Assembly (NCBI GenBank): GCA_030428945.1 | Contig: JAUIEC010000001.1 | Location: forward strand, 156,438 to 220,437 | Length of the DNA stretch: 64,000 nt | Direction: 5' to 3' | DNA from: Phycisphaerae bacterium | Lineage (GTDB): Bacteria > Planctomycetota > Phycisphaerae > UBA1845 > Fen-1342 | Shown here: positions 1 to 64,000 of the stretch, one piece after another | Position numbering within the stretch: position 1 is the first letter of the stretch | Layout of the letters: every line of letters begins with the position of its first letter | Made by a program: the position numbers and the translations under genes | The notes under the pieces: model-generated | Database searches by the model: none | Told to the model about the DNA's origin: nothing | Seen by the model: only the letters and a program-made list of their open reading frames with translations

Positions 1-63
1 CCAGCCCGGCCGACTGGCGCGACGGCGGCTACGCAGCGCTGCTCAAACGAAGAGCTGAGAGTC

Positions 64-129
64 AGTGAGCGAGTAAGCAAGTGAGCAAGTAAGCAAGTGA
101 GCAAGTGAGCAAGTAAGCAAGTGAGCAAG
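64..129 (+). repeat. GCAAGTRA heptamer tract (family A); sense orientation suggests an upstream + strand gene ends just before the window start
   Basis: Direct reading: gagtaagcaagtgagcaagtaagcaagtgagcaagtgagcaagtaagcaagtgagcaag. Confidence 0.8.
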
Positions 130-131
130 GG

Positions 132-216
132 TCGTAGGGTGCGTCATCGACGCATCAGCCCGCGCCCTCTTGTGAGCGGACGCTCAGGCGTCGATGCCGC
201 ACCGCCTGGCGCTTCC
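132..216 (-). repeat. Conserved ~80-bp intergenic core element (family D), inverted relative to the copy at 5158-5236
   Basis: Reverse complement of gtcgtagggtgcgtcatcgacgcatcagcccgcgccctcttgtgagcggacgctcaggcgtcgatgccgcaccgc aligns to 5158-5236 (gcggtgcggcatcgacgcc...gatgcgtcgctgacgcaccctacgg) with a few substitutions. It contains the internal palindrome TGCGTCATCGACGCA. Confidence 0.75.
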
Positions 217-278
217 TGCCGCAGCGAACACGGAACGCGGTGCGAAGTAAGCAAGTAAACAGGGCGTTGGGGTCATAC

Positions 279-304
279 TTCCCTGTTCCCTGTTCCCTTC
301 CCCA
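279..304 (-). repeat. GGGAACA heptamer tract (family B), sense-oriented at the 3' end of the minus-strand gene 307-906
   Basis: ttccctgttccctgttcccttcccc abuts the stop codon (cta at 307-309 on plus = TAG on minus). Confidence 0.7.
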
Positions 305-306
305 CC

Positions 307-906
307 CTATCCGTCGGCTTCACGGTCGCGGAGTACTTCGTAGTCGATGCGGAAGCTGCCGTCGGGGTTCTGTTCGAAGGTGAAGATCAACTGGTCGTCG
401 CAGGTGTAGTCCGGGCCGAGGCGGACCACGAGCGGGTCGACGCTGCCGGAGTCCGGCTGGCCTTCGCCCGGCGAACCCTGGGGCGCGCTTGAGAAGCTCG
501 CGCCCAGCACGAAGGCCTCGTCGTCGAAGTTGGCGGCCGTGTTGCTGCTGGTGTCGACGATTCGGTCGAGCAGTTTCTGGGTGCCGATCGCGATGTCGCG
601 GAAGCACGAGAAGGTCAGCGGGGCCTGGCTGGTTCCGCCCTCGATCCGCAACTGCTGGAACGACACGTCGCCCGGCGGGTCGCGGTCCAGGTCATCGAAC
701 GCTCCGATCGTGAAGATCGCCCGGAACGGCGTGTTGTTGATCAGCCGGACCGTGACGTTCCGCTGGCTCTCTTCGGTCAGGTTCAGGATCAGCGCGCCCG
801 AACAGCCGGCCGCCAGCAGCGCCAGGCCGGCCGCCAGCCAGCCGATCCACGTTCCGCCCCGTCCGCGCACGATGCCCGTTCCGCCGCCTGCCATGGCCCG
901 TTCCAT
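307..906 (-). CDS. Secreted or lipoprotein hypothetical protein
   Basis: Hydrophobic N-terminus ...WIGWLAAGLALLAAGCSGA with a lipobox-like Cys. GC3-rich codon usage. The TGATG start overlaps the stop of the upstream gene. Confidence 0.6.
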   Translation of the reverse strand: MERAMAGGGTGIVRGRGGTWIGWLAAGLALLAAGCSGALILNLTEESQRNVTVRLINNTPFRAIFTIGAFDDLDRDPPGDVSFQQLRIEGGTSQAPLTFSCFRDIAIGTQKLLDRIVDTSSNTAANFDDEAFVLGASFSSAPQGSPGEGQPDSGSVDPLVVRLGPDYTCDDQLIFTFEQNPDGSFRIDYEVLRDREADG

Positions 907-3275
907 CAGCCACCCTCCGATCCGGCCTGGTTCTGCTGCCGCGTCTGCACCAGCAGTCTCTCGCAGATCCGCAACTGGTTCGCCAGGAAGTCCTTGGTCT
1001 TCTGCGAGTACTGGCTCTGGCGCAGCCGGTTCTGCTCGCGACGAATGAAGTTGGCCGCCTGTCCGTAGGCACCGGCGCCCGCCAGTTCGCCAACGATGTA
1101 TCGATACAGCACGCGCCCGGTGGTCATGTCACGCTGCACCGCCGAGACCCACTCGCTCATCGCCCGGGCCGGGTCCGGCGGATCCGAGAAGCGGTACAGG
1201 AACCCCAGCCCCATCTGGGCCGAGGCCGTGTTCGGACGCCATTCCTCCCCGCGATCGGCCCGCGCCCGGATCTCCTGGATCAGCGGGTCGTCGCGACGGA
1301 TCATCAGCACGCCCTTGGCGCCGGCCATCAGCGGAATCCAGTTCGAGTTGCGCTGAATCGCGGCTTCGAGGGCCCGCCCGTGCCCGTACCGCAGCATGAC
1401 CATGTTCGTCCTGGTCCGGTCAAGCTCGGCGTAGATCGCCTCCGGGGTCGTGCGGTTGCCCATCACGACCTTCGTGTAGCGCTGGTAGTGGTCCACGTCG
1501 TAGACCTGCTGCGCCCGACCGTCCATGTACACCCGCGACTGCGGCGCGAAGAACATCACCATCCCGGCCTGCGTCCACTCGGTCATCAGGTTGGCCGCGA
1601 TTTCGTTCTTCGCCAGGTAGTCCAGCAGTCCGTTCGGCGTGGCGTCGAACCGGGTCACCTTCTCGAGCAGGCCGACCTCGGCGTCTTCGGGATAGAACGA
1701 GTTGATCCGCTCGATCGCGCCGCGGGCCTCCATCCCGGCCGGGATCAGCATGATCAGGCAGGCCGCCGAAACGACGTAGGGCGCCCGGCGGGCGACCTCC
1801 GGAACCTGTCGCACGACCAGGATCACCCAGGCCGTCACGCCGGGGGCCGCGAACAGCAGGAACACCGGCGCGAACCGCCGCGCGAAGAACGTCAGGATCA
1901 GGCCGATCCCGATCGCGAGCACGTCGAACGCCGTCAGGCGCGGCCAGGCGCGACCCTCGGCCGGCGCTTCCGTCGCGGTCTGCCGCGGTGTTCCGAACAG
2001 GGCGTAGATCCGCACGGCGCCGACCACGATCAGCAGGGCGGTCGAGAAGATCATGATCATCTTGATGCGGTCAAACGGCGGGAAGGCCGCGACCGGGAAG
2101 TAGGGCGGGTTCCACTCGGAGACCGAGCGCCAGACCTCGCTCTCGCCGACCTCCTGGCCGTGCACGAAGTTCTCCCAGCCGAACGGTCCCAGCACCCAGG
2201 TCGCCAGGAAGGCCGCGACCAGTGCCGCGCAGACGCCCCCGACCTGCCAGAGCGCCACCGAGGGCTCGCGCCGCCGGTCGATCATGAACTGGTACAGCAG
2301 GGCGATGCTCAGCACGATCGAGGCCAGCACCACGATGGCCCGGGCCTGGCCGAGATAGGCGCTGCCGCCCATCGGCGGACCCATCGCGAACCACTTCTCG
2401 TTGAGCGTCTTTCCGCAGGCATACCAGCAGGCCACCAGCGTGATCAGCGCCAGCACCACGTTGATGCCCAGCAGGATCCCGTCCGGAAGGTGCCGCACGT
2501 ATCGCCGCCACAGGTGCACGATCGCCCAGTAGGTGATGAACAGCCCGAAGATCACGTAACCGAAGATGAAACTGCCGTGCGAGTTGCCCCACAGGAACAG
2601 CAGCACGAAGATGCCCACGAGCGGCCACCGCCGCCGGCAGGAGCCCGACGTGCCCTCCAGGGCGCAGATCAGCATCCACATCGCCGACATCGCGAAGAAC
2701 CCGGTCGTCGCCGGCCGGGCGCTGATGAAGTCGCGGCACCCGTAGGCCACCACGCTCGCGGCGACCAGTCCGCCCAGCAGCGAGCGGGTCCGGAACCAGA
2801 CGGCCGCCAGCGTGCAGAGGAAGATCGAGGCGCTCATCGCCCAGGTGCCCCAGATGACGGCATCGGGTCCGAAGTCGCGGTACAGCCAGTACTGGACCAG
2901 GTGCGTTCCCCAGTTCTGGTTCAGCCAGGGCTCACCCTGAAAGGTGTAGCTCATGGTGTCGGCGACGGGGAAGCCGTCGGTCGCTTCGAGGATCGCGCGA
3001 CCGCCGGCAAGTCCGATATAGGTGTCGGTGGACGAGTGCACCTCGGTGATTCCGTACACGGTGCAGGCCGCCAGCAGCAGCAGCGCCGGCGCCAGCAGCA
3101 CGGCCGAGAGCCACGCGGGCCGCTCGGACGGCGGGATCTCCAGCAGATTCCAGACGCCGCCGGGCGCCTCGGATCCGTCCTGGTTTGCTGTCCCCGCGTT
3201 CGACTCGTTGGCAGGCATCGTGATCTCAAATACGGGCTGGGCCGCGGGCCGGTTCGCACGCGGCGGGCCGCGCAT
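906..3275 (-). CDS. Large polytopic membrane protein, more than 12 predicted TM helices, with a C-terminal soluble domain; possibly a glycosyltransferase-39/DUF2723-like family (family uncertain)
   Basis: Multiple hydrophobic 20-aa segments in the N-terminal ~500 aa and a hydrophilic C-terminal ~280 aa. Coding-like codon bias. The true start may lie at an internal Met (MPANESN). Confidence 0.6.
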   Translation of the reverse strand: MRGPPRANRPAAQPVFEITMPANESNAGTANQDGSEAPGGVWNLLEIPPSERPAWLSAVLLAPALLLLAACTVYGITEVHSSTDTYIGLAGGRAILEATDGFPVADTMSYTFQGEPWLNQNWGTHLVQYWLYRDFGPDAVIWGTWAMSASIFLCTLAAVWFRTRSLLGGLVAASVVAYGCRDFISARPATTGFFAMSAMWMLICALEGTSGSCRRRWPLVGIFVLLFLWGNSHGSFIFGYVIFGLFITYWAIVHLWRRYVRHLPDGILLGINVVLALITLVACWYACGKTLNEKWFAMGPPMGGSAYLGQARAIVVLASIVLSIALLYQFMIDRRREPSVALWQVGGVCAALVAAFLATWVLGPFGWENFVHGQEVGESEVWRSVSEWNPPYFPVAAFPPFDRIKMIMIFSTALLIVVGAVRIYALFGTPRQTATEAPAEGRAWPRLTAFDVLAIGIGLILTFFARRFAPVFLLFAAPGVTAWVILVVRQVPEVARRAPYVVSAACLIMLIPAGMEARGAIERINSFYPEDAEVGLLEKVTRFDATPNGLLDYLAKNEIAANLMTEWTQAGMVMFFAPQSRVYMDGRAQQVYDVDHYQRYTKVVMGNRTTPEAIYAELDRTRTNMVMLRYGHGRALEAAIQRNSNWIPLMAGAKGVLMIRRDDPLIQEIRARADRGEEWRPNTASAQMGLGFLYRFSDPPDPARAMSEWVSAVQRDMTTGRVLYRYIVGELAGAGAYGQAANFIRREQNRLRQSQYSQKTKDFLANQLRICERLLVQTRQQNQAGSEGG

Positions 3276-3475
3276 CGTACAGAAACTCCCACGGCATCGC
3301 GAGCGGGCACCTTGACGGTCTATCGGTGCCTCAAATAATACGCTGGAGGGAGGTTGCGCCGGGTCGGCCCGGAAACGCTAACATGCTGTCGCCGGCCGGA
3401 TTGTGGACCGGGCAGCCGGGTCTGCCGATAAACCGGGCAGGCCGTCCTCCCGCCCGATGATGAAAAGGACAACGC

Positions 3476-5008
3476 ATGCGGATCTCGAACGCGACCCTGC
3501 TTCCGATAATCCTCGGCGGACTGCTGACCCTCTCGGGGGCGACCTGCTTCCCGATCATCGAGTTCGGTGACGACGGGCTGACCGAGCCGACGCCGCCAGA
3601 GCCGCTGACGGTCTCGGTCCGCTTCCCGTCGGCCAGCCGCGAAGTTCCCCAGGGCACGGTCGTCAACATCGACTGGACCCTGAGCAACAACACCGGCAGC
3701 GACGCGATTGCCTCGGTCATCCTGCGCGACCGGGGCGACCTGTCCAACACGATCCTGGTCGGCGGACAGCGGATCCTGGGCGGCGGGCCCCAGCGGGTCG
3801 ACTTCGACACGACCAACTTCGGTGGCCGGCGGTTCGACATCCTGATCCAGGTTCTGGCGGGCAGCGATTTCGTCGAAGAGACGGCCGAGGGGCAGATCAC
3901 GGTCAACGGTCTGCCGGCGTTCGAGTTCACCGAGCCGTTCGAGCCGGTGGTTCTGGGCGCGGACCAGCCGGAGCAGGATCCGAATTCCGACGAGCCGCCG
4001 CCGGATCCGACGGTGACGATCCGCTGGATCGGGTCGGATGCCGAGGGCGACGGAACGGTGACGATCTTCGGCGACACCGATCTCGATCACGAGAGCGGCA
4101 ACGAGTTCGAAATCACGAGCGGGAGCCTGTCGGCCGACGCCGTCTTCGATCAGTTCGAATGGGACGGCGTCCCGGCGGACGGTCCGGTCGAGGAAGAGAC
4201 GGTCTTCAACCTGTACGCGGAGATTTCGGACGGGGTCAACGAGGACTTCATCGTCGAGGGCCTGGCGACGATCACGGTTCCGCTGCCCGAGGAGGAGGAA
4301 GAGGAGGAGGTCTTCGCGCTCGAGATCACCGATCCGAACATGGACACGGACTTCCTGACGAGCGAGGCGATGTTCACGATCGGCTACACCATCGACGATC
4401 CGAACGTGCTGATCGACCTGGGCGTGGACCTGGACGACAACCACACCAACGGCAACGAGACGCTGATCCTCTTCCAGGAGTTCATCGAGAAGGGCGCCAA
4501 CGAGAACTCGTTCGACTGGGACGGGACCGACAAGGACGGCAACGTCGTCCCGAACGGCATCTACCGCACCTACCTGGTCGTCAACCGCGGCTCCGGCACG
4601 CCGCAGATCGTCGATGCCGAGGGCCTGCTGTTCCGGCGAGCCAACGAGAACGATCCGCTGATCGCGCTGCTGGATCCCGGCGTCGACAACACCAAGGACA
4701 TCGGCGAGTCGATCACCTTCCGCTGGCGCGACGAGGACCCCGACGAGACGGCCGTGATCCGCCTGACGCTCGACGATGATCCGGATCCGGACGAAGCGGT
4801 CGAGACCGACGAGGCCGAGATCGAGATCCTGCCCGAGCGCGACGCGGCCGGCGACGGTGTCCGCGACACGTTCGCGTACTCGGTGCCCAACACGCTGGCG
4901 CCCGGGACGTACTACATCTTCGCGTACATCGACGCGGACGGGGCAGCGCCCTTCGACCACGTCAGCGTCGCGCCCGGCCGCCTGATCGTCGAGGACCCGG
5001 ACGGGTAG
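3476..5008 (+). CDS. Secreted acidic (D/E-rich) repeat-containing hypothetical protein
   Basis: Signal peptide MRISNATLLPIILGGLLTLSGATC. Strong GC3 bias. The antisense ORF 3320-4960 is an Arg/Val-rich artefact. Confidence 0.7.
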   Translation: MRISNATLLPIILGGLLTLSGATCFPIIEFGDDGLTEPTPPEPLTVSVRFPSASREVPQGTVVNIDWTLSNNTGSDAIASVILRDRGDLSNTILVGGQRILGGGPQRVDFDTTNFGGRRFDILIQVLAGSDFVEETAEGQITVNGLPAFEFTEPFEPVVLGADQPEQDPNSDEPPPDPTVTIRWIGSDAEGDGTVTIFGDTDLDHESGNEFEITSGSLSADAVFDQFEWDGVPADGPVEEETVFNLYAEISDGVNEDFIVEGLATITVPLPEEEEEEEVFALEITDPNMDTDFLTSEAMFTIGYTIDDPNVLIDLGVDLDDNHTNGNETLILFQEFIEKGANENSFDWDGTDKDGNVVPNGIYRTYLVVNRGSGTPQIVDAEGLLFRRANENDPLIALLDPGVDNTKDIGESITFRWRDEDPDETAVIRLTLDDDPDPDEAVETDEAEIEILPERDAAGDGVRDTFAYSVPNTLAPGTYYIFAYIDADGAAPFDHVSVAPGRLIVEDPDG

Positions 5009-5021
5009 CTTGGGGAAGGGA

Positions 5022-5056
5022 ACCGGGAACAGGGAACAGGGAACAGGGAACAGGGG
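5022..5056 (+). repeat. GGGAACA heptamer tract (family B) directly after the stop of gene 3476-5008
   Basis: ggggaagggaaccgggaacagggaacagggaacagggaacaggg. Confidence 0.8.
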
Positions 5057-5350
5057 GTGCCGCGTGGTGGGCAGACCCTGCTGGCCTGCTGCACTGTTCT
5101 GGCTTGCTTACCTGCTCACTTCGCACCGCGTCCCGTGTTCGCTACGGCGGGGATCGCCAAGCGGTGCGGCATCGACGCCTGCGCTTCCGCTCACAAGAAG
5201 GCGCGGGCAGATGCGTCGCTGACGCACCCTACGGCACTGGGGGAAGGGAACCGGGAACCGGGCACCGGGAACAGGGAACAGGGGGTGCCGCTTGGTTGGC
5301 AGACCCTGCTGGCCTGCTGCACTGTTCTGGCTTGCTTACCTGCTCACTTG
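5054..5350 (+). repeat. Composite intergenic repeat block: two ~68-bp direct repeats (5054-5121, 5284-5350) flanking the family-D core (5158-5236) and a second GGGAACA tract (5240-5283)
   Basis: ggtgccgc(g/t)tggt(g/t)ggcagaccctgctggcctgctgcactgttctggcttgcttacctgctcactt occurs twice. The core matches 132-216 (inverted) and 49694-49770. Confidence 0.75.
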
Positions 5351-5400
5351 CTTACTTGCTTACTTGCTTACTTGCTTACTCGCTCACTTAGTGACAGTTT
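5338..5400 (-). repeat. GCAAGTRA heptamer tract (family A) in sense orientation directly at the stop of minus-strand gene 5388-7160
   Basis: The plus-strand text cttgcttacttgcttacttgcttactcgctcacttag contains the gene stop (TAA on the minus strand). The tract follows it in the gene sense. Confidence 0.8.
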
Positions 5401-7160
5401 CGGCCGAAGTTGCGGAGCACGACGGCCAGGTCGCTGAGGGTGACCGCCTGGTCGCCGGTGACATCGCCGGCCTGGGTGGCGGTTCGGCCGAAGTTGGTCA
5501 GGACCGTCTCGAGGTCGGCCAGGTCGATCGTCGCGCTGCCGTCCGTGTCGCCCGCGCAGGTCTCGGCCAGGAGCAGGCGCTGGTTGACCGGCACGTCGTG
5601 CAGTTCGCTGACCGTTCCGGACGCCGGCCAGGTGACCCAGACGCGGTGCAGCACGCTGACCGGGCGATCGAAGCCGAAGTGGGCGAGCGTCTCGTTCTGT
5701 GACATGAAGTTGCTGGCCGCCCGCAGTTCGCGCATCTGGACGGGGCTTTCGGGGGTGGCCTGCACGCGGACGACGGCGCCGATGCCTTCACGGCTGGTGA
5801 GCGTGCCGCGGAGGGTCACCTGCAGCCAGGCCCGCTGGCTGCCGCCGTCGTTGCGGTACAGCATCGGCGTGTCGGCGTTGTTGGCGATGAACAGGTCCAG
5901 GTCGCCGTCGCGGTCGTAGTCGAAGACGACCAGTCCCTTGCCCGAGCGGGTGTCGGTCAGCCCGACCGAGGTCGAGACCTCGGGCATCAGGCCCGGGCCG
6001 TCGTTGCGCCAGAGCTTCATCGGATCGTGGTTGAAGCGGTCCTCGTTGGTCAGGAACGGGAAGTCGACGCCGTTGGTCATCACCAGGTCGAGGTCGCCGT
6101 CGTTGTCGTAGTCGAGGAACGAAGCGCCCCAGCCCCAGCCGCCATCGCGCACGCCGCGGGCGTCGGTCTGATCGCTGAACAGCGAGTCGCCCTCGTTCTG
6201 GTAGAAGCGGTTGCCGCTTCCGTCCCAGTCGCCGAACGGTGCGTTCGGGTCGAAGATCGCGGTGACGAACCAGTCGAGGTCGCCGTCGTTGTCGTAGTCG
6301 CCGATCGCCGAGCCCATCCCGTTCTCGTCGGTCCCGACCCGGGCCGCTTCGGTCACATCCTCGAAGCTCCCGTTGCGGCGGTTGCGGTAGTAGCGGCTCG
6401 TGACGAAGTCGCCGGCGTGAACCAGGTCGGCCCAGCCGTCGCCGTCCATGTCGCTGAACGCGCCCGACCAGCCCTCGACCTCGTCCCGGAAACTGACGCC
6501 CTGCCGCGGAATCCGCTCGAAGACGCGGGCCGCTTCGGTCACGTCGACGAACGCGCCCCCCTCGTTGTGATACAGCGCGTTGGCCGGGTTGTCGGCCGAC
6601 CAGGTCCAGACCACCAGGTCCAGCCTGCCGTCCAGGTCGTAGTCGCCGAAGGCCGCGCTGCTCGGGCCGCGCTCGACGCCGCCGGTCATCGCCACGCCCC
6701 AGGCGGCCGCCTCCTCGCGAAACGTGCCGTCGCCGTTGTTCAGGTAGAGGAAGTTCTGCCCGTTGCGGTTGATCGTCAGCAGGTACAGGTCGACCCAGCC
6801 GTCGTTGTTGACGTCGCCCCAGATGCAGCCCGAACTGCGGCCGCTGAAGTCGACGCCGGCCGTCGCGGCCACATCCGCGAAGGTTCCGTCGCCCAGGTTG
6901 CGGTACAGCAGGTTCGGCTGGCGGACGCGGGTGACGTACAGGTCGACCCAGCCGTCGTTGTCGAAGTCGGCCGCGGCGGCGCCGCCGACCATGTAGGCGA
7001 GACTGGCGTTCGGGCCGGCGAGCGGGATTCCGTCCCAGTGGCTGGCCGAGACGCCGGCGGTGGTCGTTACGTCGGTGAAGGTCACGACCGGGTCGTCAGC
7101 GCGGGCGATGCCGCTCAACCCACAGAGGGCGATCACCACCCGCCATTGCGGCTTCCACAT
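5388..7160 (-). CDS. FG-GAP repeat / ASPIC-UnbV (CRTAC1-like) secreted protein with C-terminal dockerin-type repeats
   Basis: Repeated DxDGDGxxDL and FxNxGDGTF motifs. The C-terminus GDTDGSATIDLADLETVL...GDVTGDQAVTLSDLAVVLRNFG is dockerin type I-like. Signal peptide after the internal Met (MWKPQWRVVIALCGLSGIARA). The ORF track begins at a TTG upstream. Confidence 0.8.
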   Translation of the reverse strand: MWKPQWRVVIALCGLSGIARADDPVVTFTDVTTTAGVSASHWDGIPLAGPNASLAYMVGGAAAADFDNDGWVDLYVTRVRQPNLLYRNLGDGTFADVAATAGVDFSGRSSGCIWGDVNNDGWVDLYLLTINRNGQNFLYLNNGDGTFREEAAAWGVAMTGGVERGPSSAAFGDYDLDGRLDLVVWTWSADNPANALYHNEGGAFVDVTEAARVFERIPRQGVSFRDEVEGWSGAFSDMDGDGWADLVHAGDFVTSRYYRNRRNGSFEDVTEAARVGTDENGMGSAIGDYDNDGDLDWFVTAIFDPNAPFGDWDGSGNRFYQNEGDSLFSDQTDARGVRDGGWGWGASFLDYDNDGDLDLVMTNGVDFPFLTNEDRFNHDPMKLWRNDGPGLMPEVSTSVGLTDTRSGKGLVVFDYDRDGDLDLFIANNADTPMLYRNDGGSQRAWLQVTLRGTLTSREGIGAVVRVQATPESPVQMRELRAASNFMSQNETLAHFGFDRPVSVLHRVWVTWPASGTVSELHDVPVNQRLLLAETCAGDTDGSATIDLADLETVLTNFGRTATQAGDVTGDQAVTLSDLAVVLRNFGRNCH

Positions 7161-7381
7161 CACGATTGCACTCCCGCAGCGCGGTCCGAACGGACCCGAC
7201 AGAATTTCGCGCTGTCTACCAGCCGTCGCCCGAAGCGGCAACGAAGTGATTCAAACTCGCATTGTATCGCGCAGCCCGCACGACACAGAAGACACTGCTC
7301 AGCAGCTCAAGAGCAGTACCGCCGGAGCGCGAGCGACAGCAGGCTTGCTCCCTCGCTCCCTGGCTCCCTCGCTCCCTCTCC

Positions 7382-9142
7382 TCAGTGACACGCCCGGCCG
7401 AAGTTGCGCAGCAGGAGTGCCAGGTCGCTCAGTCCGACCAGGCCGTCGGCGTCGAAGTCGCCTTCGCCGGGGCCGGCGGCCGGTCCGCCGAAGCGCACCA
7501 GCAGTTGCTCGAGGTCGTCGAGCGCGATCGACAGGTCGCCGTTCGTGTCGCCGGCGCAGGGCTCGGTCACGAGGATCCGCTGGTTCAGCGGCACGTCGGT
7601 CAGGCGCTGCGTCAGTCCGCTGGCCGGCCAGGTCACCCGGACCTCGGCGACGCTCGTCACTTCGCGGTCGAAGCCGAAGTGCGCGATCGGTTCGTTCTGC
7701 GACAGGAAGTTGTTGCCGCCGGTCATCTCGTGCATCTGGACCGGGCTGTCGGCCGTGGCCTGCACGCGGATCCGGGCGCCGAGTCCGGCCGAGTTGGTCA
7801 GCGTGCCGCGCAGGGCGACCTGGAGCCAGTCGCGCTGATTGCCGCCGTCGTTGCGGTACAGAACCGGCATCTCGAGGTTGTTGGCGATGACGATGTCCTG
7901 GTCGCCGTCGCGGTCGTAGTCCAGCACCGCCAGGCCCTTGCCGCTGCGATCGTCGTCAAAGCCGAGGGCCGCGCCGGTCTCGTTCATCAGGCCGCCGCCG
8001 ATGTTCTCCCACAGTCGCACCGGGGTGATGTTGAACAGGTTCTCGATGAACGTGTACGGGTAATTCACCCCGTTGGTCATCGCCAGGTCGAGGTCGCCGT
8101 CGTTGTCGTAGTCGAGGAACGAAGCGCCCCAGCCCCAGTCGCCGTCCCGGGTGGTCGTCACATCGGTGTAGTCCGAGAACAGCGAATCGCCCTCGTTGCG
8201 ATAGAAGCGGTTCCCCGTGGTCCCCCACAGGCCGACCTGGTCGTCCCAGATCGACGTGACGAACCAGTCCAGGTCGCCGTCGTGGTCGTAGTCGCCGAGG
8301 GCCGAGCCCATTCCGTTCTCGTCGGTGCCAAGCTGACCCGCCACCGTCCGGTCACTGAAGGTTCCGTCACGCTCATTGCGGTAGTAGCGGCTCGTCAGGA
8401 AATCGCCGGCCGTCACCAGGTCGACCCAGCCGTCGTTGTCCATGTCCGCGAAACTGCCGGACCAGCCGAACACTTCGCGGCCGCCGATCCGTCCGAACAC
8501 GTTGGCCGCCTCGGTCACCTCGGTGAAGTGTCCGCTGCCGTCGTTCTGGAACAGGGCGTTACCGGGGTCCGTGAAGGACCACTCCCAGACCACCAGGTCC
8601 AGGTCGCCATCCAGGTCGTAGTCGCCGAAGGCCGAACTCGAGTAGTAGCGGTCCTCGCCGCCCGCCATCGCCACGCCCCGGGCGGCCGCGTCCTCGGTGA
8701 AGGTTCCGTCGCCGTTGTTGATGTACAGCAGGTTGACCCCGTTGCGGCGGAAGACGGTCACGTACAGGTCCGGCCAGCCGTCGTTGTTGACGTCGCCCCA
8801 CATGCCGCCGGCGCTGCGTCCGCTGAAGTCGACGCCGGCCGTCGCGGCGACATCCTCGAAGGTCCCGTCGCCGAGGTTCCGCCACAGGCTGTTGGGGGTC
8901 AGCAGGCGGGTGACGTACAGGTCGGTCCAGCCGTCCTGGTCGAAGTCGCCGGCCGAGACGCCCGCGACCATGTACCAGTAGTCGACTTCGCCGGGCTGGT
9001 TCGGCAGCACGCCGTCCCAGTGCATGACCTCGATGCCGGCGGCGGCGGTCACATCGGTGAAGCCGACCGGTGTGGGATCCAGCGCCAGGCCCGGAACGGC
9101 CGGCGCGAGCAGCGCAATCGAACTCAGAACGATCCGCCTCAT
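7382..9142 (-). CDS. FG-GAP repeat / ASPIC-UnbV (CRTAC1-like) secreted protein with a C-terminal dockerin-like domain (tandem paralog)
   Basis: Co-linear similarity to 5388-7160 (GVDFSGRS..GDVNNDGW.DLY, UnbV-like RVTWPASG). Signal peptide MRRIVLSSIALLAPAVPGLA. Followed by a GGGAGCGA tract at 7344-7381. Confidence 0.8.
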   Translation of the reverse strand: MRRIVLSSIALLAPAVPGLALDPTPVGFTDVTAAAGIEVMHWDGVLPNQPGEVDYWYMVAGVSAGDFDQDGWTDLYVTRLLTPNSLWRNLGDGTFEDVAATAGVDFSGRSAGGMWGDVNNDGWPDLYVTVFRRNGVNLLYINNGDGTFTEDAAARGVAMAGGEDRYYSSSAFGDYDLDGDLDLVVWEWSFTDPGNALFQNDGSGHFTEVTEAANVFGRIGGREVFGWSGSFADMDNDGWVDLVTAGDFLTSRYYRNERDGTFSDRTVAGQLGTDENGMGSALGDYDHDGDLDWFVTSIWDDQVGLWGTTGNRFYRNEGDSLFSDYTDVTTTRDGDWGWGASFLDYDNDGDLDLAMTNGVNYPYTFIENLFNITPVRLWENIGGGLMNETGAALGFDDDRSGKGLAVLDYDRDGDQDIVIANNLEMPVLYRNDGGNQRDWLQVALRGTLTNSAGLGARIRVQATADSPVQMHEMTGGNNFLSQNEPIAHFGFDREVTSVAEVRVTWPASGLTQRLTDVPLNQRILVTEPCAGDTNGDLSIALDDLEQLLVRFGGPAAGPGEGDFDADGLVGLSDLALLLRNFGRACH

Positions 9143-9399
9143 TGCGGCAACTCCCTCGCGGACAGCAGGATGCTGACAGATTGGTCCCCCGGAACCACCT
9201 GATCCTAGTCGCCGAAACGAGGCGGCAGCAAGCGGAAAAGGGGCGCGGGAGACAGGGGCCCGGTCGGCGGCGCCATCCCGCGGACCTGGCCCCGCCCGAG
9301 GCGTACCGGGACCGGGACCAGCCGCCTGGATCCGTGCCGGGTCGATCTTCTCGGACCCCCGGCGGGGTGCGAGGCGGCGGCGCCGATCGATCCCGGCGT

Positions 9400-11508
9400 T
9401 CAGTCGTGGTCCGGTAACGTCCGGGGCCAGTAGCGGAGGTCGCCGCTGTCGTTCGAGCGGTCGTAGTCCAGTCCGCCGTCGTCCAGCATGTCGGGACCGG
9501 CCGAGTAGAGCGAAAAGCCGTCGCCTTCGAGCCGGTAGATCATCGGCTGGTTGGTGAAGGGATCGATCAGGTCCACGGCCTCGCCCAGTTCGTCGAGCGA
9601 CTGCGGCAGTTCCCCGACGGCCTGCTCGTACGCGCGAATCCGGGCGACGGCCCGGGCGGCCCGGCGGTTGGCCTCGCCGCGGGTGTACAGCATGCTGGCG
9701 CGGGTCAGCGACGGCGCCAGCACTCCGAGCACCGGGTTGGTCAGTCGCGTCGTCTGCAGTTCTTCCTCGATCGCCTGGAACATGGCGTGCGACGCCGGGT
9801 AGTCGGCCGTCGCCGCGAGCGTCATCTGGTCGTAGAAGTCGTCCGCGCCGTCGCGGATCTTCTCGAAGCCCTGCGCGCTGAGCGCCATGCCGACCGCGAA
9901 CATGCCCGCGTCCGGGCCCGAATCGCCGGCCAGCGAGGCGACGTTCGCGAACTCCCGCAGTCCGCCCGGTGCCAGCCGGTAGCCGTCGTACTCGTCGTGC
10001 TCGTACAGGCGCTGGATCTCGTCCATCATCGCCGCCCGCTCGAACTGGATCGTCTGCGAGAACGGGCGCATCGGCACCTGGTAATCGTCGTACTGCGCGA
10101 ACTGGGCGACGTAGTCGATCTGACCGTCGACATCCTTCGCGTACAGATCCAGCAGCGCATCGGTGGCCAGGTGTTCGACGGCCACGCCGACCAGTCCCTC
10201 GATCAGGGTCGTGCCGCGGCCGGTCTGTCCGCCGCTGCGGAGGGTCATCAGGTACTCGCGCGAGGCGGCCTCGTAGTCGCCGGCGACTTCCTGCTGCTTG
10301 CCGAGAATGACCTGGGCCCGGGCCAGGTTGCGAATCTTGCTGAGCGTCGGCAGCAGCACGCCGATCAGCCGCGTGTCCTCCGGATCGCCGGTCCGCAGGT
10401 CGTAGCCGGTGAAGTCATGCATGCCGGCTTCGCGCAGCAGGGCGATGCCATCGACGTTCCGGTCCAGCCAGCTCAGGATGTCCGGGTCCGCCAGTGTCTG
10501 CGGGTTCCCGGCCATCGCTTCGGCGAAGAAGTCCGGATCCATGTCGAATTCCGGCGTGGCTTCGGCCGCCTGTTCAAACAGGTCGGCCGCCGTGCCGGCG
10601 TTCGTGTGCGTGTTCATCCAGTCGATGTAGTTGACCCAGTCGCCCGGCCGGGGGTCCGGCAGGTCATCGACGGGGCGCGGCAGTTCGCGCAGCGCCGCGT
10701 CGGGGCTCGGGCTGTCGAGCCAGTTGAGGACCCGCCACGCCCAGGAGCGCTCGGGCGGGTCGGCCTGGTTCGGATCTTCCGGGTCGGAATCGGCCATCCG
10801 CATGTCGAGCATGGCCGGAGGGCCGTTCGGATCACCGCCGGCCAGCAGCGCGGCCAGTTGCTCGGACATTTCGCTGGCGCTGAGCATCTCCATCAGCGTC
10901 AGCAGCGGGTCCTTCGGATCGGCCTGCATCTCGGTCGCCGGCGTGACGAGTTCGCGGGTTGCCGGTCCGTGGCTCTCGATCAGTTCCAGCCGCTCCAGGT
11001 CCACGCGAATCTCGCGCCCGTTCTCCAGCACGATGACGAAGTGCGGCGCGTGGGCGTCGAAGCCGACCTGCCTGGCGCCGTGCCGCCAGTCGAGCGATTC
11101 GCCGCGGCGCTCGACGTTCAGCAGTTCACCCGGGTCGAGCAGTTCGTCGAGGGCCCATTCGCGTCCGGGCTCGCCGTCTTCGAGGTAGACCACCAGCGTG
11201 TGGGCCGCACCGCCCATCCGGTACTCGTCGAGCGTGACCACCCACCGGCCGCTGTCGTGGACGAACGCCGCCAGCGGGGCGATCTCGTTGACCAGTTCGA
11301 CCTCCCACTTCGTCTCGGGCCGTTTGCCGCGGGCGCGGTACTGAAGCGTGGCCCGGCACGCTGTTCCGGTTGTCTCGCCGCCGCGACCCGGCGTGACCCG
11401 CAGGCGGTACTCCTTGCTGGCCGAGTAGGCCTGGCGCACCGGGGCGGCGTCGGGTCCCTGGGTGACAAGCAGCGCAGCGGCACACAACAGAACGGCGAAG
11501 GTTGGCAT
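9400..11508 (-). CDS. Secreted hypothetical protein (~700 aa)
   Basis: GGAG located 9 nt upstream of the ATG of MPTFAVLLCAAALLVTQG (signal peptide). The ORF track start at 11556 is probably too far 5'. No confident domain. The C-terminal DPFTNQPMIYR..GFSLYSAGPDMLDDGG is reminiscent of a GspG-type pseudopilin C-terminus (weak). Confidence 0.6.
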   Translation of the reverse strand: MPTFAVLLCAAALLVTQGPDAAPVRQAYSASKEYRLRVTPGRGGETTGTACRATLQYRARGKRPETKWEVELVNEIAPLAAFVHDSGRWVVTLDEYRMGGAAHTLVVYLEDGEPGREWALDELLDPGELLNVERRGESLDWRHGARQVGFDAHAPHFVIVLENGREIRVDLERLELIESHGPATRELVTPATEMQADPKDPLLTLMEMLSASEMSEQLAALLAGGDPNGPPAMLDMRMADSDPEDPNQADPPERSWAWRVLNWLDSPSPDAALRELPRPVDDLPDPRPGDWVNYIDWMNTHTNAGTAADLFEQAAEATPEFDMDPDFFAEAMAGNPQTLADPDILSWLDRNVDGIALLREAGMHDFTGYDLRTGDPEDTRLIGVLLPTLSKIRNLARAQVILGKQQEVAGDYEAASREYLMTLRSGGQTGRGTTLIEGLVGVAVEHLATDALLDLYAKDVDGQIDYVAQFAQYDDYQVPMRPFSQTIQFERAAMMDEIQRLYEHDEYDGYRLAPGGLREFANVASLAGDSGPDAGMFAVGMALSAQGFEKIRDGADDFYDQMTLAATADYPASHAMFQAIEEELQTTRLTNPVLGVLAPSLTRASMLYTRGEANRRAARAVARIRAYEQAVGELPQSLDELGEAVDLIDPFTNQPMIYRLEGDGFSLYSAGPDMLDDGGLDYDRSNDSGDLRYWPRTLPDHD

Positions 11509-11638
11509 CGTTTCAATCTCCCCGAACCTGGTGGGTAGGACCGTTATGATACCCATCGGCGACGGCCAGTCGGCAACTTGTTCGACATCCCGCCGCCATG
11601 CCGTTGTCTGTTGTTATCACAGAGGTTAGGGAGCATCC

Positions 11639-12529
11639 ATGGCGAATCGCTGGCTGATCACCGGGGCTTCCGGCCAGCTTGGCGGGCACCTGGTCACGCA
11701 CCTGCGGCACCGACACCCGGACGAGCCCCTGCTGGCTCTGGCCGGACGGCAGCCTGTCCCGACCGCAGCCCCGGCCGACACGACCGTCCGCCGCATCCCG
11801 CTGACCGAACCGGGGAACCTGGCGCAGGCCGTGGCCGACTTCCGGCCGACGCATGTCATTCATACGGCCGCCCTGACCGCCGTCGGCGCCTGCCACGGGG
11901 ACCCCGATCTCGCCCGCCGCTGCAATGTCGACGCCACCGGGACGCTCGCCGACGCGGCCGGCGACTGTGGGGCTCGTTTTGTCTTCACCTCGACCGACAT
12001 GGTCTTTCGCGGCGACGGCGCGCCGTATGGCGAGCGCGACAGGCCCGACGCCGAGAGCGTTTACGGGCAATCGAAGATCGCGGCCGAGCGGGTGCTGGCG
12101 GGGCGGGACGGGGTTGCTGTCGTGCGGATTCCGCTGCTGTTCGGCCTGCCGGTCACGTCGCGGGATTCGACGTTCCGCGGTCAGCTTGCGGGCCTGCGTG
12201 CGGGGGAACCGCTGCGGATGTTCGCCGACGAGTGGCGGACGCCGGTGTCGCTGCGGGCGACGGCCGCGATCCTGCTGGGGCTGGCGGCGTCGGAGGAAGT
12301 CGGACTGTGGCACCTGGCGGGTCCGCGGCGGATGTCGCGCCTGGACCTGCTCCTGGCGGTGGCGGGTGTGCTGGGGCTTGGCACGGAGCATGTCGAGCCG
12401 ATTTCGCGGTTGTCGATTGACGGGCCGGAACCGCGGCCGGAGGACCTGAGCCTGGACGGCGCCCGCCTGGCGGCGCGGTTTCCGGATCTGCGACCCGGAC
12501 TGCCCGTGGCGGAGGATCTTGGGGCCTGA
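11639..12529 (+). CDS. NAD(P)-dependent epimerase/dehydratase, dTDP-4-dehydrorhamnose reductase (RmlD)-like
   Basis: Rossmann motif ITGASGQLG near the N-terminus and YGQSK (YxxxK). Length and architecture fit the RmlD/RfbD family. Confidence 0.7.
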   Translation: MANRWLITGASGQLGGHLVTHLRHRHPDEPLLALAGRQPVPTAAPADTTVRRIPLTEPGNLAQAVADFRPTHVIHTAALTAVGACHGDPDLARRCNVDATGTLADAAGDCGARFVFTSTDMVFRGDGAPYGERDRPDAESVYGQSKIAAERVLAGRDGVAVVRIPLLFGLPVTSRDSTFRGQLAGLRAGEPLRMFADEWRTPVSLRATAAILLGLAASEEVGLWHLAGPRRMSRLDLLLAVAGVLGLGTEHVEPISRLSIDGPEPRPEDLSLDGARLAARFPDLRPGLPVAEDLGA

Positions 12530-12544
12530 GGACCGCGCGGGGGT

Positions 12545-12990
12545 TACCGGCGGGACGCCAGTGTCTTCGCGGACCTTTAGATTCTGGATTTGTGGCACAG
12601 GCGTCTCGCCTGTGTCTTCCGGATAGGGTGCCCAATCACCGGCGGGACGCCGGTGCCACACAAGACAAGGCCGGTGCCACACAAGACACGGTGGCTCAGC
12701 GGAAGTTCAAGCTTGTGGCACTCCAAGCTTGTGCCATCCAAGCTGTGTGGCTGTGTGGCTGTGTGGCACAGGCGTCTCGCCTGTGTCTTCGCAGACCTTT
12801 AGATTTCTGGGTTTGTGGCACAGGCGTCCCGCCTGTGTCTTCCGGATAGGGTGCTCAATCACCGGCGGGACGCCGGTGCCACACAGGTCAAGGCCGGTGC
12901 CACACAAGGCCGGTTCCACAAGGGGGTCGGTGCTCAATCACCGGCGGGACGCCGGTGCCACACAAGACACGGCCGGTGCCACAGAAGGGT
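12545..12990. repeat. Two copies of a ~120-200-bp palindromic repeat (family E)
   Basis: Units gacctttagatt(t)ctgg(g/a)tttgtggcacaggcgtc(t/c)cgcctgtgtcttccggatagggtgc(c/t)caatcaccggcgggacgccggtgccacaca(a/g)g(a/t)caaggccggtgccacaca at ~12575-12690 and ~12790-12985. Internal perfect palindrome caccggcgggacgccggtg and near-palindrome ggcacaggcgNNcgcctgtg(t)c. Confidence 0.8.
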
Positions 12991-13138
12991 GGGCCGGGCA
13001 CGGGACCGGGCGCTTTGGCTTCCGCGCAGGCTCGCCAGCAGGTACACTTCCGTGTCAAGTATTTGGGGAGGACGATCCTCCGTTGTCTTCAGGCGCGGCC
13101 CCGTCGACGGGGACCCCATTGCTCAGCGAGGTGAATTC

Positions 13139-14593
13139 ATGCGCATTGCGCTCGTCAATCCGATTTCGCGTCGGAACCAGGGATACCACACGGTCGGCAG
13201 TTTCATCCCCCAACTGGGGCTGCAGGTGCTGGCCGAGCGGACCCCGGAAGGCCACCAGGTCGACATCATCGACGAGATCTTCGGGCCCGAGTACACCGAC
13301 AACCAGCTTGTCAAGAACGGCTACGACCTGGTCGGCATCACGGCCTACACCAGCGGGGCGACCCGCACCTACGAGATTGCCGCGATGTGCCGGGCGGCCG
13401 GGATTCCGACGATCATGGGCGGCCCGCACGCCTCGGCCTGCCCGGAGGAGGTCGGTGCCCACGTGGACTCGGTGGCGACGGGCGAGTGCGACGTGCTGTG
13501 GCCGAAGATCGTCGAGGATGCCAGCAAGGGCCGTCTGCAGCCGCGTTACTTCGGCGTGGCGCTGCCTGACCTGGAGAAGACCGGGCTGGGCCGGGCGGAA
13601 CAGCACCTTCAGCCGGTGAACGGCAAGTACGACGTCAGCGCGATTCAGACCTCGCGGGGCTGTCCGGTGGGCTGCGAGTACTGCTCGGTGACGAAGTTCA
13701 ACGGCGCGCCGATCCGTCGGCGGCGGATCGAGGACGTGCTGAAGGAATGGAACGAGACGCCGCAGCGGTTCCTGTTCGTCGTCGACGACAACTTCTTCGG
13801 CGTCGGCGAGAAGCACGCCGAGTGGGCCAAGGAGATGCTGCGCGAGATCATCAAGCGCGGCAAGAAGCGGCTCTGGTTCAGCCAGACGACGATCAACATG
13901 GGTGACGATCCCGAGGGCCTCGAACTGGCCTACAAGGCCGGCTGCCGCGGCATGCTGGTCGGCTTCGAGACCTTCAACCGCGAGTCGCTCAAGGACTACT
14001 CGAAGGGTATCAACCGCAAGAACCTGGACCGTTACCGCGAACTGATCGCCGGTTTCCACAAGGCCGGCATCGCCGTGTTCGGCGGGTTCATCATCGGGTC
14101 GGATCACGACACGCCCGAGACCGCCAGCGAGACGCTGCTGACGGCCGTGCGGATGGGGATCGACATCATCCAGGTCACGAACCTGACGCCGCTGCCCGGC
14201 ACGAAGATGTTCGACCGCTTCAAGGAGGAAGGCCGGCTGCGGGCGACCGAATACCCGGTCGACTGGGAGCGGTACTCGTTCACCGAGACCGTCTACCACC
14301 CCAAGCGGATGACGGCCGAGCAGCTTGACGAGGCGATCTACGAGGTTCGTCACGCGGCCGCCAGGCAGAGCTGGGTGATCAAGCGGGCCTTCCGGACGCT
14401 GGTGAAGACGCGTTCGCTGACGACGGCGCTGTTCGTCTACGGGATGAACCAGGGCTGGAAGCGGATGGCCAAGATCCAGGCGCCGAAGGACGCGGAGCGG
14501 TACGGGATCGCGCCGACCTCGTCGGCCCGTTTCCAGCGGGTGCTCGAGTCGTTCCGGCTGCACCTGCGCGGGCACGATCTCGAGGCGGTCTAG
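13139..14593 (+). CDS. B12-binding domain radical SAM protein (class B radical SAM)
   Basis: The N-terminal cobalamin-binding-like domain (MRIALVNPISRRNQGY...GYDLVGITAYTSGA) is followed by the CxxxxCxxC-type cluster motif SRGCPVGCEYC. The start was moved to the ATG at 13139 because the upstream part of ORF 12815-14593 reads through repeat DNA. Confidence 0.8.
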   Translation: MRIALVNPISRRNQGYHTVGSFIPQLGLQVLAERTPEGHQVDIIDEIFGPEYTDNQLVKNGYDLVGITAYTSGATRTYEIAAMCRAAGIPTIMGGPHASACPEEVGAHVDSVATGECDVLWPKIVEDASKGRLQPRYFGVALPDLEKTGLGRAEQHLQPVNGKYDVSAIQTSRGCPVGCEYCSVTKFNGAPIRRRRIEDVLKEWNETPQRFLFVVDDNFFGVGEKHAEWAKEMLREIIKRGKKRLWFSQTTINMGDDPEGLELAYKAGCRGMLVGFETFNRESLKDYSKGINRKNLDRYRELIAGFHKAGIAVFGGFIIGSDHDTPETASETLLTAVRMGIDIIQVTNLTPLPGTKMFDRFKEEGRLRATEYPVDWERYSFTETVYHPKRMTAEQLDEAIYEVRHAAARQSWVIKRAFRTLVKTRSLTTALFVYGMNQGWKRMAKIQAPKDAERYGIAPTSSARFQRVLESFRLHLRGHDLEAV

Positions 14594-14595
14594 CC

Positions 14596-14922
14596 ATGTC
14601 GGTCCCGCAGGTCAGCCCGCAGGATGTGCACACCAGGATGCAGCAGCAGGCGGCGGACTTCGTCCTGCTGGACTGCCGCCAGGCGCACGAGGTCGCCTTC
14701 GCCTCGATCGAGGGCGCGGTGCATATCCCGATGGACGAGTTGCCCGACCGGCTGGGCGAACTGGACAAGGCGGCCGAGGTGGTCGTGATGTGCCACCACG
14801 GCGTCCGCAGCATGGCCGTGGCCGGCTTCCTGCGGGAATCCGGCTACGAGCGGGTCTCCAGCATGAGCGGTGGCATCCACGGCTGGTCGCAGGCGGTCGA
14901 CGCGAGCGTACCCCAGTACTGA
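14596..14922 (+). CDS. Single-domain rhodanese-like sulfurtransferase (GlpE-like)
   Basis: Active-site loop CHHGVRS with the catalytic Cys. 108-aa size. Three bp downstream of the radical SAM stop. Confidence 0.85.
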   Translation: MSVPQVSPQDVHTRMQQQAADFVLLDCRQAHEVAFASIEGAVHIPMDELPDRLGELDKAAEVVVMCHHGVRSMAVAGFLRESGYERVSSMSGGIHGWSQAVDASVPQY

Positions 14923-15054
14923 CGCGCAGCAGGCAAGTGAGCAGGTAAGCAGGGTCGGGGGGCGCGGCCTCTTCCCGGCCTGGCTCCTTCGCTCCCTGAT
15001 CCCCGGCTCCCTTCCCGGGCTATAGTACTTCCGGCGAAACAACGGAGAACGCAC

Positions 15055-16026
15055 GTGGCTGAGAAGACGGAAAAGGTGATCATCATCGGATCGGGGCCGG
15101 CCGGGCTGACGGCGGCGATTTACGCCGCGCGGGCCAACCTGGAGCCGCTGATGTTCGAGGGGTTTAACGCCGGCGGGCTGATCCCCGGCGGGCAGTTGAT
15201 GTTCACGACCGACGTCGAGAACTACCCCGGATTCCCCGAGGGAATCATGGGGCCGCAGATGATGATGAAGTTCCGCGAGCAGGCCGAGCGTTTCGGCACG
15301 CGCTTCATTCGCGAGGACGTCCGCGAGGTCGATTTCTCGAAAGGCCCGTTCCGCGTCAGCAGCGACGAGCACACCGAGCATGCCCACGCCGTGATCATCT
15401 CGACCGGGGCGCGGGCGAACTGGCTCGAACTCGAGAACGAGCAGCGGCTCGCCAAGAGCGGCGGCGGCGTCTCGGCCTGCGCGGTCTGCGACGGCGCCCT
15501 GCCCGCGTTCCGCAACCAGGAACTGGTCGTGGTCGGCGGCGGCGATTCGGCCGTCGAGGAGGCCAGCTTCCTGACCAAGTTCGCCAGCAAGGTTCACCTG
15601 ATCCACCGCCGCGACGAACTGCGGGCCAGCAAGATCATGCAGGAGCGGGCCTTCAAGCTGCGGGACGAGGGCAAGATCGAGATCGTCTGGGACAGCCAGG
15701 TCATCGAGGTGCTGGGCGACGAGACGATCTCGGCCGTGATGCTGAAGAACACGAAGACCGGTGACGAGCGCAAGCTGCCGTGCAAGGGCATGTTCCTGGC
15801 GATCGGACACACCCCGAACACCGAGATCTTCGGCGACCAGATCGACCTGCACGAGAACCGCTACATCAAGGTCAAACCCGGTACCAGCCTGACCAGCGTC
15901 GAAGGTGTCTTCGCGTCCGGCGACGTGGTCGACTTCACCTACCGGCAGGCCGTGACCGCGGCCGGGACCGGCTGCATGGCCGCGCTCGACGCCGAGCGCT
16001 GGCTGGCGGCCAGGGGGATCGAGTAG
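15055..16026 (+). CDS. trxB: Thioredoxin-disulfide reductase
   Basis: FAD motif IIGSGPAGLTAAIYAAR, redox-active CAVC, NADPH motif VVGGGDSAVEEA. GTG start with aacggagaa RBS. Confidence 0.95.
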   Translation: MAEKTEKVIIIGSGPAGLTAAIYAARANLEPLMFEGFNAGGLIPGGQLMFTTDVENYPGFPEGIMGPQMMMKFREQAERFGTRFIREDVREVDFSKGPFRVSSDEHTEHAHAVIISTGARANWLELENEQRLAKSGGGVSACAVCDGALPAFRNQELVVVGGGDSAVEEASFLTKFASKVHLIHRRDELRASKIMQERAFKLRDEGKIEIVWDSQVIEVLGDETISAVMLKNTKTGDERKLPCKGMFLAIGHTPNTEIFGDQIDLHENRYIKVKPGTSLTSVEGVFASGDVVDFTYRQAVTAAGTGCMAALDAERWLAARGIE

Positions 16027-16080
16027 ACCTGCGGAAGATGTTCCACGCGAACGAGCGACCGCACAACGGGAGTTGTCACC

Positions 16081-16743
16081 ATGCGCATCCTTTCGGCCGT
16101 ACTGCTCCTGTTGCTGGCGTCGGGCTGCGCGCGTGACGTGCGCGTCGAGGAGGCCGAGGTGCAGCGGCCGGCGTGGATGTCGCGGTTGCCGGCCTGGGCG
16201 GGTGCCGAACGGGTCGATCGCCAGTCGGACTGGGTGGTCGACCTGGACTTCCGGGTGCTGGTCGGCCAGGACGCGATCGAGGCGATCGCGACGCTGCTGG
16301 ACCTGCGGACCGACGGCGAGCGGATCATCACCGGCGGCCAGCGCGACGCGATCGAGACCCTGGCGCTGCTCGAAGCCGAGGCCGAGGCCCTGGCGGCGCC
16401 GCGCCTGTCGGTCTTTGAACAGCAGCCCGCCTGGCTGGCGCTGACGGCCAGCGCGGAGCGTGGCCTGCGGATGACCGCGCTGGTTGACCAGGTCAGCGGC
16501 AGCGCCGCCCGCGTGCGCTACGAGATCCTCTTCGTCCGCGGCAACGATCCCCAGGCGGCGGGTACCTGGCGCCTCGAGGGGACCCGGCGACTGCGCGTCG
16601 GGCAGAGTCTGCTGCGTCTGCAGCGGGTTCCGGACACCGGGCGGAGCGTCCTGACGGCGATGACGCTCCGTCGCATCGTTCCGGCGGAATCCGTCGCACC
16701 ACCCGCCGAGCCCGCACCGACCACCGCCCCGGCGTCCGAGTAG
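16081..16743 (+). CDS. Lipoprotein, hypothetical
   Basis: Signal peptide with lipobox MRILSAVLLLLLASGCA. Codon bias coding-like. Confidence 0.55.
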   Translation: MRILSAVLLLLLASGCARDVRVEEAEVQRPAWMSRLPAWAGAERVDRQSDWVVDLDFRVLVGQDAIEAIATLLDLRTDGERIITGGQRDAIETLALLEAEAEALAAPRLSVFEQQPAWLALTASAERGLRMTALVDQVSGSAARVRYEILFVRGNDPQAAGTWRLEGTRRLRVGQSLLRLQRVPDTGRSVLTAMTLRRIVPAESVAPPAEPAPTTAPASE

Positions 16744-16994
16744 CCTGCGCCGTCCCGGCGTCAGCGCGTCGAACATCGTCGCGGCCGGAACACTGCCTGG
16801 CAGGTGCGTTGCCGCGCGCCGGCCCCGCGCTTTCCGAGGGGGCGGGATCGCCTTCTGACGGGCCGGAACGCGGTTTTCGCGTCGCTTCCCTCCGATTTCC
16901 GACCCTGTCGGCCGCCGACGTCGCACTGGCCTCTGCTGGGCGGGGCTGGCAGAACCCGCCGTGATCCGCTGATCCGCACTCGGAGGCTACCGCT

Positions 16995-18863
16995 ATGCGA
17001 TCCGTACGACAGACCCTGACCCTCACCGTGGCCGTTGTGGTCACCGCATCGGCCTGGGCTGATGTTCCCCGTCTGATTTCCTACCAGGGCCGACTGGCCA
17101 GCGGCGTGACGGGGACGGTTGATCTCGAAATCGATGTTCACAAGGACCCGGTGCTGGATGTTTCGCAGTTCAATGAACTGCACGTGGGCGTTCCGGTCAG
17201 TGACGGCGTCTTCTCGATCCTGATCGGGTCGGAGACGGTCGGCGGTGTCCCGGAGGCGGTCTACAACAGCACCGCCCGCTGGATCGGCGTGTCGGTCGAC
17301 GGGGCGCCGGAACTGCTGCCGCGGGCGCGGTTCACGCTCGTGCCGTTCGCGGCCCGCAGCCTGCACGCCGACGGGCTGGTGATTCCCGGCGACAGTCTGC
17401 AGGTCGCGGTTGTCGTCGGCGCGGACGGTGACGTCACGATGCGCGACGACGATGGCAACCCGCAGGTCCGCTTCGATCTGAACGGGCAGGGCAGCGCCCC
17501 GCGCCTGGAGATGCTGGCCGCCGATCACAGCACCGCGACCTTCGTGGCCGAGGCGTCCGGTGGCGCCAACGGCGGCGGCTACCTGTCGCTGAACGATGAC
17601 CTCGGCGCGCCCGTGTTCCAGTTCGACGCCGGGATCGGCGAGGTGGAACTGCGCGAGAGCGGGAACACGGCCTTTCAGGTCGAAGCCGACGCGTCCGGTT
17701 CGCCGGTGGCGCGGCTGTCGCTGTTCGATCCGGCCGGGGCGACGCGCCTGGTCGAGATCCAGGCGGCCGAGACGACCTCGACCGGCCCGCAGTTGTTTCT
17801 GCGGGACAGCGACGGGACGACGACGTTCGATCTGGACGCCGAGTTCAACGCCGACGGCGGCGCCCAGATGGCGTTGAAGACCGGTCTGGGCGTTCAGACG
17901 CTGCTGCTGGACGCGCAGTCCTCGGAGGGCGGCGGCGAGATCCAGGTGGAGGACGCCGCCGGGCAGTTGCGCGTGCAGATCAACGCCGAGGACCCGGCGT
18001 CCGAGGGCGTGCTGACGGCGTTCGCTGACGGCGGCAACCAGGTCTTCCGGCTGCGGACCGGGCAATCGGGCGACAACGGGCAGATCGATCTGCTCAACCA
18101 GAACGGCGTGACCGCGGTCGAGGCGGTGGCGTTCAGCAGCACGACCGGCGGTCGCCTGGTCCTGCGTGAGGGAACCGTCGGCGAGGATCGCATCCGGATG
18201 TACGCCGACAACGGCGGCAACAATGCCGAACTGGCCCTGCGGGAAGGCACGACCACGCGCGTCCGTCTCAACAGTGCCTTCGACGGCCGCGTGCAGATCC
18301 TGGACGGCGGCCTTCCGGTGGTGGAGATGACCGGTGCCAACGGCGGCGAAGTGAATCTTTCGCAGGGCGGCGTCGACGTGCTGCAACTGATCGCCTCGGA
18401 CGTCAACGGCGACTCGCGGGTGGTGACCGACGTGCTGCAGATCAACGCCGGATCGGACCTGAGCGAGCGCTTCGATATCCGCGGCGAGGTCGTGCCGGGG
18501 TACGTGGTCGCGATCGATCCGACCACGCCGGGCGGGCTGACCGTCGCCGACCGGGCCTACGACACGCGCGTGGCCGGCATCGTCAGCGGCGCGGGCGGCG
18601 TCAAGCCCGGGATGCTGATGGGCCAGGTCGGCTCGATCGCCGACGGGGCTCACGCGGTCGCCCTGACCGGTCGCGTCTGGACGTGGTGCGATGCCGGACA
18701 GCATCCGATCGAGGCCGGTGATCTGCTGACGACCTCGGCGACGGTCGGACATGCGATGAAGGTCACGGACCCCGCGCGGGCCGGCGGCGCGATGATCGGC
18801 AAGGCGATGACCTCGCTCGAGAGCGGGCGCGGGCTGGTCCTGGTCCTGGTCAACCTGCAATAA
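16995..18863 (+). CDS. Secreted tail-fibre-like protein (N-terminal ISYQG module; Gly-rich beta-repeat body)
   Basis: Signal peptide. The N-terminus ISYQGRL..G...VD..I.......S.F.E.H.GV.VS.GVFS.LIGS resembles the N-terminal module of bacterial 'tail fiber domain-containing' proteins. The C-terminal SDLSERFDI is only weakly S74-chaperone-like and lacks the Lys. Confidence 0.55.
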   Translation: MRSVRQTLTLTVAVVVTASAWADVPRLISYQGRLASGVTGTVDLEIDVHKDPVLDVSQFNELHVGVPVSDGVFSILIGSETVGGVPEAVYNSTARWIGVSVDGAPELLPRARFTLVPFAARSLHADGLVIPGDSLQVAVVVGADGDVTMRDDDGNPQVRFDLNGQGSAPRLEMLAADHSTATFVAEASGGANGGGYLSLNDDLGAPVFQFDAGIGEVELRESGNTAFQVEADASGSPVARLSLFDPAGATRLVEIQAAETTSTGPQLFLRDSDGTTTFDLDAEFNADGGAQMALKTGLGVQTLLLDAQSSEGGGEIQVEDAAGQLRVQINAEDPASEGVLTAFADGGNQVFRLRTGQSGDNGQIDLLNQNGVTAVEAVAFSSTTGGRLVLREGTVGEDRIRMYADNGGNNAELALREGTTTRVRLNSAFDGRVQILDGGLPVVEMTGANGGEVNLSQGGVDVLQLIASDVNGDSRVVTDVLQINAGSDLSERFDIRGEVVPGYVVAIDPTTPGGLTVADRAYDTRVAGIVSGAGGVKPGMLMGQVGSIADGAHAVALTGRVWTWCDAGQHPIEAGDLLTTSATVGHAMKVTDPARAGGAMIGKAMTSLESGRGLVLVLVNLQ

Positions 18864-18878
18864 GGGGGAGGGTCGATC

Positions 18879-20318
18879 ATGTTGAGACGAAGCATCTGTT
18901 CCCTGGGACTGCTGGCGGCCGCGAGCCTGCTGCCGCCGGCGGGGGCCCAGGTCACGGGGACGGCGCCGCGGGTGACGGTGGCCGAGCGACTCGGCCTGCG
19001 GCAGGTGGACGTTCAGTCGCTGGCGATCACCGAGATGGACCGCGGGGTCGAGGTGGAGCTGGCGCTGGCGGGCACGCCGCTGACGATCGAGGCGGTCCGG
19101 GTCAGCCTGCGGACGAGTGATTTCGAAGTGCTGGTCGAGGACGCGACCGGGCTGCGGCGTGTGGCGGCGCCGCCGCCGACGACGATTCGCGGGGCGATCC
19201 GGGAGATTCCGGGCAGTTACGTGAGCGGGTCGCTGTTCGAGGGTTCGCTGCGGGTCCGGATCATGCTTTCGCGGGACGAGGTCTTCTTCGTGCAGCCGGT
19301 TCCGAACGCGGCGGCGGACGCGCACGCGGTCTACGGCTACTGGGACGTGCTGCCGGTGGACAATGGCTGCGCGCTGCCGGACGAGGTGCCGACGGCGGGC
19401 TTCGAGGCGGCGGACCCGCCAGCGGCGGGGTCGGGTGATCCGGCCCCGTCGGGCGAGGACGAGACGCCGACGTACCTGCGGGCGTTCTATCCGCGGCACA
19501 CCGAGATTTCGTGGGACACCGACACGCAGTTCGTCAACGGTGAAGGCGGTGCCGAGGCGGCGCTCAACTACATCGAGACGGTGATGGTCGGGGTGGACGA
19601 CATCTATCGCACGAACGCGCAGATCGCCTACGTGCTGAACCGGATCATCATTCGGACGGCCGAGCCGGACCCGTACACGTCGAGCGACTCGTCGACGCTG
19701 CTGGGGCAGGTGCGGTCCGAGTGGAACGGGAACCTGTCGGCGCTCGAGCGCGACGTCGTGCACCTGTTCAGCGGGCGCGACTTCGAGCAGAACGTGATCG
19801 GCCGGGCGTACTTCGCCGGTATCTGCAACACGGACGGGTACGGCGTGAACCAGCGGATCACGAACTTCGCGAACCAGGTCGGCGAGGTTGCGCACGAGCT
19901 GGGGCACAACTGGAACGCGGCCCACTGTGCGGAAATCGTGGGCGGCAACTGTCCGACGAACGCGCCGGCGGACTGCGGCATCATGTGCGCCTGCATCGCC
20001 GGCTGCAACGGCAGCACGACCGTGTTCGGCGCGGCGTCGCTGAACAGCATCATCACGCACCGCAACGGGCGGACGTGTCTGAACGGCGAGGAACTGGTCG
20101 TGTACGTGGATGCGGCCGCGACCGGAACCGAATCCGGGACGAGCGGGGCGCCGTACGACACGCTGCGCGAGGGGCTCTGGGCGTCGCCGCCGACCGGTGG
20201 CACGCTGGAGATCGCGGGTTCCGCGCTGTACTTCGAAGACGGCGTGCTCGATCGGCTGAACCGGCCGGTGATCTTGCGCGGGCAGCCCGGTACGGGGGCG
20301 GCGCTGATTCAGCGGTAA
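18879..20318 (+). CDS. Secreted zinc metalloprotease, metzincin / reprolysin (M12B)-like with a propeptide
   Basis: Extended zinc motif HELGHNWNAAH (HExxHxxxxxH). Cys-rich segment after the catalytic domain. Signal peptide. The start lies 16 bp after the stop of 16995-18863. Confidence 0.7.
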   Translation: MLRRSICSLGLLAAASLLPPAGAQVTGTAPRVTVAERLGLRQVDVQSLAITEMDRGVEVELALAGTPLTIEAVRVSLRTSDFEVLVEDATGLRRVAAPPPTTIRGAIREIPGSYVSGSLFEGSLRVRIMLSRDEVFFVQPVPNAAADAHAVYGYWDVLPVDNGCALPDEVPTAGFEAADPPAAGSGDPAPSGEDETPTYLRAFYPRHTEISWDTDTQFVNGEGGAEAALNYIETVMVGVDDIYRTNAQIAYVLNRIIIRTAEPDPYTSSDSSTLLGQVRSEWNGNLSALERDVVHLFSGRDFEQNVIGRAYFAGICNTDGYGVNQRITNFANQVGEVAHELGHNWNAAHCAEIVGGNCPTNAPADCGIMCACIAGCNGSTTVFGAASLNSIITHRNGRTCLNGEELVVYVDAAATGTESGTSGAPYDTLREGLWASPPTGGTLEIAGSALYFEDGVLDRLNRPVILRGQPGTGAALIQR

Positions 20319-20370
20319 CGCGAGCGCGGGTCGAGGATCTGAAGGAGTGAATGGGTGCCGTGGTGCCCGT

Positions 20371-22932
20371 TCACTCTTTCGCTGCGCCGGCTGGTTTGTG
20401 CAGGGCCTGCCAGCGGGCGTGCTGCGCTGGCTGGTCGGTGGCCTGATAGAGGTCGACCAGGCCGCCGATGCCGCGCTGGGTGTAGGGGTGCTCGTCGCCG
20501 ACCTGGTCGCGGAGAGTTTTGACGCCGGTCAGCAGCAGCGGTTCGGCCTCGGCGGGGCGGCCGACGGTCAGCAGGGCGGTTCCGAGCCGGCACTGGTAGT
20601 CGCCGAGGCGCCAGTGGTTTTCGGGCAGTGATTCGGTCGCGCCGGCCAGGGCTTCGGTGAAGTGTTCGAGGGCCAGTTCGGTTTCGCCGCGGGCCAGCAG
20701 GATTTCGCCGACGAGGCTGAGCGTCAGCATGGTTTCCTCGTGGGAGAGGCCGAGGTCGGCCCGGCGGGCGGCGAGGGTCTGGCGGGCGAGGGTCTCGGCC
20801 TCATCCAGTTCGCGGACCAGCAGCAGGCTGGACGCGAGGTTGTGTCGGCTGGTCAGGGTGTCCGGGTGGTTCTCGCCGAGGACCCGTTCGCGGATTTCGA
20901 GCAGGGAGCGCATCAGCGCGATCGCTTCGTCCTGTCGGCCGAGGTTCTTCAGCACGAGTGCCAGGTTGTTGCGGACGCTGAGCGTGTGCGGGTGTTCGTC
21001 GCCGAAGCGTTCGGCCAGGCCGGCCTCGGTCTGTCGCAGCAGCGGTTCGGCCTCGGCGGACTTGCCGATTTCCCACAGCAGCAGCGCCAGGCTGTTGCGG
21101 GTTCCGAGTGTCAGCAGGGCGTCGGGCTGGGTTTCCTCGAGGCCGGCCAGGGTTTCGCGCAGCAGGGCCTCGGCTTCGTCAAGTCTGCCGAGCGACTGCA
21201 GCAGGTTGCCGAGGCTGCTGCGGGCGGCGCGGGTGTTGCGGTGGTTCGGGCCGAGCAGTCGCTGGCGGATGGTCAGCAGGCGGCGTTTCCAGTACTCGGC
21301 GTCGTTCAGCTTGCCGCGCTGCTGCAGGGCGCTGGCGTAGTTGTTCATCGTGATCTGGGTGTGGTCGTGGTCCTCGCCGAGCACCTCGACCCGCGTGTCG
21401 AGCGCCTGGCGGAGCGTCTCTTCGGCCTGTTCCAGCTTGCCGAGTCCGAGGAACGCGGTGCCGAGGGTGTGCTGCAGGCCCGCCCGGATCTCGGGGTTTT
21501 CGGCGAACTCGGTCTCGGCATGCGGGGCGGCCCAGGTCAGCATCTCCGAGATCCGCACATCGCCGCCTTCGCCCTGCGTCGGGTCGGCCGAGGCGAGGAT
21601 CTTCCGCAGGAACTCGTTGATCGCCGTGACCTTCTCGGCCTCTTCCTCGGCCAGCGTCTGTGCCCGGCGGGTTTCCTGGAGGCGCGTGTCGGCCAGGTCG
21701 AGGGCCTCGATCGCCCGGTTGCGGTCCGCGTCGGCCTGGCGGCGGAGCGTTTCCGCCTGGCGGTAGAGGACGCCCATCCATGCGCCGAACGCGAGCACCA
21801 GGCCGAACAGCACGCCGGCGGCCGCGAAGGGGGCCTTGTGACGGGCGACCAGTTTCCGCAACTGGTAGCCGAAGGTGTGCGGTGTGGCGAGGATCGGTTC
21901 GTTGCCGAGGTAGCGTTCGATGTCCTCGTTCATGGCGGCCGCGCTCTGGTAGCGGCGGGCGGGGTCTTTCTCGATCGCCTTGAGGATGATCGCTTCGAGG
22001 TCGGCGTCGATGCGCGGGTTGAGGGTGCGGGGGCGGACGGGGTCCTGTTCGCAGATGACGCGGAGGGCGTCGAGCAGTTGCGTGCGGTCGACTTCGTAGG
22101 GCAGCCGCAGCGTGAGCAGTTGGAAGAGGATGATGCCGAGGGCGTAGACGTCGGTCCGCAGGTCGATCTCGTCGGGGTTGCCGCGGGCCTGCTCGGGGCT
22201 CATGTAGTGCAGGGTGCCCTGGATCCGGCCGACCTCGGTGACGATGGTGTGTTCGTCGCGTTCGTCGTCGGTGATCCGGGACAGGCCGAAGTCGAGGATC
22301 TTGGGGTTTCCGGTCGGGGTGACGATGATGTTGGACGGTTTCAGGTCGCGGTGGATCACGCCGCGCTGATGGGCGTAGTGGACGGCGTCGCAGATCCGGC
22401 GGAAGAGGTCGAGGCGGGCCTGCAGGGTCGGTTCGCCCCGGGCGGCGAAGCGCCCGAGCTGGACGCCCTCGACCAGTTCCATCACGAAGTACTGCAGGTT
22501 GCTGTCGCTGCCGTCCGCGGCGTGGATCGCGGCGATCGCGGGGTGCTTCAGGCGGGCGAGGGCCTCGGCCTCGCGCTGAAAGAGGCGCAGGTGGTACTCG
22601 TCGAGCGTGCGGCCGTGGAAGACCTTGACGGCCACGCGTCGGCGGGGCTGTTCCTGTTCGGCCTCGTAGACGATGCCGCTGCCGCCGCGTCCGATTTCGC
22701 GGAGGACGCGGTAGCCGGCCAGGTGCGGAATGGCCTGGGCGGGTGCGGTGCGGACGGCGGGTTCGGCCAGTCGGGCGATGCTGCCGCTGACCTGGAGGTT
22801 GGCGGAGACGTCGTCGAACTGCTGGCGGCAGTCGGGGCAGGCGTCGAGGTGGCTGCGGAGCTGGAGCGAGAGCGACTCGGTCAGGTCTTCGCAGGCGAGG
22901 GCCTCAAGTTGTTCGAGGTCCGGACACGGCAC
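20371..22932 (-). CDS. Ser/Thr protein kinase with an N-terminal zf-HC2 anti-sigma-like zinc finger, a TM segment and a C-terminal TPR array
   Basis: HLDACPDC (H-x3-C-x2-C). Kinase subdomains GxGxxG (GRGGSG), VAVK, HRDLKPSN, DFG, SPE. Hydrophobic helix about aa 380-400. More than 8 TPR-like repeats. Confidence 0.9.
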   Translation of the reverse strand: MPCPDLEQLEALACEDLTESLSLQLRSHLDACPDCRQQFDDVSANLQVSGSIARLAEPAVRTAPAQAIPHLAGYRVLREIGRGGSGIVYEAEQEQPRRRVAVKVFHGRTLDEYHLRLFQREAEALARLKHPAIAAIHAADGSDSNLQYFVMELVEGVQLGRFAARGEPTLQARLDLFRRICDAVHYAHQRGVIHRDLKPSNIIVTPTGNPKILDFGLSRITDDERDEHTIVTEVGRIQGTLHYMSPEQARGNPDEIDLRTDVYALGIILFQLLTLRLPYEVDRTQLLDALRVICEQDPVRPRTLNPRIDADLEAIILKAIEKDPARRYQSAAAMNEDIERYLGNEPILATPHTFGYQLRKLVARHKAPFAAAGVLFGLVLAFGAWMGVLYRQAETLRRQADADRNRAIEALDLADTRLQETRRAQTLAEEEAEKVTAINEFLRKILASADPTQGEGGDVRISEMLTWAAPHAETEFAENPEIRAGLQHTLGTAFLGLGKLEQAEETLRQALDTRVEVLGEDHDHTQITMNNYASALQQRGKLNDAEYWKRRLLTIRQRLLGPNHRNTRAARSSLGNLLQSLGRLDEAEALLRETLAGLEETQPDALLTLGTRNSLALLLWEIGKSAEAEPLLRQTEAGLAERFGDEHPHTLSVRNNLALVLKNLGRQDEAIALMRSLLEIRERVLGENHPDTLTSRHNLASSLLLVRELDEAETLARQTLAARRADLGLSHEETMLTLSLVGEILLARGETELALEHFTEALAGATESLPENHWRLGDYQCRLGTALLTVGRPAEAEPLLLTGVKTLRDQVGDEHPYTQRGIGGLVDLYQATDQPAQHARWQALHKPAGAAKE

Positions 22933-22942
22933 GCGGGCATCC

Positions 22943-23542
22943 TCACAGGGCGATCACTTCCATGTCGGTCTGCAGTTGCCGCACGCGTTTCAGCACGCGG
23001 TGCTTGGCGGTATAGACGGCGGCCCGCGACATGCCGAGCTGATCGGCGGCCTGGTCGGCGGTGTGTCCTTCGCAGACGGTCAGGGCGAAGGCCGCGTAGG
23101 TCTGGGCGTTGACCTCGGTCTGCACGCGGGTCAGGCAGCGGTTCAGCAGGTTCCGCTGCCACTCCTCGTCGAAGCAGCGGGTCGCCTCCTGCTCGTCCGG
23201 CAGCGAGGCCCAGAAGGCGGTGTCCGCGCTGACCTGCTGGTCGTTGCCGCTGCGGCGTCGCCGGCGGCGCAGATTGAGCGCCTTGCGGTAGGCGATGCCG
23301 AACAGCCAGGAGCTCAGGCGGCCTTTCTCGCGCTCGTACTTGCCGCGGCGGAGGGCCTCGGCGAAGTCGAGCAGCGTCTCCTGGGCGCAGTCCTCGGCCT
23401 CGGCCTCGGTCAGGCCGATCCGGCGGGCAAAGCGCACCAGCGGGTCCTGGAACCGTCCGGTAAAGCGGTTCCAGGCTTCCTGGTTGGTGAACTCGCGCAG
23501 GCCGAGCAACAGCGTCGAACTGGTAACCCACTCGTTGGTCAA
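22943..23542 (-). CDS. ECF-type sigma-70 family RNA polymerase sigma factor
   Basis: Region 2-like FARRIGLTEAEAEDCAQETLL and a region 4 HTH (LGMSRAAVYTAKHRVLKRV). About 200 aa. Co-directional with, and 10 bp from, the kinase gene. Confidence 0.85.
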   Translation of the reverse strand: MTNEWVTSSTLLLGLREFTNQEAWNRFTGRFQDPLVRFARRIGLTEAEAEDCAQETLLDFAEALRRGKYEREKGRLSSWLFGIAYRKALNLRRRRRRSGNDQQVSADTAFWASLPDEQEATRCFDEEWQRNLLNRCLTRVQTEVNAQTYAAFALTVCEGHTADQAADQLGMSRAAVYTAKHRVLKRVRQLQTDMEVIAL

Positions 23543-23701
23543 GACTTGATGCCACCTCCCTGCCCGAGAGTATAGGAGCCTCGAGCCGTTTCCCTCAAAC
23601 GCGGCCCTCCCCTGACACGCTCAGGCTGCCGCCCGCGGACCGAAAAAACCGATAAAAAAATTAGCGTGTAAGACGTTCCGAAGCGCCGGCCAATACCGGG
23701 T
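23543..23701. promoter_or_regulatory. Divergent intergenic region between the ECF sigma gene and vgrG; locally AT-rich
   Basis: gaccgaaaaaaccgataaaaaaattagcgtgtaagacg is strikingly AT-rich for this genome. No properly spaced ECF -35/-10 consensus is recognisable. Confidence 0.4.
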
Positions 23702-26056
23702 GTGACGCCGATTGTCGGCGGGAGGATGCCAATGCCGTCAGCGAGTCGCCCCGCCAACCAGGCCGACTTCACCTTCGAGATCGATCAGCCGGACACGCCC
23801 GCGCTGCGGGTGACCGGCTTCCGCGGCCAGGCCGCGCTGAGCACGCTGTTCCACGTGCAGGTCGACCTGGCGTCGGATGAACCGGCGCTCGACAAGGCCG
23901 CGCTGCTCGGGCAGGCCTGCCGGCTGACGCTCCGGTCGCCGCGCGGCGATCGGTTCATCTCGGGCATCGTCCGCGCGCTGGCCCGCACCGGGCAGGGGTC
24001 GCGGGTGACGCACTACGCGGCCGAGATCGTGCCGGTGCACTGGTACCTGACCCGCCGGCAGCAGTCGCGGATTCTGCAGAGTCACCTCTGCACGGACATG
24101 AGTGTCCCGGGCGTGATCCAGCACGTGCTGGAAAAGGCCGGCATTCCGGACACGCACTTCCGCTTCGCGTTGCAGGGCACCTATCCGCAGCGTGAGTGCG
24201 TCGTGCAGTACCGCGAGACGGACATGAACTTCATCGCGCGGCTGATGGAGATCGAAGGCCTGCACTTCTTCTTCGAGCACGAGGCGGACCGGCATGTGCT
24301 GGTGATCGCCGACGGCGACGTCGCGCACGTGCCGGGCGAGGGGATCGAGGAGATCGCCTTTCGCGCGCCGACCGGCCTGGTGCCGGCCGAGACCTGCGCG
24401 TTCGAACTGGAGGATCGGCGGGCGATCGAGGTCGACGCGGTTTCGCTGGACGATTTCGACTTCAAGAATCCGGCCCAGCAGTTGCGGGCCCGGCTGGAAG
24501 GTCCGGACGCGCCGGCCCTCGAGACGGTCGACTATCCCGGCTGCTACGTGACCCGCGGCGATGGCGAGCGCTACGCCCGCGTGCGACTGGAGGCCGAGCA
24601 GGTCGGGCGGCACGTCGTCCGCCTGCGGGCCAATGTCCGCGGGCTGCGCCCGGGCTCGACCTTTCACCTGGTCGATCATCCGGCCGCCGAGTGCAACCGC
24701 GAGTACCTGGTGATCGCGGCCGAGGAGCAGGCCGCCCAGCCACAGAGCGTGACGAACGAGGCGGGCGCGGCCGAGGCCCCGCAGTACCGGGTGCTGCTGA
24801 CGCTGATTCCGGTGGAGGTGCCGTACCGGGCGCCGCTGGACACGCCGGTCCCGCGGGTGGCGGGCAGCCAGACGGCGCTGGTGGTCGGTCCGCCGGGCGA
24901 GGAGATCTGGCCGGACGAGTACGGACGGGTCAAGGTGCAGTTCCACTGGGACCAGGCCGGGACGTACAACGAGGAGAGTTCGGCCTGGATCCGGGTCAGC
25001 CAGGGGTGGGCCGGCGGGCGTTACGGGATGTTCTTCCTGCCGCGGGTCGGGCAGGAGGTGGTGGTCGATTTCCTGGAGGCGAACCCGGATCGGCCGCTGA
25101 TCACGGGCAGCGTCTACAACAAGGACAACATGCCGCCGGTGCAGTTGCCGGAGGACAAGACCTGCAGCACGATCAAGTCGCGCAGCACGGTCGGCGGGGG
25201 CGGGGCGAACGAACTGCGGTTCGACGATCGCAAGGACGAGGAACTGCTGTTCCTGCACGCCCAGAAGAACCTTCACCTGCGGGCGCTGAACGACGCGATC
25301 GAGACGATCGGGGCGAACCGGCACTCGCACGTGTCGGGCGACGTGATCAGCGAGGTCTCGAAGAACGTCTCGACCGCGATCGAACTGGATCGCTGCGAGC
25401 AGATCGGCGGGAACGCCTCGCTGTCGATCACGGGTGACCAGATCGAGGTGGTGTCCGGCAATCAATCGGTCGATGTCGGCGGCGGGCAGACCTTGACCTG
25501 CGGCGGCACGGTCGTGGTCGAATCGAGCACGGGCATCACGCTGAAGGTCGGCGGCAACTTCCTGACGATCGACCCGAGCGGGATCTACCTGATGGGTACG
25601 GTCGTGCACGTCAACGGCGCCGGCGCGGCTCTGAACGGCACGTCGCTCGAAGCGCTCGAGACCGGCGAGGCGGCCGTGGCGGCCACGACCGAGCCGGGCA
25701 CGGACGTCACCTACCAGGCCGATCCGGATACGCCGGGACAGATCGAGGCGACGCTGCAGCAGGTCGCCGACGCGGACGAGGACCAGGCCGAAGACGAGGC
25801 GAGCTGGGTCGAGATCGAACTGGTGGACCAGAACGGGCTGCCGGTGGCCGGCGAGGCCTGGGAACTGATTTCGCCGAGCGGGAAGACCTACAGCGGCAGC
25901 CTGGACGCCAACGGCCGGTCGCACGTGGCCGTCGATCAGCCGGGGACCTGCCAGGTCAGCTTCCCGCGACTCGACCGGCGGGCCTGGTCGCGGACAGGCG
26001 GAGAGCAGGCGGCCGCGACGGCCGCGGGTGGCGCGACGCAGGAGGGCTCGGCATGA
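23702..26056 (+). CDS. vgrG: Type VI secretion system spike protein VgrG
   Basis: gp5 OB-fold hallmark RVGQEVVVDFLEANPDRPLITGSVYN. gp27-like N-terminal domain and a beta-helical repeat region (GNASLSITGDQIEVVSGNQSVDVGGGQ...). About 90-aa C-terminal extension after an acidic linker. The start may be M9 or M11 (23726 or 23732). Confidence 0.9.
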   Translation: MTPIVGGRMPMPSASRPANQADFTFEIDQPDTPALRVTGFRGQAALSTLFHVQVDLASDEPALDKAALLGQACRLTLRSPRGDRFISGIVRALARTGQGSRVTHYAAEIVPVHWYLTRRQQSRILQSHLCTDMSVPGVIQHVLEKAGIPDTHFRFALQGTYPQRECVVQYRETDMNFIARLMEIEGLHFFFEHEADRHVLVIADGDVAHVPGEGIEEIAFRAPTGLVPAETCAFELEDRRAIEVDAVSLDDFDFKNPAQQLRARLEGPDAPALETVDYPGCYVTRGDGERYARVRLEAEQVGRHVVRLRANVRGLRPGSTFHLVDHPAAECNREYLVIAAEEQAAQPQSVTNEAGAAEAPQYRVLLTLIPVEVPYRAPLDTPVPRVAGSQTALVVGPPGEEIWPDEYGRVKVQFHWDQAGTYNEESSAWIRVSQGWAGGRYGMFFLPRVGQEVVVDFLEANPDRPLITGSVYNKDNMPPVQLPEDKTCSTIKSRSTVGGGGANELRFDDRKDEELLFLHAQKNLHLRALNDAIETIGANRHSHVSGDVISEVSKNVSTAIELDRCEQIGGNASLSITGDQIEVVSGNQSVDVGGGQTLTCGGTVVVESSTGITLKVGGNFLTIDPSGIYLMGTVVHVNGAGAALNGTSLEALETGEAAVAATTEPGTDVTYQADPDTPGQIEATLQQVADADEDQAEDEASWVEIELVDQNGLPVAGEAWELISPSGKTYSGSLDANGRSHVAVDQPGTCQVSFPRLDRRAWSRTGGEQAAATAAGGATQEGSA

Positions 26057-26955
26057 GCAACCCGACCGACGATTCGTTTTCCGTGCGACTGAGCCAGGCG
26101 GCGGGGGGCGGGCAGGCGCCGGCCGATCCGCGGGAGGAGATTGGCGAACTGCCGAACCGCAGGTCGACGGAGCCGGCTGCGCAGCCGCAGGAGGCCGCGT
26201 TCAATCCGCTGGACTCGTTCGCGGCCCGGCTGGAGTCGCACCTGGACCAGGCGGCGCCGCAGCAGCAGGAACCGGCGGCGCCGCGCGTCGCGCCGGACGC
26301 GGTGATCCGGGCCGAGGCGTGCGGGGCCGGTGCGCACGAGGTGGCCCGCGGCGCGTGCCTGGCGGGGATCGCGCGGCAGGTCGGGCACGACTGGGAGACG
26401 ATCTGGAACGACCCGGCCAACGCGCCGGTGCGCGAGGCGCGTCAGGACCCGAACCTGCTGCTGGCGGGTGACCGGCTGCACATTCCGCCGCAGGAGGCCA
26501 AGCAGGAGTCGGTGGCGACGGAGGCCCGGCATCGGTTCGTGCTGCACAGCGCGCCGGTGCGGCTGGTGCTGCAGTTGAAGGACGAGGCCGGCAAGCCGCG
26601 GGCGAACCTGGCGTACACGCTGGAGGTCGACGGTGCGGCGCGGGAGGGCTTCACCGATCCGAGCGGGACGCTGCGCGAGTTCGTGCCGGCCGAAGCCCGC
26701 GAGGCGCTGCTGACGCTGACGGAATCGGGCGAGGCCTATCCGTTGCGGCTGGGGGCCCTGCAGACGGCCGAGGCGTGTGGCGGCGTGCAGGCGCGGCTGA
26801 ACAACCTGGGTTTCCACTGTGGTCCGCCGAGCGGGCAGTGGGACGAGCGGACGCGGCTGGCGCTGAAGGCATTCCAGGGTCGCGAGGGCCTGCCGGCGCA
26901 CGGAGAACTGGACGAGGCGACGCTGCAGCGCCTGCGGGCGACGCACAGGAGTTAG
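26053..26955 (+). CDS. LysM-like plus peptidoglycan-binding (PGBD_1-like) domain protein, no signal peptide
   Basis: LysM-like HEVARGACLAGIARQVGHDWETIWNDPAN...LLLAGDRLHIP. PG-binding-like GVQARLNNLGFHCGPPSGQWDERTRLALKAFQGREGLPAHGELDEATLQRL. ATGA overlap with the vgrG stop. Confidence 0.7.
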   Translation: MSNPTDDSFSVRLSQAAGGGQAPADPREEIGELPNRRSTEPAAQPQEAAFNPLDSFAARLESHLDQAAPQQQEPAAPRVAPDAVIRAEACGAGAHEVARGACLAGIARQVGHDWETIWNDPANAPVREARQDPNLLLAGDRLHIPPQEAKQESVATEARHRFVLHSAPVRLVLQLKDEAGKPRANLAYTLEVDGAAREGFTDPSGTLREFVPAEAREALLTLTESGEAYPLRLGALQTAEACGGVQARLNNLGFHCGPPSGQWDERTRLALKAFQGREGLPAHGELDEATLQRLRATHRS

Positions 26956-27014
26956 TGAGCAGGTAAGCGGGTAGGCAGGTGTGCTGCGGGGCCTTTTCGG
27001 GCGTTGGATTGGAG

Positions 27015-28028
27015 ATGGCGGTGTCAACGACGACTTCGAGTGATGCGATCTTTGCGGACTGGATGCAGAAGGCGCTGACGTTTCCGGATCCGGGGCATGG
27101 TCACCGGCACAAGCCGATCAACATCTCGTGCTGGATCGCGCTGCATGCCGAGCAACTGGTGGTGACGGTGCACACGGTCTGTTACTCGCAGTATTTCAAC
27201 GACACGCATCGCCAGGGCTGGACCAGCGGGATCAAGTCGTGCTGGGACGGCGAGTTCCTGATCGAGGCCGACGCGACGCCGGGCGGCGGGCACGATGTGC
27301 CGCTGTCGGTGCCGGGCACCGAGACGCCGGCCGTGCTGCGGCCGCAGACCTGGCAGGTTCCGATCGTGTTCGATCCGCGGTTCTACAAGAGCGGCGATCC
27401 GAATGCGCCGGCCAACGCCGACTGTTCGCCGCCGATTCATCGGATCGTCGACCCGGCCGTCGAGCGCGGTGACACGAACAACTGGTGGGGCAAGGACAGG
27501 AATCCGCAGGACACGATGGGGCACATGGCCGCCCACGAGTTCGGGCATTACATCGGCTGCGGGGACGAGTACGGGCTGCACGAGGCGGCCTTCCAGAGCG
27601 TGGTCGGTCGGGCGCCGCGTCCGGACGAGCGGATGGTCGGCAAGGACGGCGTCCCGAACGGGCTGTACAGCACGCACGACAGCATCATGGGGTTGTACAC
27701 GGATCAGTTTCCGAAGCGGCGGCACGCCGAGATGATCGTGGACTGGCTGAACGAGACATACGTGCCGCGGCAGAGCCTGGTCGAGCGCTTCATCCTGCGG
27801 ACCTATGACGAACTGGGCGGGGATCCGATCGGGGAGAACGACTGGTCGTGGTACACGGTCCAGGAGGGCGAGTGGCTGTCGCACATCGCCGAGCGGCACG
27901 GCTACACCTGGGATCAGCTCTACAACTACGACCCGGTCGGCGGCGAGCCGAACCGCATGCTGCTGAGCAGCGGCGACCCGAACCTGATCTATCCCGGCGA
28001 ACAGATTCGCGTTCCGAACGGAGGCTGA
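27015..28028 (+). CDS. HExxH zinc metallopeptidase-like protein with a C-terminal LysM domain (candidate T6SS effector)
   Basis: HEFGHYIGCGDEYG (HExxH plus a downstream acidic GDEY). C-terminal LysM YTVQEGEWLSHIAERHGYTWDQLYNYD...GDPNLIYPGEQIRVP. No signal peptide. GGAG located before the ATG at 27015. Confidence 0.7.
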   Translation: MAVSTTTSSDAIFADWMQKALTFPDPGHGHRHKPINISCWIALHAEQLVVTVHTVCYSQYFNDTHRQGWTSGIKSCWDGEFLIEADATPGGGHDVPLSVPGTETPAVLRPQTWQVPIVFDPRFYKSGDPNAPANADCSPPIHRIVDPAVERGDTNNWWGKDRNPQDTMGHMAAHEFGHYIGCGDEYGLHEAAFQSVVGRAPRPDERMVGKDGVPNGLYSTHDSIMGLYTDQFPKRRHAEMIVDWLNETYVPRQSLVERFILRTYDELGGDPIGENDWSWYTVQEGEWLSHIAERHGYTWDQLYNYDPVGGEPNRMLLSSGDPNLIYPGEQIRVPNGG

Positions 28029-28030
28029 AC

Positions 28031-28858
28031 GTGCCGGCTGCCGCCCGCGTACTGGACACGACTTCGCACGGTACACCGCTGATGCCCGGACCCGGCAGCA
28101 GTGACGTGCTGATCGGCATGCTGCCGGCCTGGCGGGCGCTGCCGGCGGGAGTCGGCGCGGGGCTCGAATCGGCCTCGTCGCAGATGCAGTCGCTGATGTC
28201 GTCGCCGAGCCTGACGCCCGTGGATGCGACCGCCACGCTGGTGCAGGTGCAGACCGGGCTGGCGCAGTCGGCGGCGGCGGCCACCGCGGACGGAAACATG
28301 TCGGCCCTGCCGAGCACGGCCTCGGCGATGGTCAGCCTGAACGCGACCAACGCGGCGCTGACGGCCACCTACCTGGCGGCCGCGGCGGTGCCGGGCGGCG
28401 CGGCGGCCGCGGGCGTGGCGTATGCGCAGGGTCTGCAGGCGGCGGCCGCGGCAACCGTCGGGGCGGCGTTCCAGGCGATCGCGGGGACGACCGACCTGCA
28501 CAACTGTCCGATTCCCTGTCCGATCCCGCCGCACGGACCGGGGGTGGTGACGCAGGCGAGCACGAGCGTGTTCGTCAACAACCTGCCGGCCGTGCGGCAG
28601 GCGGACAACGTGGTCGAGGCCTGCGGCGGTTCGAACGCGATCGCGATGGGGGCGCCGACCGTGTTCATCGGGGACCAGGGCGGCAGCAGTTCGCCGGCGG
28701 GGCAGAGCGGGTCCTCGGTGACGGGGGCGGTGGCGAGTTTCGTGGCGACGGTCGCGGACGTGATCGCGGCGGCGACGGTGATCATGCAGAACGAGGCGGC
28801 GGCGACGAGCGGTGCGGCGTTGTGCGAGGTCTGCGACGATTCGGGGGCGGGCACATGA
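28031..28858 (+). CDS. PAAR-domain protein with an Ala/Ser-rich insertion
   Basis: GTG start gives MPAAARVLDTTSHGTPLMPGPGSSDVLIGMLPAWRA (PAAR motif 1). The C-terminal HNCPIPCPIPPHG...NLPAVRQADNVVEACGGSNAIAMGAPTVFIG is PAAR motif 2. GGAGG RBS located 5 nt upstream inside the preceding gene. Confidence 0.8.
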   Translation: MPAAARVLDTTSHGTPLMPGPGSSDVLIGMLPAWRALPAGVGAGLESASSQMQSLMSSPSLTPVDATATLVQVQTGLAQSAAAATADGNMSALPSTASAMVSLNATNAALTATYLAAAAVPGGAAAAGVAYAQGLQAAAAATVGAAFQAIAGTTDLHNCPIPCPIPPHGPGVVTQASTSVFVNNLPAVRQADNVVEACGGSNAIAMGAPTVFIGDQGGSSSPAGQSGSSVTGAVASFVATVADVIAAATVIMQNEAAATSGAALCEVCDDSGAGT

Positions 28859-29241
28859 AGCCGGTGTTCACGCTGCGCGACGCGCACCTGGAGGCGTTTG
28901 CCGCGGCGGCGCGGGAGAGCTTCGAGGATCGCATGCTGGCGCACGTCCGCCTGGCGTTTCGCGCGCGGCATGACGAACTGGGCGCGGTCGAGTCCCGCCG
29001 CTGGGTCCGCAGCGGGATCGAGCGGGCGGCCGACTACGGGATCACGGTCGAACGGGACGTCAGTCGCTTCATCCGGCTGATGTTTCAACTGGGTGAGAAC
29101 TTCGACCGCGGGCAGGCCCGGGCGATGCTGGCGCGGCGCGACGTGCCGGCCGCGCTGCGGTTGAACCGGGTGCTGACGATGGCGGTCAGTTCGGGGGCCC
29201 TGCCGGCCGGGACGGTGCGGGCGGTGGAGGCGGAGTCGTGA
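28855..29241 (+). CDS. Hypothetical 128-aa cytoplasmic protein in the vgrG operon
   Basis: ACATGA stop/start overlap with the PAAR gene. Coding-like bias. No signal peptide or recognisable motif. Confidence 0.55.
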   Translation: MKPVFTLRDAHLEAFAAAARESFEDRMLAHVRLAFRARHDELGAVESRRWVRSGIERAADYGITVERDVSRFIRLMFQLGENFDRGQARAMLARRDVPAALRLNRVLTMAVSSGALPAGTVRAVEAES

Positions 29242-30425
29242 GGCTGACAAAGCTGACGCTGCACTACCTGCTCTGCGTGCAGTCGCAGGAGGGGGCGACG
29301 GTCGGGGGCATCAACGTGTCGGATGACGAGATCCGGCTGGAGCTGGGCAGCCTGGTGGTTGCGCGGGCGAACATGCTGCCGGGTCAGACGCTGACCGACT
29401 TCAGCCAGAGCGTGTTCGAGTTCGAGCACGCCCCGGAGTTCCGGCTGTACGAGGAGGACGTCGAGTACGTCGGGGACGGCGACGACCTGCTGGGGGCCTG
29501 GACGGTCGAGACGGTCAAGGGCGTGCACGTGGCGCACTTCGCGCAGAGCGGGGCCTACTACATGCTGCAGTACGAGGTCGAGCCGCCGCCGGATCCGACC
29601 AGCCCCTCGGAGCGGTGCGGCGCGCCGCCGGGCGAGACGCTCGCGTACGTGACCTGCGGGCACGACGTGCCGGAGTCGCAGCGGTTCGACGAGTACCGCG
29701 AGATCATCGAATCGCTCGGGGTGTTCCTTGAGGACGGCTACAACCTGATCGGGCTGCGGTGCCTGGACTACGAGACGCGCGAGATCGTCGAGAACACCTG
29801 GAACGCCTGGAACGACACGCTGGCGGTCGTCTGGCTGGACGCGGCCGGGACCAAGCGGGTGGTCGAGTACCAGGGCACCTGCGATCCGGGCAAGCACTCC
29901 AAGACCGCGCACGAGGATGGCGAGGATGCCAATCCGAACGGGCTGGCGCACCTCTGTGACGGGCAGTGGGAGTACGAGTGCGGCTATCACCACGGCAGCT
30001 ATCCGTGCCTGGTGCAGAAAGAGGACGTGACGGTCTGGCGGAGCCAGTTCGGCGATGACGGCTGGGCGAACAACACCTTCGAGGAAGGCGAGCAGACCGA
30101 CACGGGCATCTTCGGGATCAACATTCACGCCTCGAAGGACAACTCGTCGGGCGTCTACAACTGGTCGGCCGGCTGCCAGGTGTTCCGCAGTTCGAAGGGC
30201 GCGGGCACGCGTTACGCCGAGGTGATGGGCTCGGGGACCAAGGGCGATTCCGAGCACGGCGGATACGTCGGCGAGCATTTCGAGACGCACGACGTGATCT
30301 ACTACACGGTCGTGACGGCCCGGGAGAAGGGCACCGAAGAGGACAACGTGCCGTGCGCGTGCGAGGCCGGGGACGGTGAGGTCGGGGCCGGGAGCGTGGC
30401 GTGTCCACAGGAGGGTGCCTCGTGA
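29238..30425 (+). CDS. Hypothetical 395-aa protein with a YkuD (L,D-transpeptidase fold)-like Cys/His motif (candidate effector)
   Basis: GTGA overlap with the preceding gene. The segment GIFGINIHAS...GVYNWSAGCQVFRS resembles the YkuD HG...SHGCIR active-site region. No signal peptide. Confidence 0.5.
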   Translation: MRLTKLTLHYLLCVQSQEGATVGGINVSDDEIRLELGSLVVARANMLPGQTLTDFSQSVFEFEHAPEFRLYEEDVEYVGDGDDLLGAWTVETVKGVHVAHFAQSGAYYMLQYEVEPPPDPTSPSERCGAPPGETLAYVTCGHDVPESQRFDEYREIIESLGVFLEDGYNLIGLRCLDYETREIVENTWNAWNDTLAVVWLDAAGTKRVVEYQGTCDPGKHSKTAHEDGEDANPNGLAHLCDGQWEYECGYHHGSYPCLVQKEDVTVWRSQFGDDGWANNTFEEGEQTDTGIFGINIHASKDNSSGVYNWSAGCQVFRSSKGAGTRYAEVMGSGTKGDSEHGGYVGEHFETHDVIYYTVVTAREKGTEEDNVPCACEAGDGEVGAGSVACPQEGAS

Positions 30426-30955
30426 TTGCCGAGCGCGTGCTCGAGCCGCTGCAGCGGGGGCTGCGGGCCGGTGACCAGGCGGGGCTGCACTGGTACGCGG
30501 TGGTCGACGCCGCGCAGCCGCTGGATGCGATCCGGCGGGTGCGGGTGGCGCGGCGCAAGAACCGGACGCTGTACCAGGGACGGCTCGGGGCCCTGGCACA
30601 CGCGGCGGCGCCGTACCTGGTGGAACTGGACCTGCAGGACAACCTGACGGCCTGGCTGCTGGCGCACGGGAGCCAGCACTGGGGGATCCTGCTGCAGTCA
30701 TCGGCCGACTTCGAGACGGTTCGACAGCACCTGCGGCGGTTCCTGGTGGTCAGCGATCCGGAGGGTCGTCGGCAGCGGTTCCGGTTCTACGATCCGCGGA
30801 TCCTGCGTGCGTTCCTGCCGGTCTGCACGGGCGAAGAGGCGGCCAGGTTCTTCGGTCCGGTCAAGCGGTACTACGCGGTGGGGCGCGACCTGCTCGACTG
30901 GGAGCGCTTCTCGGCCGTCTCGCGCGGCGTGCATCGGGAGCAGGTAAGCAGGTAA
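30401..30955 (+). CDS. DUF4123-like protein (T6SS effector adaptor Tap/Tec family)
   Basis: LHWYAVVDAAQPLDAIRRV...RTLYQGRLGALAHAAAPYLVELD matches the DUF4123 LYALxDGA...L(Y/F)xG...APxLV pattern. An alternative GTG start at 30422 overlaps the upstream stop. The last codons and the TAA stop are supplied by the heptamer tract. Confidence 0.55.
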   Translation: MSTGGCLVIAERVLEPLQRGLRAGDQAGLHWYAVVDAAQPLDAIRRVRVARRKNRTLYQGRLGALAHAAAPYLVELDLQDNLTAWLLAHGSQHWGILLQSSADFETVRQHLRRFLVVSDPEGRRQRFRFYDPRILRAFLPVCTGEEAARFFGPVKRYYAVGRDLLDWERFSAVSRGVHREQVSR

Positions 30956-30996
30956 GCAGGTGAGCACGTAAGCACGTAGGCAAGCAGCAAGTGACC
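30939..30996 (+). repeat. GCAAGTRA-type heptamer tract (family A) overlapping the end of the DUF4123 gene
   Basis: gagcaggtaagcaggtaagcaggtgagcacgtaagcacgtaggcaagcagcaagtga. Confidence 0.8.
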
Positions 30997-31213
30997 ATGC
31001 GTGGGTCCACCCACTGATGAAGCCGCTCGACAACAACCGCGGCGCGCTCACCGATCGCGCCGCGACGCATCATCCGGATGCATTCTAGGTGTGCTAGGCA
31101 AGGCCCCGGGTGTCCTACAAGACTGGGGTGGAAATCTAATCGCGGGCGGGGGGTTTGCACGGCAGACTGGGGACGGTTACACGAAGAGTGCCGGGTAGTC
31201 CGGTTGAGGAGGA

Positions 31214-32782
31214 ATGCACATGTCACTGTTCATTGTTCTGGTCGGGGTGATCCTGGCGATTCTGCTGATTGGTTCGGTGTTCACGCACTTCCGGGCGCTG
31301 CCGATTCGGATCGCGGGCATCGTCGGCGGCGTGCTGGTGATCCTGCTGAGCGTCTGGACCGGTTCGTTCCGGTACGTGAGCGAAGACGGGATCGGGGTCG
31401 TGGTCAAGAATTTCGGGACGAAGATGCCGGCCGGGCAGATCATCGCGACCAACGGCGAGACCGGTCCGCAGGCGAAGGTGCTTGGCCCGGGCTGGCACCC
31501 GTGGTTGTGGCCGTTCGTCTACGACATCGACATTGAGCCGGTGGTCGAGATCGAGGAGGGGGAGATCGGTCTGCTGACGACGACGGACGGCAAGCCGCTG
31601 CCGCCGGGCGAGATCTACGCGCCGGAGTGGGATGACAAGAAGCAGATGCTGGACGCCGACTATTTCCTGGGCACGGGCAACGGGTACAAGGGTCCGCAGG
31701 CGTCGGTGCTGTCGCCGGGCAAGTACCGGATCAATCCGAAGCTGTACCGGGTCGAGAAGCAGCCGGTGCTGAACATCGAGAAGGCGACCGTCGGCGTGGT
31801 CAAGTCGAACGTCGGCGAGGCGCCGCCGCAGACCGAGGGTGAGCCGCTGGTGGATCGCGGCAAGCGCGGGATCTGGAGCGAGCCGTACCTGCCGCAGAAG
31901 CTGTACCTGAACCCGAACGCGTTCGAGGTGACGGTGATTTCGACGGCCGAGCGGACGGTGCGGTACACGAAGGAGGCCTCGCTGGGCGAGGAGAGCGCGA
32001 TCACGGTGCGGTCGTCGGACGGGTTCACGTTCCCGGTGGATGTGCGGATCGAGTACCGGATCAAGCCGCAGGATGCGCCGCTGGTGGTGGCCAAGTTCGG
32101 CGATGACGGCGAGCAGTTGATGGCCCGTCTGACGTCGGCGGTGCGGGCGATCTTTCGGAACAACGCCGAATCGGTCAAGGCGCTGGACTACGTGCAGCAG
32201 CGTTCGAAGCAGGAGACGCAGTCGCTCGAGGCCCTCGCGACGGCGATGACGGCCGTGGGCGTGACGGTCACGGCCGTGCGGATCGGCGATGTCGGTGACG
32301 AAGCGACGCTCGGCCCGCTGCTGAAGACGCAGACGGACCGCGAAATCGCGATCCAGGAGCAGAAGACCTTCGACGAGCAGCAGCGGACGGCCGAGCGGAA
32401 GAAGGAACTGGCCCGGACCGAGCAGGAAGCGGAGGAGGAGAAGCGCCTGGCGACGGCGAACTACCAGGTGAAGATCGCCGAGCAGGACAAGGAGAAGCGG
32501 ATCATCAGCGCGCAGGCCGAGGCGGAGGCGATCAAGATCGAGGCCGAGGCGCAGGCGGACGCGTACAAGCTGATCGCCAGCCAGATCGGCAAGGGGAATG
32601 CGGCGCTGGTGGAACTGATGCGGATCGTGGGTGACAGCAACGTCAACATCACGCCGCGGGTGATGGTCAGCGGCGGCCCGACCGGCGGGGGCTTCGGTGC
32701 GGGGGGCGAGACGACGGCGCTGATCGGGACGATGCTGGACACGATGCTGGAGAAGAACCCGGAGACGCCGGCCGTCGAGTAG
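31214..32782 (+). CDS. SPFH / band-7 (flotillin-like) membrane protein
   Basis: Two N-terminal TM segments, an SPFH-like core (EVTVISTAERTVRYTKEASLGEESAITVRSSDGFTFPVDVRIEYRI) and a long Glu/Ala/Lys coiled coil (EAEAIKIEAEAQADAYK). Confidence 0.75.
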   Translation: MHMSLFIVLVGVILAILLIGSVFTHFRALPIRIAGIVGGVLVILLSVWTGSFRYVSEDGIGVVVKNFGTKMPAGQIIATNGETGPQAKVLGPGWHPWLWPFVYDIDIEPVVEIEEGEIGLLTTTDGKPLPPGEIYAPEWDDKKQMLDADYFLGTGNGYKGPQASVLSPGKYRINPKLYRVEKQPVLNIEKATVGVVKSNVGEAPPQTEGEPLVDRGKRGIWSEPYLPQKLYLNPNAFEVTVISTAERTVRYTKEASLGEESAITVRSSDGFTFPVDVRIEYRIKPQDAPLVVAKFGDDGEQLMARLTSAVRAIFRNNAESVKALDYVQQRSKQETQSLEALATAMTAVGVTVTAVRIGDVGDEATLGPLLKTQTDREIAIQEQKTFDEQQRTAERKKELARTEQEAEEEKRLATANYQVKIAEQDKEKRIISAQAEAEAIKIEAEAQADAYKLIASQIGKGNAALVELMRIVGDSNVNITPRVMVSGGPTGGGFGAGGETTALIGTMLDTMLEKNPETPAVE

Positions 32783-32809
32783 GCGGGTTTCGGATTTCGG
32801 ATGCGGATT

Positions 32810-32840
32810 GGGTCCGGCCGCCCGGGCCCAGTCCTTTTTT
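32810..32840 (+). terminator. Candidate intrinsic terminator for the SPFH gene
   Basis: GGGTCCGG-ccgc-CCGGGCCC forms an 8-bp stem (one G·U wobble) with a 4-nt loop, followed by agtccTTTTTT. This is a rare T-run in this genome. Confidence 0.5.
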
Positions 32841-33100
32841 GTTGGACCTTTGGCGTTCGTAGCCACAAACATAGCCATGAATAGCCATTCTGTTGCTGCG
32901 GGCGGGTCAGCGTCCGGGATGTCATTCGTCTCACGGAGGCACCGCGCGGCTCGGTGAAGAAGCATCTGTCGGACCTGGTCGCAAGCGGCTATCTCGCGGC
33001 GGTTGGTCGGGGGCGGGGCGTGCAGTACGTCCTCAAGTGAGGTGGCTGTCGCGCGGGCGACCATGCTCACCGTGGGCCCCCGGTCCATTCGTCCGAGCCG

Positions 33101-34045
33101 CTACGGCGCGGGTCTGTCTCCCAACTGCCGCAGTCTGGCGATTCGGTCGGGCTCGTTTTCGACCAGCCACGGGTCCTGGCTGAGGCGCTCGTGGGCCCTG
33201 GCGAAGTACGGGCGGGCCGCTTCGGCGCTTCCCTGCGCCAGCAGGCACTCGGCCAGCTCTTCCCAGGTGTAGCCGGGTTCGGCGTCTTCGAGCGGGCTGG
33301 CTTCCAGTTCGCGCAGGATCTTCAGCGCGTCGTCGAGGCGGCCCTGCATGCGGCAGGTCTTGGCGATGCACCAGCGCGCGATCTGGATCTCGGCCGCGGT
33401 GCCCGATTCCTCTCGAAAAACCAGCGCTCTCTCGAAACTGTCGAGGGCCCGGTCGTAGTCCCGCTGCTCGAAATGCGTCCAGCCGATGTTGTTGGCCAGC
33501 GAACCGCGCCACTTGCGGGCGGCCGGGTCGTCGGATGCCTCGGCCAGGGCGAACGCGCGCTCGTTCCAGGCGAGGGCCTCCGCGGGCGGGCTGACGATCG
33601 CGAGCATGTGGGCCGCGTCGACGGCGAGCCCGTCCCGGCCGGCCTCGCCCGCCCGTTTCCAGGCGTCCTGGAAGTCGCGGGTCGCGGCGGGCTTGTCGCC
33701 GGCGGAGTTGAACGTGCGGCCGCGTTCGAGCCGGTGCCGGATGGTGGCGGTCTGCATGTTCGGTCGGGCGAGCATGGCCTGGACCTGATCGAGGACCGCG
33801 TGGGCCTGGTCGAAGTTGCGGCGCAGCGAGTGCGTGCGGGCGATCTGGGTGAGCAGTTCGGCAATGTATTCCGGCGGTGCGGTGTCGCGCGTGTCGCGGA
33901 GGATCTGCTCGAAGCGGGCGGCCGTCTCGGCGGGCTGGTTGTAGTTCCACCGGGCGTCGAAGTCGGGGAGTGATCCGGGCGTTGGCTGCGTCATGCGGCA
34001 CCCGAGTTGCAGAAGGAGCAGGATCGCGAACGGGACGCGGATCAT
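33101..34045 (-). CDS. TPR-repeat lipoprotein
   Basis: Start at MIRVPFAILLLLQLGC (lipobox). TPR-like helical repeats (AHAVLDQV..., YDRALDSFERAL...). Confidence 0.65.
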   Translation of the reverse strand: MIRVPFAILLLLQLGCRMTQPTPGSLPDFDARWNYNQPAETAARFEQILRDTRDTAPPEYIAELLTQIARTHSLRRNFDQAHAVLDQVQAMLARPNMQTATIRHRLERGRTFNSAGDKPAATRDFQDAWKRAGEAGRDGLAVDAAHMLAIVSPPAEALAWNERAFALAEASDDPAARKWRGSLANNIGWTHFEQRDYDRALDSFERALVFREESGTAAEIQIARWCIAKTCRMQGRLDDALKILRELEASPLEDAEPGYTWEELAECLLAQGSAEAARPYFARAHERLSQDPWLVENEPDRIARLRQLGDRPAP

Positions 34046-34186
34046 GGCTCGGATGGTAACGCGCGGCGCGGGAATTGCGGCTTGCGGAACGGGGATTGCG
34101 ATTGAACGGGGAAATGGCGAAAGAGTGAAAGAGGCGGACACGGCGTCCTCTTTCACTCCTTCACGCACTCACGTCTTCACGGATCG

Positions 34187-35563
34187 TCAGGCGCTGGCCG
34201 CCCGCGGGCGTCGGCGCTTGGACTTGAGGGGGTGCTGGGCCTTCTTCCTGGCGGCCGGGGCGTTGCCGGCCTGCTTGCGGCGGCCGGTTTTCCCGGATGC
34301 GGCCGCTTTGCCGGCCCGGGGCCTGGCCTGCTTGGGATCGGGCTTGCCCGAGGTCGGACGGGGCTTGGTCTTGAGCGGCGGCAGCTTGGCGACTTCGATC
34401 CGGCCCTGCAGCAGTTTCTCGATGGCCTTCAGGTCGCCGCGCTGGTCGGACATGCAGAAGGTGATCGAGACGCCGGTGGCGCCGGCCCGGGCGGTCCGAC
34501 CGATGCGGTGGATGTAGGTCTCGGGATCGGGGGTCATGTCGTAGTTGATCACCAGGGCGATGTCGTCGACGTCGAGGCCGCGGGCGGCGATGTCGGTCGC
34601 CACCATCACCGGAGAATCGCCGGTGCGGAAGGCGGCCAGCGCGCGGGTGCGGGCACCCTGGCTCTTGTTGCCGTGCAGGGCGACGGCGTCGACACCGACC
34701 TTGCCGAGGATGCGGACGAGTCGGTCGGCTCCGTGCTTGGTGCGCGAAAAGATCAGGGTGCGGCCGTCATGCGGGCCCTTCAGCAGGTAGGCGAGCAGTT
34801 CGGGCTTGTCGGGCTTCTCGACGTGATAGACCCACTGCTGGACGCCGGCGGCCGGGGCCGAGACGCGGGCCATCTTGAGCGAGACAGGATCGTCGAGCAT
34901 GTCATCGGCGAGTTCGCGGATCGGCCCGGGCATGGTGGCCGAGAAGAGCAGCGACTGCCGCTGCTGCGGGACCTGTGCGAGGATCCGACGGATGTCGGGC
35001 AGGAAGCCCATGTCGAGCATGCGGTCGGCTTCGTCGAGGACGAGGATCGAGACGTCCTGCAGGGAGAGCAGTCCCTGTCCGATCAGGTCGAGCAGTCGTC
35101 CGGGCGTCGCGATGACGACATCGGTGCCCTGCTGAAGGTCGCGGACCTGGCGGTTCTGGTTGACGCCGCCGAAGATCGGAACGCTGCGGAGTCCGGAGTG
35201 CCGGCCGTAGGTCGCGAAGCTTTCGTGAATCTGCTGGGCGAGTTCGCGGGTGGGCGCGAGGACGAGTCCGCGGATGGTGCGCCCGGCGGCCGGCCGGGGG
35301 CGGCGACGGCGCCGTCCGGTGGTGAGTGCGGCCTTGACGTCGGCGTCGCGTTGCTGGCTGTCCTGCTCGGGCATGAGCAGATGGAGCATGGGAAGGGCGA
35401 AGGCGGCGGTTTTCCCGGTCCCGGTCTGGGCGCAGCCGAGGAGGTCGCGACCCTTGAGGACGTGGGGGATGGCCTTGGCCTGAATGGGTGTGGGGGTGTC
35501 GTAACCGGACGCATGGATGGCCCGGAGGAGCGGCTGCTTGAGCCGCAGATCATCAAACTGCAT
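34187..35563 (-). CDS. DEAD-box ATP-dependent RNA helicase (RhlE-like)
   Basis: Q-motif, motif I AQTGTGKT, motif II DEAD (VLDEADRM), SAT, HRIGRTAR. Basic C-terminal tail. Confidence 0.95.
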   Translation of the reverse strand: MQFDDLRLKQPLLRAIHASGYDTPTPIQAKAIPHVLKGRDLLGCAQTGTGKTAAFALPMLHLLMPEQDSQQRDADVKAALTTGRRRRRPRPAAGRTIRGLVLAPTRELAQQIHESFATYGRHSGLRSVPIFGGVNQNRQVRDLQQGTDVVIATPGRLLDLIGQGLLSLQDVSILVLDEADRMLDMGFLPDIRRILAQVPQQRQSLLFSATMPGPIRELADDMLDDPVSLKMARVSAPAAGVQQWVYHVEKPDKPELLAYLLKGPHDGRTLIFSRTKHGADRLVRILGKVGVDAVALHGNKSQGARTRALAAFRTGDSPVMVATDIAARGLDVDDIALVINYDMTPDPETYIHRIGRTARAGATGVSITFCMSDQRGDLKAIEKLLQGRIEVAKLPPLKTKPRPTSGKPDPKQARPRAGKAAASGKTGRRKQAGNAPAARKKAQHPLKSKRRRPRAASA

Positions 35564-35827
35564 GCATTTCTTCTTCTACGGAATTCAGGCTGGGATGGGT
35601 TGGCGCGCTGTGCACCGAACGTGAGCCATCAGGGGCCTGGTTGCTCCCATGGCGTTGTCCAGAGGATGCAGGGCGAAAGAGTACCAGAGTGGTAAATGGT
35701 TGTCAATAAGGGAGCAAGGGAGCGAGGGAGCGAGGGAGCCAGAGTGAGTGGCGACGGAGCGCGCGGGATCTGGTGCCACTGCTCTTGAGCTCTTGAGCAG
35801 TGTCCTCTCCGCGCGGTGGGCCCGGGC

Positions 35828-37654
35828 TCAGCGATTCAGTTGTTCGAGGAACAGCACGTACGCCCGCCCGTAGGGGCTCTGGCCGGCCTGATCCACCGCA
35901 GCCTGCAGGGCGGCCTGGGCGTTGGCGCGGTAGGCGGCCGCCTCCGACGGATTCAGCATGCCCCGCAGGTACTCGGCCGAGCCCTTCGCGGCGTTGAAGA
36001 TCCAGGCGGTGGCGCCGCCGCCTTCGGCCAGGCCGGTGTAGGCTTCGATCGCGGCCGTCAGGCTGTTGGAGCCTTCGGTCCGGGCGGCGGTCAGCAGTTC
36101 TTCGTGGGCCGCTTCGTCGAACGCGACGGTCGCGCCCAACTGGCGGATCACCGCAACCGAGTCGCGATAGCCCATCAGTCCGCGGACGCGTTCGGCATAC
36201 AGCCGCCCGATCAGCGTGTTGGCTTCGGCCTGGGCCGTGGTGGCCATCTCTTCCGGACGCTGGTCGGCGAGTTGCTTCTTCAGTCGTTCGTTCAGTCGCT
36301 GCGGATCGAACTCGTTCTGCGTCTTGCGGGCGTCGCTGACGAGTTTGCCGGCGGCGCTGCTGCTGCGCTGGAACTGCGACAGGGCGGCCTGGGCCGCGCT
36401 CAGGGCGGCATCTTCCTGCTCAATCGCTTCGCCGGCCAGGCTGGCCAGTTGGGCCAGCGCGCTCGACAGGGCCTCGGTGTCCTGCTCGACGGCGGCCGTG
36501 TAGGTCTCGACCCGCCGGCGGGCCGACGCGCCGATGGCGGTGGCCATGTCGGCCTGCTCGTTGAGGGTGCCGATGCCGCTTTCGTAGCGTTCGATCTTGT
36601 CTTCCAGCAGGGCGAGCCGCCGGGTCAGTTCCTCGTGTCCGATGACCGGGCCGTCGAATTCGACGACCGCTTCCGCGTCCTGGATCAGCAGGGCGTCCCA
36701 GTCCAGTTCGCCCTGTTCGAAGCCGCCCCAGCGCAGCAGGTGTTCGCGCTTCTGCAGGTCGCGCATGCGTTCCGAGACCGACCGGTACTGGCTGCGGTAG
36801 CCGCTGAACGAGCTTTCGTTGCCGGGCTGGAAGCCGGTCGACTGCAGGCTGAGCAACTGGTCGCGGGTGCTGGTGATCTGGCTCAGCAGTTGCGACAGTT
36901 CGGCGTCACGCTCGCCGATCGTCTGTCGCAGTCGCTCCGCCTCGGCCCGCACCTCGCCCAGTTCGGCTTCCATCCGCTCGCGGTCCTGCTTGAGCGTCGC
37001 GAGGGTCTCGCTCGGGTCCAGGCCACGGTAGTGGACCAGTTCGGCCCGGCTGCGGGCCAGGCGATTGGCGGCCGCGACCGCCTGCGTCTGGATCGCGCGC
37101 ATCTCGGTGCGGACCCGGGTGGCGAGGCCGTACAACTGCCGGGCCTTGGCCAGTTCCGTCATGCCGCCGATCATCGGGACGCCGAAGACCGACCCGCCGG
37201 CGCTGCCCGCCTTGCTGGCGTTGGCCTTGGCGGCGGCCCACTTGTCGGCGTTCTCGCGGGCGAACCGTTCGAATCCCTCGATCGCCTGCGACACGCTGGT
37301 CGGGTCGACCTGCTGGAGTTGTCCGCTGGCGTCCAGGTTGCTGTTGCGATCGATGCTGCGGGCGGCCGAAACCTGTCCGCTGAAGTTGCTTTGCAGGGAC
37401 TCGATGGCGGCGCGGGCACCCTCGGTGCCGAGCAGGGCACCAGTGTCGGCTTCCTTCAGGGCGGTCAGATCGGCCCGGGCGTCGAGCAGGTCGATCCCGG
37501 GGTTCCACTGGTGCAGTTGCCGGCGGGCCAGTTCCGCGTCTTCGCGGGCCCGGTCGGCGTCGACCTCGGCGCCGGGACGGAGCACCTGCGGGACAATCAC
37601 GGCCGCGACGAGCAGACCGACTCCGAGAATCAAACCAATCAGAAAGCCACGCAC
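35828..37654 (-). CDS. Membrane-anchored coiled-coil protein, hypothetical
   Basis: N-terminal TM helix MRGFLIGLILGVGLLVAAVIV and a long Ala/Glu/Arg/Leu-rich helical body. Coding-like bias. Confidence 0.55.
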   Translation of the reverse strand: MRGFLIGLILGVGLLVAAVIVPQVLRPGAEVDADRAREDAELARRQLHQWNPGIDLLDARADLTALKEADTGALLGTEGARAAIESLQSNFSGQVSAARSIDRNSNLDASGQLQQVDPTSVSQAIEGFERFARENADKWAAAKANASKAGSAGGSVFGVPMIGGMTELAKARQLYGLATRVRTEMRAIQTQAVAAANRLARSRAELVHYRGLDPSETLATLKQDRERMEAELGEVRAEAERLRQTIGERDAELSQLLSQITSTRDQLLSLQSTGFQPGNESSFSGYRSQYRSVSERMRDLQKREHLLRWGGFEQGELDWDALLIQDAEAVVEFDGPVIGHEELTRRLALLEDKIERYESGIGTLNEQADMATAIGASARRRVETYTAAVEQDTEALSSALAQLASLAGEAIEQEDAALSAAQAALSQFQRSSSAAGKLVSDARKTQNEFDPQRLNERLKKQLADQRPEEMATTAQAEANTLIGRLYAERVRGLMGYRDSVAVIRQLGATVAFDEAAHEELLTAARTEGSNSLTAAIEAYTGLAEGGGATAWIFNAAKGSAEYLRGMLNPSEAAAYRANAQAALQAAVDQAGQSPYGRAYVLFLEQLNR

Positions 37655-37742
37655 AGGCGCACTCCCTTTGCGAACCAGGTTTTCAGGCGGACTGCGCCCG
37701 GCAGGTCAATCGGCCCAGTGTACCCCCGAATCGGCCCCACCA

Positions 37743-38759
37743 CTAACCGCCGCCGGAATTGCTGTCAATTGTGGTCGCCAGCAACGACTCCCAGGTCTCT
37801 TCGGAACCGATCCCGGCCAGCCGGCCGCCGCGGTCGATCACCAGCACCCGCGGCGTCTGGCGAATGCCCCAGCGGCGGGCCGTCCGGTGCGCCGGACCCA
37901 GCCGGTCGTGCAGGTGCTGCCAGCCGGCCGGTCGGCCCTCGGCCTGTTCCGGCCGGGCCCGCAGGTCGACGCCGATCACGAAGAGTCCGTCCCGCGCGCG
38001 GGCCCGCTCGATCGCGGCGAGCAGGTCCGCGTCGGGGTTGGCGCTCGACCAGAAGACGATCAGGCCCGCCCGCCCGCGGTTCAGGCGCGAGTCGATCGGA
38101 GCGCCCTGCGGGTCGACCCCGGTGACGTGGAACGGCTGGCCGACCCGGCCGCGGAGGTCGAGGGCCCCGCGGAGCAGTTCGGTGACGAGGTGGTCGGGGT
38201 GCCACTGCTCGAGCAGGCTGACGAGTCCGCGCATCGCTTCGAGGGCGTCGGCCGACTCGGCTTCCTGGAACAGGACTTCGACCAGCCGAGGCGCGTAAAT
38301 GCTGTCGGGGTAGGCTCGCAGGTATTCCTGGTAGGCCTGGATCGTACCGGGCGGGACCCGCAGGACCGGGGCGCTGGTCGGCGTGCCGCGCTGGCAGAGC
38401 ATCAGCCAGTAGGCCGCCTCGGCCCGGGCTCCGGGGTGCGTTCGCAGCAGGGTGTTGCAGCGGGTCTGGAGCGCGTCGAGATCCCCGCCGCGAATCATGC
38501 CGAGTTCGAACATCGTCTGCAGTTCGAGTCGGACCGCCTCGGCATTTCGTCGCCCGCCCGGATACAACTGCTGGTAGCGGCGGGTGGCGCTGACCAGTCC
38601 CTCGCGGATTTCGAGCGCCTGGTCGGTCTGTTCGGTGGGCGAGACGGCCAGCAGTCGTTCCCGCAGGGCGGTCACCTGCTGCCAGTGGACCTCGTCCGGC
38701 GGCGGATCCGCGGACGCGGCCGGCAGAAGCAGCAGCAGACCGATCAGAGCGGGCACCAT
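37743..38759 (-). CDS. Secreted thioredoxin-fold (TlpA/redoxin-like) protein, apparently lacking the CxxC
   Basis: Signal peptide MVPALIGLLLLLPAASA. C-terminal redoxin-like segment GRAGLIVFWSSANPDA...VIGVDL with no Cys pair. Confidence 0.5.
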   Translation of the reverse strand: MVPALIGLLLLLPAASADPPPDEVHWQQVTALRERLLAVSPTEQTDQALEIREGLVSATRRYQQLYPGGRRNAEAVRLELQTMFELGMIRGGDLDALQTRCNTLLRTHPGARAEAAYWLMLCQRGTPTSAPVLRVPPGTIQAYQEYLRAYPDSIYAPRLVEVLFQEAESADALEAMRGLVSLLEQWHPDHLVTELLRGALDLRGRVGQPFHVTGVDPQGAPIDSRLNRGRAGLIVFWSSANPDADLLAAIERARARDGLFVIGVDLRARPEQAEGRPAGWQHLHDRLGPAHRTARRWGIRQTPRVLVIDRGGRLAGIGSEETWESLLATTIDSNSGGG

Positions 38760-38769
38760 CGCGCATCCC

Positions 38770-39537
38770 CTACCAGTGCATCCAGGCCTCGACATTGCCC
38801 CGCGCGACCCCCTGGTACACGACCCAGATGTACAGGAACAGGTTGGTCAGGCCATGGACAAGGACGAGGAACAGCAGGCTCTTCTTCCAGATGAACAGCG
38901 CGTTGAACGCGAACCAGCAGGGGATGCTCACGGCCCAGTTGTACGGGTGTTCGATCGTCGAGATCAGCGACGTGCCGATGAAACTCCACCAGGTGAACGT
39001 GCCGAGCGGGACCTGCTCGAAATCGTCCCAGTTGATCAGGGCCCGCAGCAGGAACACGCGCCAGAAGATCTCCTCGACGAACGCGACCGTGGTCGAGGCC
39101 ACCAGGATCCGGGTGACCACGTCCAGCCAGAAGACGGTCTGCAGTCCCAGGCGCTGCGTCCAGAAGCCGGGTTCCTCGGCCAGGACCACACGCGGGTCGC
39201 CGTACTCGACTTCGCCGGGGAACAGTGGCAGGGCGTGCGGGATGCCGATCGCGTTGGCCAGGAACTGCCCGTAGTACCATCCGGCCGCGATCAGCAGGGC
39301 CGCGACGACCGCGAGTCCGAGGTGCGGCTTGCCCCAGGGCGGGAGTTGTTTGCGGAACAGCCAGACGAGGGCCAGTCCGCCGACGCCGCGGATCAGGGCG
39401 GCGATCCAGTAGTTATCCGGACCCATGAGGTCCTTGAGGGCCAGCAGGCCGAGGTAGCCCAGCATCGGGGCCATCAGGGCGAGGTCCGGCCGGCGGGCGC
39501 CGAGTTCGTCGATTCGAGTCTGCAGGCTGGCGGACAT
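38770..39537 (-). CDS. CPBP family intramembrane metalloprotease (CAAX protease / Abi-like)
   Basis: Several TM helices with the EExxxR motif (EEIFWR) and the FxxxH motif (VLVHGLTNLF). Confidence 0.75.
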   Translation of the reverse strand: MSASLQTRIDELGARRPDLALMAPMLGYLGLLALKDLMGPDNYWIAALIRGVGGLALVWLFRKQLPPWGKPHLGLAVVAALLIAAGWYYGQFLANAIGIPHALPLFPGEVEYGDPRVVLAEEPGFWTQRLGLQTVFWLDVVTRILVASTTVAFVEEIFWRVFLLRALINWDDFEQVPLGTFTWWSFIGTSLISTIEHPYNWAVSIPCWFAFNALFIWKKSLLFLVLVHGLTNLFLYIWVVYQGVARGNVEAWMHW

Positions 39538-39702
39538 CGGTGCTCCGTGCTCCTGTCGGCGGGGCGGCGAACCGGCGACTATAGCGGCCGGGACCGCCGC
39601 GGGCGAAGGGGTGGCCGCGATGGAATCCGGAATCCTCTTGGCGGTCGACGGCTGCCCGACCTACGATGAAACGGCATATTCTCTGTTTCAGCGAGGGCAT
39701 TC

Positions 39703-41391
39703 ATGTTTCGCGTTATCGGCATTCCTGTCGCGCTACTGTTGTGCGCGAGCACCGGCCCGGCCCAGACATTCAGCGAGGTCAGCGGCCTGCGTGGCGTGGA
39801 TTACCTGGTGGAGGTCACCACCTCGTACGGATCCGGCGTGCTGCTGGCCGACCTGGACGGCGATGACGACCTCGACATGGTCGCGCTCGGGGACCTGGGC
39901 GGGCCCGGCCTGTTCGAGAACGTGGGCAATGCGTTCTTCGTCGAGCATCCGTCGATTCCGCTCGCGTCCGGGGCGGCCGGGATTGCATCGGCGCTGAGTG
40001 CGGCCGACTACGACGGGGACGGCGACCGCGACCTGCTGATCACGGTCTGGGAGGGTCCGAACAGCCTGTTCCGCAATGACGGCAATTTCACGTTCACCGA
40101 TGTTTCGGCGGTGGCGGGGCTGGACGATGACGGGATCGGGATGGGCAGCACCTGGGGCGACTACGACGGCGACGGCTGGCTGGACCTGTACGTCAGCAAC
40201 CGTTCGGGGACGACGCTGTCGGGTGGCGGCCAGGACTTCCAGCCGAACCGCCTGTACCGCAACCTCGGGGACGGCACGTTCGAGGAGCGGGCGGTGCTGG
40301 AGACGGTTGACGCGGGGATCGCTCCGACGCTGCAGGCGACGTTCGTCGATCTGGATCGCGACGGTGACGTCGAACTGTACCTGGCGAACGACAAGGGTTC
40401 GTACTCGAACTGCATGTCGTGGCGGAACCAGTTGTGGGACAACCAGAACGGCAGCCTGGTCGAGATCTCGTCGACGTCGGGCACCGACGTCTGCGTCGAT
40501 TCGATGACGATCACGCTCGGCGACGTCAACCAGGACGGGCTGCTGGACATCTACACGACCAACACGCCCGAAGGGAACGCCCTGATGGTGCAGGATCCGA
40601 ACGGGCACTTCCGCGAGGTGGCCGGCGCATACGGCGTGCTGGTCAATCAGCTCAGTTGGGGCGCGGTGTTGATCGACTACGACCTGGACCAGGATCAGGA
40701 CCTGTATGTCTGCAACGCGACCAGCTTCAACATGATGTTCCGCAACGAGCCGACGCTGCCCTGGCCGCAGGTGGCCTTCGCGCTCGGGCTGGCCGACATC
40801 AGTGTCTCGTACTGCGTGGCCCAGGGTGACCTGGACGACGACGGTGACGTCGACATGATTCTCTCGAGCGACGACACGCGCCTGAAGGTGCTGATCAACA
40901 ACGCGGCGACGGGCAACTCGCTGCAGGTCCGCCCGATCGGTGCCTGGCCGAACTACGACGCGATCGGCGCGACGATCCTGGTCGAGGCGGGCGGCGTCAC
41001 GCAGGTCCGTGCGGTTGCGGCCGGGAGTGCGTACAAGTCGCAGCACGAACTGCGGCAGACCTACGGGCTCGGCGGCCACACCAGCGCGGACCGGATCGAG
41101 ATCATCTGGCCGGGCGGTGAGATGCGGGAACTGTTCGACTACCCGGCCGGCAGTTGGCTGGCGATTCCGGACGGTCTGCTGGGCGACTTCAACCGGGACG
41201 GTATTCTGAATCACCGCGATGCGCGGCGGCTGAAGGGCTGCCTGTCGGCGGCGACGTTCGAGCCGGGCTGCGAGTGTTTCGACTTCGACGGCGACGCGGA
41301 CGTGGACGTGCTGGACGCGATCGAGTTCGGCCTGCGGCGCGGCGGTGCGACGAGGGTTCCGGCCGCGTCGGGCGGCGGGGTGATTCCGTAA
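39703..41391 (+). CDS. FG-GAP repeat / ASPIC-UnbV (CRTAC1-like) secreted protein with a dockerin-like C-terminus (third paralog)
   Basis: DLDGDDDLD, DYDGDGDRDL, GDYDGDGWLDLYV and the UnbV-like VRAVAAGSAYKSQHE. C-terminal GDFNRDGILNHRDARRLKGCL and FDGDADVDVLD. Signal peptide. Confidence 0.8.
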   Translation: MFRVIGIPVALLLCASTGPAQTFSEVSGLRGVDYLVEVTTSYGSGVLLADLDGDDDLDMVALGDLGGPGLFENVGNAFFVEHPSIPLASGAAGIASALSAADYDGDGDRDLLITVWEGPNSLFRNDGNFTFTDVSAVAGLDDDGIGMGSTWGDYDGDGWLDLYVSNRSGTTLSGGGQDFQPNRLYRNLGDGTFEERAVLETVDAGIAPTLQATFVDLDRDGDVELYLANDKGSYSNCMSWRNQLWDNQNGSLVEISSTSGTDVCVDSMTITLGDVNQDGLLDIYTTNTPEGNALMVQDPNGHFREVAGAYGVLVNQLSWGAVLIDYDLDQDQDLYVCNATSFNMMFRNEPTLPWPQVAFALGLADISVSYCVAQGDLDDDGDVDMILSSDDTRLKVLINNAATGNSLQVRPIGAWPNYDAIGATILVEAGGVTQVRAVAAGSAYKSQHELRQTYGLGGHTSADRIEIIWPGGEMRELFDYPAGSWLAIPDGLLGDFNRDGILNHRDARRLKGCLSAATFEPGCECFDFDGDADVDVLDAIEFGLRRGGATRVPAASGGGVIP

Positions 41392-41436
41392 GCAAGTCAG
41401 CAAGTGAGCAAGTAAGCAAGTAAGCACGTGAGCGCG
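41389..41436 (+). repeat. GCAAGTRA heptamer tract (family A); the gene's TAA stop is part of the first unit
   Basis: gtaagcaagtcagcaagtgagcaagtaagcaagtaagcacgtgagc. Confidence 0.8.
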
Positions 41437-41459
41437 GTGACGGTGGTCGGGTCGCGTGA

Positions 41460-42041
41460 TTGGGACTGTCCCTGACGGATTCGCGGGGCGTGCGGGTGGC
41501 GAACTTCGTTTACATCGGCGTGAGTCTGGACGGTTATATCGCGGATCGGGACGGGGGGCTGGACTGGCTGGACCGTGTGCCGGTTCCGGAGGGCGAGGAC
41601 CTCGGCTGGGCCGGGTTCTACGGGCGGATCGACGCCCTGCTGATGGGGCGGGTGACGTTCGAGACCGTCTGCGGGTTCGATGTGGACTGGCCGTATGACA
41701 AGCCCGTCTTCGTGCTGAGCGGGACGATGACGACGGTGCCCGACGCGTACCGGCAGCGGGCCGAGGTTGTCGGCGGGCCGTTGCCCGAGATCGTCGCGGC
41801 TCTGCGCGGGCGCGGGTTCGGCAACCTGTACATCGACGGTGGCGCGACGATCCGGTCCTTCCTGCGAGCCGACCTGATCGACGAACTGATCCTGACGCGG
41901 ATCCCGGTCCTGCTGGGCGGGGGTGTTCCGCTGTTCGGAGAACTCGCCCGGCCGATGGCGCTGGAGCATGTCGACACGCGGGTCCACGCGGGGGCGATTG
42001 TTCAGAGTCACTATCGGCGCGGTGAGCAAGTGAGCAGGTGA
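41460..42041 (+). CDS. Dihydrofolate reductase-like (RibD C-terminal domain / YwjB family) protein
   Basis: VYIGVSLDGYIADRDGGLDW and GRVTFE are typical of RibD_C/DHFR-like reductases. The last codons GEQVSR and the stop come from a heptamer tract. Confidence 0.75.
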   Translation: MGLSLTDSRGVRVANFVYIGVSLDGYIADRDGGLDWLDRVPVPEGEDLGWAGFYGRIDALLMGRVTFETVCGFDVDWPYDKPVFVLSGTMTTVPDAYRQRAEVVGGPLPEIVAALRGRGFGNLYIDGGATIRSFLRADLIDELILTRIPVLLGGGVPLFGELARPMALEHVDTRVHAGAIVQSHYRRGEQVSR

Positions 42042-42043
42042 GC

Positions 42044-42236
42044 CGAATGCAGTCCCCCACCCTGCGCTCGCTGGCGCTCGCTAGAGGGTGGGGCACCCGG
42101 GCAAGCAAGTCAGCAAGTGAACAAGTGAGCAAGTAAGCAGGTGAGTCGAATGCAGTCCCCCACCCTGCGCTTGCTGGCGATCGCTGAAGGGTGGGGCACC
42201 CGGGGCTGACGCTCGCTAAAGGGTGGGGCACCCGGG
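42044..42236. repeat. Two-and-a-half tandem hairpin units CCCACCCT-N22-AGGGTGGG + GCACCCGG (family F), interleaved with a GCAAGTRA tract
   Basis: gaatgcagtcccccaccctgcgct(c/t)gctggcg(c/a)tcgct(a/g)(g/a)agggtggggcacccgg at 42044-42100 and 42148-42205, with a partial third at 42206-42236. The region lies between convergent genes. Confidence 0.8.
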
Positions 42237-42239
42237 TGT

Positions 42240-42320
42240 TCCCTGGCTCCCTCGCTCCCTCGCTCCCTCGCTCCCTTGCTCCCTTGCTCCCTCGCTCCCT
42301 GGCCCCCCGCTCCCTCCTGT
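42240..42320 (-). repeat. GGGAGCGA octamer tract (family C), sense-oriented after the stop of minus-strand gene 42328-42777
   Basis: ccctggctccctcgctccctcgctccctcgctcccttgctcccttgctccctcgctccctgg. Confidence 0.75.
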
Positions 42321-42327
42321 CAGCCGC

Positions 42328-42777
42328 TTACTTCCTGGCGTGTCCGGCGATTGCGCTCTGGATGATCTTCGGCAGGGCGAAGGCGGGGGTTTCGATCTTG
42401 CGGTGGATTGAGATCACGCTGCTGTCGAGGCTGCGGCGTTCCATGCCGGTGCGGATCAGGTCGACGCGGCGGTTGGTCAGGATCACGACCGGGAACGGGT
42501 ACTGCCGGTTGTTGCGCTTCTGGAACATGTCCAGCAGCCACAGGCCGGTCTCGAAACCCGAGTCGGTCTCGTGGTCGTCGGCGCCCGGCGGGACCGGCAT
42601 CATCACGTCCAGCACCACCGCCGCGAGGCTGCCGGCCTGCTCGCTGAGAATCGCCAGGGCCTTGTCGGCCTCCTCGACGTAGGTCACCTCGAACAGTTCC
42701 TCGACCTTCTTGACGTAGAACTTGGCGTAGTTCGGCTCGTCATCAACGTACAGCACACGCTGCCTGGCTTCGGACAC
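42328..42777 (-). CDS. Single-domain response regulator (CheY-like receiver)
   Basis: VLYVDDEP, phospho-acceptor region AAVVLDVMMP, conserved T/K positions (VVILTNR). 149 aa. Confidence 0.85.
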   Translation of the reverse strand: MSEARQRVLYVDDEPNYAKFYVKKVEELFEVTYVEEADKALAILSEQAGSLAAVVLDVMMPVPPGADDHETDSGFETGLWLLDMFQKRNNRQYPFPVVILTNRRVDLIRTGMERRSLDSSVISIHRKIETPAFALPKIIQSAIAGHARK

Positions 42778-42792
42778 GCTGGCACTCCCTGG

Positions 42793-45042
42793 TCAGGCCC
42801 GCAGATCGGCGGGGAAGAATAGGCGGAAGATCGTCGGATTCTTGCGGCGATGCAAGCGCAAACTGCCGCCGTGACGCCGCATCGCCTTCTCGGCGATCGG
42901 CAGACCCAGGCCGGCACCCAGCGCCGTCCGCTGGGCCGCCAGCGAACGATACCCGGACGTGAACACGAACGGCTCGTCGGCCGCCTCGATGCCGATCCCG
43001 AAGTTGCTGACGTCGACGATGTAGCCCGATCCGTCCTCGAGCGCGGCCGCCCGGACGTCGATCGTCGTGTTCCGCTGCCCGTACTTGATCGCATTCAGCA
43101 GCAGGTTGTAGATCGCCCGCTCGATCAGCGTCGCGTCCACCATCAGGGCCGGCACCTGCCGGAACCCGTCGAAGCGAATGTCCATCCGCCGCGTGTCGCG
43201 GGCGATCGACTGCAGCATGTCCTTCAGGCGGGCGACGATGTCCCCCTCCAGCAGCGTCGCACGCGGGTGGAACTCGCGGACGACCCCCGGGTCCGGGTCA
43301 AGCTGGTCGACCAGGTTCGACGCCAGGCGGATCGTCGCCCGCAGGTCGGTCAGCCCGGTCGTGTTCGGTGGCTGGCCGGCTTCGGCCTCCTCGATCAGCA
43401 TGTCGACCACGTCGCGCATCATCGCCAGCGGACTCGACAGGTCGTGCTTGATCGTGCTGATCGTCCGCTCGCGCAGGATCCGCTGCTCGAAACTCTTCAG
43501 GGCCGGGCCGACCTGGGCCGCGATGAACCGCAGTGTCTCGACTTCCGGACGGTCGAAGCGGGCCCGCGCGCTCGGAAAGACCGGGCTGCGGTGATCGAAA
43601 CAGCGGATCACGCCGAGGGCCCGCCCCTCCGGACGCAGCGGATCCAGGATCGGAATGTAGATCGACGGATCGAACTCGCCCTCGACCGCGGCCGGCCGCT
43701 CGGAGAACTTCAGGTCCTCGACGTCCTCGACGCCGTCGGTGACGATCGGACGGGCGGTCGCGAAACACCGGCCGGTGTTGCGCTCGCCGGCCGCGTACTT
43801 GGCGAGTCCGAGTCCGGAGTGGGGCAGGGGTTTGCCGGTGGCCACGTCGCGCAGGCCGGTGGTGCCGATGCACTCGACGGCGTCCTCGAATCCGCCGCGG
43901 TAGAAGACCGAGACGTAGCTGACGCCGAAGCGCGACTGGATCAGGTCGATCAGTTCGTCCAGGTACTTCGGGCGCGACTCGGCCGGGGCCTTGGTTTCGA
44001 TCAGGTACTGTTGCGCGAAGCGGTTGAGCTGCACGAGGATGTCGTGCTGCTTGCGTTCCTGGCTGCGGGCGATGCACATGGCGGTCAGGCGTCCCATCAC
44101 CAGCAGGATCGGGTCGTCATGGCGGACGCGGCGGGCCGGGTCGCTGTAGTGCAGGGAGATCACGTTGGTCAGGGCGTCGTCGCCATCGGGGGCCGCGTGC
44201 TGGTCGCCCTCGAACAGCGGGACGCACAGCAGGCTCGGGGCGGCCCGCTCGAGCAGGAAGTCGCGGACCACGACGCTGTAGCTGGCTTGCTCGAGGTCGC
44301 GCTCCCAGTCGGCCACGTTTTCGATCCAGACCGGCGCCGCGGTCCGGCAGGCGTAGTGCCCGACCGAGCAGCGGCCGGGGGCGACCCGCTGGGCCGGGAT
44401 GTCGCGTGGTCCGTCGCCGGCCCGGGCGTGGGCGGTCAGTTCGTAGCTGCGGTGCGGATCGAGGCGGTTCAGCATCCAGAGCCAGCACCAGTCGGCCCCG
44501 GTGACCGACTGCCAGATCTCGCAGATGCGTTCGTAGTCGGCGTGCGTTCCGGTCGGCTCGGTGTGCACCATCCGGTCGAAGAACGCGCGGCGCTGCTGGA
44601 GCGGGCTGAGCGGGTCGGGTTCGAGTTCGGCCAGGATCAGGCGCAGGCCGACCGCGAGGGCCTCGGGATCGGTCGGCGCCGGTTGCAGTTCGACCCACGC
44701 CAGCGCGGACGGTTCGCGCACGCGCAGCAGCGTCGTCTGTTCGTCCAGCGATTCGATCACGACCGCCCGCATGTCGCCCAGGACGGCCGGCTTGTCGGCG
44801 AAGCGGAGCGACGCGAGCGAGATCGTCCGGGCGGCGGACTCGTCGCTGGCGGCCTGGCAGGCCGATCCGGACGCCGGGGGCTGATCCTCGTCCGGCGGGA
44901 TCGCGGCGGTCGTGATCCGCAGGTAGCGGGTTCCCAGTTCCGCGTGCAGGGCGTCGACCAGCCACCGCAGGCGATCCTGCTCGGGCTCGTGGGCGACCTC
45001 GCGGGCGGCGGTCAGCAGGGCGGCCAGTTGCGACGCGTTCAT
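42793..45042 (-). CDS. Cytoplasmic sensor histidine kinase with GAF-like domains
   Basis: H-box HDLSSPLAMMRD. HATPase_c motifs (NLLLNAIKY, DVSNFGIGI, GAGLGLPIAEKAMRRHGG). No TM segment. The start was moved to MNASQLAALL because the upstream 113 codons are a Pro/Arg-rich low-complexity artefact. Confidence 0.8.
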   Translation of the reverse strand: MNASQLAALLTAAREVAHEPEQDRLRWLVDALHAELGTRYLRITTAAIPPDEDQPPASGSACQAASDESAARTISLASLRFADKPAVLGDMRAVVIESLDEQTTLLRVREPSALAWVELQPAPTDPEALAVGLRLILAELEPDPLSPLQQRRAFFDRMVHTEPTGTHADYERICEIWQSVTGADWCWLWMLNRLDPHRSYELTAHARAGDGPRDIPAQRVAPGRCSVGHYACRTAAPVWIENVADWERDLEQASYSVVVRDFLLERAAPSLLCVPLFEGDQHAAPDGDDALTNVISLHYSDPARRVRHDDPILLVMGRLTAMCIARSQERKQHDILVQLNRFAQQYLIETKAPAESRPKYLDELIDLIQSRFGVSYVSVFYRGGFEDAVECIGTTGLRDVATGKPLPHSGLGLAKYAAGERNTGRCFATARPIVTDGVEDVEDLKFSERPAAVEGEFDPSIYIPILDPLRPEGRALGVIRCFDHRSPVFPSARARFDRPEVETLRFIAAQVGPALKSFEQRILRERTISTIKHDLSSPLAMMRDVVDMLIEEAEAGQPPNTTGLTDLRATIRLASNLVDQLDPDPGVVREFHPRATLLEGDIVARLKDMLQSIARDTRRMDIRFDGFRQVPALMVDATLIERAIYNLLLNAIKYGQRNTTIDVRAAALEDGSGYIVDVSNFGIGIEAADEPFVFTSGYRSLAAQRTALGAGLGLPIAEKAMRRHGGSLRLHRRKNPTIFRLFFPADLRA

Positions 45043-45196
45043 CCGCGGCGGCCGATCGGGGAGAACGGGTGCGCGGACGGGGGTCGCAGGCGGGGCGCGT
45101 GGGCCCGTCCGGTGCGGTGGGTTGCGAGGGTACGGGGCGCCGGGATGGGAGCGCGCGGCGGGCGGTCCTGGTTCACGCCGTCCCTCCTGCGGGTCG

Positions 45197-46405
45197 TCAC
45201 CGACCGACCACGTTGAGCGGCACGCTGCCGTCCGGTCGGGCGAGCGGGTCGGGCGGGGCGATCTCGACGGATGCGTTGCTGAGCGCGGCCTCGCCGCGTT
45301 CGACGCGATCGGCGAAGGCGTGGCACTCTTCGAGCAGGGCGTCGAGCATCCGGTCCTCGGGCACGGTCTGCTTCTTGTCACCTTGGACGTAGATGATGCC
45401 CTTGCCGTTGCCGGCGAAGATGGCGACGTCCGAGCCTTCGCACTCGCCGGGTCCGTTGACGACGCAGCCCATCACGGCCACCTTGATCGGCAGCTTGATT
45501 TCGCTGGCGATCTTGCGGCGGACGTTGGTGACCAGTTCGTACAGGTCGACCTGGATGCGTCCGCAGGCCGGGCAGGCGATCAGTTCCGGTTCGGTCCGGC
45601 TGCGGAGTCCCAGGCAGCAGAGCAGTTCCTTGGCGTCTTCGACCTCGTAGACCGGGTCGGCGGCGTAGCTGATCCGGACGGTGTCGCCGATGCCGTTGGC
45701 CAGCAGGGTGCCGAGGGCCGCGATCGAGCGGATCCGCCCGGTTTCCGGCGGTCCGGCGTGGGTCACGCCGAGGTGCAGCGGGTAGTCGTGCCGCTGGCTG
45801 ATCGAGGTGTAGGCGTCGATCACGATCCGCGGGTCGATGCTCTTGCAGGAGATGACGATGTCGTGATAGTCGGCCTCGTCGAAGATGCGGATGTACTCGT
45901 CGAGCTTCTCGTGCATGATCCGCATCAGTTCGGCCGTGTAGGAGCCGGTCAGGGCGCTCTTCTCCCGGGCCCGCAGTTCCTTGTCCTTCCGCTCGATGAT
46001 GCCGCCTTCGTTGACGCCGACGCGGATCGGAATGCCGCGCTCCTTGCAGGCGGCGATGACCTTCAGGACCTGTTTGCGGTCAGTGATGTTGCCGGGGTTC
46101 AGGCGGATCTTGTGGACGCCGGCTTCGATCGCCTCGAGGGCCCGTTGAAAGTGGAAGTGCACGTCGGCGACGATCGGCACGGGTGAGGCCGCGAGGACGT
46201 GCCGGAGGGCCTCGGTGTCCTTCTTTTCCGGGACGGCCACGCGGACGACGTCGGCGCCGGCCCGGGCCAGTTTCTGGACCTCGTCGATGCACTTGTCCAC
46301 TTCCCAGGTGTAGCCCGAGGTCATGGACTGAATCACGACCGGGGCGTCGCCGCCCAGCTTGACGTTTCCGACCGATACCTGGCGTGTCTTCTTCCGCGGG
46401 GGCAT
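45197..46405 (-). CDS. ispG: 4-hydroxy-3-methylbut-2-en-1-yl diphosphate synthase (flavodoxin), IspG/GcpE
   Basis: Co-linear match to GcpE (VGNVKLGGDAPVVIQSMT, RVAVP, IRVGVNEGG), including the C-terminal Cys triad CPACGR...GCVVNGPGE. Confidence 0.95.
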   Translation of the reverse strand: MPPRKKTRQVSVGNVKLGGDAPVVIQSMTSGYTWEVDKCIDEVQKLARAGADVVRVAVPEKKDTEALRHVLAASPVPIVADVHFHFQRALEAIEAGVHKIRLNPGNITDRKQVLKVIAACKERGIPIRVGVNEGGIIERKDKELRAREKSALTGSYTAELMRIMHEKLDEYIRIFDEADYHDIVISCKSIDPRIVIDAYTSISQRHDYPLHLGVTHAGPPETGRIRSIAALGTLLANGIGDTVRISYAADPVYEVEDAKELLCCLGLRSRTEPELIACPACGRIQVDLYELVTNVRRKIASEIKLPIKVAVMGCVVNGPGECEGSDVAIFAGNGKGIIYVQGDKKQTVPEDRMLDALLEECHAFADRVERGEAALSNASVEIAPPDPLARPDGSVPLNVVGR

Positions 46406-46540
46406 GCAGCGCTCGCCTCTCAGGATTCCAAGCTTCGCGCCGCCCGGGCCACCCACGGCCCGGGTCGGCTGAAGAGTCTACGATAGAGCCTTTTCGTGGT
46501 TGGGGGAATCCGGGCCCGATTCCGGCCGATCGCCTCCGGC

Positions 46541-47062
46541 TTACGTCAGGTCGGTCAGGAACGCCAGCACATCGGCCGCCGGTTCGCCGCCGACCCGGGC
46601 GTGCACGATCAGCGGGATGCCGTGCGGGCCGGGCGTGTGCAGGGCCTCGGGAAACGCCGCCAGGGCGGCCTGGACGACTTCGAGTCGCCCGAGCATGGCG
46701 GCCGCGAAGATGTCGAGCCGGGCGCCCCGGTCGAGCAGCAGCAGGGCGATCTCTCGGCCGCCGGTGTGGGCCGCGGCCCCGAGTCCGGTCTCGAAGTCTC
46801 CGCCGCCCCAGTCCCAGGTGGCGTTGACGAGCTTCGGTTCGGTTTCGAGCATCTGCGTGACGGCCGGCAGGTCGCGGTGGCTGACGCTGACGAACTCGCG
46901 CACGAGGTCGCTGCCGAGCGCGGGAGGGCGTTCGCGCTTCGTGGTGGTTGTCGCGGATTCGGTCGCGTTGCCGTGTGCGCAGCCGAGCAGGCTGGCGCCG
47001 CCGGCGAGGGCGATTCCGCCGGCGGCCTGCCGGAGCAGTTCACGTCGGTTGATCCTGGTCAT
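46541..47062 (-). CDS. Tat-signal ankyrin-repeat protein
   Basis: MTRINRRELLRQAAGGIALAGGASLLGC (twin-Arg). Ankyrin-like GLGAAAHTGGREIALLLLDRGARLD repeats. ATGA overlap with the upstream gene. Confidence 0.6.
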   Translation of the reverse strand: MTRINRRELLRQAAGGIALAGGASLLGCAHGNATESATTTTKRERPPALGSDLVREFVSVSHRDLPAVTQMLETEPKLVNATWDWGGGDFETGLGAAAHTGGREIALLLLDRGARLDIFAAAMLGRLEVVQAALAAFPEALHTPGPHGIPLIVHARVGGEPAADVLAFLTDLT

Positions 47063-48237
47063 GGTCCCATCTCCGCCTGGGGCTCGCGTGCGTATCGTTC
47101 GGCAAGCTGGTGCATCACCTGCCGGATGCCGTTCTGTGCCTGGGCGTCGGCCCGGTTGGTGGCGGCGACCACCGCGACCTGTCGGCCGGGCGCGATGGCG
47201 ATCTGCGCCAGCCACATCGTGTTGCTGCCGCCGTGCTGCAGCACCTGGCCGCCGGCCCAGTCGCGCTCGCTGAGGCCCCACCCGTAGGCGTAGCCCTGCT
47301 CGAACGTGTCGGTGTGCAGCCGGGCAAAGGTCTCGGGCTTCAGCAGGCGGTCCGCGGTCAGGTGCAGGCGCGCGTAGCGGGCCCAGTCCAGCACGCTGCA
47401 GTGCACGTTGCCGGCCGGACCGGTCACGCCCGGATTGTCGGCCGCCGGCGACGGCGCCACGTAGCGGAGGCTGCCGAAGGTGCGGTGCCCCCAGGGTTGA
47501 TCGACTTTCCCGGCATCGCCCGGCGGACCAAAGCCGGCGGAGCGCATCTCCAGCGGCGCGAACAACTCGGCGCGGATCATCGTCTCCCAGGTCTCGCCGG
47601 CGGCCGCTTCCGCCATGGCCGCGGCGATCGTGATGCCGTTGTTGGAATACGCGAAGGCCGTGCCGGGCGGCGTGGCGGGTTCACCGGCCAGGACGATGCG
47701 GATCAGGTCGCGGCGCTGTTCGTCCATGGGGCCCTTGAGCCCGCGGAGGCGCACAAGCGTCAGGCCCGGGCGGCGATCATCCGGCAGGCCGCTGCGATGG
47801 CAGAGCAGTTGCTCCAGGGTCACCGCGTGCCAGGCCGGTTTGATCTCGTCCTTCAGGCCCGCGAGAACTTCGCCGATCGTGCTGTCCCACCGCAGGCGGC
47901 CGCGTTCGACGAGCCGCGCGCAGAGCGTGGCCGTCATCGACTTCGTGCACGAGCCGATATGGAACTTGTCGTCCAGGCCGACCCGTTCGCCGTGGCCGGC
48001 CCGGCGGACGCCGACGGCCCCGGCGGCCAGCAGACGCTCGTCGGAGACCACGGCCGCGGCGAGAGCCGGCAGTTCGTGCTCGGAGCGGATCGACTCGAGC
48101 ATCTCGGACAGGTCTTCCGCGCCGAGGGAGGCGGCGGTCGGGCCGGGCACGGGGCCGCTGGCGGCGGCGGCGGGGTCATCGGCCCGCAGGGGTGCGACGG
48201 ACAGGAGCATCAGCAGGGGGATCGCAAGCGGCCGCAT
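47059..48237 (-). CDS. Serine hydrolase, beta-lactamase class C / PBP family
   Basis: Active-site SxxK (SCTKS), YSN motif (AYSNNG), HGG near the C-terminus. Signal peptide MRPLAIPLLMLLSVAPLRA. Confidence 0.85.
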   Translation of the reverse strand: MRPLAIPLLMLLSVAPLRADDPAAAASGPVPGPTAASLGAEDLSEMLESIRSEHELPALAAAVVSDERLLAAGAVGVRRAGHGERVGLDDKFHIGSCTKSMTATLCARLVERGRLRWDSTIGEVLAGLKDEIKPAWHAVTLEQLLCHRSGLPDDRRPGLTLVRLRGLKGPMDEQRRDLIRIVLAGEPATPPGTAFAYSNNGITIAAAMAEAAAGETWETMIRAELFAPLEMRSAGFGPPGDAGKVDQPWGHRTFGSLRYVAPSPAADNPGVTGPAGNVHCSVLDWARYARLHLTADRLLKPETFARLHTDTFEQGYAYGWGLSERDWAGGQVLQHGGSNTMWLAQIAIAPGRQVAVVAATNRADAQAQNGIRQVMHQLAERYAREPQAEMGP

Positions 48238-48446
48238 CGAGGTCTCCTCGAGGAGTGGTGGCATCGGTCGCGCAGTATAGCGATCCCGCCTGGGTGTTCG
48301 GGCGCGAAACCGGGTTCGATTCGGGTCGGAAGCCGGCTTCGCCGAGGGCCGGCCTCGAATCCGGGGCGGACCGGTTTTTTTTGATCTGGTACCGGCTGCC
48401 GGCTCGTCCTACTCTGCGACAACACGGGCCTCGGAGGATACCTGTC

Positions 48447-49631
48447 ATGCCGCGTCCGCTCGCTTTCCTGCTGATTGTGCTGCTGGCCGCCCCCGCCTGG
48501 GCGGAAGATCCGTCCTCGGAGCCGGCGCCGTTGCCGCTGTTCGACCGCGTCGGGTCGGTGCTGGCCAAGCGATTCCACGACAAGGCGTTCCGCGAGAAGC
48601 AGTTGCCGGCCCTGATCGAGCGTTTCGCGCCGCTGGCCGCCCAGGCCGAAACGCTGGCCGAGCAGCGGGCGGTGACGCACGCGCTGCTGGCCGAGATTCC
48701 GGCCTCGCACCTCGGGCTGTTGTCGAAGGACGGCATGGCGCGGGCGATGCGTGAACTGCGGGGCCAGCCGGGTCCGACGTTCGGGTTCGAGCTGATCAAC
48801 TACGACGGCAAGTACTTCGCCCGCAACGTGCTCGAGGGGGGGCCGGCCGCCACGGCGGGCCTGCTGCGTGGTGACCGGTTGATTTCGATCGACGGTGTTC
48901 CGGTCGAGGGATCACCGCGGCTGGACTGGCGGACCGATGACGCCTATCTGCCGGATCCGCCGGTGCATGACATTGCGGCCGAACTGGGCGAGACGATCGA
49001 GGTACGGGTCGAGCGTCGTCCGCGCGAGTACGTGACGTTTCCGATCACGTCGGCGGAGTACTGCGCGATGGAGGCCTCGCGGGTCGGGACGCGGGTGATC
49101 GAAGCGGACGGGCTTCGGTTCGGTTACGTGCACCTGCGGTACATCCACATGATGGGGACGCGTGAACTGGTTGAGGACGCGCTGAACGGTCCGCTGGCCG
49201 AGTGTGACGCGTTCCTGCTGGACCTGCGTGGCCGGGGCGGAAACGGGATGGCGATCAACGGGCTGCTGGAATTGTTCCGGGGCGACGATCCCGTCTGGGG
49301 CAAGCCGGTGGTGGCGATCACCAACACGCTGACCCGCAGCGCGAAGGAGATCATCGCGCAGCAGCTCAAGGAGAAGGACCTGGCCCGGCTGGTCGGAGAG
49401 CCGACCGCGGGTGCCGTGATTCCGGCCACGTTCGCCAACGTCGGTCACGACACCGTGCTGATGTTCCCGACCATGCGGCTGGGCAAGTACACCCGCGACC
49501 TCGAAGGCCATCCGGTCACGCCGCACGTGCTGGTCAAGGACTCGGGGCCGTACTCGGCCGGGGCCGAACCGCTGATCGACGCGGCGGTCGTTGAGGCCTC
49601 CCGGATGGTGCGTGAGCGGGTCACGAAGTGA
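48447..49631 (+). CDS. S41 family peptidase with a PDZ domain (C-terminal processing protease-like)
   Basis: GGAGG RBS. Signal peptide. PDZ-like GLLRGDRLISIDGVPV. S41 signature LLDLRGRGGNG and a downstream Lys region. Confidence 0.75.
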   Translation: MPRPLAFLLIVLLAAPAWAEDPSSEPAPLPLFDRVGSVLAKRFHDKAFREKQLPALIERFAPLAAQAETLAEQRAVTHALLAEIPASHLGLLSKDGMARAMRELRGQPGPTFGFELINYDGKYFARNVLEGGPAATAGLLRGDRLISIDGVPVEGSPRLDWRTDDAYLPDPPVHDIAAELGETIEVRVERRPREYVTFPITSAEYCAMEASRVGTRVIEADGLRFGYVHLRYIHMMGTRELVEDALNGPLAECDAFLLDLRGRGGNGMAINGLLELFRGDDPVWGKPVVAITNTLTRSAKEIIAQQLKEKDLARLVGEPTAGAVIPATFANVGHDTVLMFPTMRLGKYTRDLEGHPVTPHVLVKDSGPYSAGAEPLIDAAVVEASRMVRERVTK

Positions 49632-49693
49632 AGGGCCCGGCACCGGCAGTCTTCCCTGCGCCGGTTGGTTTTCCGGTGTACGGAGTTGCCACG

Positions 49694-49842
49694 CGGTGCG
49701 GCATCGACGCCCGGGATTTCCGCGCCGGGCGCGAGCGCGGTCTGCCGCGTCGATGACGCACCCTACGGTGGCCGCGTGAAACCCTTGCGCCCACGCCGAT
49801 GATGCACCCTACGGTGGTGGCGTGAAACCCTCGCGCCCACGC
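49694..49842 (+). repeat. Family-D core element (third copy) with a partial internal duplication, followed by a GGGAGCGA tract (49858-49915)
   Basis: gcggtgcggcatcgacgcc...gtcgatgacgcaccctacggtgg matches 5158-5236. The segment gcaccctacggtgg(c/t)(c/g)gcgtgaaaccct(t/c)gcgcccacgc is duplicated. Confidence 0.75.
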
Positions 49843-49925
49843 TGCCTGGCGCCCACCGCTCCCTCATCCGGGCTCCCTGGCTCCCTCGCTCCCTCGCTCC
49901 CTCGCTCCCTCATCCTGGCTCAGGG

Positions 49926-51317
49926 TCAGCTTCCTTCTTCGGTGGGGACGTTGGACAGGCGGGGGCGGGCGGCTTCGCGCTTTTCGGCGTAGCGCTGCTC
50001 GATGTCTTCGGCCGTGCCGAGGCGGTAGCGGTGGTCGCCTTCGGTCCAGTGGAGCGGGTTTCCGAAGGCGTCCGCGGTGAGTGTCACGACGGGGCCGTGG
50101 CCCCAGCGGAATTCGAAGCGGCGGCCGGGGCGGGTCTGGCCTTCGAGGTCGATCTCGCCGACGCAGCGGATGGTGAAGGGGACGAGGTCGCGGGATTCCG
50201 GGTGGTAGCTCATCACCGTCAGCCACTCGGTCTGGGTCGTCGGCAGCAGGGCCGGCAGGACGCGGACCCAGCCGAGTCCGAGGAAGTCGCGGCCCAGTGT
50301 GAACGGGCGGCGCGGATCGGGGAGGGCGACCTGCAGGCTGTGCGTGTAGCTGGTGACGAGCTGGTCGCCGGCGCGGATGCATTCGTCGCGGGTCACCAGC
50401 GGGGCGGTGAAGACGCCGCCGATCTGGGCCGTCTCCGACAGCGTCACCTCGTACAGGCCGGTCTTGCCCGACACGCTGCTGAAGGCGTCCCACGATGAGA
50501 AGCTGGCGTGCGGGCCGGCGAACTGCCATTCCTCCTCGTGCACCCGCAGGCCCGGTTCGCCGCGCGTGTTGCCGTAGCTCGGATCCTCGGCCGAGTGGCG
50601 CTCGGGGCGGAAGGTGATCGTGCGATAGCCACGGCCGTTGCCGGCGACCTCGAGCAGGTAGTGCCGCGTGTCGGGGTCGAGTCGTACGCCGCGAATCGCG
50701 GCGGGCAGCGTTTCGCGCAGGAACTTCAGTCCGCGCCGCCGGGCGAACGGCAGTTCGCGGGCGAGTTCCGGGTCGTGGTAGACCTGCAGCGTGCCGAGCA
50801 GCACCTGCAGGGCCCGGTCGGCGGCCAGCGGCGCGCCTGCCTCGGCCGAGACGCTCGCGGTCGAGTGCGCGAACGTCAGGACGGTTTCGGCATCGAGCCG
50901 CAGGCAGACATAGCTGGTGTCGATCTGGTCCGGCGCGACCTCGGCCCGCACGAGCAGCATCCGGGCGGGACGCGGCAGGGGCGGAGGGGACGCCTGCTGG
51001 ACGGCCACCACGCCCGGGATCGTGCGCAAGGCCGCCTCGAAGTCGGCGATCCAGGCGTCGAAGTCGTCGGCGTCGGTGCTCTCGAACTGGTAGACCTGGA
51101 CGGCCGTACGACCGTTGACCGAGCCGGCCCGGATCAGTCCGGCCGCATCGCCGGGCCCCCGGAACGGGCGGTTGTCGAGCGTCCAGTTGCCCGGCAGGTC
51201 GAAGCGCACGCCGGCCGCCAGCTTGTCGATCCGTTGCGGCCGCGGCGCCTGTGCCAGTCCCGGGACGAGTCCGAGCAGGGCGAGCGCGACACAAAACCGG
51301 GCGGGCCCGTAGGCCAT
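49926..51317 (-). CDS. Secreted hypothetical protein
   Basis: Signal peptide MAYGPARFCVALALLGLVPGLAQA. Coding-like codon bias. No recognisable motif. Confidence 0.55.
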   Translation of the reverse strand: MAYGPARFCVALALLGLVPGLAQAPRPQRIDKLAAGVRFDLPGNWTLDNRPFRGPGDAAGLIRAGSVNGRTAVQVYQFESTDADDFDAWIADFEAALRTIPGVVAVQQASPPPLPRPARMLLVRAEVAPDQIDTSYVCLRLDAETVLTFAHSTASVSAEAGAPLAADRALQVLLGTLQVYHDPELARELPFARRRGLKFLRETLPAAIRGVRLDPDTRHYLLEVAGNGRGYRTITFRPERHSAEDPSYGNTRGEPGLRVHEEEWQFAGPHASFSSWDAFSSVSGKTGLYEVTLSETAQIGGVFTAPLVTRDECIRAGDQLVTSYTHSLQVALPDPRRPFTLGRDFLGLGWVRVLPALLPTTQTEWLTVMSYHPESRDLVPFTIRCVGEIDLEGQTRPGRRFEFRWGHGPVVTLTADAFGNPLHWTEGDHRYRLGTAEDIEQRYAEKREAARPRLSNVPTEEGS

Positions 51318-51410
51318 GAGCGACTCCTCGCCTATCCTGTTGACCTGTTCGGCGCCGGCCGGGGCACCCCGCGTGCCGGCCAGGCCCGTGTAATGAGGAG
51401 AGCTTAGCGG

Positions 51411-52772
51411 ATGTCAAAGCAGAATCGCTACCTGGCGGTTGGACTGGCCTGGCTGGCCGGGCTGGCCAGCGTCGCCGTCGCCGAGGACACGGACCTGTCG
51501 GAGGCCCGCAAGGCCCTGGTCGAGTTGTCGAAGGAGATTGAGCGGGAGGTCGAGGCCCTGCGCGGCTGGAAGTTCAAGCGGCCGGTCCAGACCGACATCC
51601 GCACGCGTGACGAGCTGCTGACCTTCATCAAGGGCAAGATTGCCGAGGAGTACGGTCCGGGCAAGATGTCGCGCAAGCAGGCCATGCTGCGGATGATCGG
51701 CATGATTCCGCCGGACTGCGAGATGGTCGAGACGCTGCTGGAGGTGCTCAGCGACCAGATCGGCGGATTCTACGACCCCGACAAGCAGACCTTCTACATG
51801 ATGGTCCGCGAAGGCATGGAGACCACCGGGGCGATGGGCCGGGTGGTGATCGCGCACGAACTGACGCATGCGCTCGACGACCAGCACCTGGATCTCGAGG
51901 GCCTGATGGAACTGGCCAAGGGCAGCGAAGATCGCGAACTGGCGATCGGGGCGGTGGTCGAAGGGTCGGCCACGTTCCTGATGACCCGTTACATCGTCAC
52001 GCCGCCGTACAACCAGAAGCTCAGTCCCGAGGAGCTGGCCGCGTCGGCGACGGCCGAGATGAAGACGGCCCAGAAGCTGCTCGAGGCGCCGCGTTACTTC
52101 AGCGTGCTGCTGGCGAACTACATCTGCGGCATGAACTTCATGGCCGAGGGCAACCAGGCTCTGATCATGGCCGAGGACGCCGGGGCCCGGATGCGCAGGA
52201 ACCTGCTGGCCGTCCGGAAAGACCCGCCGAGCAGTTCCGAGCAGATCCTGCACCCCGAGAAGTACTGGAAGCAGCGCGACGAGCCGGTCGTGATCCGCGA
52301 CGAACTCGTTCAGCAGGCGGTGGCGGACGCGGGCCTGAAGATCGTGCACCGCGACACGATCGGCGAGGTGCTGCTGGGCATCCTGACCGCGCCGATCGAC
52401 GAGCCGATGAGCCTGATGGGTTCGCAGTTGCCGACCTACTGGACCAACGAGGCGGCCAGCGGCTGGGGCGGCGACCGGTTCTTCCTGCTCAGCGACAAGG
52501 CCGTCGACGCGGACGCGCCGGTCGCGGGCAAGCTGGCCGGCCTGTGGATCACCGCCTGGGACAGGGAAACCGATCGCGAGGAGTTCGAGGAGGACTACGC
52601 CTTCGAGCGTGACGAACTGCCGCTGACCCGGCGGGCGTATCCGCTCGGCCCGCGGGTGGTGGTCTACACGTTCGGGCTCGACGCGGACGCCGGCGACCGG
52701 CTGGCCGCCCGCCTGCGGCAGGTGCCGGGGCTGTTCACCCGCGACGGGCAGACCTGGTCGAGCCAGCCGTGA
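51411..52772 (+). CDS. Secreted putative zinc metallopeptidase (HExxH), family unassigned
   Basis: Signal peptide. VVIAHELTHALDDQH (HExxH plus a downstream His/Asp). Four-bp overlap with the next gene. Confidence 0.5.
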   Translation: MSKQNRYLAVGLAWLAGLASVAVAEDTDLSEARKALVELSKEIEREVEALRGWKFKRPVQTDIRTRDELLTFIKGKIAEEYGPGKMSRKQAMLRMIGMIPPDCEMVETLLEVLSDQIGGFYDPDKQTFYMMVREGMETTGAMGRVVIAHELTHALDDQHLDLEGLMELAKGSEDRELAIGAVVEGSATFLMTRYIVTPPYNQKLSPEELAASATAEMKTAQKLLEAPRYFSVLLANYICGMNFMAEGNQALIMAEDAGARMRRNLLAVRKDPPSSSEQILHPEKYWKQRDEPVVIRDELVQQAVADAGLKIVHRDTIGEVLLGILTAPIDEPMSLMGSQLPTYWTNEAASGWGGDRFFLLSDKAVDADAPVAGKLAGLWITAWDRETDREEFEEDYAFERDELPLTRRAYPLGPRVVVYTFGLDADAGDRLAARLRQVPGLFTRDGQTWSSQP

Positions 52773-53974
52773 CCGAAGCCGGCCCGCTGCTTGCCCAGTT
52801 TGCCGACCTGACGACCTGGCCGGCGACGCTCTGGTTCTGGTTCATGATCGTGATCGGCCTGGTCTGGCTGAAACGGCACGTCGACATCGCGCGCGGCAAG
52901 CGCGAGCACCTGCTCGACGCCGACCAGCCCGGCCCGCCGGCTGATCAGCTACCGGCGCTGTCGATGCTGGTGGCCGCCAAGGACGAAGAGGAGAACATCG
53001 AGCGCTGCCTGCGGGGCCTGCTGCGGCAGGACTATCCCCGGCTGCAGGTGATCGCGATCAACGATCGCAGCGACGACGCGACCGGGGCGATCATCGACCG
53101 GATCGCGGCCGAGGACTCGCGGCTGACGGCGGTGCACGTGCAGGAACTGCCGGACGGCTGGTTCGGCAAGAACAACGCGATGCGGCTGGGTGTTGAGCAG
53201 GCGACCGGCGACTGGATGTGTTTTTCGGACGCGGACTGCGCCTACGACAGTCCGCACCTGCTGCGCAGCGCGCTGCGCTACGCGCTCACCGAGCGGGTGG
53301 ATTTCCTGTCGGTGCTGCCGCAGCTCGAGGCGGGCACGTTCTGGGAGCGGGTCGTGCAGCCGGTGGCCGGCGCGATCATGGTCTACTGGTATCCGCCGCA
53401 ACTGGTGAACAGCGACGAGGCGCCGCACGCCTACGCGAACGGGGCGTTCATGCTGATGCCGCGGGCGACCTACGAGAAGCTGGGCGGGCACGAACCGGTC
53501 AAGGCGACGCTGAACGAGGACATGCACCTGGCGCGGCGGACCAAGCAGGCCGGGCTGCGGCTGCGGGTGATCCGCGGCGACCGGCTCTATCGCGTGCGGA
53601 TGTACGTCGGGTTCCGCCAGATCTGGCGGGGCTGGAGCCGGATTTTCTACGGCTGCCTCGGCACGCTGCCGCGTCTGCTGCGCAGCATCCTGCTGCTGAC
53701 GCTGGTCAGCCTGAGCCCGTGGGTGACGCTGCTGCTGAGTCCCCTGGCCGGCAGCGCGGCCGGCTGGATGGCGGGCGCCGCACTGTTCGCGATCGCCGGC
53801 CAGCAGTCGGTCCTGTGGCGGTTCTACGGGATGACCGGCAACGGACCGGCCTGGGCGATCACGTACCCGCTGGGCGCGGCGGTCTGCCTGGGGATGACGT
53901 TCGGCTCGATCCGCAAACTGCTCGGAATGACGCAGACGACCTGGCGCGGGACGACGTATTCAGGGGGCGCCTGA
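52769..53974 (+). CDS. Membrane glycosyltransferase family 2
   Basis: GT-A motifs LSMLVAAKDEEENI, DxD-like FSDADCA, and NGAFM(L)MPRATYEKLGG. Several C-terminal TM helices. The architecture is HpnI- or ceramide-glucosyltransferase-like. Confidence 0.8.
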   Translation: MTEAGPLLAQFADLTTWPATLWFWFMIVIGLVWLKRHVDIARGKREHLLDADQPGPPADQLPALSMLVAAKDEEENIERCLRGLLRQDYPRLQVIAINDRSDDATGAIIDRIAAEDSRLTAVHVQELPDGWFGKNNAMRLGVEQATGDWMCFSDADCAYDSPHLLRSALRYALTERVDFLSVLPQLEAGTFWERVVQPVAGAIMVYWYPPQLVNSDEAPHAYANGAFMLMPRATYEKLGGHEPVKATLNEDMHLARRTKQAGLRLRVIRGDRLYRVRMYVGFRQIWRGWSRIFYGCLGTLPRLLRSILLLTLVSLSPWVTLLLSPLAGSAAGWMAGAALFAIAGQQSVLWRFYGMTGNGPAWAITYPLGAAVCLGMTFGSIRKLLGMTQTTWRGTTYSGGA

Positions 53975-53978
53975 ATCG

Positions 53979-54078
53979 GTAAGCAAGTAAGCAAGTAAGC
54001 AAGTCAGCAGGCAGCAAGCCACGCTCGCAGACTCCGCACTTGCTCACTTGCTTGCCTGCTTACTTGCTTACTCGCTCT
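53979..54078. repeat. Opposed GCAAGTRA / TYACTTGC heptamer tracts forming a long imperfect inverted repeat
   Basis: ggtaagcaagtaagcaagtaagcaagtcagcaggcagcaagcc ...19 nt... cttgctcacttgcttgcctgcttacttgcttactcgc. Confidence 0.8.
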
Positions 54079-54119
54079 CCAAGAACGACAATCACGGCCA
54101 AGTCTGAGGGAGTGAATCC

Positions 54120-54830
54120 ATGAACAAGGTAGTGGCCACGGCGGCGGAGGCGCTGGAGAGCGCCGGGCTGCGTGACGGCATGACGATCATGGCCGGGGGG
54201 TTCGGGCTCTGCGGGATTCCCGAGAACTGCATCGCGGCGATTCGGGCGCTGGGCGTCAGGGACCTGACGATCATCAGCAACAACTGCGGGGTCGATGACT
54301 TCGGGCTGGGGATCCTGCTGGCGACGCGGCAGATTCGCAAGATGGTCTCGAGCTACGTCGGCGAGAACGCCGAGTTCGAGCGGCAGTTCCTGGCCGGCGA
54401 ACTCGAGGTCGACCTGGTGCCGCAGGGGACCCTGGCCGAGCGGATCCGGGCCGGCGGGGCGGGGATTCCGGCCTTCTACACGCCGACCGGGGTGGGGACG
54501 GTGGTGGCCGAGGGCAAGGAGATCCGCGACTTCGACGGGCGGATGTACGTGATGGAGCGTGGCCTGCGGGCGGACCTGTCGATCGTCAAGGCGGACGTCG
54601 GCGATCACAGCGGCAACTGCATCTATCGCAAGACGGCCCGCAACTTCAATCCGATGATGGCGACGGCCGGCGAGACGTGCATCGTCGAGGTCGAGCGGCT
54701 GGTTCCGACGGGGCAACTGGACGCGGACCAGATTCACACGCCGGGCATCTTCGTGGACTACATCCTGGAAGGTTCGAACTATGAAAAGCGTATCGAGCAG
54801 AGAACGAATCGTCCTGCGGGCAGCGCGTGA
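54120..54830 (+). CDS. scoA: 3-oxoacid CoA-transferase subunit A
   Basis: Co-linear with the ScoA/AtoD family (GMTIMAGGFGLCGIPE, SNNCGVDDFGLG, ENAEFERQ). Confidence 0.9.
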   Translation: MNKVVATAAEALESAGLRDGMTIMAGGFGLCGIPENCIAAIRALGVRDLTIISNNCGVDDFGLGILLATRQIRKMVSSYVGENAEFERQFLAGELEVDLVPQGTLAERIRAGGAGIPAFYTPTGVGTVVAEGKEIRDFDGRMYVMERGLRADLSIVKADVGDHSGNCIYRKTARNFNPMMATAGETCIVEVERLVPTGQLDADQIHTPGIFVDYILEGSNYEKRIEQRTNRPAGSA

Positions 54831-55443
54831 ACTGCAGGACGGTTTCTATGTGAACCTCGGGATCGGGATGCCGACCCAGGTGGCGAATCACATCCCGGCC
54901 GGGATGAACATCGTGCTCGAGAGCGAGAACGGGATGCTCGGCATCGGCCCGTTCCCGTACGAGGGCGAGGAAGACGCCGACCTGATCAACGCGGGCAAGC
55001 AGACGATCACCGAACTGCCGGGTTCGAGCTACTTCTCGAGCGCCGATTCGTTCGGGATGATTCGCGGCGGACACATCGACCTGACGATCATGGGGGCGAT
55101 GGAGATCAGCCAGGAGGGCGACCTGGCCAACTGGATGATCCCGGGCAAGCTGGTCAAGGGGATGGGCGGCGGGATGGACCTGGTCGTCAGCGCCAGGCGG
55201 GTCGTGATGATCATGACGCACTGCGACAAGAAGGGGAACCCCAAGCTGCTGCCGCAATGCACGCTGCCGCTGACCGGCAAGCGCTGCGTCCACCGCGTGA
55301 TCACCGAACACGCCGTGTTCGACTTCGAAGACGGAAAGATGATCCTCAAGGAACGCTGGCCGGAGACTTCGGCGGAAGAACTGCGGAAGATCACGGCGGC
55401 GGAGTACACCGAAGCGGACAGCGTGGTTGAGATGGTGATCTGA
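54781..55443 (+). CDS. scoB: 3-oxoacid CoA-transferase subunit B
   Basis: ScoB/AtoA family with the catalytic Glu region (SENGMLGIGP). Overlaps scoA by 50 nt; the scoA C-terminus in that overlap may be overextended. Confidence 0.9.
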   Translation: MKSVSSRERIVLRAARELQDGFYVNLGIGMPTQVANHIPAGMNIVLESENGMLGIGPFPYEGEEDADLINAGKQTITELPGSSYFSSADSFGMIRGGHIDLTIMGAMEISQEGDLANWMIPGKLVKGMGGGMDLVVSARRVVMIMTHCDKKGNPKLLPQCTLPLTGKRCVHRVITEHAVFDFEDGKMILKERWPETSAEELRKITAAEYTEADSVVEMVI

Positions 55444-55454
55444 TTTCCTAAGAG

Positions 55455-55494
55455 AGGGAACAGGGAACCGGGAACAGGGAACAGGCCCTGGTGC
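55455..55494 (+). repeat. GGGAACA heptamer tract (family B) after the scoB stop
   Basis: agagggaacagggaaccgggaacagggaacagg. Confidence 0.8.
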
Positions 55495-55611
55495 GGTGTG
55501 TCACGGGCAGGGTGCCCCGCCCTTGAGCGTCAGCGGAAGGGTGGGGGACTGCGTTGGAACCCGATCGAGCCCAACGCCTCTACACTACAAATGCGAAGTG
55601 GAGGCTTGGGA

Positions 55612-55800
55612 ATGAAGCCGCAGGACCTGCTGGACTTGCTGCGACGACGTCCGTTCGAACCGTTCCGCCTGCATCTCTCGGACGGCGCGGTCTACGACGT
55701 GCGGCACCCCGACATGGCGATCGTGCAGCGTTCGAAGGTGATTGTTGCCGTGCCCGGCCCTGATCGGCCCGATGGACCGGCCGAGCGGACCGTCAACTGA
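55612..55800 (+). CDS. Small hypothetical protein (62 aa)
   Basis: GGAGG located 7 nt before the ATG. MKPQDLLDLLRRRPFEPFRLHLSDGAVYDVRHPDMAIV... No domain assignment. Confidence 0.35.
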   Translation: MKPQDLLDLLRRRPFEPFRLHLSDGAVYDVRHPDMAIVQRSKVIVAVPGPDRPDGPAERTVN

Positions 55801-55891
55801 GCTCTCGTCCAGATCACGCGGACGGAGTTCGTCACGGCGAGTAATCCAGATTCAGAACGCGCTTTTGGTGCCACCGCTCACGCACCCGCCA

Positions 55892-57769
55892 CTAGATGAA
55901 GTGCGGCCCGATTTCATCCGGGCGGATCTCACGTGCATACTGCCGTACCCGGGGCTCAACGTCGGGCCGCTTCAGAAAGCGCTCCAGTGTTCGCGGCATC
56001 CAGTCGGTATTCGAAGCGTAGGAACTGAGCGCGCACAGCGCCCCCGCCTGGCAGTTGGGTGATCGGCAAGTCACAAGAATCGAGCGAATCAGCGCCGCCT
56101 TGGCCTGTCCGACGGGTGTGTACTCGTCCGCCCCGATCGCCCAATGGTCGAGCAGCAGAAAAATGGACTGGTCGATTGAGTCGAAGCTGTACAGGGCGTT
56201 GAAGTCGTGACCGATCTGCGGAATCTGTACCGGCAGCTTGTCCAGCAGATCGGTATGCAGTTTCAGCAGCACCTGTATGCATCGAACTCGCTCCACCTCC
56301 GGTAGCGGTGGTTGCAGCAGATCACACCACCACTCCGAGTTCCGAAACACGAACAGCAATCCGATTCGGATCTGCTCAAGCGTGAAACGGTCGCGCAGTG
56401 CGGCCGGGTTCTTCCACAGTCGCGTCCAGTATCGAGCGAGGGTTGCCGGCTCCATGTTGTCAAACGGATTGTCGGCCCACTTGCACTCGCCCAGTCCGTT
56501 CGTGAAACAGTACTCCACCCAACTTTCGTAGTTAGCGACCGGGAAAGCAAGGTAGCGCACTTCGACGATCGTGATTTCCAGCGCACGATGTTTCTCAAGC
56601 AGTTCCAGCGTCTCCGCATCCGTGGCATACACCGAATACCACCCCGGCGGTTCGTGCCAGGGATCACCGATCAACGCGTCGCCCGCGCGCCCTTCGCCGG
56701 TCCAGGCCCACAGGTTGCTGCCCCGCAGAGGGCCGTTCGCCTCGATCGATCGCTCCACCTCGGCGTACATGGCCGCGAAGAAGCGGTTGCGGATCGTCGT
56801 CGGTGACGCCGGGTCGTAACGCTCGGCCTCGGTCGCGCCGTCGCGCGGCAGGCCGAACTCCTCCAGAACGAGCGGCTTGCCGAGTTCGGCCGCGCCCGCG
56901 ATGTGCTCGGCCAGGTACGCGCGGGCCTTTGCTTCGGCCGCCTCGTAGGTCTCGGGTCGGTCGGGATCGTACCAGCCCCAGTTCTGTGGCCAGATGTGGA
57001 CGGTGGCGTAGTCGATGCTCTCGTCCGCGTGCGTCGCGCGGAAGTCGCCGCCGACGCTGCCCTCGGATCCTGTTGAGATCATGTGATGCGGATCGAGCGA
57101 GCGAATGTAGCCGGCCGTCTCGGCGATCCATTCGAGTGGGTAGTGCCGCGGCTCGTTGGCGAGTTGCCAACTGAAGATGGCCGGCTCGTCGCGATACGCG
57201 CGCCCGGTGCAGGGGTTGTCGCGATGCACGATCGCGGCGATGTGGTCACGGGCCCATCGCCGGCACTCGGGCAGCGTGTAGAAGCGTTTCGCGTAGGCGA
57301 GGAAGTCTTCGTAGCGATCGTCGCGGGGATAGGGGATCGCCTCGCCGGTCGCCCAGGCGACGTAGGCGGCCATGCCGCCGGACCACTCCCAGAAGTTGTT
57401 GAGCACGAGCACGGCCTGCATGTCGCGGGCGGCGATTTCGGCGATGGCGTAGTCGAGGCCGTCGAGGACCCGCGGGTCGTACTGGCCGGGGGCTGGCTGC
57501 AGGGGGGGCGTGACGCGCCAGGGCTGACCGGCGGGTCCTTCGCCGCTGGCCATGATGCGGAGGTTGTTGACGCCGAGGCGCTGCAGGTGGTCGAGTTCGC
57601 GCTGCAGGCGCGGGCGGTCGCCGGGCGGGTCGGCCATGCCGAGGTGCATGGCGTGCCACATGTTGACGCCGAGGATGGTCTGCGGCTGGTGTCCGCGGTC
57701 GAAGCCGAAGCGGCGGAAGGGGCCGCGGTGGATGCGGGAGAAGTGTGCGGGTTGGTCGGATGCCGGCAT
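55892..57769 (-). CDS. Glycoside hydrolase family 5 (beta-mannanase-like) with a C-terminal extension
   Basis: GH5 acid/base motif LANEPR and nucleophile LEEFG. FWEWSGG aromatic platform. About 250-aa C-terminal domain of unknown function. Confidence 0.75.
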   Translation of the reverse strand: MPASDQPAHFSRIHRGPFRRFGFDRGHQPQTILGVNMWHAMHLGMADPPGDRPRLQRELDHLQRLGVNNLRIMASGEGPAGQPWRVTPPLQPAPGQYDPRVLDGLDYAIAEIAARDMQAVLVLNNFWEWSGGMAAYVAWATGEAIPYPRDDRYEDFLAYAKRFYTLPECRRWARDHIAAIVHRDNPCTGRAYRDEPAIFSWQLANEPRHYPLEWIAETAGYIRSLDPHHMISTGSEGSVGGDFRATHADESIDYATVHIWPQNWGWYDPDRPETYEAAEAKARAYLAEHIAGAAELGKPLVLEEFGLPRDGATEAERYDPASPTTIRNRFFAAMYAEVERSIEANGPLRGSNLWAWTGEGRAGDALIGDPWHEPPGWYSVYATDAETLELLEKHRALEITIVEVRYLAFPVANYESWVEYCFTNGLGECKWADNPFDNMEPATLARYWTRLWKNPAALRDRFTLEQIRIGLLFVFRNSEWWCDLLQPPLPEVERVRCIQVLLKLHTDLLDKLPVQIPQIGHDFNALYSFDSIDQSIFLLLDHWAIGADEYTPVGQAKAALIRSILVTCRSPNCQAGALCALSSYASNTDWMPRTLERFLKRPDVEPRVRQYAREIRPDEIGPHFI

Positions 57770-58058
57770 GGCCTGGGTACCGTCGTGGTTGGGGCGGCGT
57801 TCGTGGTTCAGCGGTGCGGGTGCGGCGTTCGGGGTTCGGCTTCAGGGTTCAGTAGCGGGACGGGCACACCATGCCGCCCGACCCGCGATGCGACGCGCGC
57901 ACCCCCGCCCGACCCACGGGTGGGGGCGATCCTCGCCCCTGAGTTCCATTGTACCGGGGCCGCGCCGCCGGCGGGTTCGGGCAAACACCTGAGACTTTGG
58001 AGACTTCGCGGCGTTTCGAAACACGCCGGGCGGACGACCGAGTCGCCGGCGACGCCGC

Positions 58059-58745
58059 TCACCACGGAATCTCGGTCCCGTCCAGGTCCAGGAAGGTGCC
58101 GGTGCGACTCGGCGTCAGGCCGTCGATCACCGTCAGCATCCGGGCCACCGAATCATCCGGCGTCAGCGGCGCCTCCGACCCGCCCATGTCCGTGTGCACC
58201 CAGCCCGGATGCAGCACCACCACCGAAATCCCCCGCCGCCGGTAGTCCCGCGCCGCAATCACGCTGTTCATGTTCAGGGCCGCCTTGCTCGAACTGTAGG
58301 CATAGTCGCCGCCCCGGCCACCCTCGATCGCCCGCGTGATGCTGCCCATCTGGCTGCCGATGTTCACGCACAACCGCCGCGAGCCGTCCTCCAGGTTCGG
58401 GGCCAGATGCCGCAGCACCAGCAGCGGACCGAGCGCGTTAACCCGGTAGCAATCCAGCAGCGCCTGCGGATCCACCTCGTCCAGCCCCTTCCCGCGATCC
58501 GGAAAAACTCCCGCGTTGTTGATCAGCACGTCGATCGAACGCCCCGCCAGGCTGCCCGCCAGCGCCTGCACGCTGGCCTCGTCGCCACAGTCCAGCGGCT
58601 GGATCTCTCCGCCCAGATCGGCCAACTCGACCGCCTGCTCCGGCTGCCGGGCCGTCCCGATCACAACCTCTCCGCGGGTCAGCAGTTGCCGCGCGAACGC
58701 CAGCCCGATGCCGCGATTCGCCCCTGTCACCAGATATGTCGCCAT
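58059..58745 (-). CDS. SDR family short-chain dehydrogenase/reductase
   Basis: TGANRGIG cofactor motif, NNAG, catalytic YSSSK. Confidence 0.9.
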   Translation of the reverse strand: MATYLVTGANRGIGLAFARQLLTRGEVVIGTARQPEQAVELADLGGEIQPLDCGDEASVQALAGSLAGRSIDVLINNAGVFPDRGKGLDEVDPQALLDCYRVNALGPLLVLRHLAPNLEDGSRRLCVNIGSQMGSITRAIEGGRGGDYAYSSSKAALNMNSVIAARDYRRRGISVVVLHPGWVHTDMGGSEAPLTPDDSVARMLTVIDGLTPSRTGTFLDLDGTEIPW

Positions 58746-58957
58746 GCCCTCAACCTCCGCCAGGCCGGTCTCGCCGTCCCGCTCGATGCGCCCTCAACCG
58801 CGAACAGCATACCACGCGGATCCCAACAACGCGGCCCATCGCGCCGATGCAACATTCACCCAATTCTAACAGTTTCTTTGCAGGCCACAGCTAGTCTCCC
58901 GCCCGGTCTCCGCCAGCGCTGGCGGACCGGTTTGTGGGAAAGATTGGAGAGAACAAC

Positions 58958-59626
58958 ATGCGGGCTTTCCTGATGGGTGCCGCCGCGCTGCTCAGCGCGG
59001 CCACCGCCAACGCCAATATCGTCGTAAGCGAAATCTGGGCCGGCGGCCTGGCCGGGACCGAGGCCACCTCGGACTGGTTCGAACTGACCAACCTCGGCGG
59101 CGCGGCCGTCGATCCGACGGGCTGGTACTACGACGATAGTACCAACGACCCGACCTCCGACGACCCCGTTCTCGGCCTCGGCTCGATCGCGGCCGGCGAA
59201 TCGGTCATCGTCCTGACGAGCTGGGAAGACGACTTCCTGACCGCGGCCGACGCGATCACGGCCTTCACGGCCCAGTGGGATGTCGCCAGTTCGCTCAGCG
59301 GCGTCCAGATCGGTTACGTCGACGGCGGTGGCGGCCTCGGCAGCGGAACCGACGCGGTCTTCATCTACGACGGCAACAACGCCGGCGCCAACACGCTCGC
59401 CGCGCAGCAGTACGTCGGCCCGACCCTGCCGGCCTCGTTCGTCACCGATGGCGCCGGAAACTGGAGCAACCAGGCCGCCGTCGCCGGCGTGCTCGGCGCC
59501 TACGAGTCGAACTTCGCCGCCTCCGACGGACTGACCGAAAAGGCCGTCGGCTCGCCCGGCGTCATCCCGGAACCCGGAACCCTGATGCTGCTCGCCCTGG
59601 CCGGCCTGGCCGTGAAGCGGCGCTAA
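58958..59626 (+). CDS. PEP-CTERM-anchored protein with a lamin-tail-domain (LTD)-like region
   Basis: Signal peptide. IVVSEIW...SDWFELTNLGGAAVDPTGWYYDD (LTD-like). C-terminal VIPEPGTLMLLALAGLAVKRR is a PEP motif plus a TM helix and basic tail. Confidence 0.75.
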   Translation: MRAFLMGAAALLSAATANANIVVSEIWAGGLAGTEATSDWFELTNLGGAAVDPTGWYYDDSTNDPTSDDPVLGLGSIAAGESVIVLTSWEDDFLTAADAITAFTAQWDVASSLSGVQIGYVDGGGGLGSGTDAVFIYDGNNAGANTLAAQQYVGPTLPASFVTDGAGNWSNQAAVAGVLGAYESNFAASDGLTEKAVGSPGVIPEPGTLMLLALAGLAVKRR

Positions 59627-59732
59627 TCTTTTCTTAATACTCCGGGCGTAGTGTTCGCGGCCGTGGCGGTCCTGCCGTCGCGGCCGCTTTCGTTTCAGTC
59701 GGTTGAACGTTCCAGTTCTTGGGGTAACACGT

Positions 59733-60980
59733 ATGCGTCACGCCTGGATCGCGGCCGCCGCCGCGCTGCTGTCCGGATCCGCCCTCGGCCAGGTTGTACT
59801 CAACGAAGCCAACGCCGTCGGCAACACCGAGCCGTACACCGAGATCGACCCGAGCAAGCCCTACGAGGGTTTTGACTTCGGCATCCTGCCCTACAGCGGC
59901 AACACCAACAGCCCGACCGCCGCGGTCGATCCCGGCAATCCGTTCAGCGACGTCGACGCCGGCACCCCCGGCGTGCAGACGACCCTGCCGAACGGCTGGG
60001 ACGGCACCACCGGCTGGGCCCGGATCCTCGAAAACGGCGGCGACTGGATCGAACTGGTCGTCACCGAGGACTTCGCCGACCTGCGCGGCTACTGGCTCTA
60101 CTGGGAAAACGACGACGACCAGGACGGCATCCCGGCCGAGCCGAACGAGTTCGGCTACATCCACCTGTCCTACGACCCCGCCTGGAACAACCTGCGGGCC
60201 GGCACGATCATCACGATCAGCGAAGACCCGCTTCGCGACGAAATCCGCGACCGCTACCCCGACTTCATCGACCTGCCCAGTTCGCCGATCACCCACGACA
60301 CCGGCTTTGACTACGACCTGACCGACAACCTGACGTTCGACCCGATCGGCGTCGGCACCCAGACCAGCCCCGAGGTCGATCCCGACTGGCACATGCACTT
60401 CCGGGTCAACGAGCCGATCACCCAGAACGCCAACATGGACACGCAGTACTTCCTGGCCGGCTCGAACATCAAGGTCGACAACGACTCGTGGCGTCAGATC
60501 ATCTTCGACGCCAACAATCCCGGCCCGATGCCCGGCGGCGACCTGACCACCGGACAGGTCCAGCCCCCGATCGGCGAGGACGAATTCACCTGGGGCCTGA
60601 ACACCGGCGGCGGTGGCGTCGGCAACCAGGAAGTCATCTCGCTGCTGGCCGACCCCGTCAGCGGAATCACCGCGGCCGACTACGAAGACACCGACTTTTC
60701 GACCTTCGGCCGGCCGAACCTGTACAACCTGGCCGGCAACGAGAACACGCTCGGCGGGGTGCAGGACTTCTCGGCCCTGCGCGGCTGGGTCGCGAGCGTC
60801 ACGACCGGCGACAGCAACTTCGACGGAATCGTCGACTTCGGCGACGCGCTGACGCAGTTCGGCAACCTGACCGGACCCGGCAACAGCAGCGTGATTCCGT
60901 GGTCGCAGGGCAGCTTCGACGGAGACGGCGACAGCGATCTCGACGACGTGATCCTGCTGCAGCGCAACTTCGGTCTCTGA
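59733..60980 (+). CDS. Secreted LTD-like protein with a C-terminal dockerin-like repeat
   Basis: Signal peptide MRHAWIAAAAALLSGSALG. VVLNEANAV...GDWIELVVTED (LTD-like). C-terminal GDSNFDGIVDFGD...DGDGDSDLDDVILLQRNFG. Confidence 0.6.
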   Translation: MRHAWIAAAAALLSGSALGQVVLNEANAVGNTEPYTEIDPSKPYEGFDFGILPYSGNTNSPTAAVDPGNPFSDVDAGTPGVQTTLPNGWDGTTGWARILENGGDWIELVVTEDFADLRGYWLYWENDDDQDGIPAEPNEFGYIHLSYDPAWNNLRAGTIITISEDPLRDEIRDRYPDFIDLPSSPITHDTGFDYDLTDNLTFDPIGVGTQTSPEVDPDWHMHFRVNEPITQNANMDTQYFLAGSNIKVDNDSWRQIIFDANNPGPMPGGDLTTGQVQPPIGEDEFTWGLNTGGGGVGNQEVISLLADPVSGITAADYEDTDFSTFGRPNLYNLAGNENTLGGVQDFSALRGWVASVTTGDSNFDGIVDFGDALTQFGNLTGPGNSSVIPWSQGSFDGDGDSDLDDVILLQRNFGL

Positions 60981-61008
60981 TCCACTTCGACCGTCGAGGA
61001 GTCCGCCG

Positions 61009-61872
61009 ATGCGCACCGGCAAGTCCGCCTTCACGCTGATCGAACTGATGGTCGTGGTCGCGATCATCGCCCTGCTGCTCGCGATCCTGCTGCCGTCGCT
61101 CAACCAGGCCCGGGCCCAGGCCAAGGACGTCAAGTGCCTCTCCAGCGTCCGGCAGTGGGGCGTCGGCACGATCATGTGGTCCGACGAGAACAACGGCGAT
61201 CTGCCCTGGGACGGACCCAGCAGCGAGATCCTCAGCCAGACCGTCGACGCGGACGGCACCCAGGCGTTCGAAGTGCCGTACTTCTTCGCCAACGCCGTCC
61301 CGCCCTACGTGGCCGTCGAGCGCTATCGCCAGTTGATGGAGACCGCGCTCAAGCAGGGCGACGCCCGCGACGTCCCGGTCCCGGGCGACAAGAGCATCTT
61401 CGTCTGTCCGTCGGCCGAGAAGCCCAGCCCCGGCGCGGATCTGCCCGGCACGGTTCCGTTCGAAGTCGACGGGACGCCGTACTATTACTACTTCAACTAC
61501 GTGATCAACTCGAAGCTGGAGAACGGCTCGAAGGACCGCTGGCCGATCGGCGAGGAGAAGGCCCGCCTCGGCTGGATCCGCAACCCGTCGGTGACGGTCC
61601 TGCTGTTCGACATGCGTTCGACGGTCAACGAGATTCCGCCGAGCTACACCGAGATCGTCGGCGGCAACAACCTGAAGCGCGTGCACGCCAAGTGGGCCGA
61701 GATGGCTTATCGCCACAAGGAAGGCGCCAACGTGCTGTTCGCCGACGGCTCCGGGCGTCCGGTCAAGTTCGCCTACGCCAACACCCGCCAGCAGCGCGAC
61801 TACATCAAGCCCAACTTCTGGGGCTACAACCAGCCCGACCTGATCTGGTCACCACTCGACCGGGCCCGCTGA
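61009..61872 (+). CDS. DUF1559 protein with a prepilin-type N-terminal cleavage/methylation domain (H-X9-DG family)
   Basis: Class III signal GKSAFTLIELMVVVAIIALLLAILLP. C-terminal HKEGANVLFADGSG (H-X9-DG). Confidence 0.9.
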   Translation: MRTGKSAFTLIELMVVVAIIALLLAILLPSLNQARAQAKDVKCLSSVRQWGVGTIMWSDENNGDLPWDGPSSEILSQTVDADGTQAFEVPYFFANAVPPYVAVERYRQLMETALKQGDARDVPVPGDKSIFVCPSAEKPSPGADLPGTVPFEVDGTPYYYYFNYVINSKLENGSKDRWPIGEEKARLGWIRNPSVTVLLFDMRSTVNEIPPSYTEIVGGNNLKRVHAKWAEMAYRHKEGANVLFADGSGRPVKFAYANTRQQRDYIKPNFWGYNQPDLIWSPLDRAR

Positions 61873-61926
61873 CGCCGCCAAGCCCCTGTGTAAACGTGAA
61901 TGGGTGCAGGAGTGAAAGAGGGGGCG

Positions 61927-61976
61927 GGCAAGTGAGCAAGTAAGCAAGTGAGCAAGTGAGCAAGTAAGCACGTCAG
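61927..61976 (+). repeat. GCAAGTRA heptamer tract (family A) downstream of the DUF1559 gene
   Basis: ggcaagtgagcaagtaagcaagtgagcaagtgagcaagtaagcacgtcagc. Confidence 0.8.
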
Positions 61977-62104
61977 CACAGATGCGCAGGGGAATACCTG
62001 GACGCTGCTCCCCTTGCGAAGCTGGCCGATGTTCTGTTCCGCAGACGGGGGCGCGAGGATCCCTTTGTCGTTGCCCCCGGCCGTGCTACACTGCGCCGCT
62101 TCCG

Positions 62105-62178
62105 CGGGGTGTAGCTCAGCCTGGCAGAGCGCTTGGTTTGGGACCAAGAGGTCGCTGGTTCGAATCCAGTCACCCCGA
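62105..62178 (+). tRNA. tRNA-Pro (anticodon TGG)
   Basis: Manual cloverleaf: acceptor CGGGGTG/CACCCCG (C1:G72), D-stem GCTC/GAGC, anticodon stem CTTGG/CCAAG with loop TTTGGGA, T-stem GCTGG/CCAGT with loop TTCGAAT, discriminator A. CCA is not encoded. Coordinates were anchored to the ORF 61982-62278 frame. Confidence 0.85.
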
Positions 62179-62306
62179 TTCCGGAGGCCGGATGACCTCG
62201 GCAAGCGCTGGGGCCACGATCGGCCGTCTCCTGTTCAATCCTGTCCCCGTCCGCTCCGGGCGCGAGTGCGGGGGTTGATCCAGAACATGAACGAGGCAGA
62301 CCGGGC

Positions 62307-62801
62307 TCAGAGCTTCCAGAGACCGTGCTCGATTCCGCCGAGAATGTAAATCGAGAACGTGCCGTGATCGGGAATCTCCATGGGCGGCAGCGCTATCTCC
62401 GCGCCGGCTGCTTTGGCGGCCTTGACCGCGGCTTCGATGTCATCCACGAGAATGTACGGTCGCACGACCGGCTGTTCCGTCGCACGCATCGGCGCCCGCA
62501 CGCCGATCCGCCCCCCGTCCTTGAGTTTGGCCGTGCGGGCGTTGCCCAGCGCCGCGACGGCTTCGCCGAAGACCACACCATGCGCCCTGGCCAGGGCCGC
62601 GCACGTTTCGTTCACCTGGGGCGTGACAATCTCGAGGTACTGGACTTTCAAGGTCTGTTCCTTTCCTCGCTTCTCGGCCTGGCTGGCGGACTCGGCGCTG
62701 GTCTGCCCGGGATCCACGGTGAACCGGACACCCGCCGTTGCGCCGACGAGCAGCAACGGGGCCAGGCACAGGATGCTCCAACGGATTGGTGATGAGATCA
62801 T
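62307..62801 (-). CDS. Secreted VOC/glyoxalase-like small protein (assignment weak)
   Basis: Signal peptide MISSPIRWSILCLAPLLLVGATAG. The C-terminal YILVDDIEAAVKAAKAAGAEIALPPMEIPDHGTFSIYILGG resembles a VOC-fold half-site. Confidence 0.5.
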   Translation of the reverse strand: MISSPIRWSILCLAPLLLVGATAGVRFTVDPGQTSAESASQAEKRGKEQTLKVQYLEIVTPQVNETCAALARAHGVVFGEAVAALGNARTAKLKDGGRIGVRAPMRATEQPVVRPYILVDDIEAAVKAAKAAGAEIALPPMEIPDHGTFSIYILGGIEHGLWKL

Positions 62802-62845
62802 GGTTGCTTTTCTCCTGCGCGTGCTGCGGACTGGTCATCGGGCGG

Positions 62846-63652
62846 TCAGCCCACCTGCGGCATCGGGAACCGTTCGTTCATCCACGCCTGCCAGCGCGGC
62901 CGGTCGCGCTCGACGGCGGCCTGCGCCTCGGCACCGTACAGGTAGATCGCCATGTGCACCATGACCATCTCGCCACACGGGAACGCACCAACGTAGGCCG
63001 TCCCGGGCAGCGGCGCGTCAAGGCCCAGCAGCACCGTGGTCGCGTGCATCCCGTCTCCCATCGAAACCCCGGCCAGGGGCGGGACGCCATCCGGCGCACG
63101 CCATCGCTGCCCCTCGGCCACCGGCACCAGGCCCAGCGGTCCGCCCAGTTGTTCCCAGGCCTCGGCCGCCGATCCCTGCGCGTAGCTGACGAACTGCATC
63201 GCCGCGCACGCCGCGCCGCGGAACGAATCGAGATAGCGATGCAGGACCCGGAAGATCGCCGGCCAGCCCTGTTCCAGACCGTCAAGCTGGTTGTCCCAGT
63301 CGTCGGTGCTGGCGAACAGGCTGTGCACGACCCGGACCACGCAGCGGCCTCCCGCGACGGCCTCGACGGTCCACTCGGTCGCGACCGGCGGCGAGTCGGG
63401 CGGCCCCATCGTGCCCTCGGCCACGAAGCGGTGCGGCGCGTCCCAGGTGGTGATCGTGGCCGGGCAGTCCATTCCCGGCCCGAAGTTCGAAACCACCTGG
63501 CCGCCCGCACGCTCCTCGCTGCGGGTCGGCACGAACCAGGACGAAATGCCCGGCCCGGTGGCGATGGCCCGCCAGACTTCCTCGGGCGTTCCCGGGACCT
63601 CGACTTCGACGCTGACCGATCGACGGCCGGATTCTTCCTTCCTGATGCTCAT
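62846..63652 (-). CDS. SRPBCC family (AHSA1 / polyketide-cyclase-like) protein
   Basis: The start was moved to MSIRKEESGRRSVSVEVEVPGTPEEVWRAIATGPGISSWF, a typical SRPBCC/AHSA1 N-terminus. The upstream 70 codons are Arg-rich low complexity. Confidence 0.65.
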   Translation of the reverse strand: MSIRKEESGRRSVSVEVEVPGTPEEVWRAIATGPGISSWFVPTRSEERAGGQVVSNFGPGMDCPATITTWDAPHRFVAEGTMGPPDSPPVATEWTVEAVAGGRCVVRVVHSLFASTDDWDNQLDGLEQGWPAIFRVLHRYLDSFRGAACAAMQFVSYAQGSAAEAWEQLGGPLGLVPVAEGQRWRAPDGVPPLAGVSMGDGMHATTVLLGLDAPLPGTAYVGAFPCGEMVMVHMAIYLYGAEAQAAVERDRPRWQAWMNERFPMPQVG

Positions 63653-63948
63653 GTCGTCTTCCTTTCTTTCGCGGTCCCGGGGGTTGGATAGGCTCCGACG
63701 ATCAGCCGATGTCGCCGTCCGCCGGGTGCGGATTCGTCGTGATAGCGGGAGACCAGCGCGGTGACCGCGGCGGTCAGTTCGCGGCTGAATGCGGCCCGCG
63801 CTTCGGCGGACCGGAATCGAACTTTCGTATCGATCGAGAGCGTCGCCAGCCGTTTGTTGCACTCCGCGGACTTGCGCTGCAACTGCCCCAGTTCGCGAAC
63901 CACCCGGGCGGCCAGCGCCACCAGGTAGCTCGCGGCCAGGCGATCCAT
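63649..63948 (-). CDS. Hypothetical protein, possibly a small transcriptional regulator (ArsR-like partner of the SRPBCC gene); may extend beyond the window
   Basis: ATGA overlap with the SRPBCC gene start. Helical, Arg-rich. The 5' end is near the window edge. Confidence 0.35.
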   Translation of the reverse strand: MDRLAASYLVALAARVVRELGQLQRKSAECNKRLATLSIDTKVRFRSAEARAAFSRELTAAVTALVSRYHDESAPGGRRHRLIVGAYPTPGTAKERKTT

Positions 63949-64000
63949 GTTCCGCTCGGGATCGACGGCCGCGGGTCCGAGCGCGTCGGGCGAAACGACG

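Follow-up and report, generated by a model that had tools for sequence, protein, structure and literature searches.

Three short palindromic repeats lie in intergenic regions of the window (the whole stretch of DNA analyzed here, 64 kb in length), each close to tandem tracts built of 7-8-nt units. The question that they raise is whether repeat and tracts are parts of one mobile element, or whether features of separate origin share the same gaps between genes. The first-pass annotation took the former view, describing a composite REP/MITE-like element with an ~80-bp core conserved in three copies. We find the three sites where it placed them (132-216, 5158-5236, and 49694-49770). When the window was scanned with a strict doublet pattern (GGTGCGGCATCGACGC-N20-50-GCGTCGNTGACGCACC), matches were obtained at 138-203(-), 5163-5228(+), and 49695-49762(+), vs. 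none in 100 dinucleotide shuffles. The 16-mer that makes up an arm of the doublet occurs six times with zero or one mismatch, and all remaining matches have three mismatches, which is the noise level.

The extent of the conserved core was overstated, given that all three copies have in common only two inverted arms of ~20 nt. Copies 1 and 2 share more than 80 bp, i.e., the doublet plus a 45-nt extension: blastn finds 126 nt in common at 89.7% identity (5108-5233 vs. 258-133), and an inverted repeat search gives 134 nt at 88% (128-261 and 5105-5238). Copy 3 is related to these two by its arms only (24 nt at 95.8% and 21-22 nt at 95%-100%, blastn); the similarity of its 36-nt spacer and both of its flanks to those of copies 1 and 2 is at the level of shuffled sequence (p 0.16-0.63). 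The two arms differ in kind. The right arm (the "T-arm") is intact and reads, from the outside, GTAG-GGTGCGTC-ATC-GACGCATC; its stem comprises 8 bp, one of them a G.T pair, and its loop 3 nt. The left arm (the "G-arm", GCGGTGCGGCATCGACGCC) is a degenerate inverted partner, in which NGC replaces TAG and the stem carries a T>G change. An internal palindrome reported for the core, TGCGTC-ATC-GACGCA, is real but is present in one arm only. The spacers between the arms measure 34, 34, and 36 nt in copies 1, 2, and 3, respectively. The features of the three copies are as follows.

134-156, forward strand: intact GTAG REP of copy 1 (GTAG 134-137, GGTGCGTC 138-145, loop ATC, GACGCATC 149-156); alone as DNA, -5.9 kcal/mol, z -3.84
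185-205, reverse strand: G-arm of copy 1, GCGGTGCGGCATCGACGCCTG, lacking GTAG and forming a poor hairpin of its own; four mismatches to the REP consensus
133-258, reverse strand: stretch of copy 1 homologous to copy 2 (doublet, 34-nt spacer, 45-nt extension)
5161-5181, forward strand: G-arm of copy 2, GCGGTGCGGCATCGACGCCTG; alone, -2.5 kcal/mol, z +0.66
5210-5232, reverse strand: intact GTAG REP of copy 2, GTAGGGTGCGTCAGCGACGCATC; -5.9 kcal/mol, z -3.44
5108-5233, forward strand: stretch of copy 2 homologous to copy 1 (by blastn, inverted repeat search, and alignment)
49693-49713, forward strand: G-arm of copy 3, GCGGTGCGGCATCGACGCCCG
49744-49766, reverse strand: intact GTAG REP of copy 3, GTAGGGTGCGTCATCGACGCGGC; -6.2 kcal/mol, z -2.97
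49751-49842, forward strand: 46-nt tandem duplication at copy 3 (two units, 91%), comprising the outer half of the GTAG arm and 28 nt of flank

The extension of copies 1 and 2 begins with CGCACCGC and looks like a third, truncated REP. In copy 2 this REP-like fragment lies at 5122-5129 and is complementary to the start of the G-arm; in copy 1 it lies at 237-244 (GCGGTGCG). A partial duplication noted earlier at 49798-49842 does exist as a repeat, but it is really the second unit of the 46-nt tandem duplication of copy 3 (49751-49842, 2.0 copies), and contains half a REP (CGATGATGCACCCTACGG, 49797-49814).

GTAG stands immediately 5' of the stem at 134-137(+), 5229-5232(-), and 49763-49766(-), where the partner arms have NGC. 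The three right arms are the only matches in the window to the REP-class consensus with its GTAG tag, and that of copy 1 has no mismatch to the 16-mer and one to the consensus. Singly, the intact arms fold as DNA with energies of -5.9 to -6.2 kcal/mol (z -3.0 to -3.8). GTAG-type REPs are imperfect stem-loop palindromes of 20-40 nt with GTAG (or GTGG) 0-2 nt 5' of the stem; the right arm shows both properties and the left arm neither. Pairing between the arms consists of 6 + 9 bp around a G.A mismatch, identical in all three copies, and pairing within the spacer lengthens the stem even where the spacer sequence differs. The AGC loop variant of copy 2 breaks one pair of this long hairpin. RNA folding, one of the checks proposed with the first description, shows every doublet as one long hairpin, and does so on either strand (-40.9 to -52.8 kcal/mol), with z-scores (-1.4 to -2.7) that are modest because the background is 68% G+C. 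Thus, inverted REPs and spacer form one hairpin in all three copies, as in a REPIN, one arm being a decayed REP; the arms (95%-100% identical) are better conserved than the spacer, and the doublet appears to be the copied unit.

It is likely, in our view, that each core is a heterodimeric GTAG-REP doublet of REPIN/BIME architecture, made up of an intact REP and a decayed inverted partner with GTAG facing outward; its origin and mobility, we infer, would be owed to a RAYT. In the published model, a RAYT binds the hairpin and GTAG in single-stranded DNA and cleaves there (PMC6006769), and the replicative unit is a REP doublet with a less-conserved spacer rather than a single REP (PMC3116915). 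By analogy, a RAYT (REP-associated tyrosine transposase, HUH/Y1) encoded elsewhere in the genome would recognize the hairpin foot plus GTAG, and would have copied the doublet as a unit, as single-stranded DNA. In the 3' UTRs of the flanking convergent genes, the transcribed hairpin would plausibly play a passive part, as a 3'-end stabilizer or a transcription roadblock. Only one arm retains GTAG and a hairpin of its own, and the copies may therefore be poorly mobile or immobile now.

Much of this architecture has precedents. GTAG REP families form head-head dimers and occur in Planctomycetes, mostly downstream of genes; heterodimers are found among REP dimers generally, whose spacers span 20-100 bp (Di Nocera, De Gregorio and Rocco 2013, PMC3733652). 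The present doublets resemble the head-head heterodimers of that study in having GTAG immediately before a stem of 8 bp and a loop of 3 nt, GTAG on the outside of the dimer, a sequence-variable spacer within the 20-100-bp range, and stems that differ between partners. The location downstream from coding regions, the clusters and trimers, and the occurrence in Planctomycetes also agree. Unlike those families, one partner here lacks GTAG and a palindrome of its own in every copy. The R. baltica GTAG-20/21 peptides given in the supplement of the same paper are not matched by this REP, and GTAGGGTGCGTC...GACGCACC had no match in the literature searched. REPINs (Bertels and Rainey 2011, PMC3116915) likewise consist of inverted arms and a spacer that form one hairpin, with arms far better conserved than the spacer, occur in tandem clusters, and have the doublet as the apparent copied unit. 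However, REPINs are served by one cognate RAYT gene, are numerous in their genomes, and undergo excision, whereas the present family is known from at least six doublets (see below); its arms are strongly asymmetric, and its spacers are wholly different in sequence between copies, with length held at 34-36 nt.

Further members of the family were sought with a protein query, the six-frame translation of the window doublets. It matched one predicted protein, P0005 (211 aa, NCBI), which is located on another contig (201,226 nt). This ORF is spurious, its frame running across three additional doublets and a GCTCCCTC-type tract. Its doublet peptides (RVRHRR...RRCRTAWQ, RVVGCVIDA...GVDAAPLGDP, and CHAVRHRRL...ASMTHPTTL) are each an exact translation of arm and flank words found in the window. 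The spacers deduced from P0005 measure 35, 35, and 36 nt, the spacer peptides being mutually different. A threefold VDPGDGWGCHA repeat in P0005 represents a tandem duplication of the left-arm start, similar to the 46-nt duplication at copy 3. Taking the three doublets of the window and the three read from P0005 together, the family therefore includes at least six doublets with the same asymmetric arm pair (three as DNA and three deduced from the protein). Across these six, the spacer keeps its length and not its sequence. The same decayed left arm is present in all of them, which points to descent from one doublet that was copied as a unit, rather than to independent pairings.

Outside this family, the exact doublet pattern had no match in JGI metagenomes or in the plasmid collection. 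The GTAG arm alone has matches in 39 metagenome contigs and three IMG/VR contigs. A scan of the genome collection with the degenerate arm RSGGTGCGKCATCGACGCM gave at least 89 matches, mostly chance singles in unrelated high-G+C genomes; the relevant ones among the matches listed are L024 and L057 only, two labeled MAGs (Isosphaeraceae, Planctomycetota) in which GTAGGGTGCGTCAYYGACGCACC occurs in pairs. In the metagenome contigs the class takes the form GTAG-GGTGCGTC-(3-5-nt loop)-GACGCACC, a clean GTAG REP, and it is nearly identical in sequence across L091-L129, L132-L134, L024, and L057, on contigs of 40%-68% G+C. Mostly it forms inverted dimers with GTAG outside and spacers of 6-57 nt. In low-G+C contigs the REP is a perfect 12-bp palindrome with GTAG/CTAC at both ends. 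Arrays also occur: in L108 four dimers follow one another in tandem with a period of 115 nt, three of the four having a compensated stem in the second arm (GGTGCATC/GATGCACC), and at least six REPs occur within 12.5 kb of L125. Among 46 distinct REPs, 96.5% of stem cells are paired; the sample was ascertained by a fixed 19-base pattern and is therefore biased, the partner arms being free of that bias. Compensatory stem changes were found at two positions: G-C>A-U, seen three times within a single locus, and U-A>C-G, seen in two. All 13 of the dimers examined are extragenic. Of the 12 with an ORF called next to them, 10 have a gene 3' end within ~140 nt (eight of these within ~40 nt).

Screens for a RAYT (HUH with YxxNP or YxxxQ motifs) found none in ~0.87 Mb of loci carrying the REP class, and the ORFs adjoining REPs in L057, L024, and L096 are not transposases. 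Neither a RAYT nor another Y1/HUH transposase was found in the 64-kb window, based on Pfam searches of 30 ORFs and the same motif screens.

The genes around the doublets are ordinary chromosomal genes, encoding FG-GAP/ASPIC proteins, an S41 peptidase, and products that match nothing in Pfam. Gene calls based on third-position G+C (GC3) yielded clean genes, and all three copies are intergenic. Copy 1 lies between the window edge (probably a forward-strand gene ending near 57-68) and the gene at 307-906(-), copy 2 between the stop codons of 3476-5008(+) and 5388-7241(-), and copy 3 between 48192-49631(+) and 49926-51317(-). Accordingly, all three occupy gaps between convergent genes. The nearest homologue of a flanking gene that could be retrieved is 64% identical and is located on a 1.5-kb contig that ends 47 nt past the stop codon; the next is 34% identical, without REPs or tracts. 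The ORFs of the window also include one that has an N-terminal methylation motif and a DUF1559 match, weak and sub-threshold, and one for a PEP-CTERM protein, which suggest a host of Planctomycetota type. A module resembling type VI secretion cargo occupies 23702-30955 and consists of VgrG (Phage_GPD, Gp5_C, Phage_base_V; 23702-26056), a peptidoglycan-binding protein (26053-26955), and a DUF4123 adaptor (30401-30955).

The tandem-repeat search bears out that heptamer or octamer tracts flank each copy. Three tract families with 7-8-nt units are present in the window (GTRAGCAA, GGGAACM, and GAGGGAGC), in 15 arrays of at least three units. The tracts, and the modules next to copy 2, are located as follows.

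64-129, 279-298, 5017-5055, 5246-5283, 5331-5389, 7347-7378: tracts
30939-30982, 35708-35739, 41388-41433, 42022-42043, 42104-42145, 42240-42316: tracts
49828-49911, 53979-54009, 54037-54077, 55455-55485, 61928-61978: tracts
64-129, forward strand: octamer tract by copy 1, eight units of GTRAGCAA, judged an independent feature
5331-5389, reverse strand: octamer tract by copy 2, seven units of GTRAGCAA, abutting the stop codon of 5388-7241(-), also judged independent
49828-49911, reverse strand: octamer tract by copy 3, GAGGGAGC family, 14 nt from the stop codon of 49926-51317(-), likewise judged independent
5009-5121, forward strand: 113-nt module (heptamer tract, unique sequence, start of octamer tract)
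5237-5349, forward strand: second copy of the 113-nt module (95%), running directly into the octamer tract without a REP element

Most arrays (13 of 15) begin -12 to +59 nt from a stop codon, their purine-rich strand being the sense strand of the gene concerned, and the stop codon often falls within the first tract units. Whatever the frame, the GTRAGCAA family offers TAA/TGA. The DUF4123 gene (30401-30955) has its stop codon inside an octamer tract, and a tRNA gene (62105-62178(+), Rfam 68.5 bits) is found 127 nt downstream from another. Two tandem paralogous FG-GAP/ASPIC-UnbV genes, 5388-7241(-) and 7382-9142(-), are 76%-82% identical at the DNA level, in register, over ~2 kb, and the gap between them contains tracts and a hairpin module (module Y).

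Could core and tracts be a single composite element that moves as a package, or could the core target the tracts for insertion? Tracts do occur near all three copies. Octamers are found on both sides of copy 1, the element shared by copies 1 and 2 starts directly after an octamer ending in ...(T/C)ACTT, and the P0005 cluster likewise ends in a C-type (octamer) tract. Copy 2 sits exactly between two direct 113-nt modules that are themselves made of tracts, generating a 228-nt unit (113 nt plus a 115-nt REP element) repeated 1.5 times. Within 5009-5349, the junction is seen side by side in a filled-looking form (...CTGCTCACTT|CGCACC...) and an empty-looking form (...CTGCTCACTT|GCTTACTT...), an arrangement that could reflect either duplication or insertion at a duplicated junction. 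Against all this, at least 10 arrays are located in intergenic regions without any core, and it is to the stop codon, not to the core, that 13 of the 15 are tied. The claim of a composite element is unsupported because the same tract families occur in many core-free intergenic regions. Moreover, tracts are present in five or six of the ~8 convergent intergenic regions of the window, and thus their co-occurrence with the core in three out of three cases is expected by chance. Tract types and their order differ at every copy, and the boundary of copy 3 lacks A-type octamers. In 0.87 Mb of other loci the REP class is present and the tracts are not; tracts are also missing from the contigs with the 64% and 34% identical orthologues, and a literature search for the tract sequences found no relevant paper.

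Two hairpin modules unrelated to the REPs are embedded in tracts as well, which also counts against a composite of core and tracts. One, GAATGCAGTCCCCCACCCTGCGCTCGCTGGCGCTCGCTAGAGGGTGGGGCACCCGGG, contains the inverted repeat CCCCACCCT/AGGGTGGGG and is present in ~2.5 copies (42044-42100, 42147-42203, and partially 42205-42236); octamer tracts lie on either side of it in the convergent gap 42041/42328, and it belongs to a 103-nt tandem duplication. The other, GACACTGCTCA..AGCTCAAGAGCAGTG (palindrome CACTGCTC/GAGCAGTG), accompanies a GAGGGAGC tract at 7287-7378 and 35708-35808, in two gaps between tandem genes and in opposite orientation relative to transcription. Overall, we think it unlikely that core and tracts form one mobile package; the idea that the doublet targets the tracts is kept alive, at low probability, by the ...ACTT boundary of copies 1 and 2 and the 113-nt repeats at copy 2.

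Local tandem duplications are common in these intergenic regions, with units of 228 nt (copy 2), 46 nt (copy 3), and 103 nt (42022-42204). Given these and the distribution of tracts and REPs, the intergenic regions are mosaics in which REP doublets and tracts co-reside. A dense repeat block of another kind, unrelated to REPs or tracts, occupies 12582-12987 in the gap before the gene at 12815; it includes a 104-nt direct repeat (95%) and 21-nt, 16-nt, and 8-nt tandem repeats (GCCGGTGCCACACAAGACAAG, CAAGCTTGTGGCATC, and GCTGTGTG). E. coli BIMEs (bacterial interspersed mosaic elements; cited in PMC6006769) also combine inverted REP pairs with other short motifs and undergo local tandem duplication. 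The gaps described here depart from BIMEs in that the companion motifs are stop-anchored 7-8-nt tracts and unrelated hairpin modules that occur independently of REPs, rather than fixed S/L/s/l/r linkers, and the spacers are not a fixed set. The tracts are arguably the more unusual feature of the window. A 4,125-nt Logan contig from the same organism (L001/L130), the one other assembly found for this locus, ends in a GAGGGAGC tract on one side and a GCTTACTT tract on the other. Short-read assemblies thus break at tracts, and the tracts are therefore probably abundant genome-wide. RNA antisense to a tract would be C/U-rich and G-poor (rut-like), and we put forward, as an idea only, that this could serve Rho termination of convergent read-through.

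A host function without mobility is the next explanation to be weighed, namely that each doublet is a bidirectional terminator or mRNA 3'-end hairpin maintained by selection. Every copy lies between convergent genes and is a stable hairpin on both strands, and REP dimers in other genomes abut gene 3' ends, all of which would suit such a role. However, no T/U run follows the stem of any of the three copies on either strand, as an intrinsic terminator would have, and a scan of 1-5600 found no terminator-like or promoter-like site at copies 1 and 2. Also, the GTAG tag is needless for termination, and arms that are identical between unrelated loci and between distant organisms speak for copying rather than for hairpins selected independently. 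We regard termination as an improbable origin; it is better viewed as a role that a REP might take on secondarily.

A bolder proposal, which we consider a long shot, is that the asymmetric doublet is not a decayed REPIN at all. With a RAYT-competent GTAG arm, a "blind" arm, and a fixed 34-36-nt spacer, it might be an active one-ended replicator or a host-domesticated hairpin, inserting preferentially into, or helping to generate, lineage-specific purine-rich 7-8-nt tracts after stop codons. If that were true, REPs and post-stop tracts would constitute a new kind of 3'-intergenic mosaic system in a planctomycete lineage.

The label "MITE-like" does not hold. If the arms were the terminal inverted repeats of a MITE, descended from a DDE-type insertion sequence, the element would be small (about 70-130 nt here), non-coding, intergenic, and presumed non-autonomous, as the doublets are, and their 16-bp inverted termini would fit. 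Yet the flanks of the three doublets contain no direct repeats that could be target-site duplications, the window has no IS with matching ends, the spacer of copies 1 and 2 is not conserved in copy 3, and the termini have the GTAG-plus-palindrome signature of REPs rather than that of transposon terminal inverted repeats, which makes a MITE very unlikely indeed.

It was proposed at the outset that a structured RNA gene or a coding fragment at the copies would count against a dispersed intergenic family; neither was found. Coding sequence was rejected, as all copies are outside high-GC3 genes, and the only Rfam hit at gathering score in the window is the tRNA at 62105-62178, with no match overlapping the copies even at E<=1. 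The palindromic arms are conserved, as they might be in a small structured RNA gene or in a protein-binding or recombination site (an operator or Xer-like site), and their start, GGTGCG, recalls the XerC half-site of dif. Nevertheless, the scan of 1-5600 found no promoter-like site next to copies 1 and 2, the spacer varies in sequence, the arms have an 8-3-8 geometry plus GTAG where a Xer site would have 11-6-11, and multiple copies occur per 64 kb and form clusters; an RNA gene or binding site of this sort can scarcely be credited. Integron attC and Xer/dif-like sites were rejected for misfit of geometry, and CRISPR for want of regular spacing.

What stands of the original description is that these are not simple sequence repeats; they form a dispersed, intergenic, hairpin-forming family such as is commonly classed as non-autonomous mobile DNA. 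Though real, the repeat is of smaller extent and more ordinary character than the first description suggested. The family belongs to the well-known REP/REPIN/BIME kind and is not a new class, and the understanding of REPs is unchanged by it. Recognizing the doublets as GTAG REPs accounts for the three intergenic repeats and for some assembly breaks. It also carries a warning for annotation, given that these intergenic mosaics mislead gene callers into predicting ORFs such as P0005. To our knowledge, REP/RAYT systems are barely charted in the Planctomycetota, and to this phylum the family adds a defined GTAG-REP class, GTAG-GGTGCGTC-N3-5-GACGCACC, together with a fixed heterodimer form.

Follow-up and report, generated by a model that had tools for sequence, protein, structure and literature searches.

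The heptameric STRRs of cyanobacteria are tandem short-unit repeats comparable to those considered here. Repeats placed near stop codons have been described in Xanthomonas and Nostoc, where the G-rich heptamers GGGAATC and GGGGA(T/C)T, respectively, show a preference for sense-strand sites within 50 bp of a stop codon; a part of them overlaps the stop, few are found between divergent genes, and most are transcribed, with no function assigned to them (Rehm 2015, PMC4692102). In Xanthomonas, about half of the repeats are found on the non-coding strand upstream of genes, and transcript starts and stops are commoner at the repeats able to form G-quadruplexes (G4) (PMC4692102). The TAACTGA direct repeats of Beggiatoaceae, cyanobacteria and Bacteroidetes form sets that in most cases reach to between 1 nt and a few nt upstream of a start codon, and a role in translation initiation has been proposed for them (MacGregor 2015, PMC4679880). 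More generally, long simple sequence repeats with units of 5–11 nt are described as lineage-specific, mostly non-coding and arising from polymerase slippage (Mrazek et al. 2007, as given in PMC4679880). In addition, GTAG-tagged REPs are extragenic, often stand beside or overlap stop codons, form mosaics and are present in Planctomycetes (Di Nocera et al. 2013, PMC3733652).

We have analysed the GCAAGTRA tracts in a stretch of 64,000 nucleotides, which is called the window throughout. These tracts are one flavour of lineage-specific, strand-polar 7–8 nt repeats of the long simple sequence repeat (STRR-like) class, and they occupy the early 3′ untranslated region, from the stop codon to a hairpin or REP-like module. 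Their placement on the sense strand near stop codons is like that of the heptamers of Rehm (2015), the distance to a stop being at most 15 nt for 7 of the 10 tracts here and at most 65 nt for 9. The tracts of the window are about eight times denser than those heptamers, with about 1 per 3.4 kb compared with roughly 1 per 27 kb. The window has a G+C content of 68% and is crowded with overlapping ORFs, so genes were called from codon-position G+C (GC3), and those flanking the tracts were checked with Pfam domains. They comprise FG-GAP/ASPIC, rhodanese, PG_binding, DUF4123, RibD_C, GT2 and CoA-transferase A and B genes; that is, the Pfam-matched flanking genes are real and belong to mutually unrelated families. 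An Rfam scan of the window returned tRNA only, and no RNA family matched at the tracts or hairpins.

The tracts consist of head-to-tail tandem copies with a unit size inside the 5–11 nt class. Exact GCAAGTRA units number 28 in the 64-kb window against 1.44 expected, a count reached in none of 100 shuffles, and Tandem Repeats Finder (TRF) gives the tracts a period of 8, with 2.8–8.2 copies and 82–95% matches. A preliminary description of this DNA had spoken of a heptamer with a 7-nt period; TRF finds period 8 for each tract listed there. The ten places which it gave do hold tandem GCAAGTRA, those at 14933–14948 and 26953–26982 being short or degenerate and the other eight being called by TRF, which delimits the DUF4123 tract as 30939–30982. 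When the octamer units are aligned in register they read G-C-[A>G>C]-[A>G]-G-[T>G]-[G>A]-A, with the bridging forms GCGAGTAA and GCAAGGGA; the octamers are thereby joined into a single continuum, GC[A/G][A/G]G[T/G][G/A]A. The array at 5331–5389, for example, reads on the minus strand GCGAGTAA, three times GCAAGTAA, GCAAGTGA and GCAGGTAA. Tract lengths reach 8–10 units. A literature search with the octamer sequence as the query returned noise only. Readings as a Shine-Dalgarno (SD), CsrA or Hfq site, judged by eye, were set aside, as the unit families have no common motif.

Most of the GCAAGTRA tracts can be assigned to the end of a particular gene. On the plus strand, the 8 units at 64–129 follow a partial ORF in frame 3, which stops at the TGA 66–68 in the first degenerate unit; two GCARGTRA units at 14933–14948 lie 10 nt past the stop of the rhodanese gene (14922); the degenerate units GTTAGTGA GCAGGTAA GCGGGTAG GCAGGTGT at 26953–26982 overlap the stop TAG 26953–26955; and the GCAGGTRA/GCACGTAA tract at 30939–30994 encodes the EQVSR end and the TAA stop (30953–30955) of the DUF4123 protein. 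The tract at 41388–41433 has 5 units, and its first TAA (41389–41391) is the stop of the FG-GAP gene 39703–41391. At 42022–42043, GCAAGTGA GCAGGTGA gives the RibD_C protein its EQVSR end and its TGA stop, and a second tract of 5 units stands behind the same gene at 42104–42145 (starting at 42105 in the placement analysis, the first one at 42026). A GCAAGTAA tract at 53979–54009 lies 4 nt past the stop of the glycosyltransferase gene (53974), and 6 units at 61928–61978 begin 55 nt past the stop 61872, upstream of tRNA-Pro (62105–62178). On the minus strand, a tract of 7 units at 5331–5389 starts at the TAA 5390–5388 of the FG-GAP/ASPIC gene 5388–7241, and an inverted tract of 5 units at 54037–54077, absent from the preliminary list, lies upstream of the plus-strand scoA. 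There is also a short antisense GCAAGTRA copy at 5101–5121, inside a duplicated module and likewise missing from that list. In summary of their positions, the tracts starting at 5389 (minus), 14933, 26953, 30940, 41392, 42026, 53983 and 61928 are 0–55 nt past a same-strand stop or contain it.

The start of 9 of the 10 testable GCAAGTRA tracts lies −25 to +65 nt from a same-strand stop, and for 7 of the 10 the distance is at most 15 nt. We have compared this with random placement of ten tracts, on random strands, in the 6.6 kb of intergenic DNA of the window over 200,000 trials. The mean was 1.6 tracts within 65 nt (observed 9) and 0.45 within 15 nt (observed 7), and no trial equalled the observed counts. 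None of these tracts lies in a divergent intergenic region of the window. Where there is a next start codon, tract ends are 28–219 nt from it, and several tracts sit in convergent regions. Two of these regions carry opposite orientations, each beside its own gene (5017 plus with 5389 minus, and 42105 plus with 42316 minus), which excludes a replication-strand effect and means that polarity tracks the gene. A replication-oriented motif of the KOPS or Chi kind was ruled out on the same ground, one intergenic region holding both orientations, each fitting its gene. As counted in the window, roughly 32 genes have a free 3′ flank, and about 17 of these carry a 7–8 nt tract.

There are two exceptions to the sense, post-stop rule in the window, namely the inverted tract at 54037–54077 and the tract (RMGAGGGA)4 at 35708–35739 on the plus strand, which lies in antisense orientation between two minus-strand genes. 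The latter is a true exception; a plus-strand ORF at 34232–35695 had been considered as its explanation, and this ORF is spurious, the real gene being a minus-strand DEAD-box helicase. The tracts had initially been said to be always in gene sense, which goes too far: 9 of the 10 testable tracts are sense-strand and stop-proximal, but the inverted tract 54037–54077 and the antisense copy 5101–5121 depart from this. They had also been said to lie at or after stop codons. In the window they are indeed strand-polar and stop-proximal, whereas in other genomes the octamer tract occurs in divergent regions as well and, in Streptomyces, 5′ of an SD+ATG.

The other purine-skewed 7–8 nt tandem repeats of the window share the position and strand pattern of GCAAGTRA. 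The AGGGAAC and GCGAGGGA/GAGGGAGC units are free of stop codons in all frames of both strands. Of 8 stop-free tracts, 6 are located within 15 nt after a sense stop, which was matched in none of 200,000 random placements. The heptamers (AGGGAAC)5.6 at 5017–5055 (plus strand, with G-quadruplex potential, followed by a hairpin at 5056–5096) and (AGGGAAC)4.4 at 55455–55485 (plus strand, followed by a hairpin at 55507–55549) start 8 nt past the stop 5008 and 11 nt past the scoB stop 55443, respectively, and the complement, the purine tract (CAGGGAA)3 at 279–298, lies 8 nt past the stop 307 of the minus-strand gene 307–906. The octamers (GCGAGGGA)n or (GAGGGAGC)n follow three minus-strand stops, 7382 at 3 nt, 42328 at 11 nt and 49926 at 14 nt; these are (GMGAGGGA)4 at 7347–7378, (GCRAGGGA)9.8 at 42240–42316, and (GCGAGGGA)n at 49828–49911, the last followed by two GTAG-REP-like copies (49754 and 49800). 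Off the rule are the tract 35708–35739 already mentioned and (GGGAACC)5.4 at 5246–5283 on the plus strand, which is a duplicated copy of the tract 5017–5055. The G-quadruplex motif (G3N1-7 four times) is present on the sense strand of the AGGGAAC and GCGAGGGA tracts; no motif with at least four G3 runs is found in GCAAGTRA, whose unit has no G runs.

The units can replace each other at a fixed place. The tandem paralogs 5388–7241 and 7382–9142, both FG-GAP genes, are 73% identical and end at the same codon (...NFGRNCH-stop and ...NFGRACH-stop); the former trails a stop-containing (GCAAGTAA)n and the latter a stop-free (GCGAGGGA)n. The tract 7347–7378 occupies the place equivalent to that of the tract 5331–5389 in the paralogous gene. 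In a metagenomic relative whose ScoB is 95% identical, a purine-rich tract directly follows the scoB stop and consists of one AGGGAAC plus GGAGGGAG and GCCAGGGA units, compared with four AGGGAAC in the window. Another relative (GCA_964495075.1) has the AT-rich heptamers AATTACT/TAATGAC 2–18 nt after five stops, all in gene sense. That stop-containing, G-quadruplex-capable and AT-rich units interchange in place argues against both a three-frame-stop and a quadruplex function. Judged from these sequences, what is retained is the place and the strand, and neither the unit sequence nor its stop codons; since the units are interchangeable, the conserved feature would be where the tract lies relative to the translation stop and on which strand.

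The preliminary description held that three consecutive units put a stop in each reading frame and that the reverse complement is free of stops. Both have been computed as stated, and the argument survives the correction of the period because 8 is not a multiple of 3, with GCAAGTCA variant units having no sense-strand stops. The C-termini which it reported as shared are also there, the DUF4123 protein ending in ...HREQVSR and the RibD_C protein (called DHFR-like before) in ...RGEQVSR, both tract-encoded, as is the TAA of the FG-GAP gene 39703–41391, which adjoins the tract or is its first TAA. What finds no support is the three-frame stop as the purpose of the element, since stop-free siblings obey the same rule and paralogs swap unit types. 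A sense tract with stops in all frames ends any ORF that enters it, and part of the pattern is therefore trivial, as for TAACTGA (MacGregor 2015). ORFs end in the tracts, and two proteins have ...EQVSR in common, because GCAAGTRA contains TGA/TAA. These stop codons are probably a by-product and not the maintained property.

Every tract is followed by a hairpin that is predicted to be stable (−21 to −56 kcal/mol by folding), and four of these post-tract hairpins are GTAG-tagged and REP-like, being GTAGGGTGCGTCA...GACGCA stem-loops. The order in the intergenic cassette is stop, tract and hairpin or hairpins, to which convergent regions add a mirror-image tract and stop. A 129-nt hairpin module at 133–261 on the plus strand (fold −56.5 kcal/mol) opens with the GTAG-tagged REP-like stem-loop GTAGGGTGCGTCAtcGACGCA and has a short AAGTAAGCAAGTAA at its other end. 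It is 89% identical to the reverse complement of 5105–5233, the second copy of this GTAG-REP module, on the minus strand, which is flanked by a direct duplication of 113 nt (5009–5121 and 5237–5349, 95% identical). Near the RibD_C gene, the plus-strand hairpin CCCCCACCCT...AGGGTGGGG (42047–42101, −29 kcal/mol) has two further hairpins of its family at 42150–42236 (plus strand, −51 kcal/mol), midway along the convergent intergenic region, and the tract-plus-hairpin unit 42022–42101 is duplicated at 42125–42204 with 92% identity. With such module copies, flanking duplications and tract-hairpin duplications, the intergenic regions are BIME-like mosaics. Upstream of scoA, the tracts 53979–54009 and 54037–54077 are predicted to pair with each other imperfectly over roughly 35 bp, as a long hairpin (−50.5 kcal/mol).

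Compared with REPs, the tracts are direct repeats with weak predicted pairing and no GTAG tag, and it is the adjacent GTAGGGTGCGTCA..GACGCA module which has the features of a REP. Pfam checks found no RAYT or other transposase gene in the 64-kb window. Between 40 and 56 kb there are 6 terminator-like hairpin-plus-U sites versus 6.5 expected, none of which serves a tract-bearing gene; the site at 49915–49929 on the plus strand adjoins the tract 49828–49911 and spans the stop of the gene, on the strand opposite to it. Folding predicts the first 40 nt after a stop to be unpaired with a probability of 0.39 where there is a tract and 0.35 where there is none, a marginal difference (p = 0.06).

In a scan of one genome per species, the three-unit GCAAGTRA pattern was found at more than 82 loci in many phyla. 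The sense upstream gene ends −24 to +60 nt of the tract at about 30 of about 70 cross-phylum loci, and the mirror case occurs at 6; 9 antisense tracts are inside ORFs, and about 14 tracts lie in divergent regions. The sense asymmetry is partly due to the trivial ORF-ending effect known from TAACTGA (MacGregor). Viral contigs have the pattern at 6 loci, and two composition-matched control octamers at 9 and 2; in other genomes, most loci with the octamer also hold other 7–8 nt repeats. A universal conserved element has been ruled out, the control octamers being equally frequent in viral contigs and the host genomes repeat-rich. In Vibrio, the stop is followed by the tract and then by an intrinsic terminator, and the tract is near-identical in two species (one 4-nt indel). 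In Streptomyces, an SD+ATG follows directly on the tract, which has 9 units in one species and 4 in another.

Closer to the window, the only contig of the same species (L083) has its sequence broken inside the tract. The relatives GCA_964495075.1, L181 and L185 were found by their ScoB (81–84% identity), the named neighbours being Phycisphaerae/Planctomycetota MAGs. At 11 loci of the Planctomycetales MAG CAZEEJ01, about ten other purine-rich units, including GGAGAAT, AGGAGAC, GAATGGA and CTCAAGG, are located −14 to +19 nt from sense stops, and the GCRAGTRA tract of this MAG is followed by a conserved ~140-nt hairpin module that recurs at about 78% identity. Two relatives (L181 and L185) have no such tracts, so the tracts are dispensable. 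The density of 7–8 nt tracts, one per 3.4 kb in the window, is one per 22 kb in 446 kb of background metagenome loci, where several intergenic tracts are found just upstream of start codons. Metagenome matches of scoA (best about 75% identical) are not syntenic and were used as background only.

Several other explanations have to be weighed against these observations. If the tract were a translational backstop, selected to halt read-through or frameshifted ribosomes at gene ends, one would expect TGA/TAA units that stop all three frames and leave the antisense strand without stops, genes whose stop is provided by the tract, and stop-rich units elsewhere, such as the post-stop heptamers TAATGAC/AATTACT of the relative, and all of these are seen. 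Yet stop-free AGGGAAC and GCGAGGGA tracts hold the same position and strand, paralogs and orthologs exchange stop-containing for stop-free units, the GCAAGTCA units have no stops, the tracts far exceed the 3 units needed, and ORFs ending in tracts are a logical necessity and no sign of selection (PMC4679880); we regard the backstop as highly improbable. A signal in the structure of DNA or RNA, that is, G-quadruplexes or R-loop-prone purine tracts which pause or terminate transcription at gene ends, is very doubtful as well. It would fit the sense-strand G3N1-7 motif of the AGGGAAC and GCGAGGGA tracts, the purine-rich sense strand in the window and the MAG, and the more frequent starts and stops of Xanthomonas transcripts at G4-forming repeats (PMC4692102), but GCAAGTRA, without G runs and unable to form a G4, behaves identically and interconverts with G-rich units, and the AATTACT/TAATGAC tracts of the relative are rich neither in G nor in purines. 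Because units with and without G4 capacity stand in for one another, the quadruplex reading loses weight.

The tracts might also hitch-hike on REP/BIME- or MITE-like modules, as their ends or as their target sites, if a transposase spread such modules and inserted them beside stop codons. The GTAG-tagged module of 129 nt occurs twice (89%), with a short tract at one end and the 113-nt duplication around one copy, the tract-plus-hairpin unit is duplicated at 92%, and MAG CAZEEJ01 has repeated copies, about 78% identical, of a tract with about 140 nt of hairpins; moreover, GTAG REPs abut stop codons and occur in Planctomycetes (PMC3733652). This origin is nevertheless quite unlikely for the tracts: the 64-kb window has no RAYT or other transposase gene, a given tract type is found with hairpins of different families, no shared module can be recognised at several tracts, and transposition alone does not explain the gene-sense polarity. 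Finally, the tracts could be a neutral by-product, slippage-prone 7–8 nt microsatellites that survive only where they are harmless, in the stretch from the stop to the terminator or hairpin. Their polarity would then come from trivial filters, sense tracts truncating ORFs cleanly and antisense ones being read through or disrupting promoters. Copy number differing between species, drifting units, genomes that hold the octamer and are generally rich in other 7–8 nt repeats, an octamer no commoner in viral contigs than matched controls (6 versus 9 and 2 loci), the 9 antisense tracts within ORFs at cross-phylum loci, and two related genomes free of tracts all agree with neutrality. No trivial cause, however, is apparent for the strand specificity of stop-free tracts (roughly 11 or 12 stop-adjacent tracts in the window and the MAG are purine-sense and 0 pyrimidine), the same units recur at many loci of one genome, and a tract is kept at the same codon in paralogs only 73% identical, which makes this explanation unlikely in our view.

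On balance, and with some reserve, we consider it probable that these are slippage-maintained, strand-polar repeats and that a constraint at transcript level fixes their place and strand. Replication slippage would grow, shrink and homogenise the tracts, and the unit may drift from GCAAGTRA through GCGAGTAA and GCAAGGGA to GCGAGGGA, and also to AGGGAAC. Since place and strand are retained, we infer that the constraint acts on the transcript, or on transcription or translation at gene ends, and not on double-stranded DNA. As the mechanism, we weakly prefer a spacer role: the tract may be a transcribed, sequence-tolerant and expandable spacer that would keep the terminating ribosome apart from the strong downstream hairpins, and it may additionally be a platform for a factor. 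Local slippage alone is insufficient for the same unit at more than ten loci in one genome, which this explanation leaves unaccounted for. It is rather improbable that post-stop tracts of any unit form a functional 3′-end signal on the nascent transcript at the translation stop. Such a signal would be a landing site, independent of hairpins and U-tracts, for a termination, recycling or decay factor, which would tolerate, or co-evolve with, many 7–8 nt units; if true, it would represent a gene-end punctuation system not described in bacteria. At a practical level, the tracts create long spurious antisense ORFs, put a tract-encoded ...EQVSR on unrelated proteins and break short-read assemblies.

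Overall, scattered bacterial lineages are rich in short tandem repeats of 7–8 nt, and the genome of the window is an unusually dense and clean case. With respect to the heptamers of Rehm (2015), the AGGGAAC/GGGAACC of the window is nearly the same unit as GGGAATC/GGGGA(T/C)T, whereas GCAAGTRA is an octamer that has stop codons and neither G runs nor G4 potential. Unlike the repeats of Xanthomonas, the window tracts are nearly all post-stop and sense. The TAACTGA repeats resemble GCAAGTRA in being intergenic tandem arrays of a short unit with forward stops in all three frames and none in reverse; like the window tracts, some of them overlap ORF ends, reverse copies can lie in ORFs, several related units are mixed within one tract, and their phylogenetic distribution is patchy. 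In contrast to TAACTGA, the window tracts follow stop codons, even in convergent regions where there is no downstream start. In the portion of the work available through PMC4679880, surveys of the type of Mrazek (2007) report neither a stop-proximal sense rule nor interconverting unit families. The window shares with REP/BIME systems its extragenic, stop-adjacent mosaics, and four GTAGGGTGCGTCA...GACGCA stem-loops adjoin tracts here; the tracts themselves are non-palindromic, untagged direct repeats, that is, neighbours of REP-like modules and not REPs. Short repeats on the sense strand near stop codons are thus already known, and what is added here is a planctomycete octamer without quadruplex capacity, a higher density, and an interchangeable unit sequence at a fixed position.

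Since the antisense strand of the tracts contains no stop codons, long spurious antisense ORFs run uninterrupted across them, as on the minus strand at 39733-42231, 25936-27027 and 61824-62204. This makes such ORFs a trap for gene callers. The tracts also affect assembly. Contig L083, from a short-read assembly of the organism that the window comes from (ERR3428548), terminates within a tract, at 4092-4125 of the contig, corresponding to 53975-54008 of the window, and therefore the tract repeats break short-read assemblies.

The interval from the glycosyltransferase stop to the scoA start contains a GCAAGTRA tract and an inverted copy of it (53975-54080). The two pair into a long hairpin, imperfect and roughly 35 bp in length (-50.5 kcal/mol), which could serve as an attenuator or an RNase III site. 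Elsewhere, a tRNA-Pro (TGG) gene (62105-62178) lies 127 nt downstream of the tract at 61928-61978. The window also holds a type VI secretion-like islet (23702-30955), whose genes include those for VgrG (23702-26056), a PG_binding protein (26053-26955), a LysM protein (26979-28028) and DUF4123 (30401-30955), and two of these genes have their 3' ends in or at tracts.

Further repeats and hairpins were observed in the window. At 12556-12988, with an RmlD-like gene on one side and a B12/radical-SAM gene on the other, there are clustered direct repeats of ~130 nt each (94% identical), containing 21-nt and 16-nt tandem units (GCCGGTGCCACACAAGACAAG) as well as a hairpin, GTGGCACAGGCGTCTCGCCTGTGTC; these are a family distinct from the tracts. 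The motif GGAGTGAAAGAGG is found in two 3' flanks (34140-34186 and 61873-61927), and a degenerate GTGAAGNN octamer run adjoins it after the stop at 34187. The 52-nt gap (20319-20370) between two convergent genes, which end at 20318 and 20371, is taken up by a single hairpin, GGAGTGAATGGGTGCC/GGTGCCCGTTCACTC.

In the ScoB relative L183 (GCA_964495075.1; 65% G+C), AT-rich heptamers, AATTACT/TAATGAC, begin in gene sense 2-18 nt past five stop codons (10682-10713, 10778-10801, 14848-14882, 20221-20251 and 20405-20436). Their architecture is the same as that of the window's tracts, while the unit is unrelated. Four metagenome loci on unrelated contigs of 55-57% G+C (L099, L100, L145 and L153) carry AACTGTA/TGTAAAC-type heptamers whose 3' limit is 0-11 nt before start codons, similar to the TAACTGA class of direct repeats (MacGregor 2015). 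Only one upstream antisense repeat is present in the window, (CGGGGTT)8 at 57795-57850, separated by 25 nt from the start of the minus-strand gene 55892-57769, upstream of which it lies on the non-coding strand; it matches the 'upstream antisense' class reported for the G-rich heptamers of Xanthomonas (Rehm 2015).

Follow-up and report, generated by a model that had tools for sequence, protein, structure and literature searches.

A seven-gene vgrG operon in a Phycisphaerae planctomycete, likely an auxiliary T6SS spike and effector module

The seven-gene operon at 23732-30955 of a 64-kb stretch of DNA (the window) from a Phycisphaerae-class planctomycete is likely to serve a canonical T6SS-i as an auxiliary spike and effector module, with the genes for sheath, baseplate and membrane complex located elsewhere. 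This reading builds on the domain identities of the products, on synteny and on other genomes, where modules of this type are linked to T6SS core genes; the T6SS core cluster would then lie elsewhere in this genome. In the proposed mechanism, a VgrG trimer and a PAAR cap would form the spike tip. Gene 2 would encode a lineage-typical loading factor bridging the C-terminal region of VgrG and the gene 3 product, a metzincin-like peptidase effector with its own LysM, and gene 7, the DUF4123 adaptor, would load the gene 6 product onto the spike, probably with help from gene 5. The T6SS encoded elsewhere would fire the loaded spike into neighbouring bacteria, whose cell wall the enzymes encoded by genes 3 and 6 would most likely attack. 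The operon would be of an ordinary weapon-cassette kind, found in a little-studied Phycisphaerae genome.

Table 1. Features of the operon and its surroundings (window coordinates)
Feature	Length (aa)	Coordinates	Strand	Evidence
Ser/Thr protein kinase with C-terminal TPR array		20371..22932	-	Pkinase 3.3e-43, TPR_12 5.9e-59
ECF-type sigma factor, divergent from vgrG		22943..23542	-	Sigma70_r2 4.3e-11, Sigma70_r4_2
Divergent intergenic (promoter) region		23543..23731	.	Sequence, L002 alignment
Gene 1, VgrG/TssI spike	774	23732..26056	+	Pfam, TIGR03361, PDB matches
Gene 2, conserved accessory protein	300	26053..26955	+	Pfam, AF2 model, family linkage
Octamer repeat AGCRGGTR, three copies, gene 2/gene 3 gap		26958..26981	+	Sequence
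Gene 3, putative effector	337	27015..28028	+	LysM match, motifs kept in L002
Gene 4, PAAR tip protein	275	28031..28858	+	PAAR_motif, phrog_281
Gene 5, helical protein	128	28855..29241	+	Relatives by local jackhmmer
Gene 6, putative effector	395	29238..30425	+	phrog_3000
Gene 7, DUF4123 T6SS adaptor	177	30422..30955	+	PF13503
Octamer tandem repeat AGCAGGTA, ~6 copies, over gene 7 stop codon		30939..30986	+	TRF

Operon architecture and the VgrG spike

The single-direction seven-gene set described in the earlier note is real: the seven ORFs have a high third-position GC content, and an independent gene call on an identical Logan contig returns products of the same lengths (Table 1). All seven ORFs are intact, and start and stop codons overlap at four of the six junctions (ATGA between genes 1 and 2 and between genes 4 and 5, GTGA between genes 5 and 6 and between genes 6 and 7), so that gene 5 overlaps each neighbour by 4 nt. 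Genes 3 and 4 are separated by 2 nt. Between genes 2 and 3, a repeat lies in a gap of 59 nt (23 nt if gene 3 starts at GTG 26979). No promoter or terminator was predicted inside the operon. Because the gap between genes 2 and 3 holds an octamer tract of a kind found mostly 3' of genes, the operon may not be one transcript. Simple hydropathy agrees with the earlier view that the products lack signal peptides: no N-terminal signal-like or transmembrane segment was found in the seven products, the sole exception being a hydrophobic helix near the PAAR C-terminus. Likewise, no periplasmic immunity gene was recognised in the operon, as had been stated. Such an absence is atypical for antibacterial wall-degrading effectors.

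Gene 1, judged by its sequence matches, is a T6SS-type VgrG. In Pfam it matches Phage_GPD (2.8e-75), Phage_base_V and Gp5_trimer_C, it scores 559 bits against TIGR03361 (cutoff 186), and in a PDB sequence search its residues 17-619 match P. aeruginosa VgrG1 (E 5.6e-122), whereas the eCIS spikes Afp8 and Pvc8 match over the OB-fold only (E ~1e-5). A gp27-like region, the OB-fold and a gp5 beta-helix are followed by an acidic linker and a C-terminal predicted beta domain of ~65 aa. The OB-fold and the beta-helix had been named before; the extension past the beta-helix is ~145-185 aa long and not ~90 aa. The same C-terminal domain is present in the orthologue of L002, a Phycisphaerae MAG locus, which carries an extra CHAP domain. 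ATG 23732 is more likely to be the start codon than GTG 23702.

Loading proteins and effectors

Gene 2, by sequence and family linkage, is a conserved vgrG-linked accessory and not cargo, and by analogy its product probably bridges VgrG and effector or acts in loading. It consists of a disordered N-terminus, a LysM-like region (~95-145), a beta-sandwich (~169-232) and a PG_binding_1 domain (242-298; 47.8 bits in Pfam); the LysM shows up only in matches to PHROG endolysin LysM regions and in Pfam LysM matches on family members. The AF2 model has a pLDDT of 80 overall and of 89-97 over most of the folded part, and a fold search with the model returned matches per single domain only. The family comprises 52 clusters, whose few organism-named members all belong to Phycisphaerae or Sedimentisphaerales, and has at least 474 relatives in metagenomes. 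A vgrG gene is present in 23 of the 37 informative loci with gene-2-like genes (directly adjoining in 18), and T6SS core genes are present in 10 loci. Each locus holds one to four copies, often with a different gene next downstream (Transglut_core+LysM, Metallophos and Ntox3 proteins, a weak DUF5675 match and unknowns), and identity is 40-50% across loci with unrelated downstream genes. Because gene 2 is kept while the downstream genes are unrelated, it fits an adaptor and not an immunity protein.

Precedent for such a role comes from vgrG loci, in which LysM and PG_binding_1 are among six recruitment-domain families: a LysM protein of Ketobacter alkanivorans bridges VgrG and effector, and co-IP showed that a stand-alone LysM protein is needed for effector-VgrG binding (PMC10673891). 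As in those recruiters, a non-toxic LysM protein here stands right after vgrG and before the effector, which may itself carry LysM, as gene 3 does. Compared by description, the present family differs in uniting LysM, beta-sandwich and PG_binding_1 in ~210 core residues, and often forms tandem cassettes ahead of different genes. The earlier note had taken the LysM and PG-binding domains as a sign of peptidoglycan-directed cargo; the domains are present, but gene 2 is a vgrG-linked accessory, and such modules recruit effectors (PMC10673891). In an unlikely reading, though the best surviving of the alternatives, gene 2, like the LysM/PG-binding domains in general, would be secreted cargo or a co-effector that anchors to peptidoglycan, and not a cytoplasmic loading factor. 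Wall binding is the classical function of LysM and PG_binding_1 domains, the neighbouring effectors appear wall-directed, and domains of these types that are fused to VgrG are necessarily secreted and could have several functions; against this, gene 2 persists while its downstream partner varies, several arrays have one copy per downstream cassette, gene 2 sits directly 3' of vgrG, no catalytic domain was found in it, and the experimental precedent is bridging (PMC10673891). The cargo and loading roles of gene 2 can coexist.

Gene 3 encodes a putative metzincin-like zinc peptidase effector. Both the HExxH motif and the LysM proposed for it earlier were found: HEFGHYIGxxDEYG is followed by a Met-turn-like SIMG motif and a C-terminal LysM (9.7e-6 in Pfam), and the motifs are kept in the L002 orthologue (43% identical). 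No peptidase family matched above threshold in Pfam, NCBIfam and a further search.

Gene 6 encodes a putative effector, and its similarity points to a domain of an endolysin-linked phage family. Its N-terminal region of ~160 aa is lineage-specific and precedes a His/His/Cys domain of ~190 aa with invariant residues H251, H297 and C313 and the sequence WSAGCQV. The protein matches phrog_3000 (6.8e-27), and its relatives also match phrog_33083, 'endolysin'. A word index returned only 13 hits and a full HMMER search 4325 representatives at E<=1e-3; of ~165 fetched loci, the window, L002 and L003 are the only ones with the domain. The structure model is poor (pLDDT 49), and no enzymatic family matched gene 6 above a curated threshold. 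The YkuD identity suggested earlier failed in Pfam, NCBIfam, the PDB sequence search and hhalign, with the phage endolysin-associated phrog_3000 matching instead. Tlde1, a Salmonella family of L,D-transpeptidase-like T6SS effectors with a YkuD fold, resembles gene 6 in a His 16 residues upstream of S-x-G-C and in the presumed peptidoglycan target; gene 6 differs in its phrog_3000 domain, and the operon has no periplasmic Tldi-like immunity gene. The CHAP domain of the L002 VgrG and the endolysin matches of gene 6 relatives are context for a wall target.

Profile searches upheld the VgrG, PAAR and DUF4123 calls, a check that the earlier note had named. Gene 4 matches PAAR_motif (38.8 bits, 1.1e-9 in Pfam) and phrog_281 (8.4e-9); it has an Ala/Thr-rich insertion of ~130 aa and a variable C-terminal tail of ~60 aa with the hydrophobic helix (hydropathy peak 2.09 at residue 234), and over the N-terminal 215 aa its identity to the proteins of L002, L005-L008, L010, L091 and L146 is 48-62%. 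Gene 7 matches DUF4123 (103.6 bits, 1e-29); with 44 bits, its Tla1-like match falls short of the equivalog cutoff of 200 bits. Gene 5 has no family match in Pfam, NCBIfam or PHROG, and local jackhmmer found relatives in L002, L010, L144, L106 and L076; in four of six loci (window included) the family lies one or two genes from DUF4123. Its product is better seen as a candidate co-chaperone for the DUF4123 adaptor than as an immunity protein. TecT and co-TecT, pairs of DUF4123 adaptor and co-chaperone in Pseudomonas aeruginosa, similarly join the adaptor and a small second helper gene in one effector cassette, although gene 5 has no detectable similarity to the described families and its pairing comes from co-occurrence in those four loci only. 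An immunity function, directed at gene 6 or a toxic PAAR C-terminal tail, is somewhat less probable still than the cargo role of gene 2: gene 5 is small, lies between and overlaps the PAAR gene and gene 6, the operon holds no other immunity candidate and a hydrophobic helix occurs in the PAAR tail, but hydropathy finds no signal peptide in gene 5, whereas gene 6 is presumed to have its target in the periplasm, and gene 5 relatives sit among differing effectors (Het-C and 426-aa proteins in L010; L076, L106, L144) and usually adjoin DUF4123. We infer the pairing of helpers with effectors, as well as the peptidoglycan target.

Relationship to T6SS core genes

The absence of T6SS core genes nearby, as first reported, holds for the whole window: Pfam scans found no TssA-M, Hcp or ClpV in ~40 other coding ORFs covering most of it, and tblastn with the full Caballeronia core-gene set found none in the 64 kb. 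The comparison with a related genome that had been proposed located the whole module, with the divergent ECF-sigma/Ser-Thr-kinase pair, in synteny in L002. The operon genes are conserved there gene for gene at 43-61% identity, which argues that the module is under selection. Of 74 non-planctomycetal VgrG relatives that were fetched, 63 have TssB/C/E/F/G/H or Hcp within 10 kb. The eight planctomycetal loci that are closest to the present VgrG, namely the window, L002 and L005-L010, all lack a core gene in that range. Other loci have the order ClpV, VgrG (C-terminal half 49-50% identical), gene-2-like genes, PAAR (56-61% identical) in L091 and L146, both on metagenome contigs and the latter also with TssC; TssF-TssG-ClpV-VgrG-PAAR-DUF2169-gene-2-like in L090; and ClpV, VgrG, a 126-aa gene and a gene-2-like gene in L087. 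In L096, L160 and L162, vgrG and a gene-2-like gene occur together with TssC/E/F/G/H, to which L096 adds TssB. ClpV-VgrG was also found in Sedimentisphaerales, within Phycisphaerae, and T6SS-positive Planctomycetota are already in surveys.

The Vibrio cholerae vgrG-tap-1(DUF4123)-tseL locus is an auxiliary cluster and an example of orphan T6SS-i modules. The present operon shares with it and with described vgrG satellites (PMC4793230) a vgrG off the core, PAAR, DUF4123, cargo effectors and translational coupling, and differs in its Phycisphaerae host, in two loading systems per operon (the LysM/PG_binding_1 protein; DUF4123 with gene 5), in a DUF4123 gene after and not before the presumed effector, and in having no recognisable immunity gene. 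The earlier description of orphan vgrG cargo in a Planctomycetota-like chromosome stands in its core, but its novelty was overstated, as 35% of T6SS-i replicons hold a detached vgrG module (PMC4793230).

It is very unlikely that the operon is a leftover or independent VgrG module of a lineage without a T6SS machine, either a decaying relic or a spike for another export route. The lack of core genes in the window and in the closest planctomycetal loci would fit, as would the ~8% of small tssI clusters that lie in genomes without T6SS-i (PMC4793230); the intact, overlapping ORFs, the conservation in L002, the VgrG-C-half/gene-2/PAAR module beside ClpV and TssC in L091 and L146, the gene 2 family inside the main clusters L090, L096, L160 and L162, and the Sedimentisphaerales and survey records all oppose it. 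An origin of the set in an eCIS (Afp/PVC) or P2-like baseplate, which have a LysM protein, VgrG-like spike and PAAR tip while T6SS structural sets have no LysM protein (PMC10673891), is largely refuted by the long gp27-gp5 spike with its ~600-residue match to T6SS spikes, the TIGR03361 score, the DUF4123 family, a window without sheath, tube or baseplate genes, and relatives flanked by TssB/C/ClpV/Hcp.

Divergent regulators and octamer repeats

The ECF sigma factor is 59% identical to its counterpart at the equal position in L002, and the kinase is 52% identical and syntenic there; the kinase does not adjoin the other related vgrG loci. As partner of the adjacent sigma factor, the kinase is a possible local regulator, and the pair would regulate the operon. 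The intergenic region has an A-rich stretch and a GTGTAAGA motif (23666-23673) in common with L002, and one sigma-70-like site is predicted, on the minus strand only.

The tract at the end of gene 7, previously read as a heptamer repeat bounding an island, has a period of 8 (5.5 copies at 30939-30982 in TRF). It is not an island boundary, because it is one of ~10 octamer tracts dispersed across the window, one of them inside the operon. These tracts lie mostly just 3' of genes and in gene orientation, and their two-unit pattern has 33 matches against 0.05 expected.

Operon organization and identity of the spike

The seven + strand genes at 23.7-31.0 kb of the window are a genuine, ordinary auxiliary type VI secretion (T6SS) module in an under-studied class, carrying two effector candidates together with a LysM/PG_binding_1 accessory family typical of the lineage. 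They encode, in order, VgrG (gene 1), the LysM/PG_binding_1 accessory (gene 2), a metzincin-like protein with LysM (gene 3), PAAR (gene 4), a helical protein (gene 5), a phrog_3000-domain protein (gene 6) and DUF4123 (gene 7). The ORFs are consecutive and show codon bias typical of real genes, and genes called independently on a 12.7-kb Logan contig of identical sequence have products of 774, 300, 337, 275, 128, 395 and 177 aa. Pfam and NCBIfam profile searches bear out the VgrG, PG-binding, PAAR and DUF4123 calls of the earlier note and its LysM call on gene 3; genes 5 and 6 have no match in either collection. As that note had also claimed, none of the products begins with a signal-peptide-like segment by simple hydropathy analysis, and no immunity gene is evident in the operon. 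Stop and start codons overlap by 4 nt (ATGA or GTGA) at four of the six junctions; a 2-nt gap separates the genes at one, and genes 2 and 3 are 59 nt apart. The octamer tract between these two genes weakens the claim of a single transcript. No tRNA, integrase or compositional shift was found at the locus, which leaves a mobile 'island' without evidence.

By all tests available at the sequence level, gene 1 qualifies as a T6SS spike. It is a full-length VgrG with Phage_GPD (2.8e-75), Phage_base_V and Gp5_trimer_C in Pfam, scoring 559.1 bits against TIGR03361 (cutoff 186.35) and 427.6 bits against TIGR01646 (cutoff 121.8), and it has the gp27-like, OB and gp5 beta-helix parts of TssI/VgrG. Among solved structures, P. 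aeruginosa VgrG1 aligns with it over ~600 residues (E 5.6e-122), as do other T6SS spikes. An eCIS or phage-tail-like particle is very unlikely, with sheath, tube and baseplate genes absent from the window and the eCIS spikes Afp8 and Pvc8 aligning with gene 1 on the OB-fold only (~1e-5). The protein ends in a small beta domain and lacks an enzymatic domain. Its 956-aa orthologue in L002, a locus from a Phycisphaerae MAG, shares this small beta domain and continues into an additional CHAP domain, making it an 'evolved' VgrG; the CHAP domain suggests that modules of this lineage are used against bacteria, by wall degradation.

The absence of T6SS core genes near the operon, claimed in the earlier note, was confirmed by Pfam scans of ~40 further coding ORFs of the window. 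Likewise, tblastn of the window with Hcp, TssA/B/C/E/F/G/H/K/L/M, TagF and TagH gave no match; the queries came from a Caballeronia cluster, an Azospirillum plasmid locus that misses most core genes having been set aside. Scanning a genome set with a single representative of each species provided 80 loci with vgrG relatives, the best match being 54% identical. TssB/C/E/F/G/H or Hcp lies within 10 kb of vgrG in 63 of the 74 non-planctomycetal loci. The eight closest loci (the window, L002 and the Phycisphaerae/Planctomycetota MAG loci L005-L010) are all free of core genes within 10 kb; in this lineage a vgrG of this type thus seems usually to lie apart from the core. Detached vgrG modules are found in 35% of replicons with canonical type VI secretion, T6SS-i (PMC4793230).

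In metagenome contigs, this module type does stand beside the T6SS machine. In L091 and L146, a VgrG with a C-terminal half 49-50% identical to that of the window comes after ClpV, and gene-2-like genes and a PAAR gene (56-61% identical) come next; L146 also carries TssC. Main clusters, too, include members of the gene 2 family: L090 reads TssF-TssG-ClpV-VgrG-PAAR-DUF2169-gene-2-like, and L096, L160 and L162 combine TssC/E/F/G/H with vgrG and a gene-2-like gene, joined in L096 by TssB. Gene-2-like genes are also preceded by ClpV and VgrG in Sedimentisphaerales contigs. A core cluster is presumed to exist elsewhere in the window's own genome. A survey preprint counts Planctomycetota among T6SS-positive clades, and a literature search found no work on T6SS in Phycisphaerae, for which the locus adds a concrete, well-delimited spike/effector module. 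The locus leaves the understanding of T6SS unchanged and is useful as an entry in the catalogue and for its candidate cell-wall enzymes.

The LysM/PG_binding_1 accessory family

Gene 2 contains PG_binding_1 (47.8 bits, Pfam cutoff 23) and a LysM domain seen through PHROG matches and through Pfam LysM on family members. In its AlphaFold model the folded part, mostly at pLDDT 89-97, consists of a LysM-like domain, a beta-sandwich and PG_binding_1; Foldseek found matches to single domains and no structural analogue of the whole protein. A beta-sandwich common to VgrG and gene 2 finds no support, the HMM of the gene 2 beta-sandwich being marginal on the VgrG C-terminus of locus L008 (E 0.007) and giving no match on the window VgrG.

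The family comprises 52 clusters at 90% identity, and its few organism-named members belong to Phycisphaerae or Sedimentisphaerales. A scan of JGI metagenomes built on 11 sequences found at least 474 relatives. Among fetched loci whose upstream sequence reaches 2.5 kb or more, vgrG is present in 23 of 37 and stands directly upstream of the gene-2-like gene in 18 of 37; core genes are found in 10 of 80 fetched loci of the family. Gene 2 keeps 40-50% identity across loci while the genes downstream vary, including Transglut_core+LysM, Metallophos, Ntox3, a weak DUF5675 match and unknowns. One locus can hold two to four gene-2-like copies, often each with a different next gene; for instance, different large genes (e.g. 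Transglut_core+LysM, Ntox3 and unknowns) follow the copies in L006, L087 and L090. The copies in these loci and in L092 look like arrays of accessory-plus-downstream-gene cassettes (see the table). BLASTP revealed no common N-terminal loading domain among the variable effectors that follow gene 2 copies.

Conservation of gene 2 alongside changing downstream genes and recurring copies speaks for a loading factor rather than for a toxin or an immunity protein. A survey of 130,825 loci lists six domain families, LysM and PG_binding_1 among them, that are found as stand-alone proteins, at the C-terminus of VgrG or at the N-terminus of toxins; in co-immunoprecipitation, an effector required a stand-alone LysM protein to bind its VgrG (PMC10673891). 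Gene 2 corresponds to the stand-alone form, being a LysM/PG_binding_1 protein placed directly after vgrG and before a putative effector. By analogy with this precedent, it may physically bridge VgrG and effector. The earlier note's view of gene 2 as cargo is therefore not borne out, given the conserved accessory with changing partners and the published LysM recruitment precedent. The recruitment role of LysM/PG_binding_1, together with the behaviour of gene 2, also makes it unsafe to infer a peptidoglycan target from LysM or PG-binding domains. The loading idea itself is already published (PMC10673891); with this module it also covers a conserved accessory family of three domains, which recurs in environmental genomes as accessory-plus-downstream-gene cassettes.

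Effector candidates and predicted loading

The module flags two effector candidates, the metzincin-LysM protein (gene 3) and the phrog_3000 Cys/His domain shared with phage lysis proteins (gene 6). The gene 3 motif HEFGHYIGCGDEYG (HEFGHYIGxxDEYG) and a downstream SIMG are kept in the window and L002 orthologues, with LysM at the C-terminus. Metzincin-type zinc peptidases are recognized by a HExxHxxGxx(H/D) zinc site, a Met-turn and a family profile; the two motifs of gene 3 read as a metzincin-like signature, and all peptidase families stayed below threshold in profile searches.

Gene 6 looked almost unique by word index (13 matches); an exhaustive profile search with its C-terminal domain of ~190 aa returned 4325 representative clusters at E<=1e-3. 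His, His and Cys are invariant in this family, and most relatives are stand-alone proteins of ~200 aa. The family lacks a Pfam model and a solved relative detectable by sequence, and on multidomain relatives Pfam yielded no more than weak hints of CBM9 and SLT. Residues 164-320 of gene 6 match the phage family phrog_3000 (E 6.8e-27), which is related to the C-terminal domain of the endolysin phrog_33083; nine relatives match phrog_3000 at 1e-29 to 1e-37 and the C-terminal part of phrog_33083 ('endolysin') at 1e-11 to 1e-18. The YkuD-like assignment proposed earlier for gene 6 finds no support, every YkuD test being negative or uninformative. Gene 6 and 12 relatives have no YkuD match in Pfam or NCBIfam, PDB searches with single-sequence or 61-sequence profiles gave nothing, and hhalign against a shallow E. 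coli LdtA/B/D/DpaA profile returned a probability of 0.45%. The YkuD catalytic motif is His ... S-x-G-C spaced 14-17 residues; in the gene 6 family H297-x15-C313 within IH...WSAGCQV is invariant, a motif that alone is not diagnostic of YkuD, and the Arg that comes after Cys in YkuD is missing. The AF2 model (pLDDT 49) is too poor for fold comparison and its Foldseek matches are meaningless.

As T6SS cargo, the gene 6 domain occurs in the window and L002 only among ~165 fetched loci. A distant protein with this domain, P0012 in locus L003, has two DUF2589, a SIR2_2-like and a Peptidase_C39_2-like protein as neighbours; this non-T6SS neighbourhood indicates that the domain is not T6SS-specific. 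It seems rather unlikely that gene 6 represents a very large, uncharacterised phage-associated Cys/His family (phrog_3000-like) recruited as T6SS cargo without a dedicated periplasmic immunity protein. If it did, the planctomycetal producer would be intrinsically resistant, for example by its unusual envelope or wall chemistry, or its own wall would lack the target bond of the enzyme.

The remaining genes supply the tip and putative helpers. Gene 4, encoded in the vgrG locus as expected of a PAAR tip, matches PAAR_motif PF05488 (38.8 bits, cutoff 27) and scores only 19.9 against NCBIfam T6SS_PAAR_dom (cutoff 124) because of its long insertion. Its N-terminal 215 aa are conserved across related planctomycetal loci, and its variable tail of ~60 aa holds a hydrophobic helix (Kyte-Doolittle 2.09 around residue 234). 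Gene 7 contains DUF4123 PF13503 (103.6 bits, cutoff 25.8, 1e-29), lies in one operon with vgrG and beside effector candidate gene 6, and is a predicted DUF4123 (Tap-1/TEC) T6SS adaptor that would bind VgrG and effector; a Tla1 equivalog was rejected (44 against a cutoff of 200). For gene 5, a word-index search gave only a relative at 82%, and a local iterative search found relatives in L002, L010, L144, L106 and L076. Family members lie one or two genes from DUF4123 in four of six loci, the window counted, and this closeness favours a co-chaperone over an immunity protein. PDB matches of gene 5 are designed helical repeats and were discarded as spurious.

In the proposed mechanism, VgrG and PAAR would make up the spike, gene 2 would link gene 3 to the C-terminal region of VgrG, and gene 6 would be joined to the spike through DUF4123 and gene 5. 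The loaded assembly would be fired by a T6SS encoded elsewhere in the genome, and the products of genes 3 and 6 would act as two enzymes on the target cell wall.

Coordinates of features in the window and in fetched comparison loci
Feature	Locus	Position	Strand	Remarks
PAAR (gene 4), unusually long (275 aa)	window	28031-28858	+	~130-aa Ala/Thr-rich insertion between PAAR motifs
His/His/Cys domain of gene 6	window	29715-30332	+	relatives P0069-P0217
Neighbourhood of distant gene-6-domain protein P0012	L003	7994-12677
Orthologous VgrG	L002	3906-6776
Two to four gene-2-like copies	L006	12438-19921
Two to four gene-2-like copies	L092	5287-11884
Two to four gene-2-like copies	L087	7220-16341
Two to four gene-2-like copies	L090	10001-19450
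GTGTAAGA motif	window	23666-23673
GTGTAAGA motif	L002	~3846-3853
AGCARGTR tandem octamer, 3-7 copies each	window	68-123
	window	5337-5384	-
	window	14932-14955
	window	26958-26981
	window	30939-30986
Further AGCARGTR tracts	window	41399-41430
	window	42025-42143
	window	53982-54076
	window	61927-61974
FG-GAP/ASPIC-UnbV paralogue	window	5388-7250
FG-GAP/ASPIC-UnbV paralogue	window	7382-10414
FG-GAP/ASPIC-UnbV paralogue	window	39670-41391
PEP-CTERM protein	window	58895-59626
Prepilin-type N-methylation-motif protein	window	60952-61872

Synteny, possible regulation and chromosomal context

L002, on a contig labelled Phycisphaerae_DSPM01, is the closest locus, and its genes are arranged as in the window: TPR kinase, ECF sigma (divergent), VgrG, gene 2, gene 3, PAAR, gene 5, gene 6 and DUF4123, with protein identities of 43-61% to the window. 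The ECF sigma/kinase pair is syntenic in L002 only and does not stand beside other related loci; a link to regulation of the operon is possible but unsupported. In the window and L002 the motif GTGTAAGA follows an A-rich stretch ~60 nt before the vgrG start codon, and it could serve the adjacent ECF sigma factor as a promoter or regulator site.

The tract at the 3' end of the operon, previously described as a heptamer repeat, has a period of 8, not 7, and is one of ~10 similar tracts in the window, where the two-unit pattern occurs 33 times (0.05 expected). Most tracts begin a few tens of bases past a stop codon and are oriented as the upstream gene. Each unit holds one TAA/TGA-like triplet, and the period of 8 thus places stops in all three frames. 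The repeat is not found in the related loci L002, L005-L010, L087, L090, L091 and L146 and therefore looks genome-specific. Elsewhere in the window, three paralogous FG-GAP/ASPIC-UnbV proteins, a PEP-CTERM protein and a prepilin-type N-methylation-motif protein are consistent with a planctomycetal chromosome.
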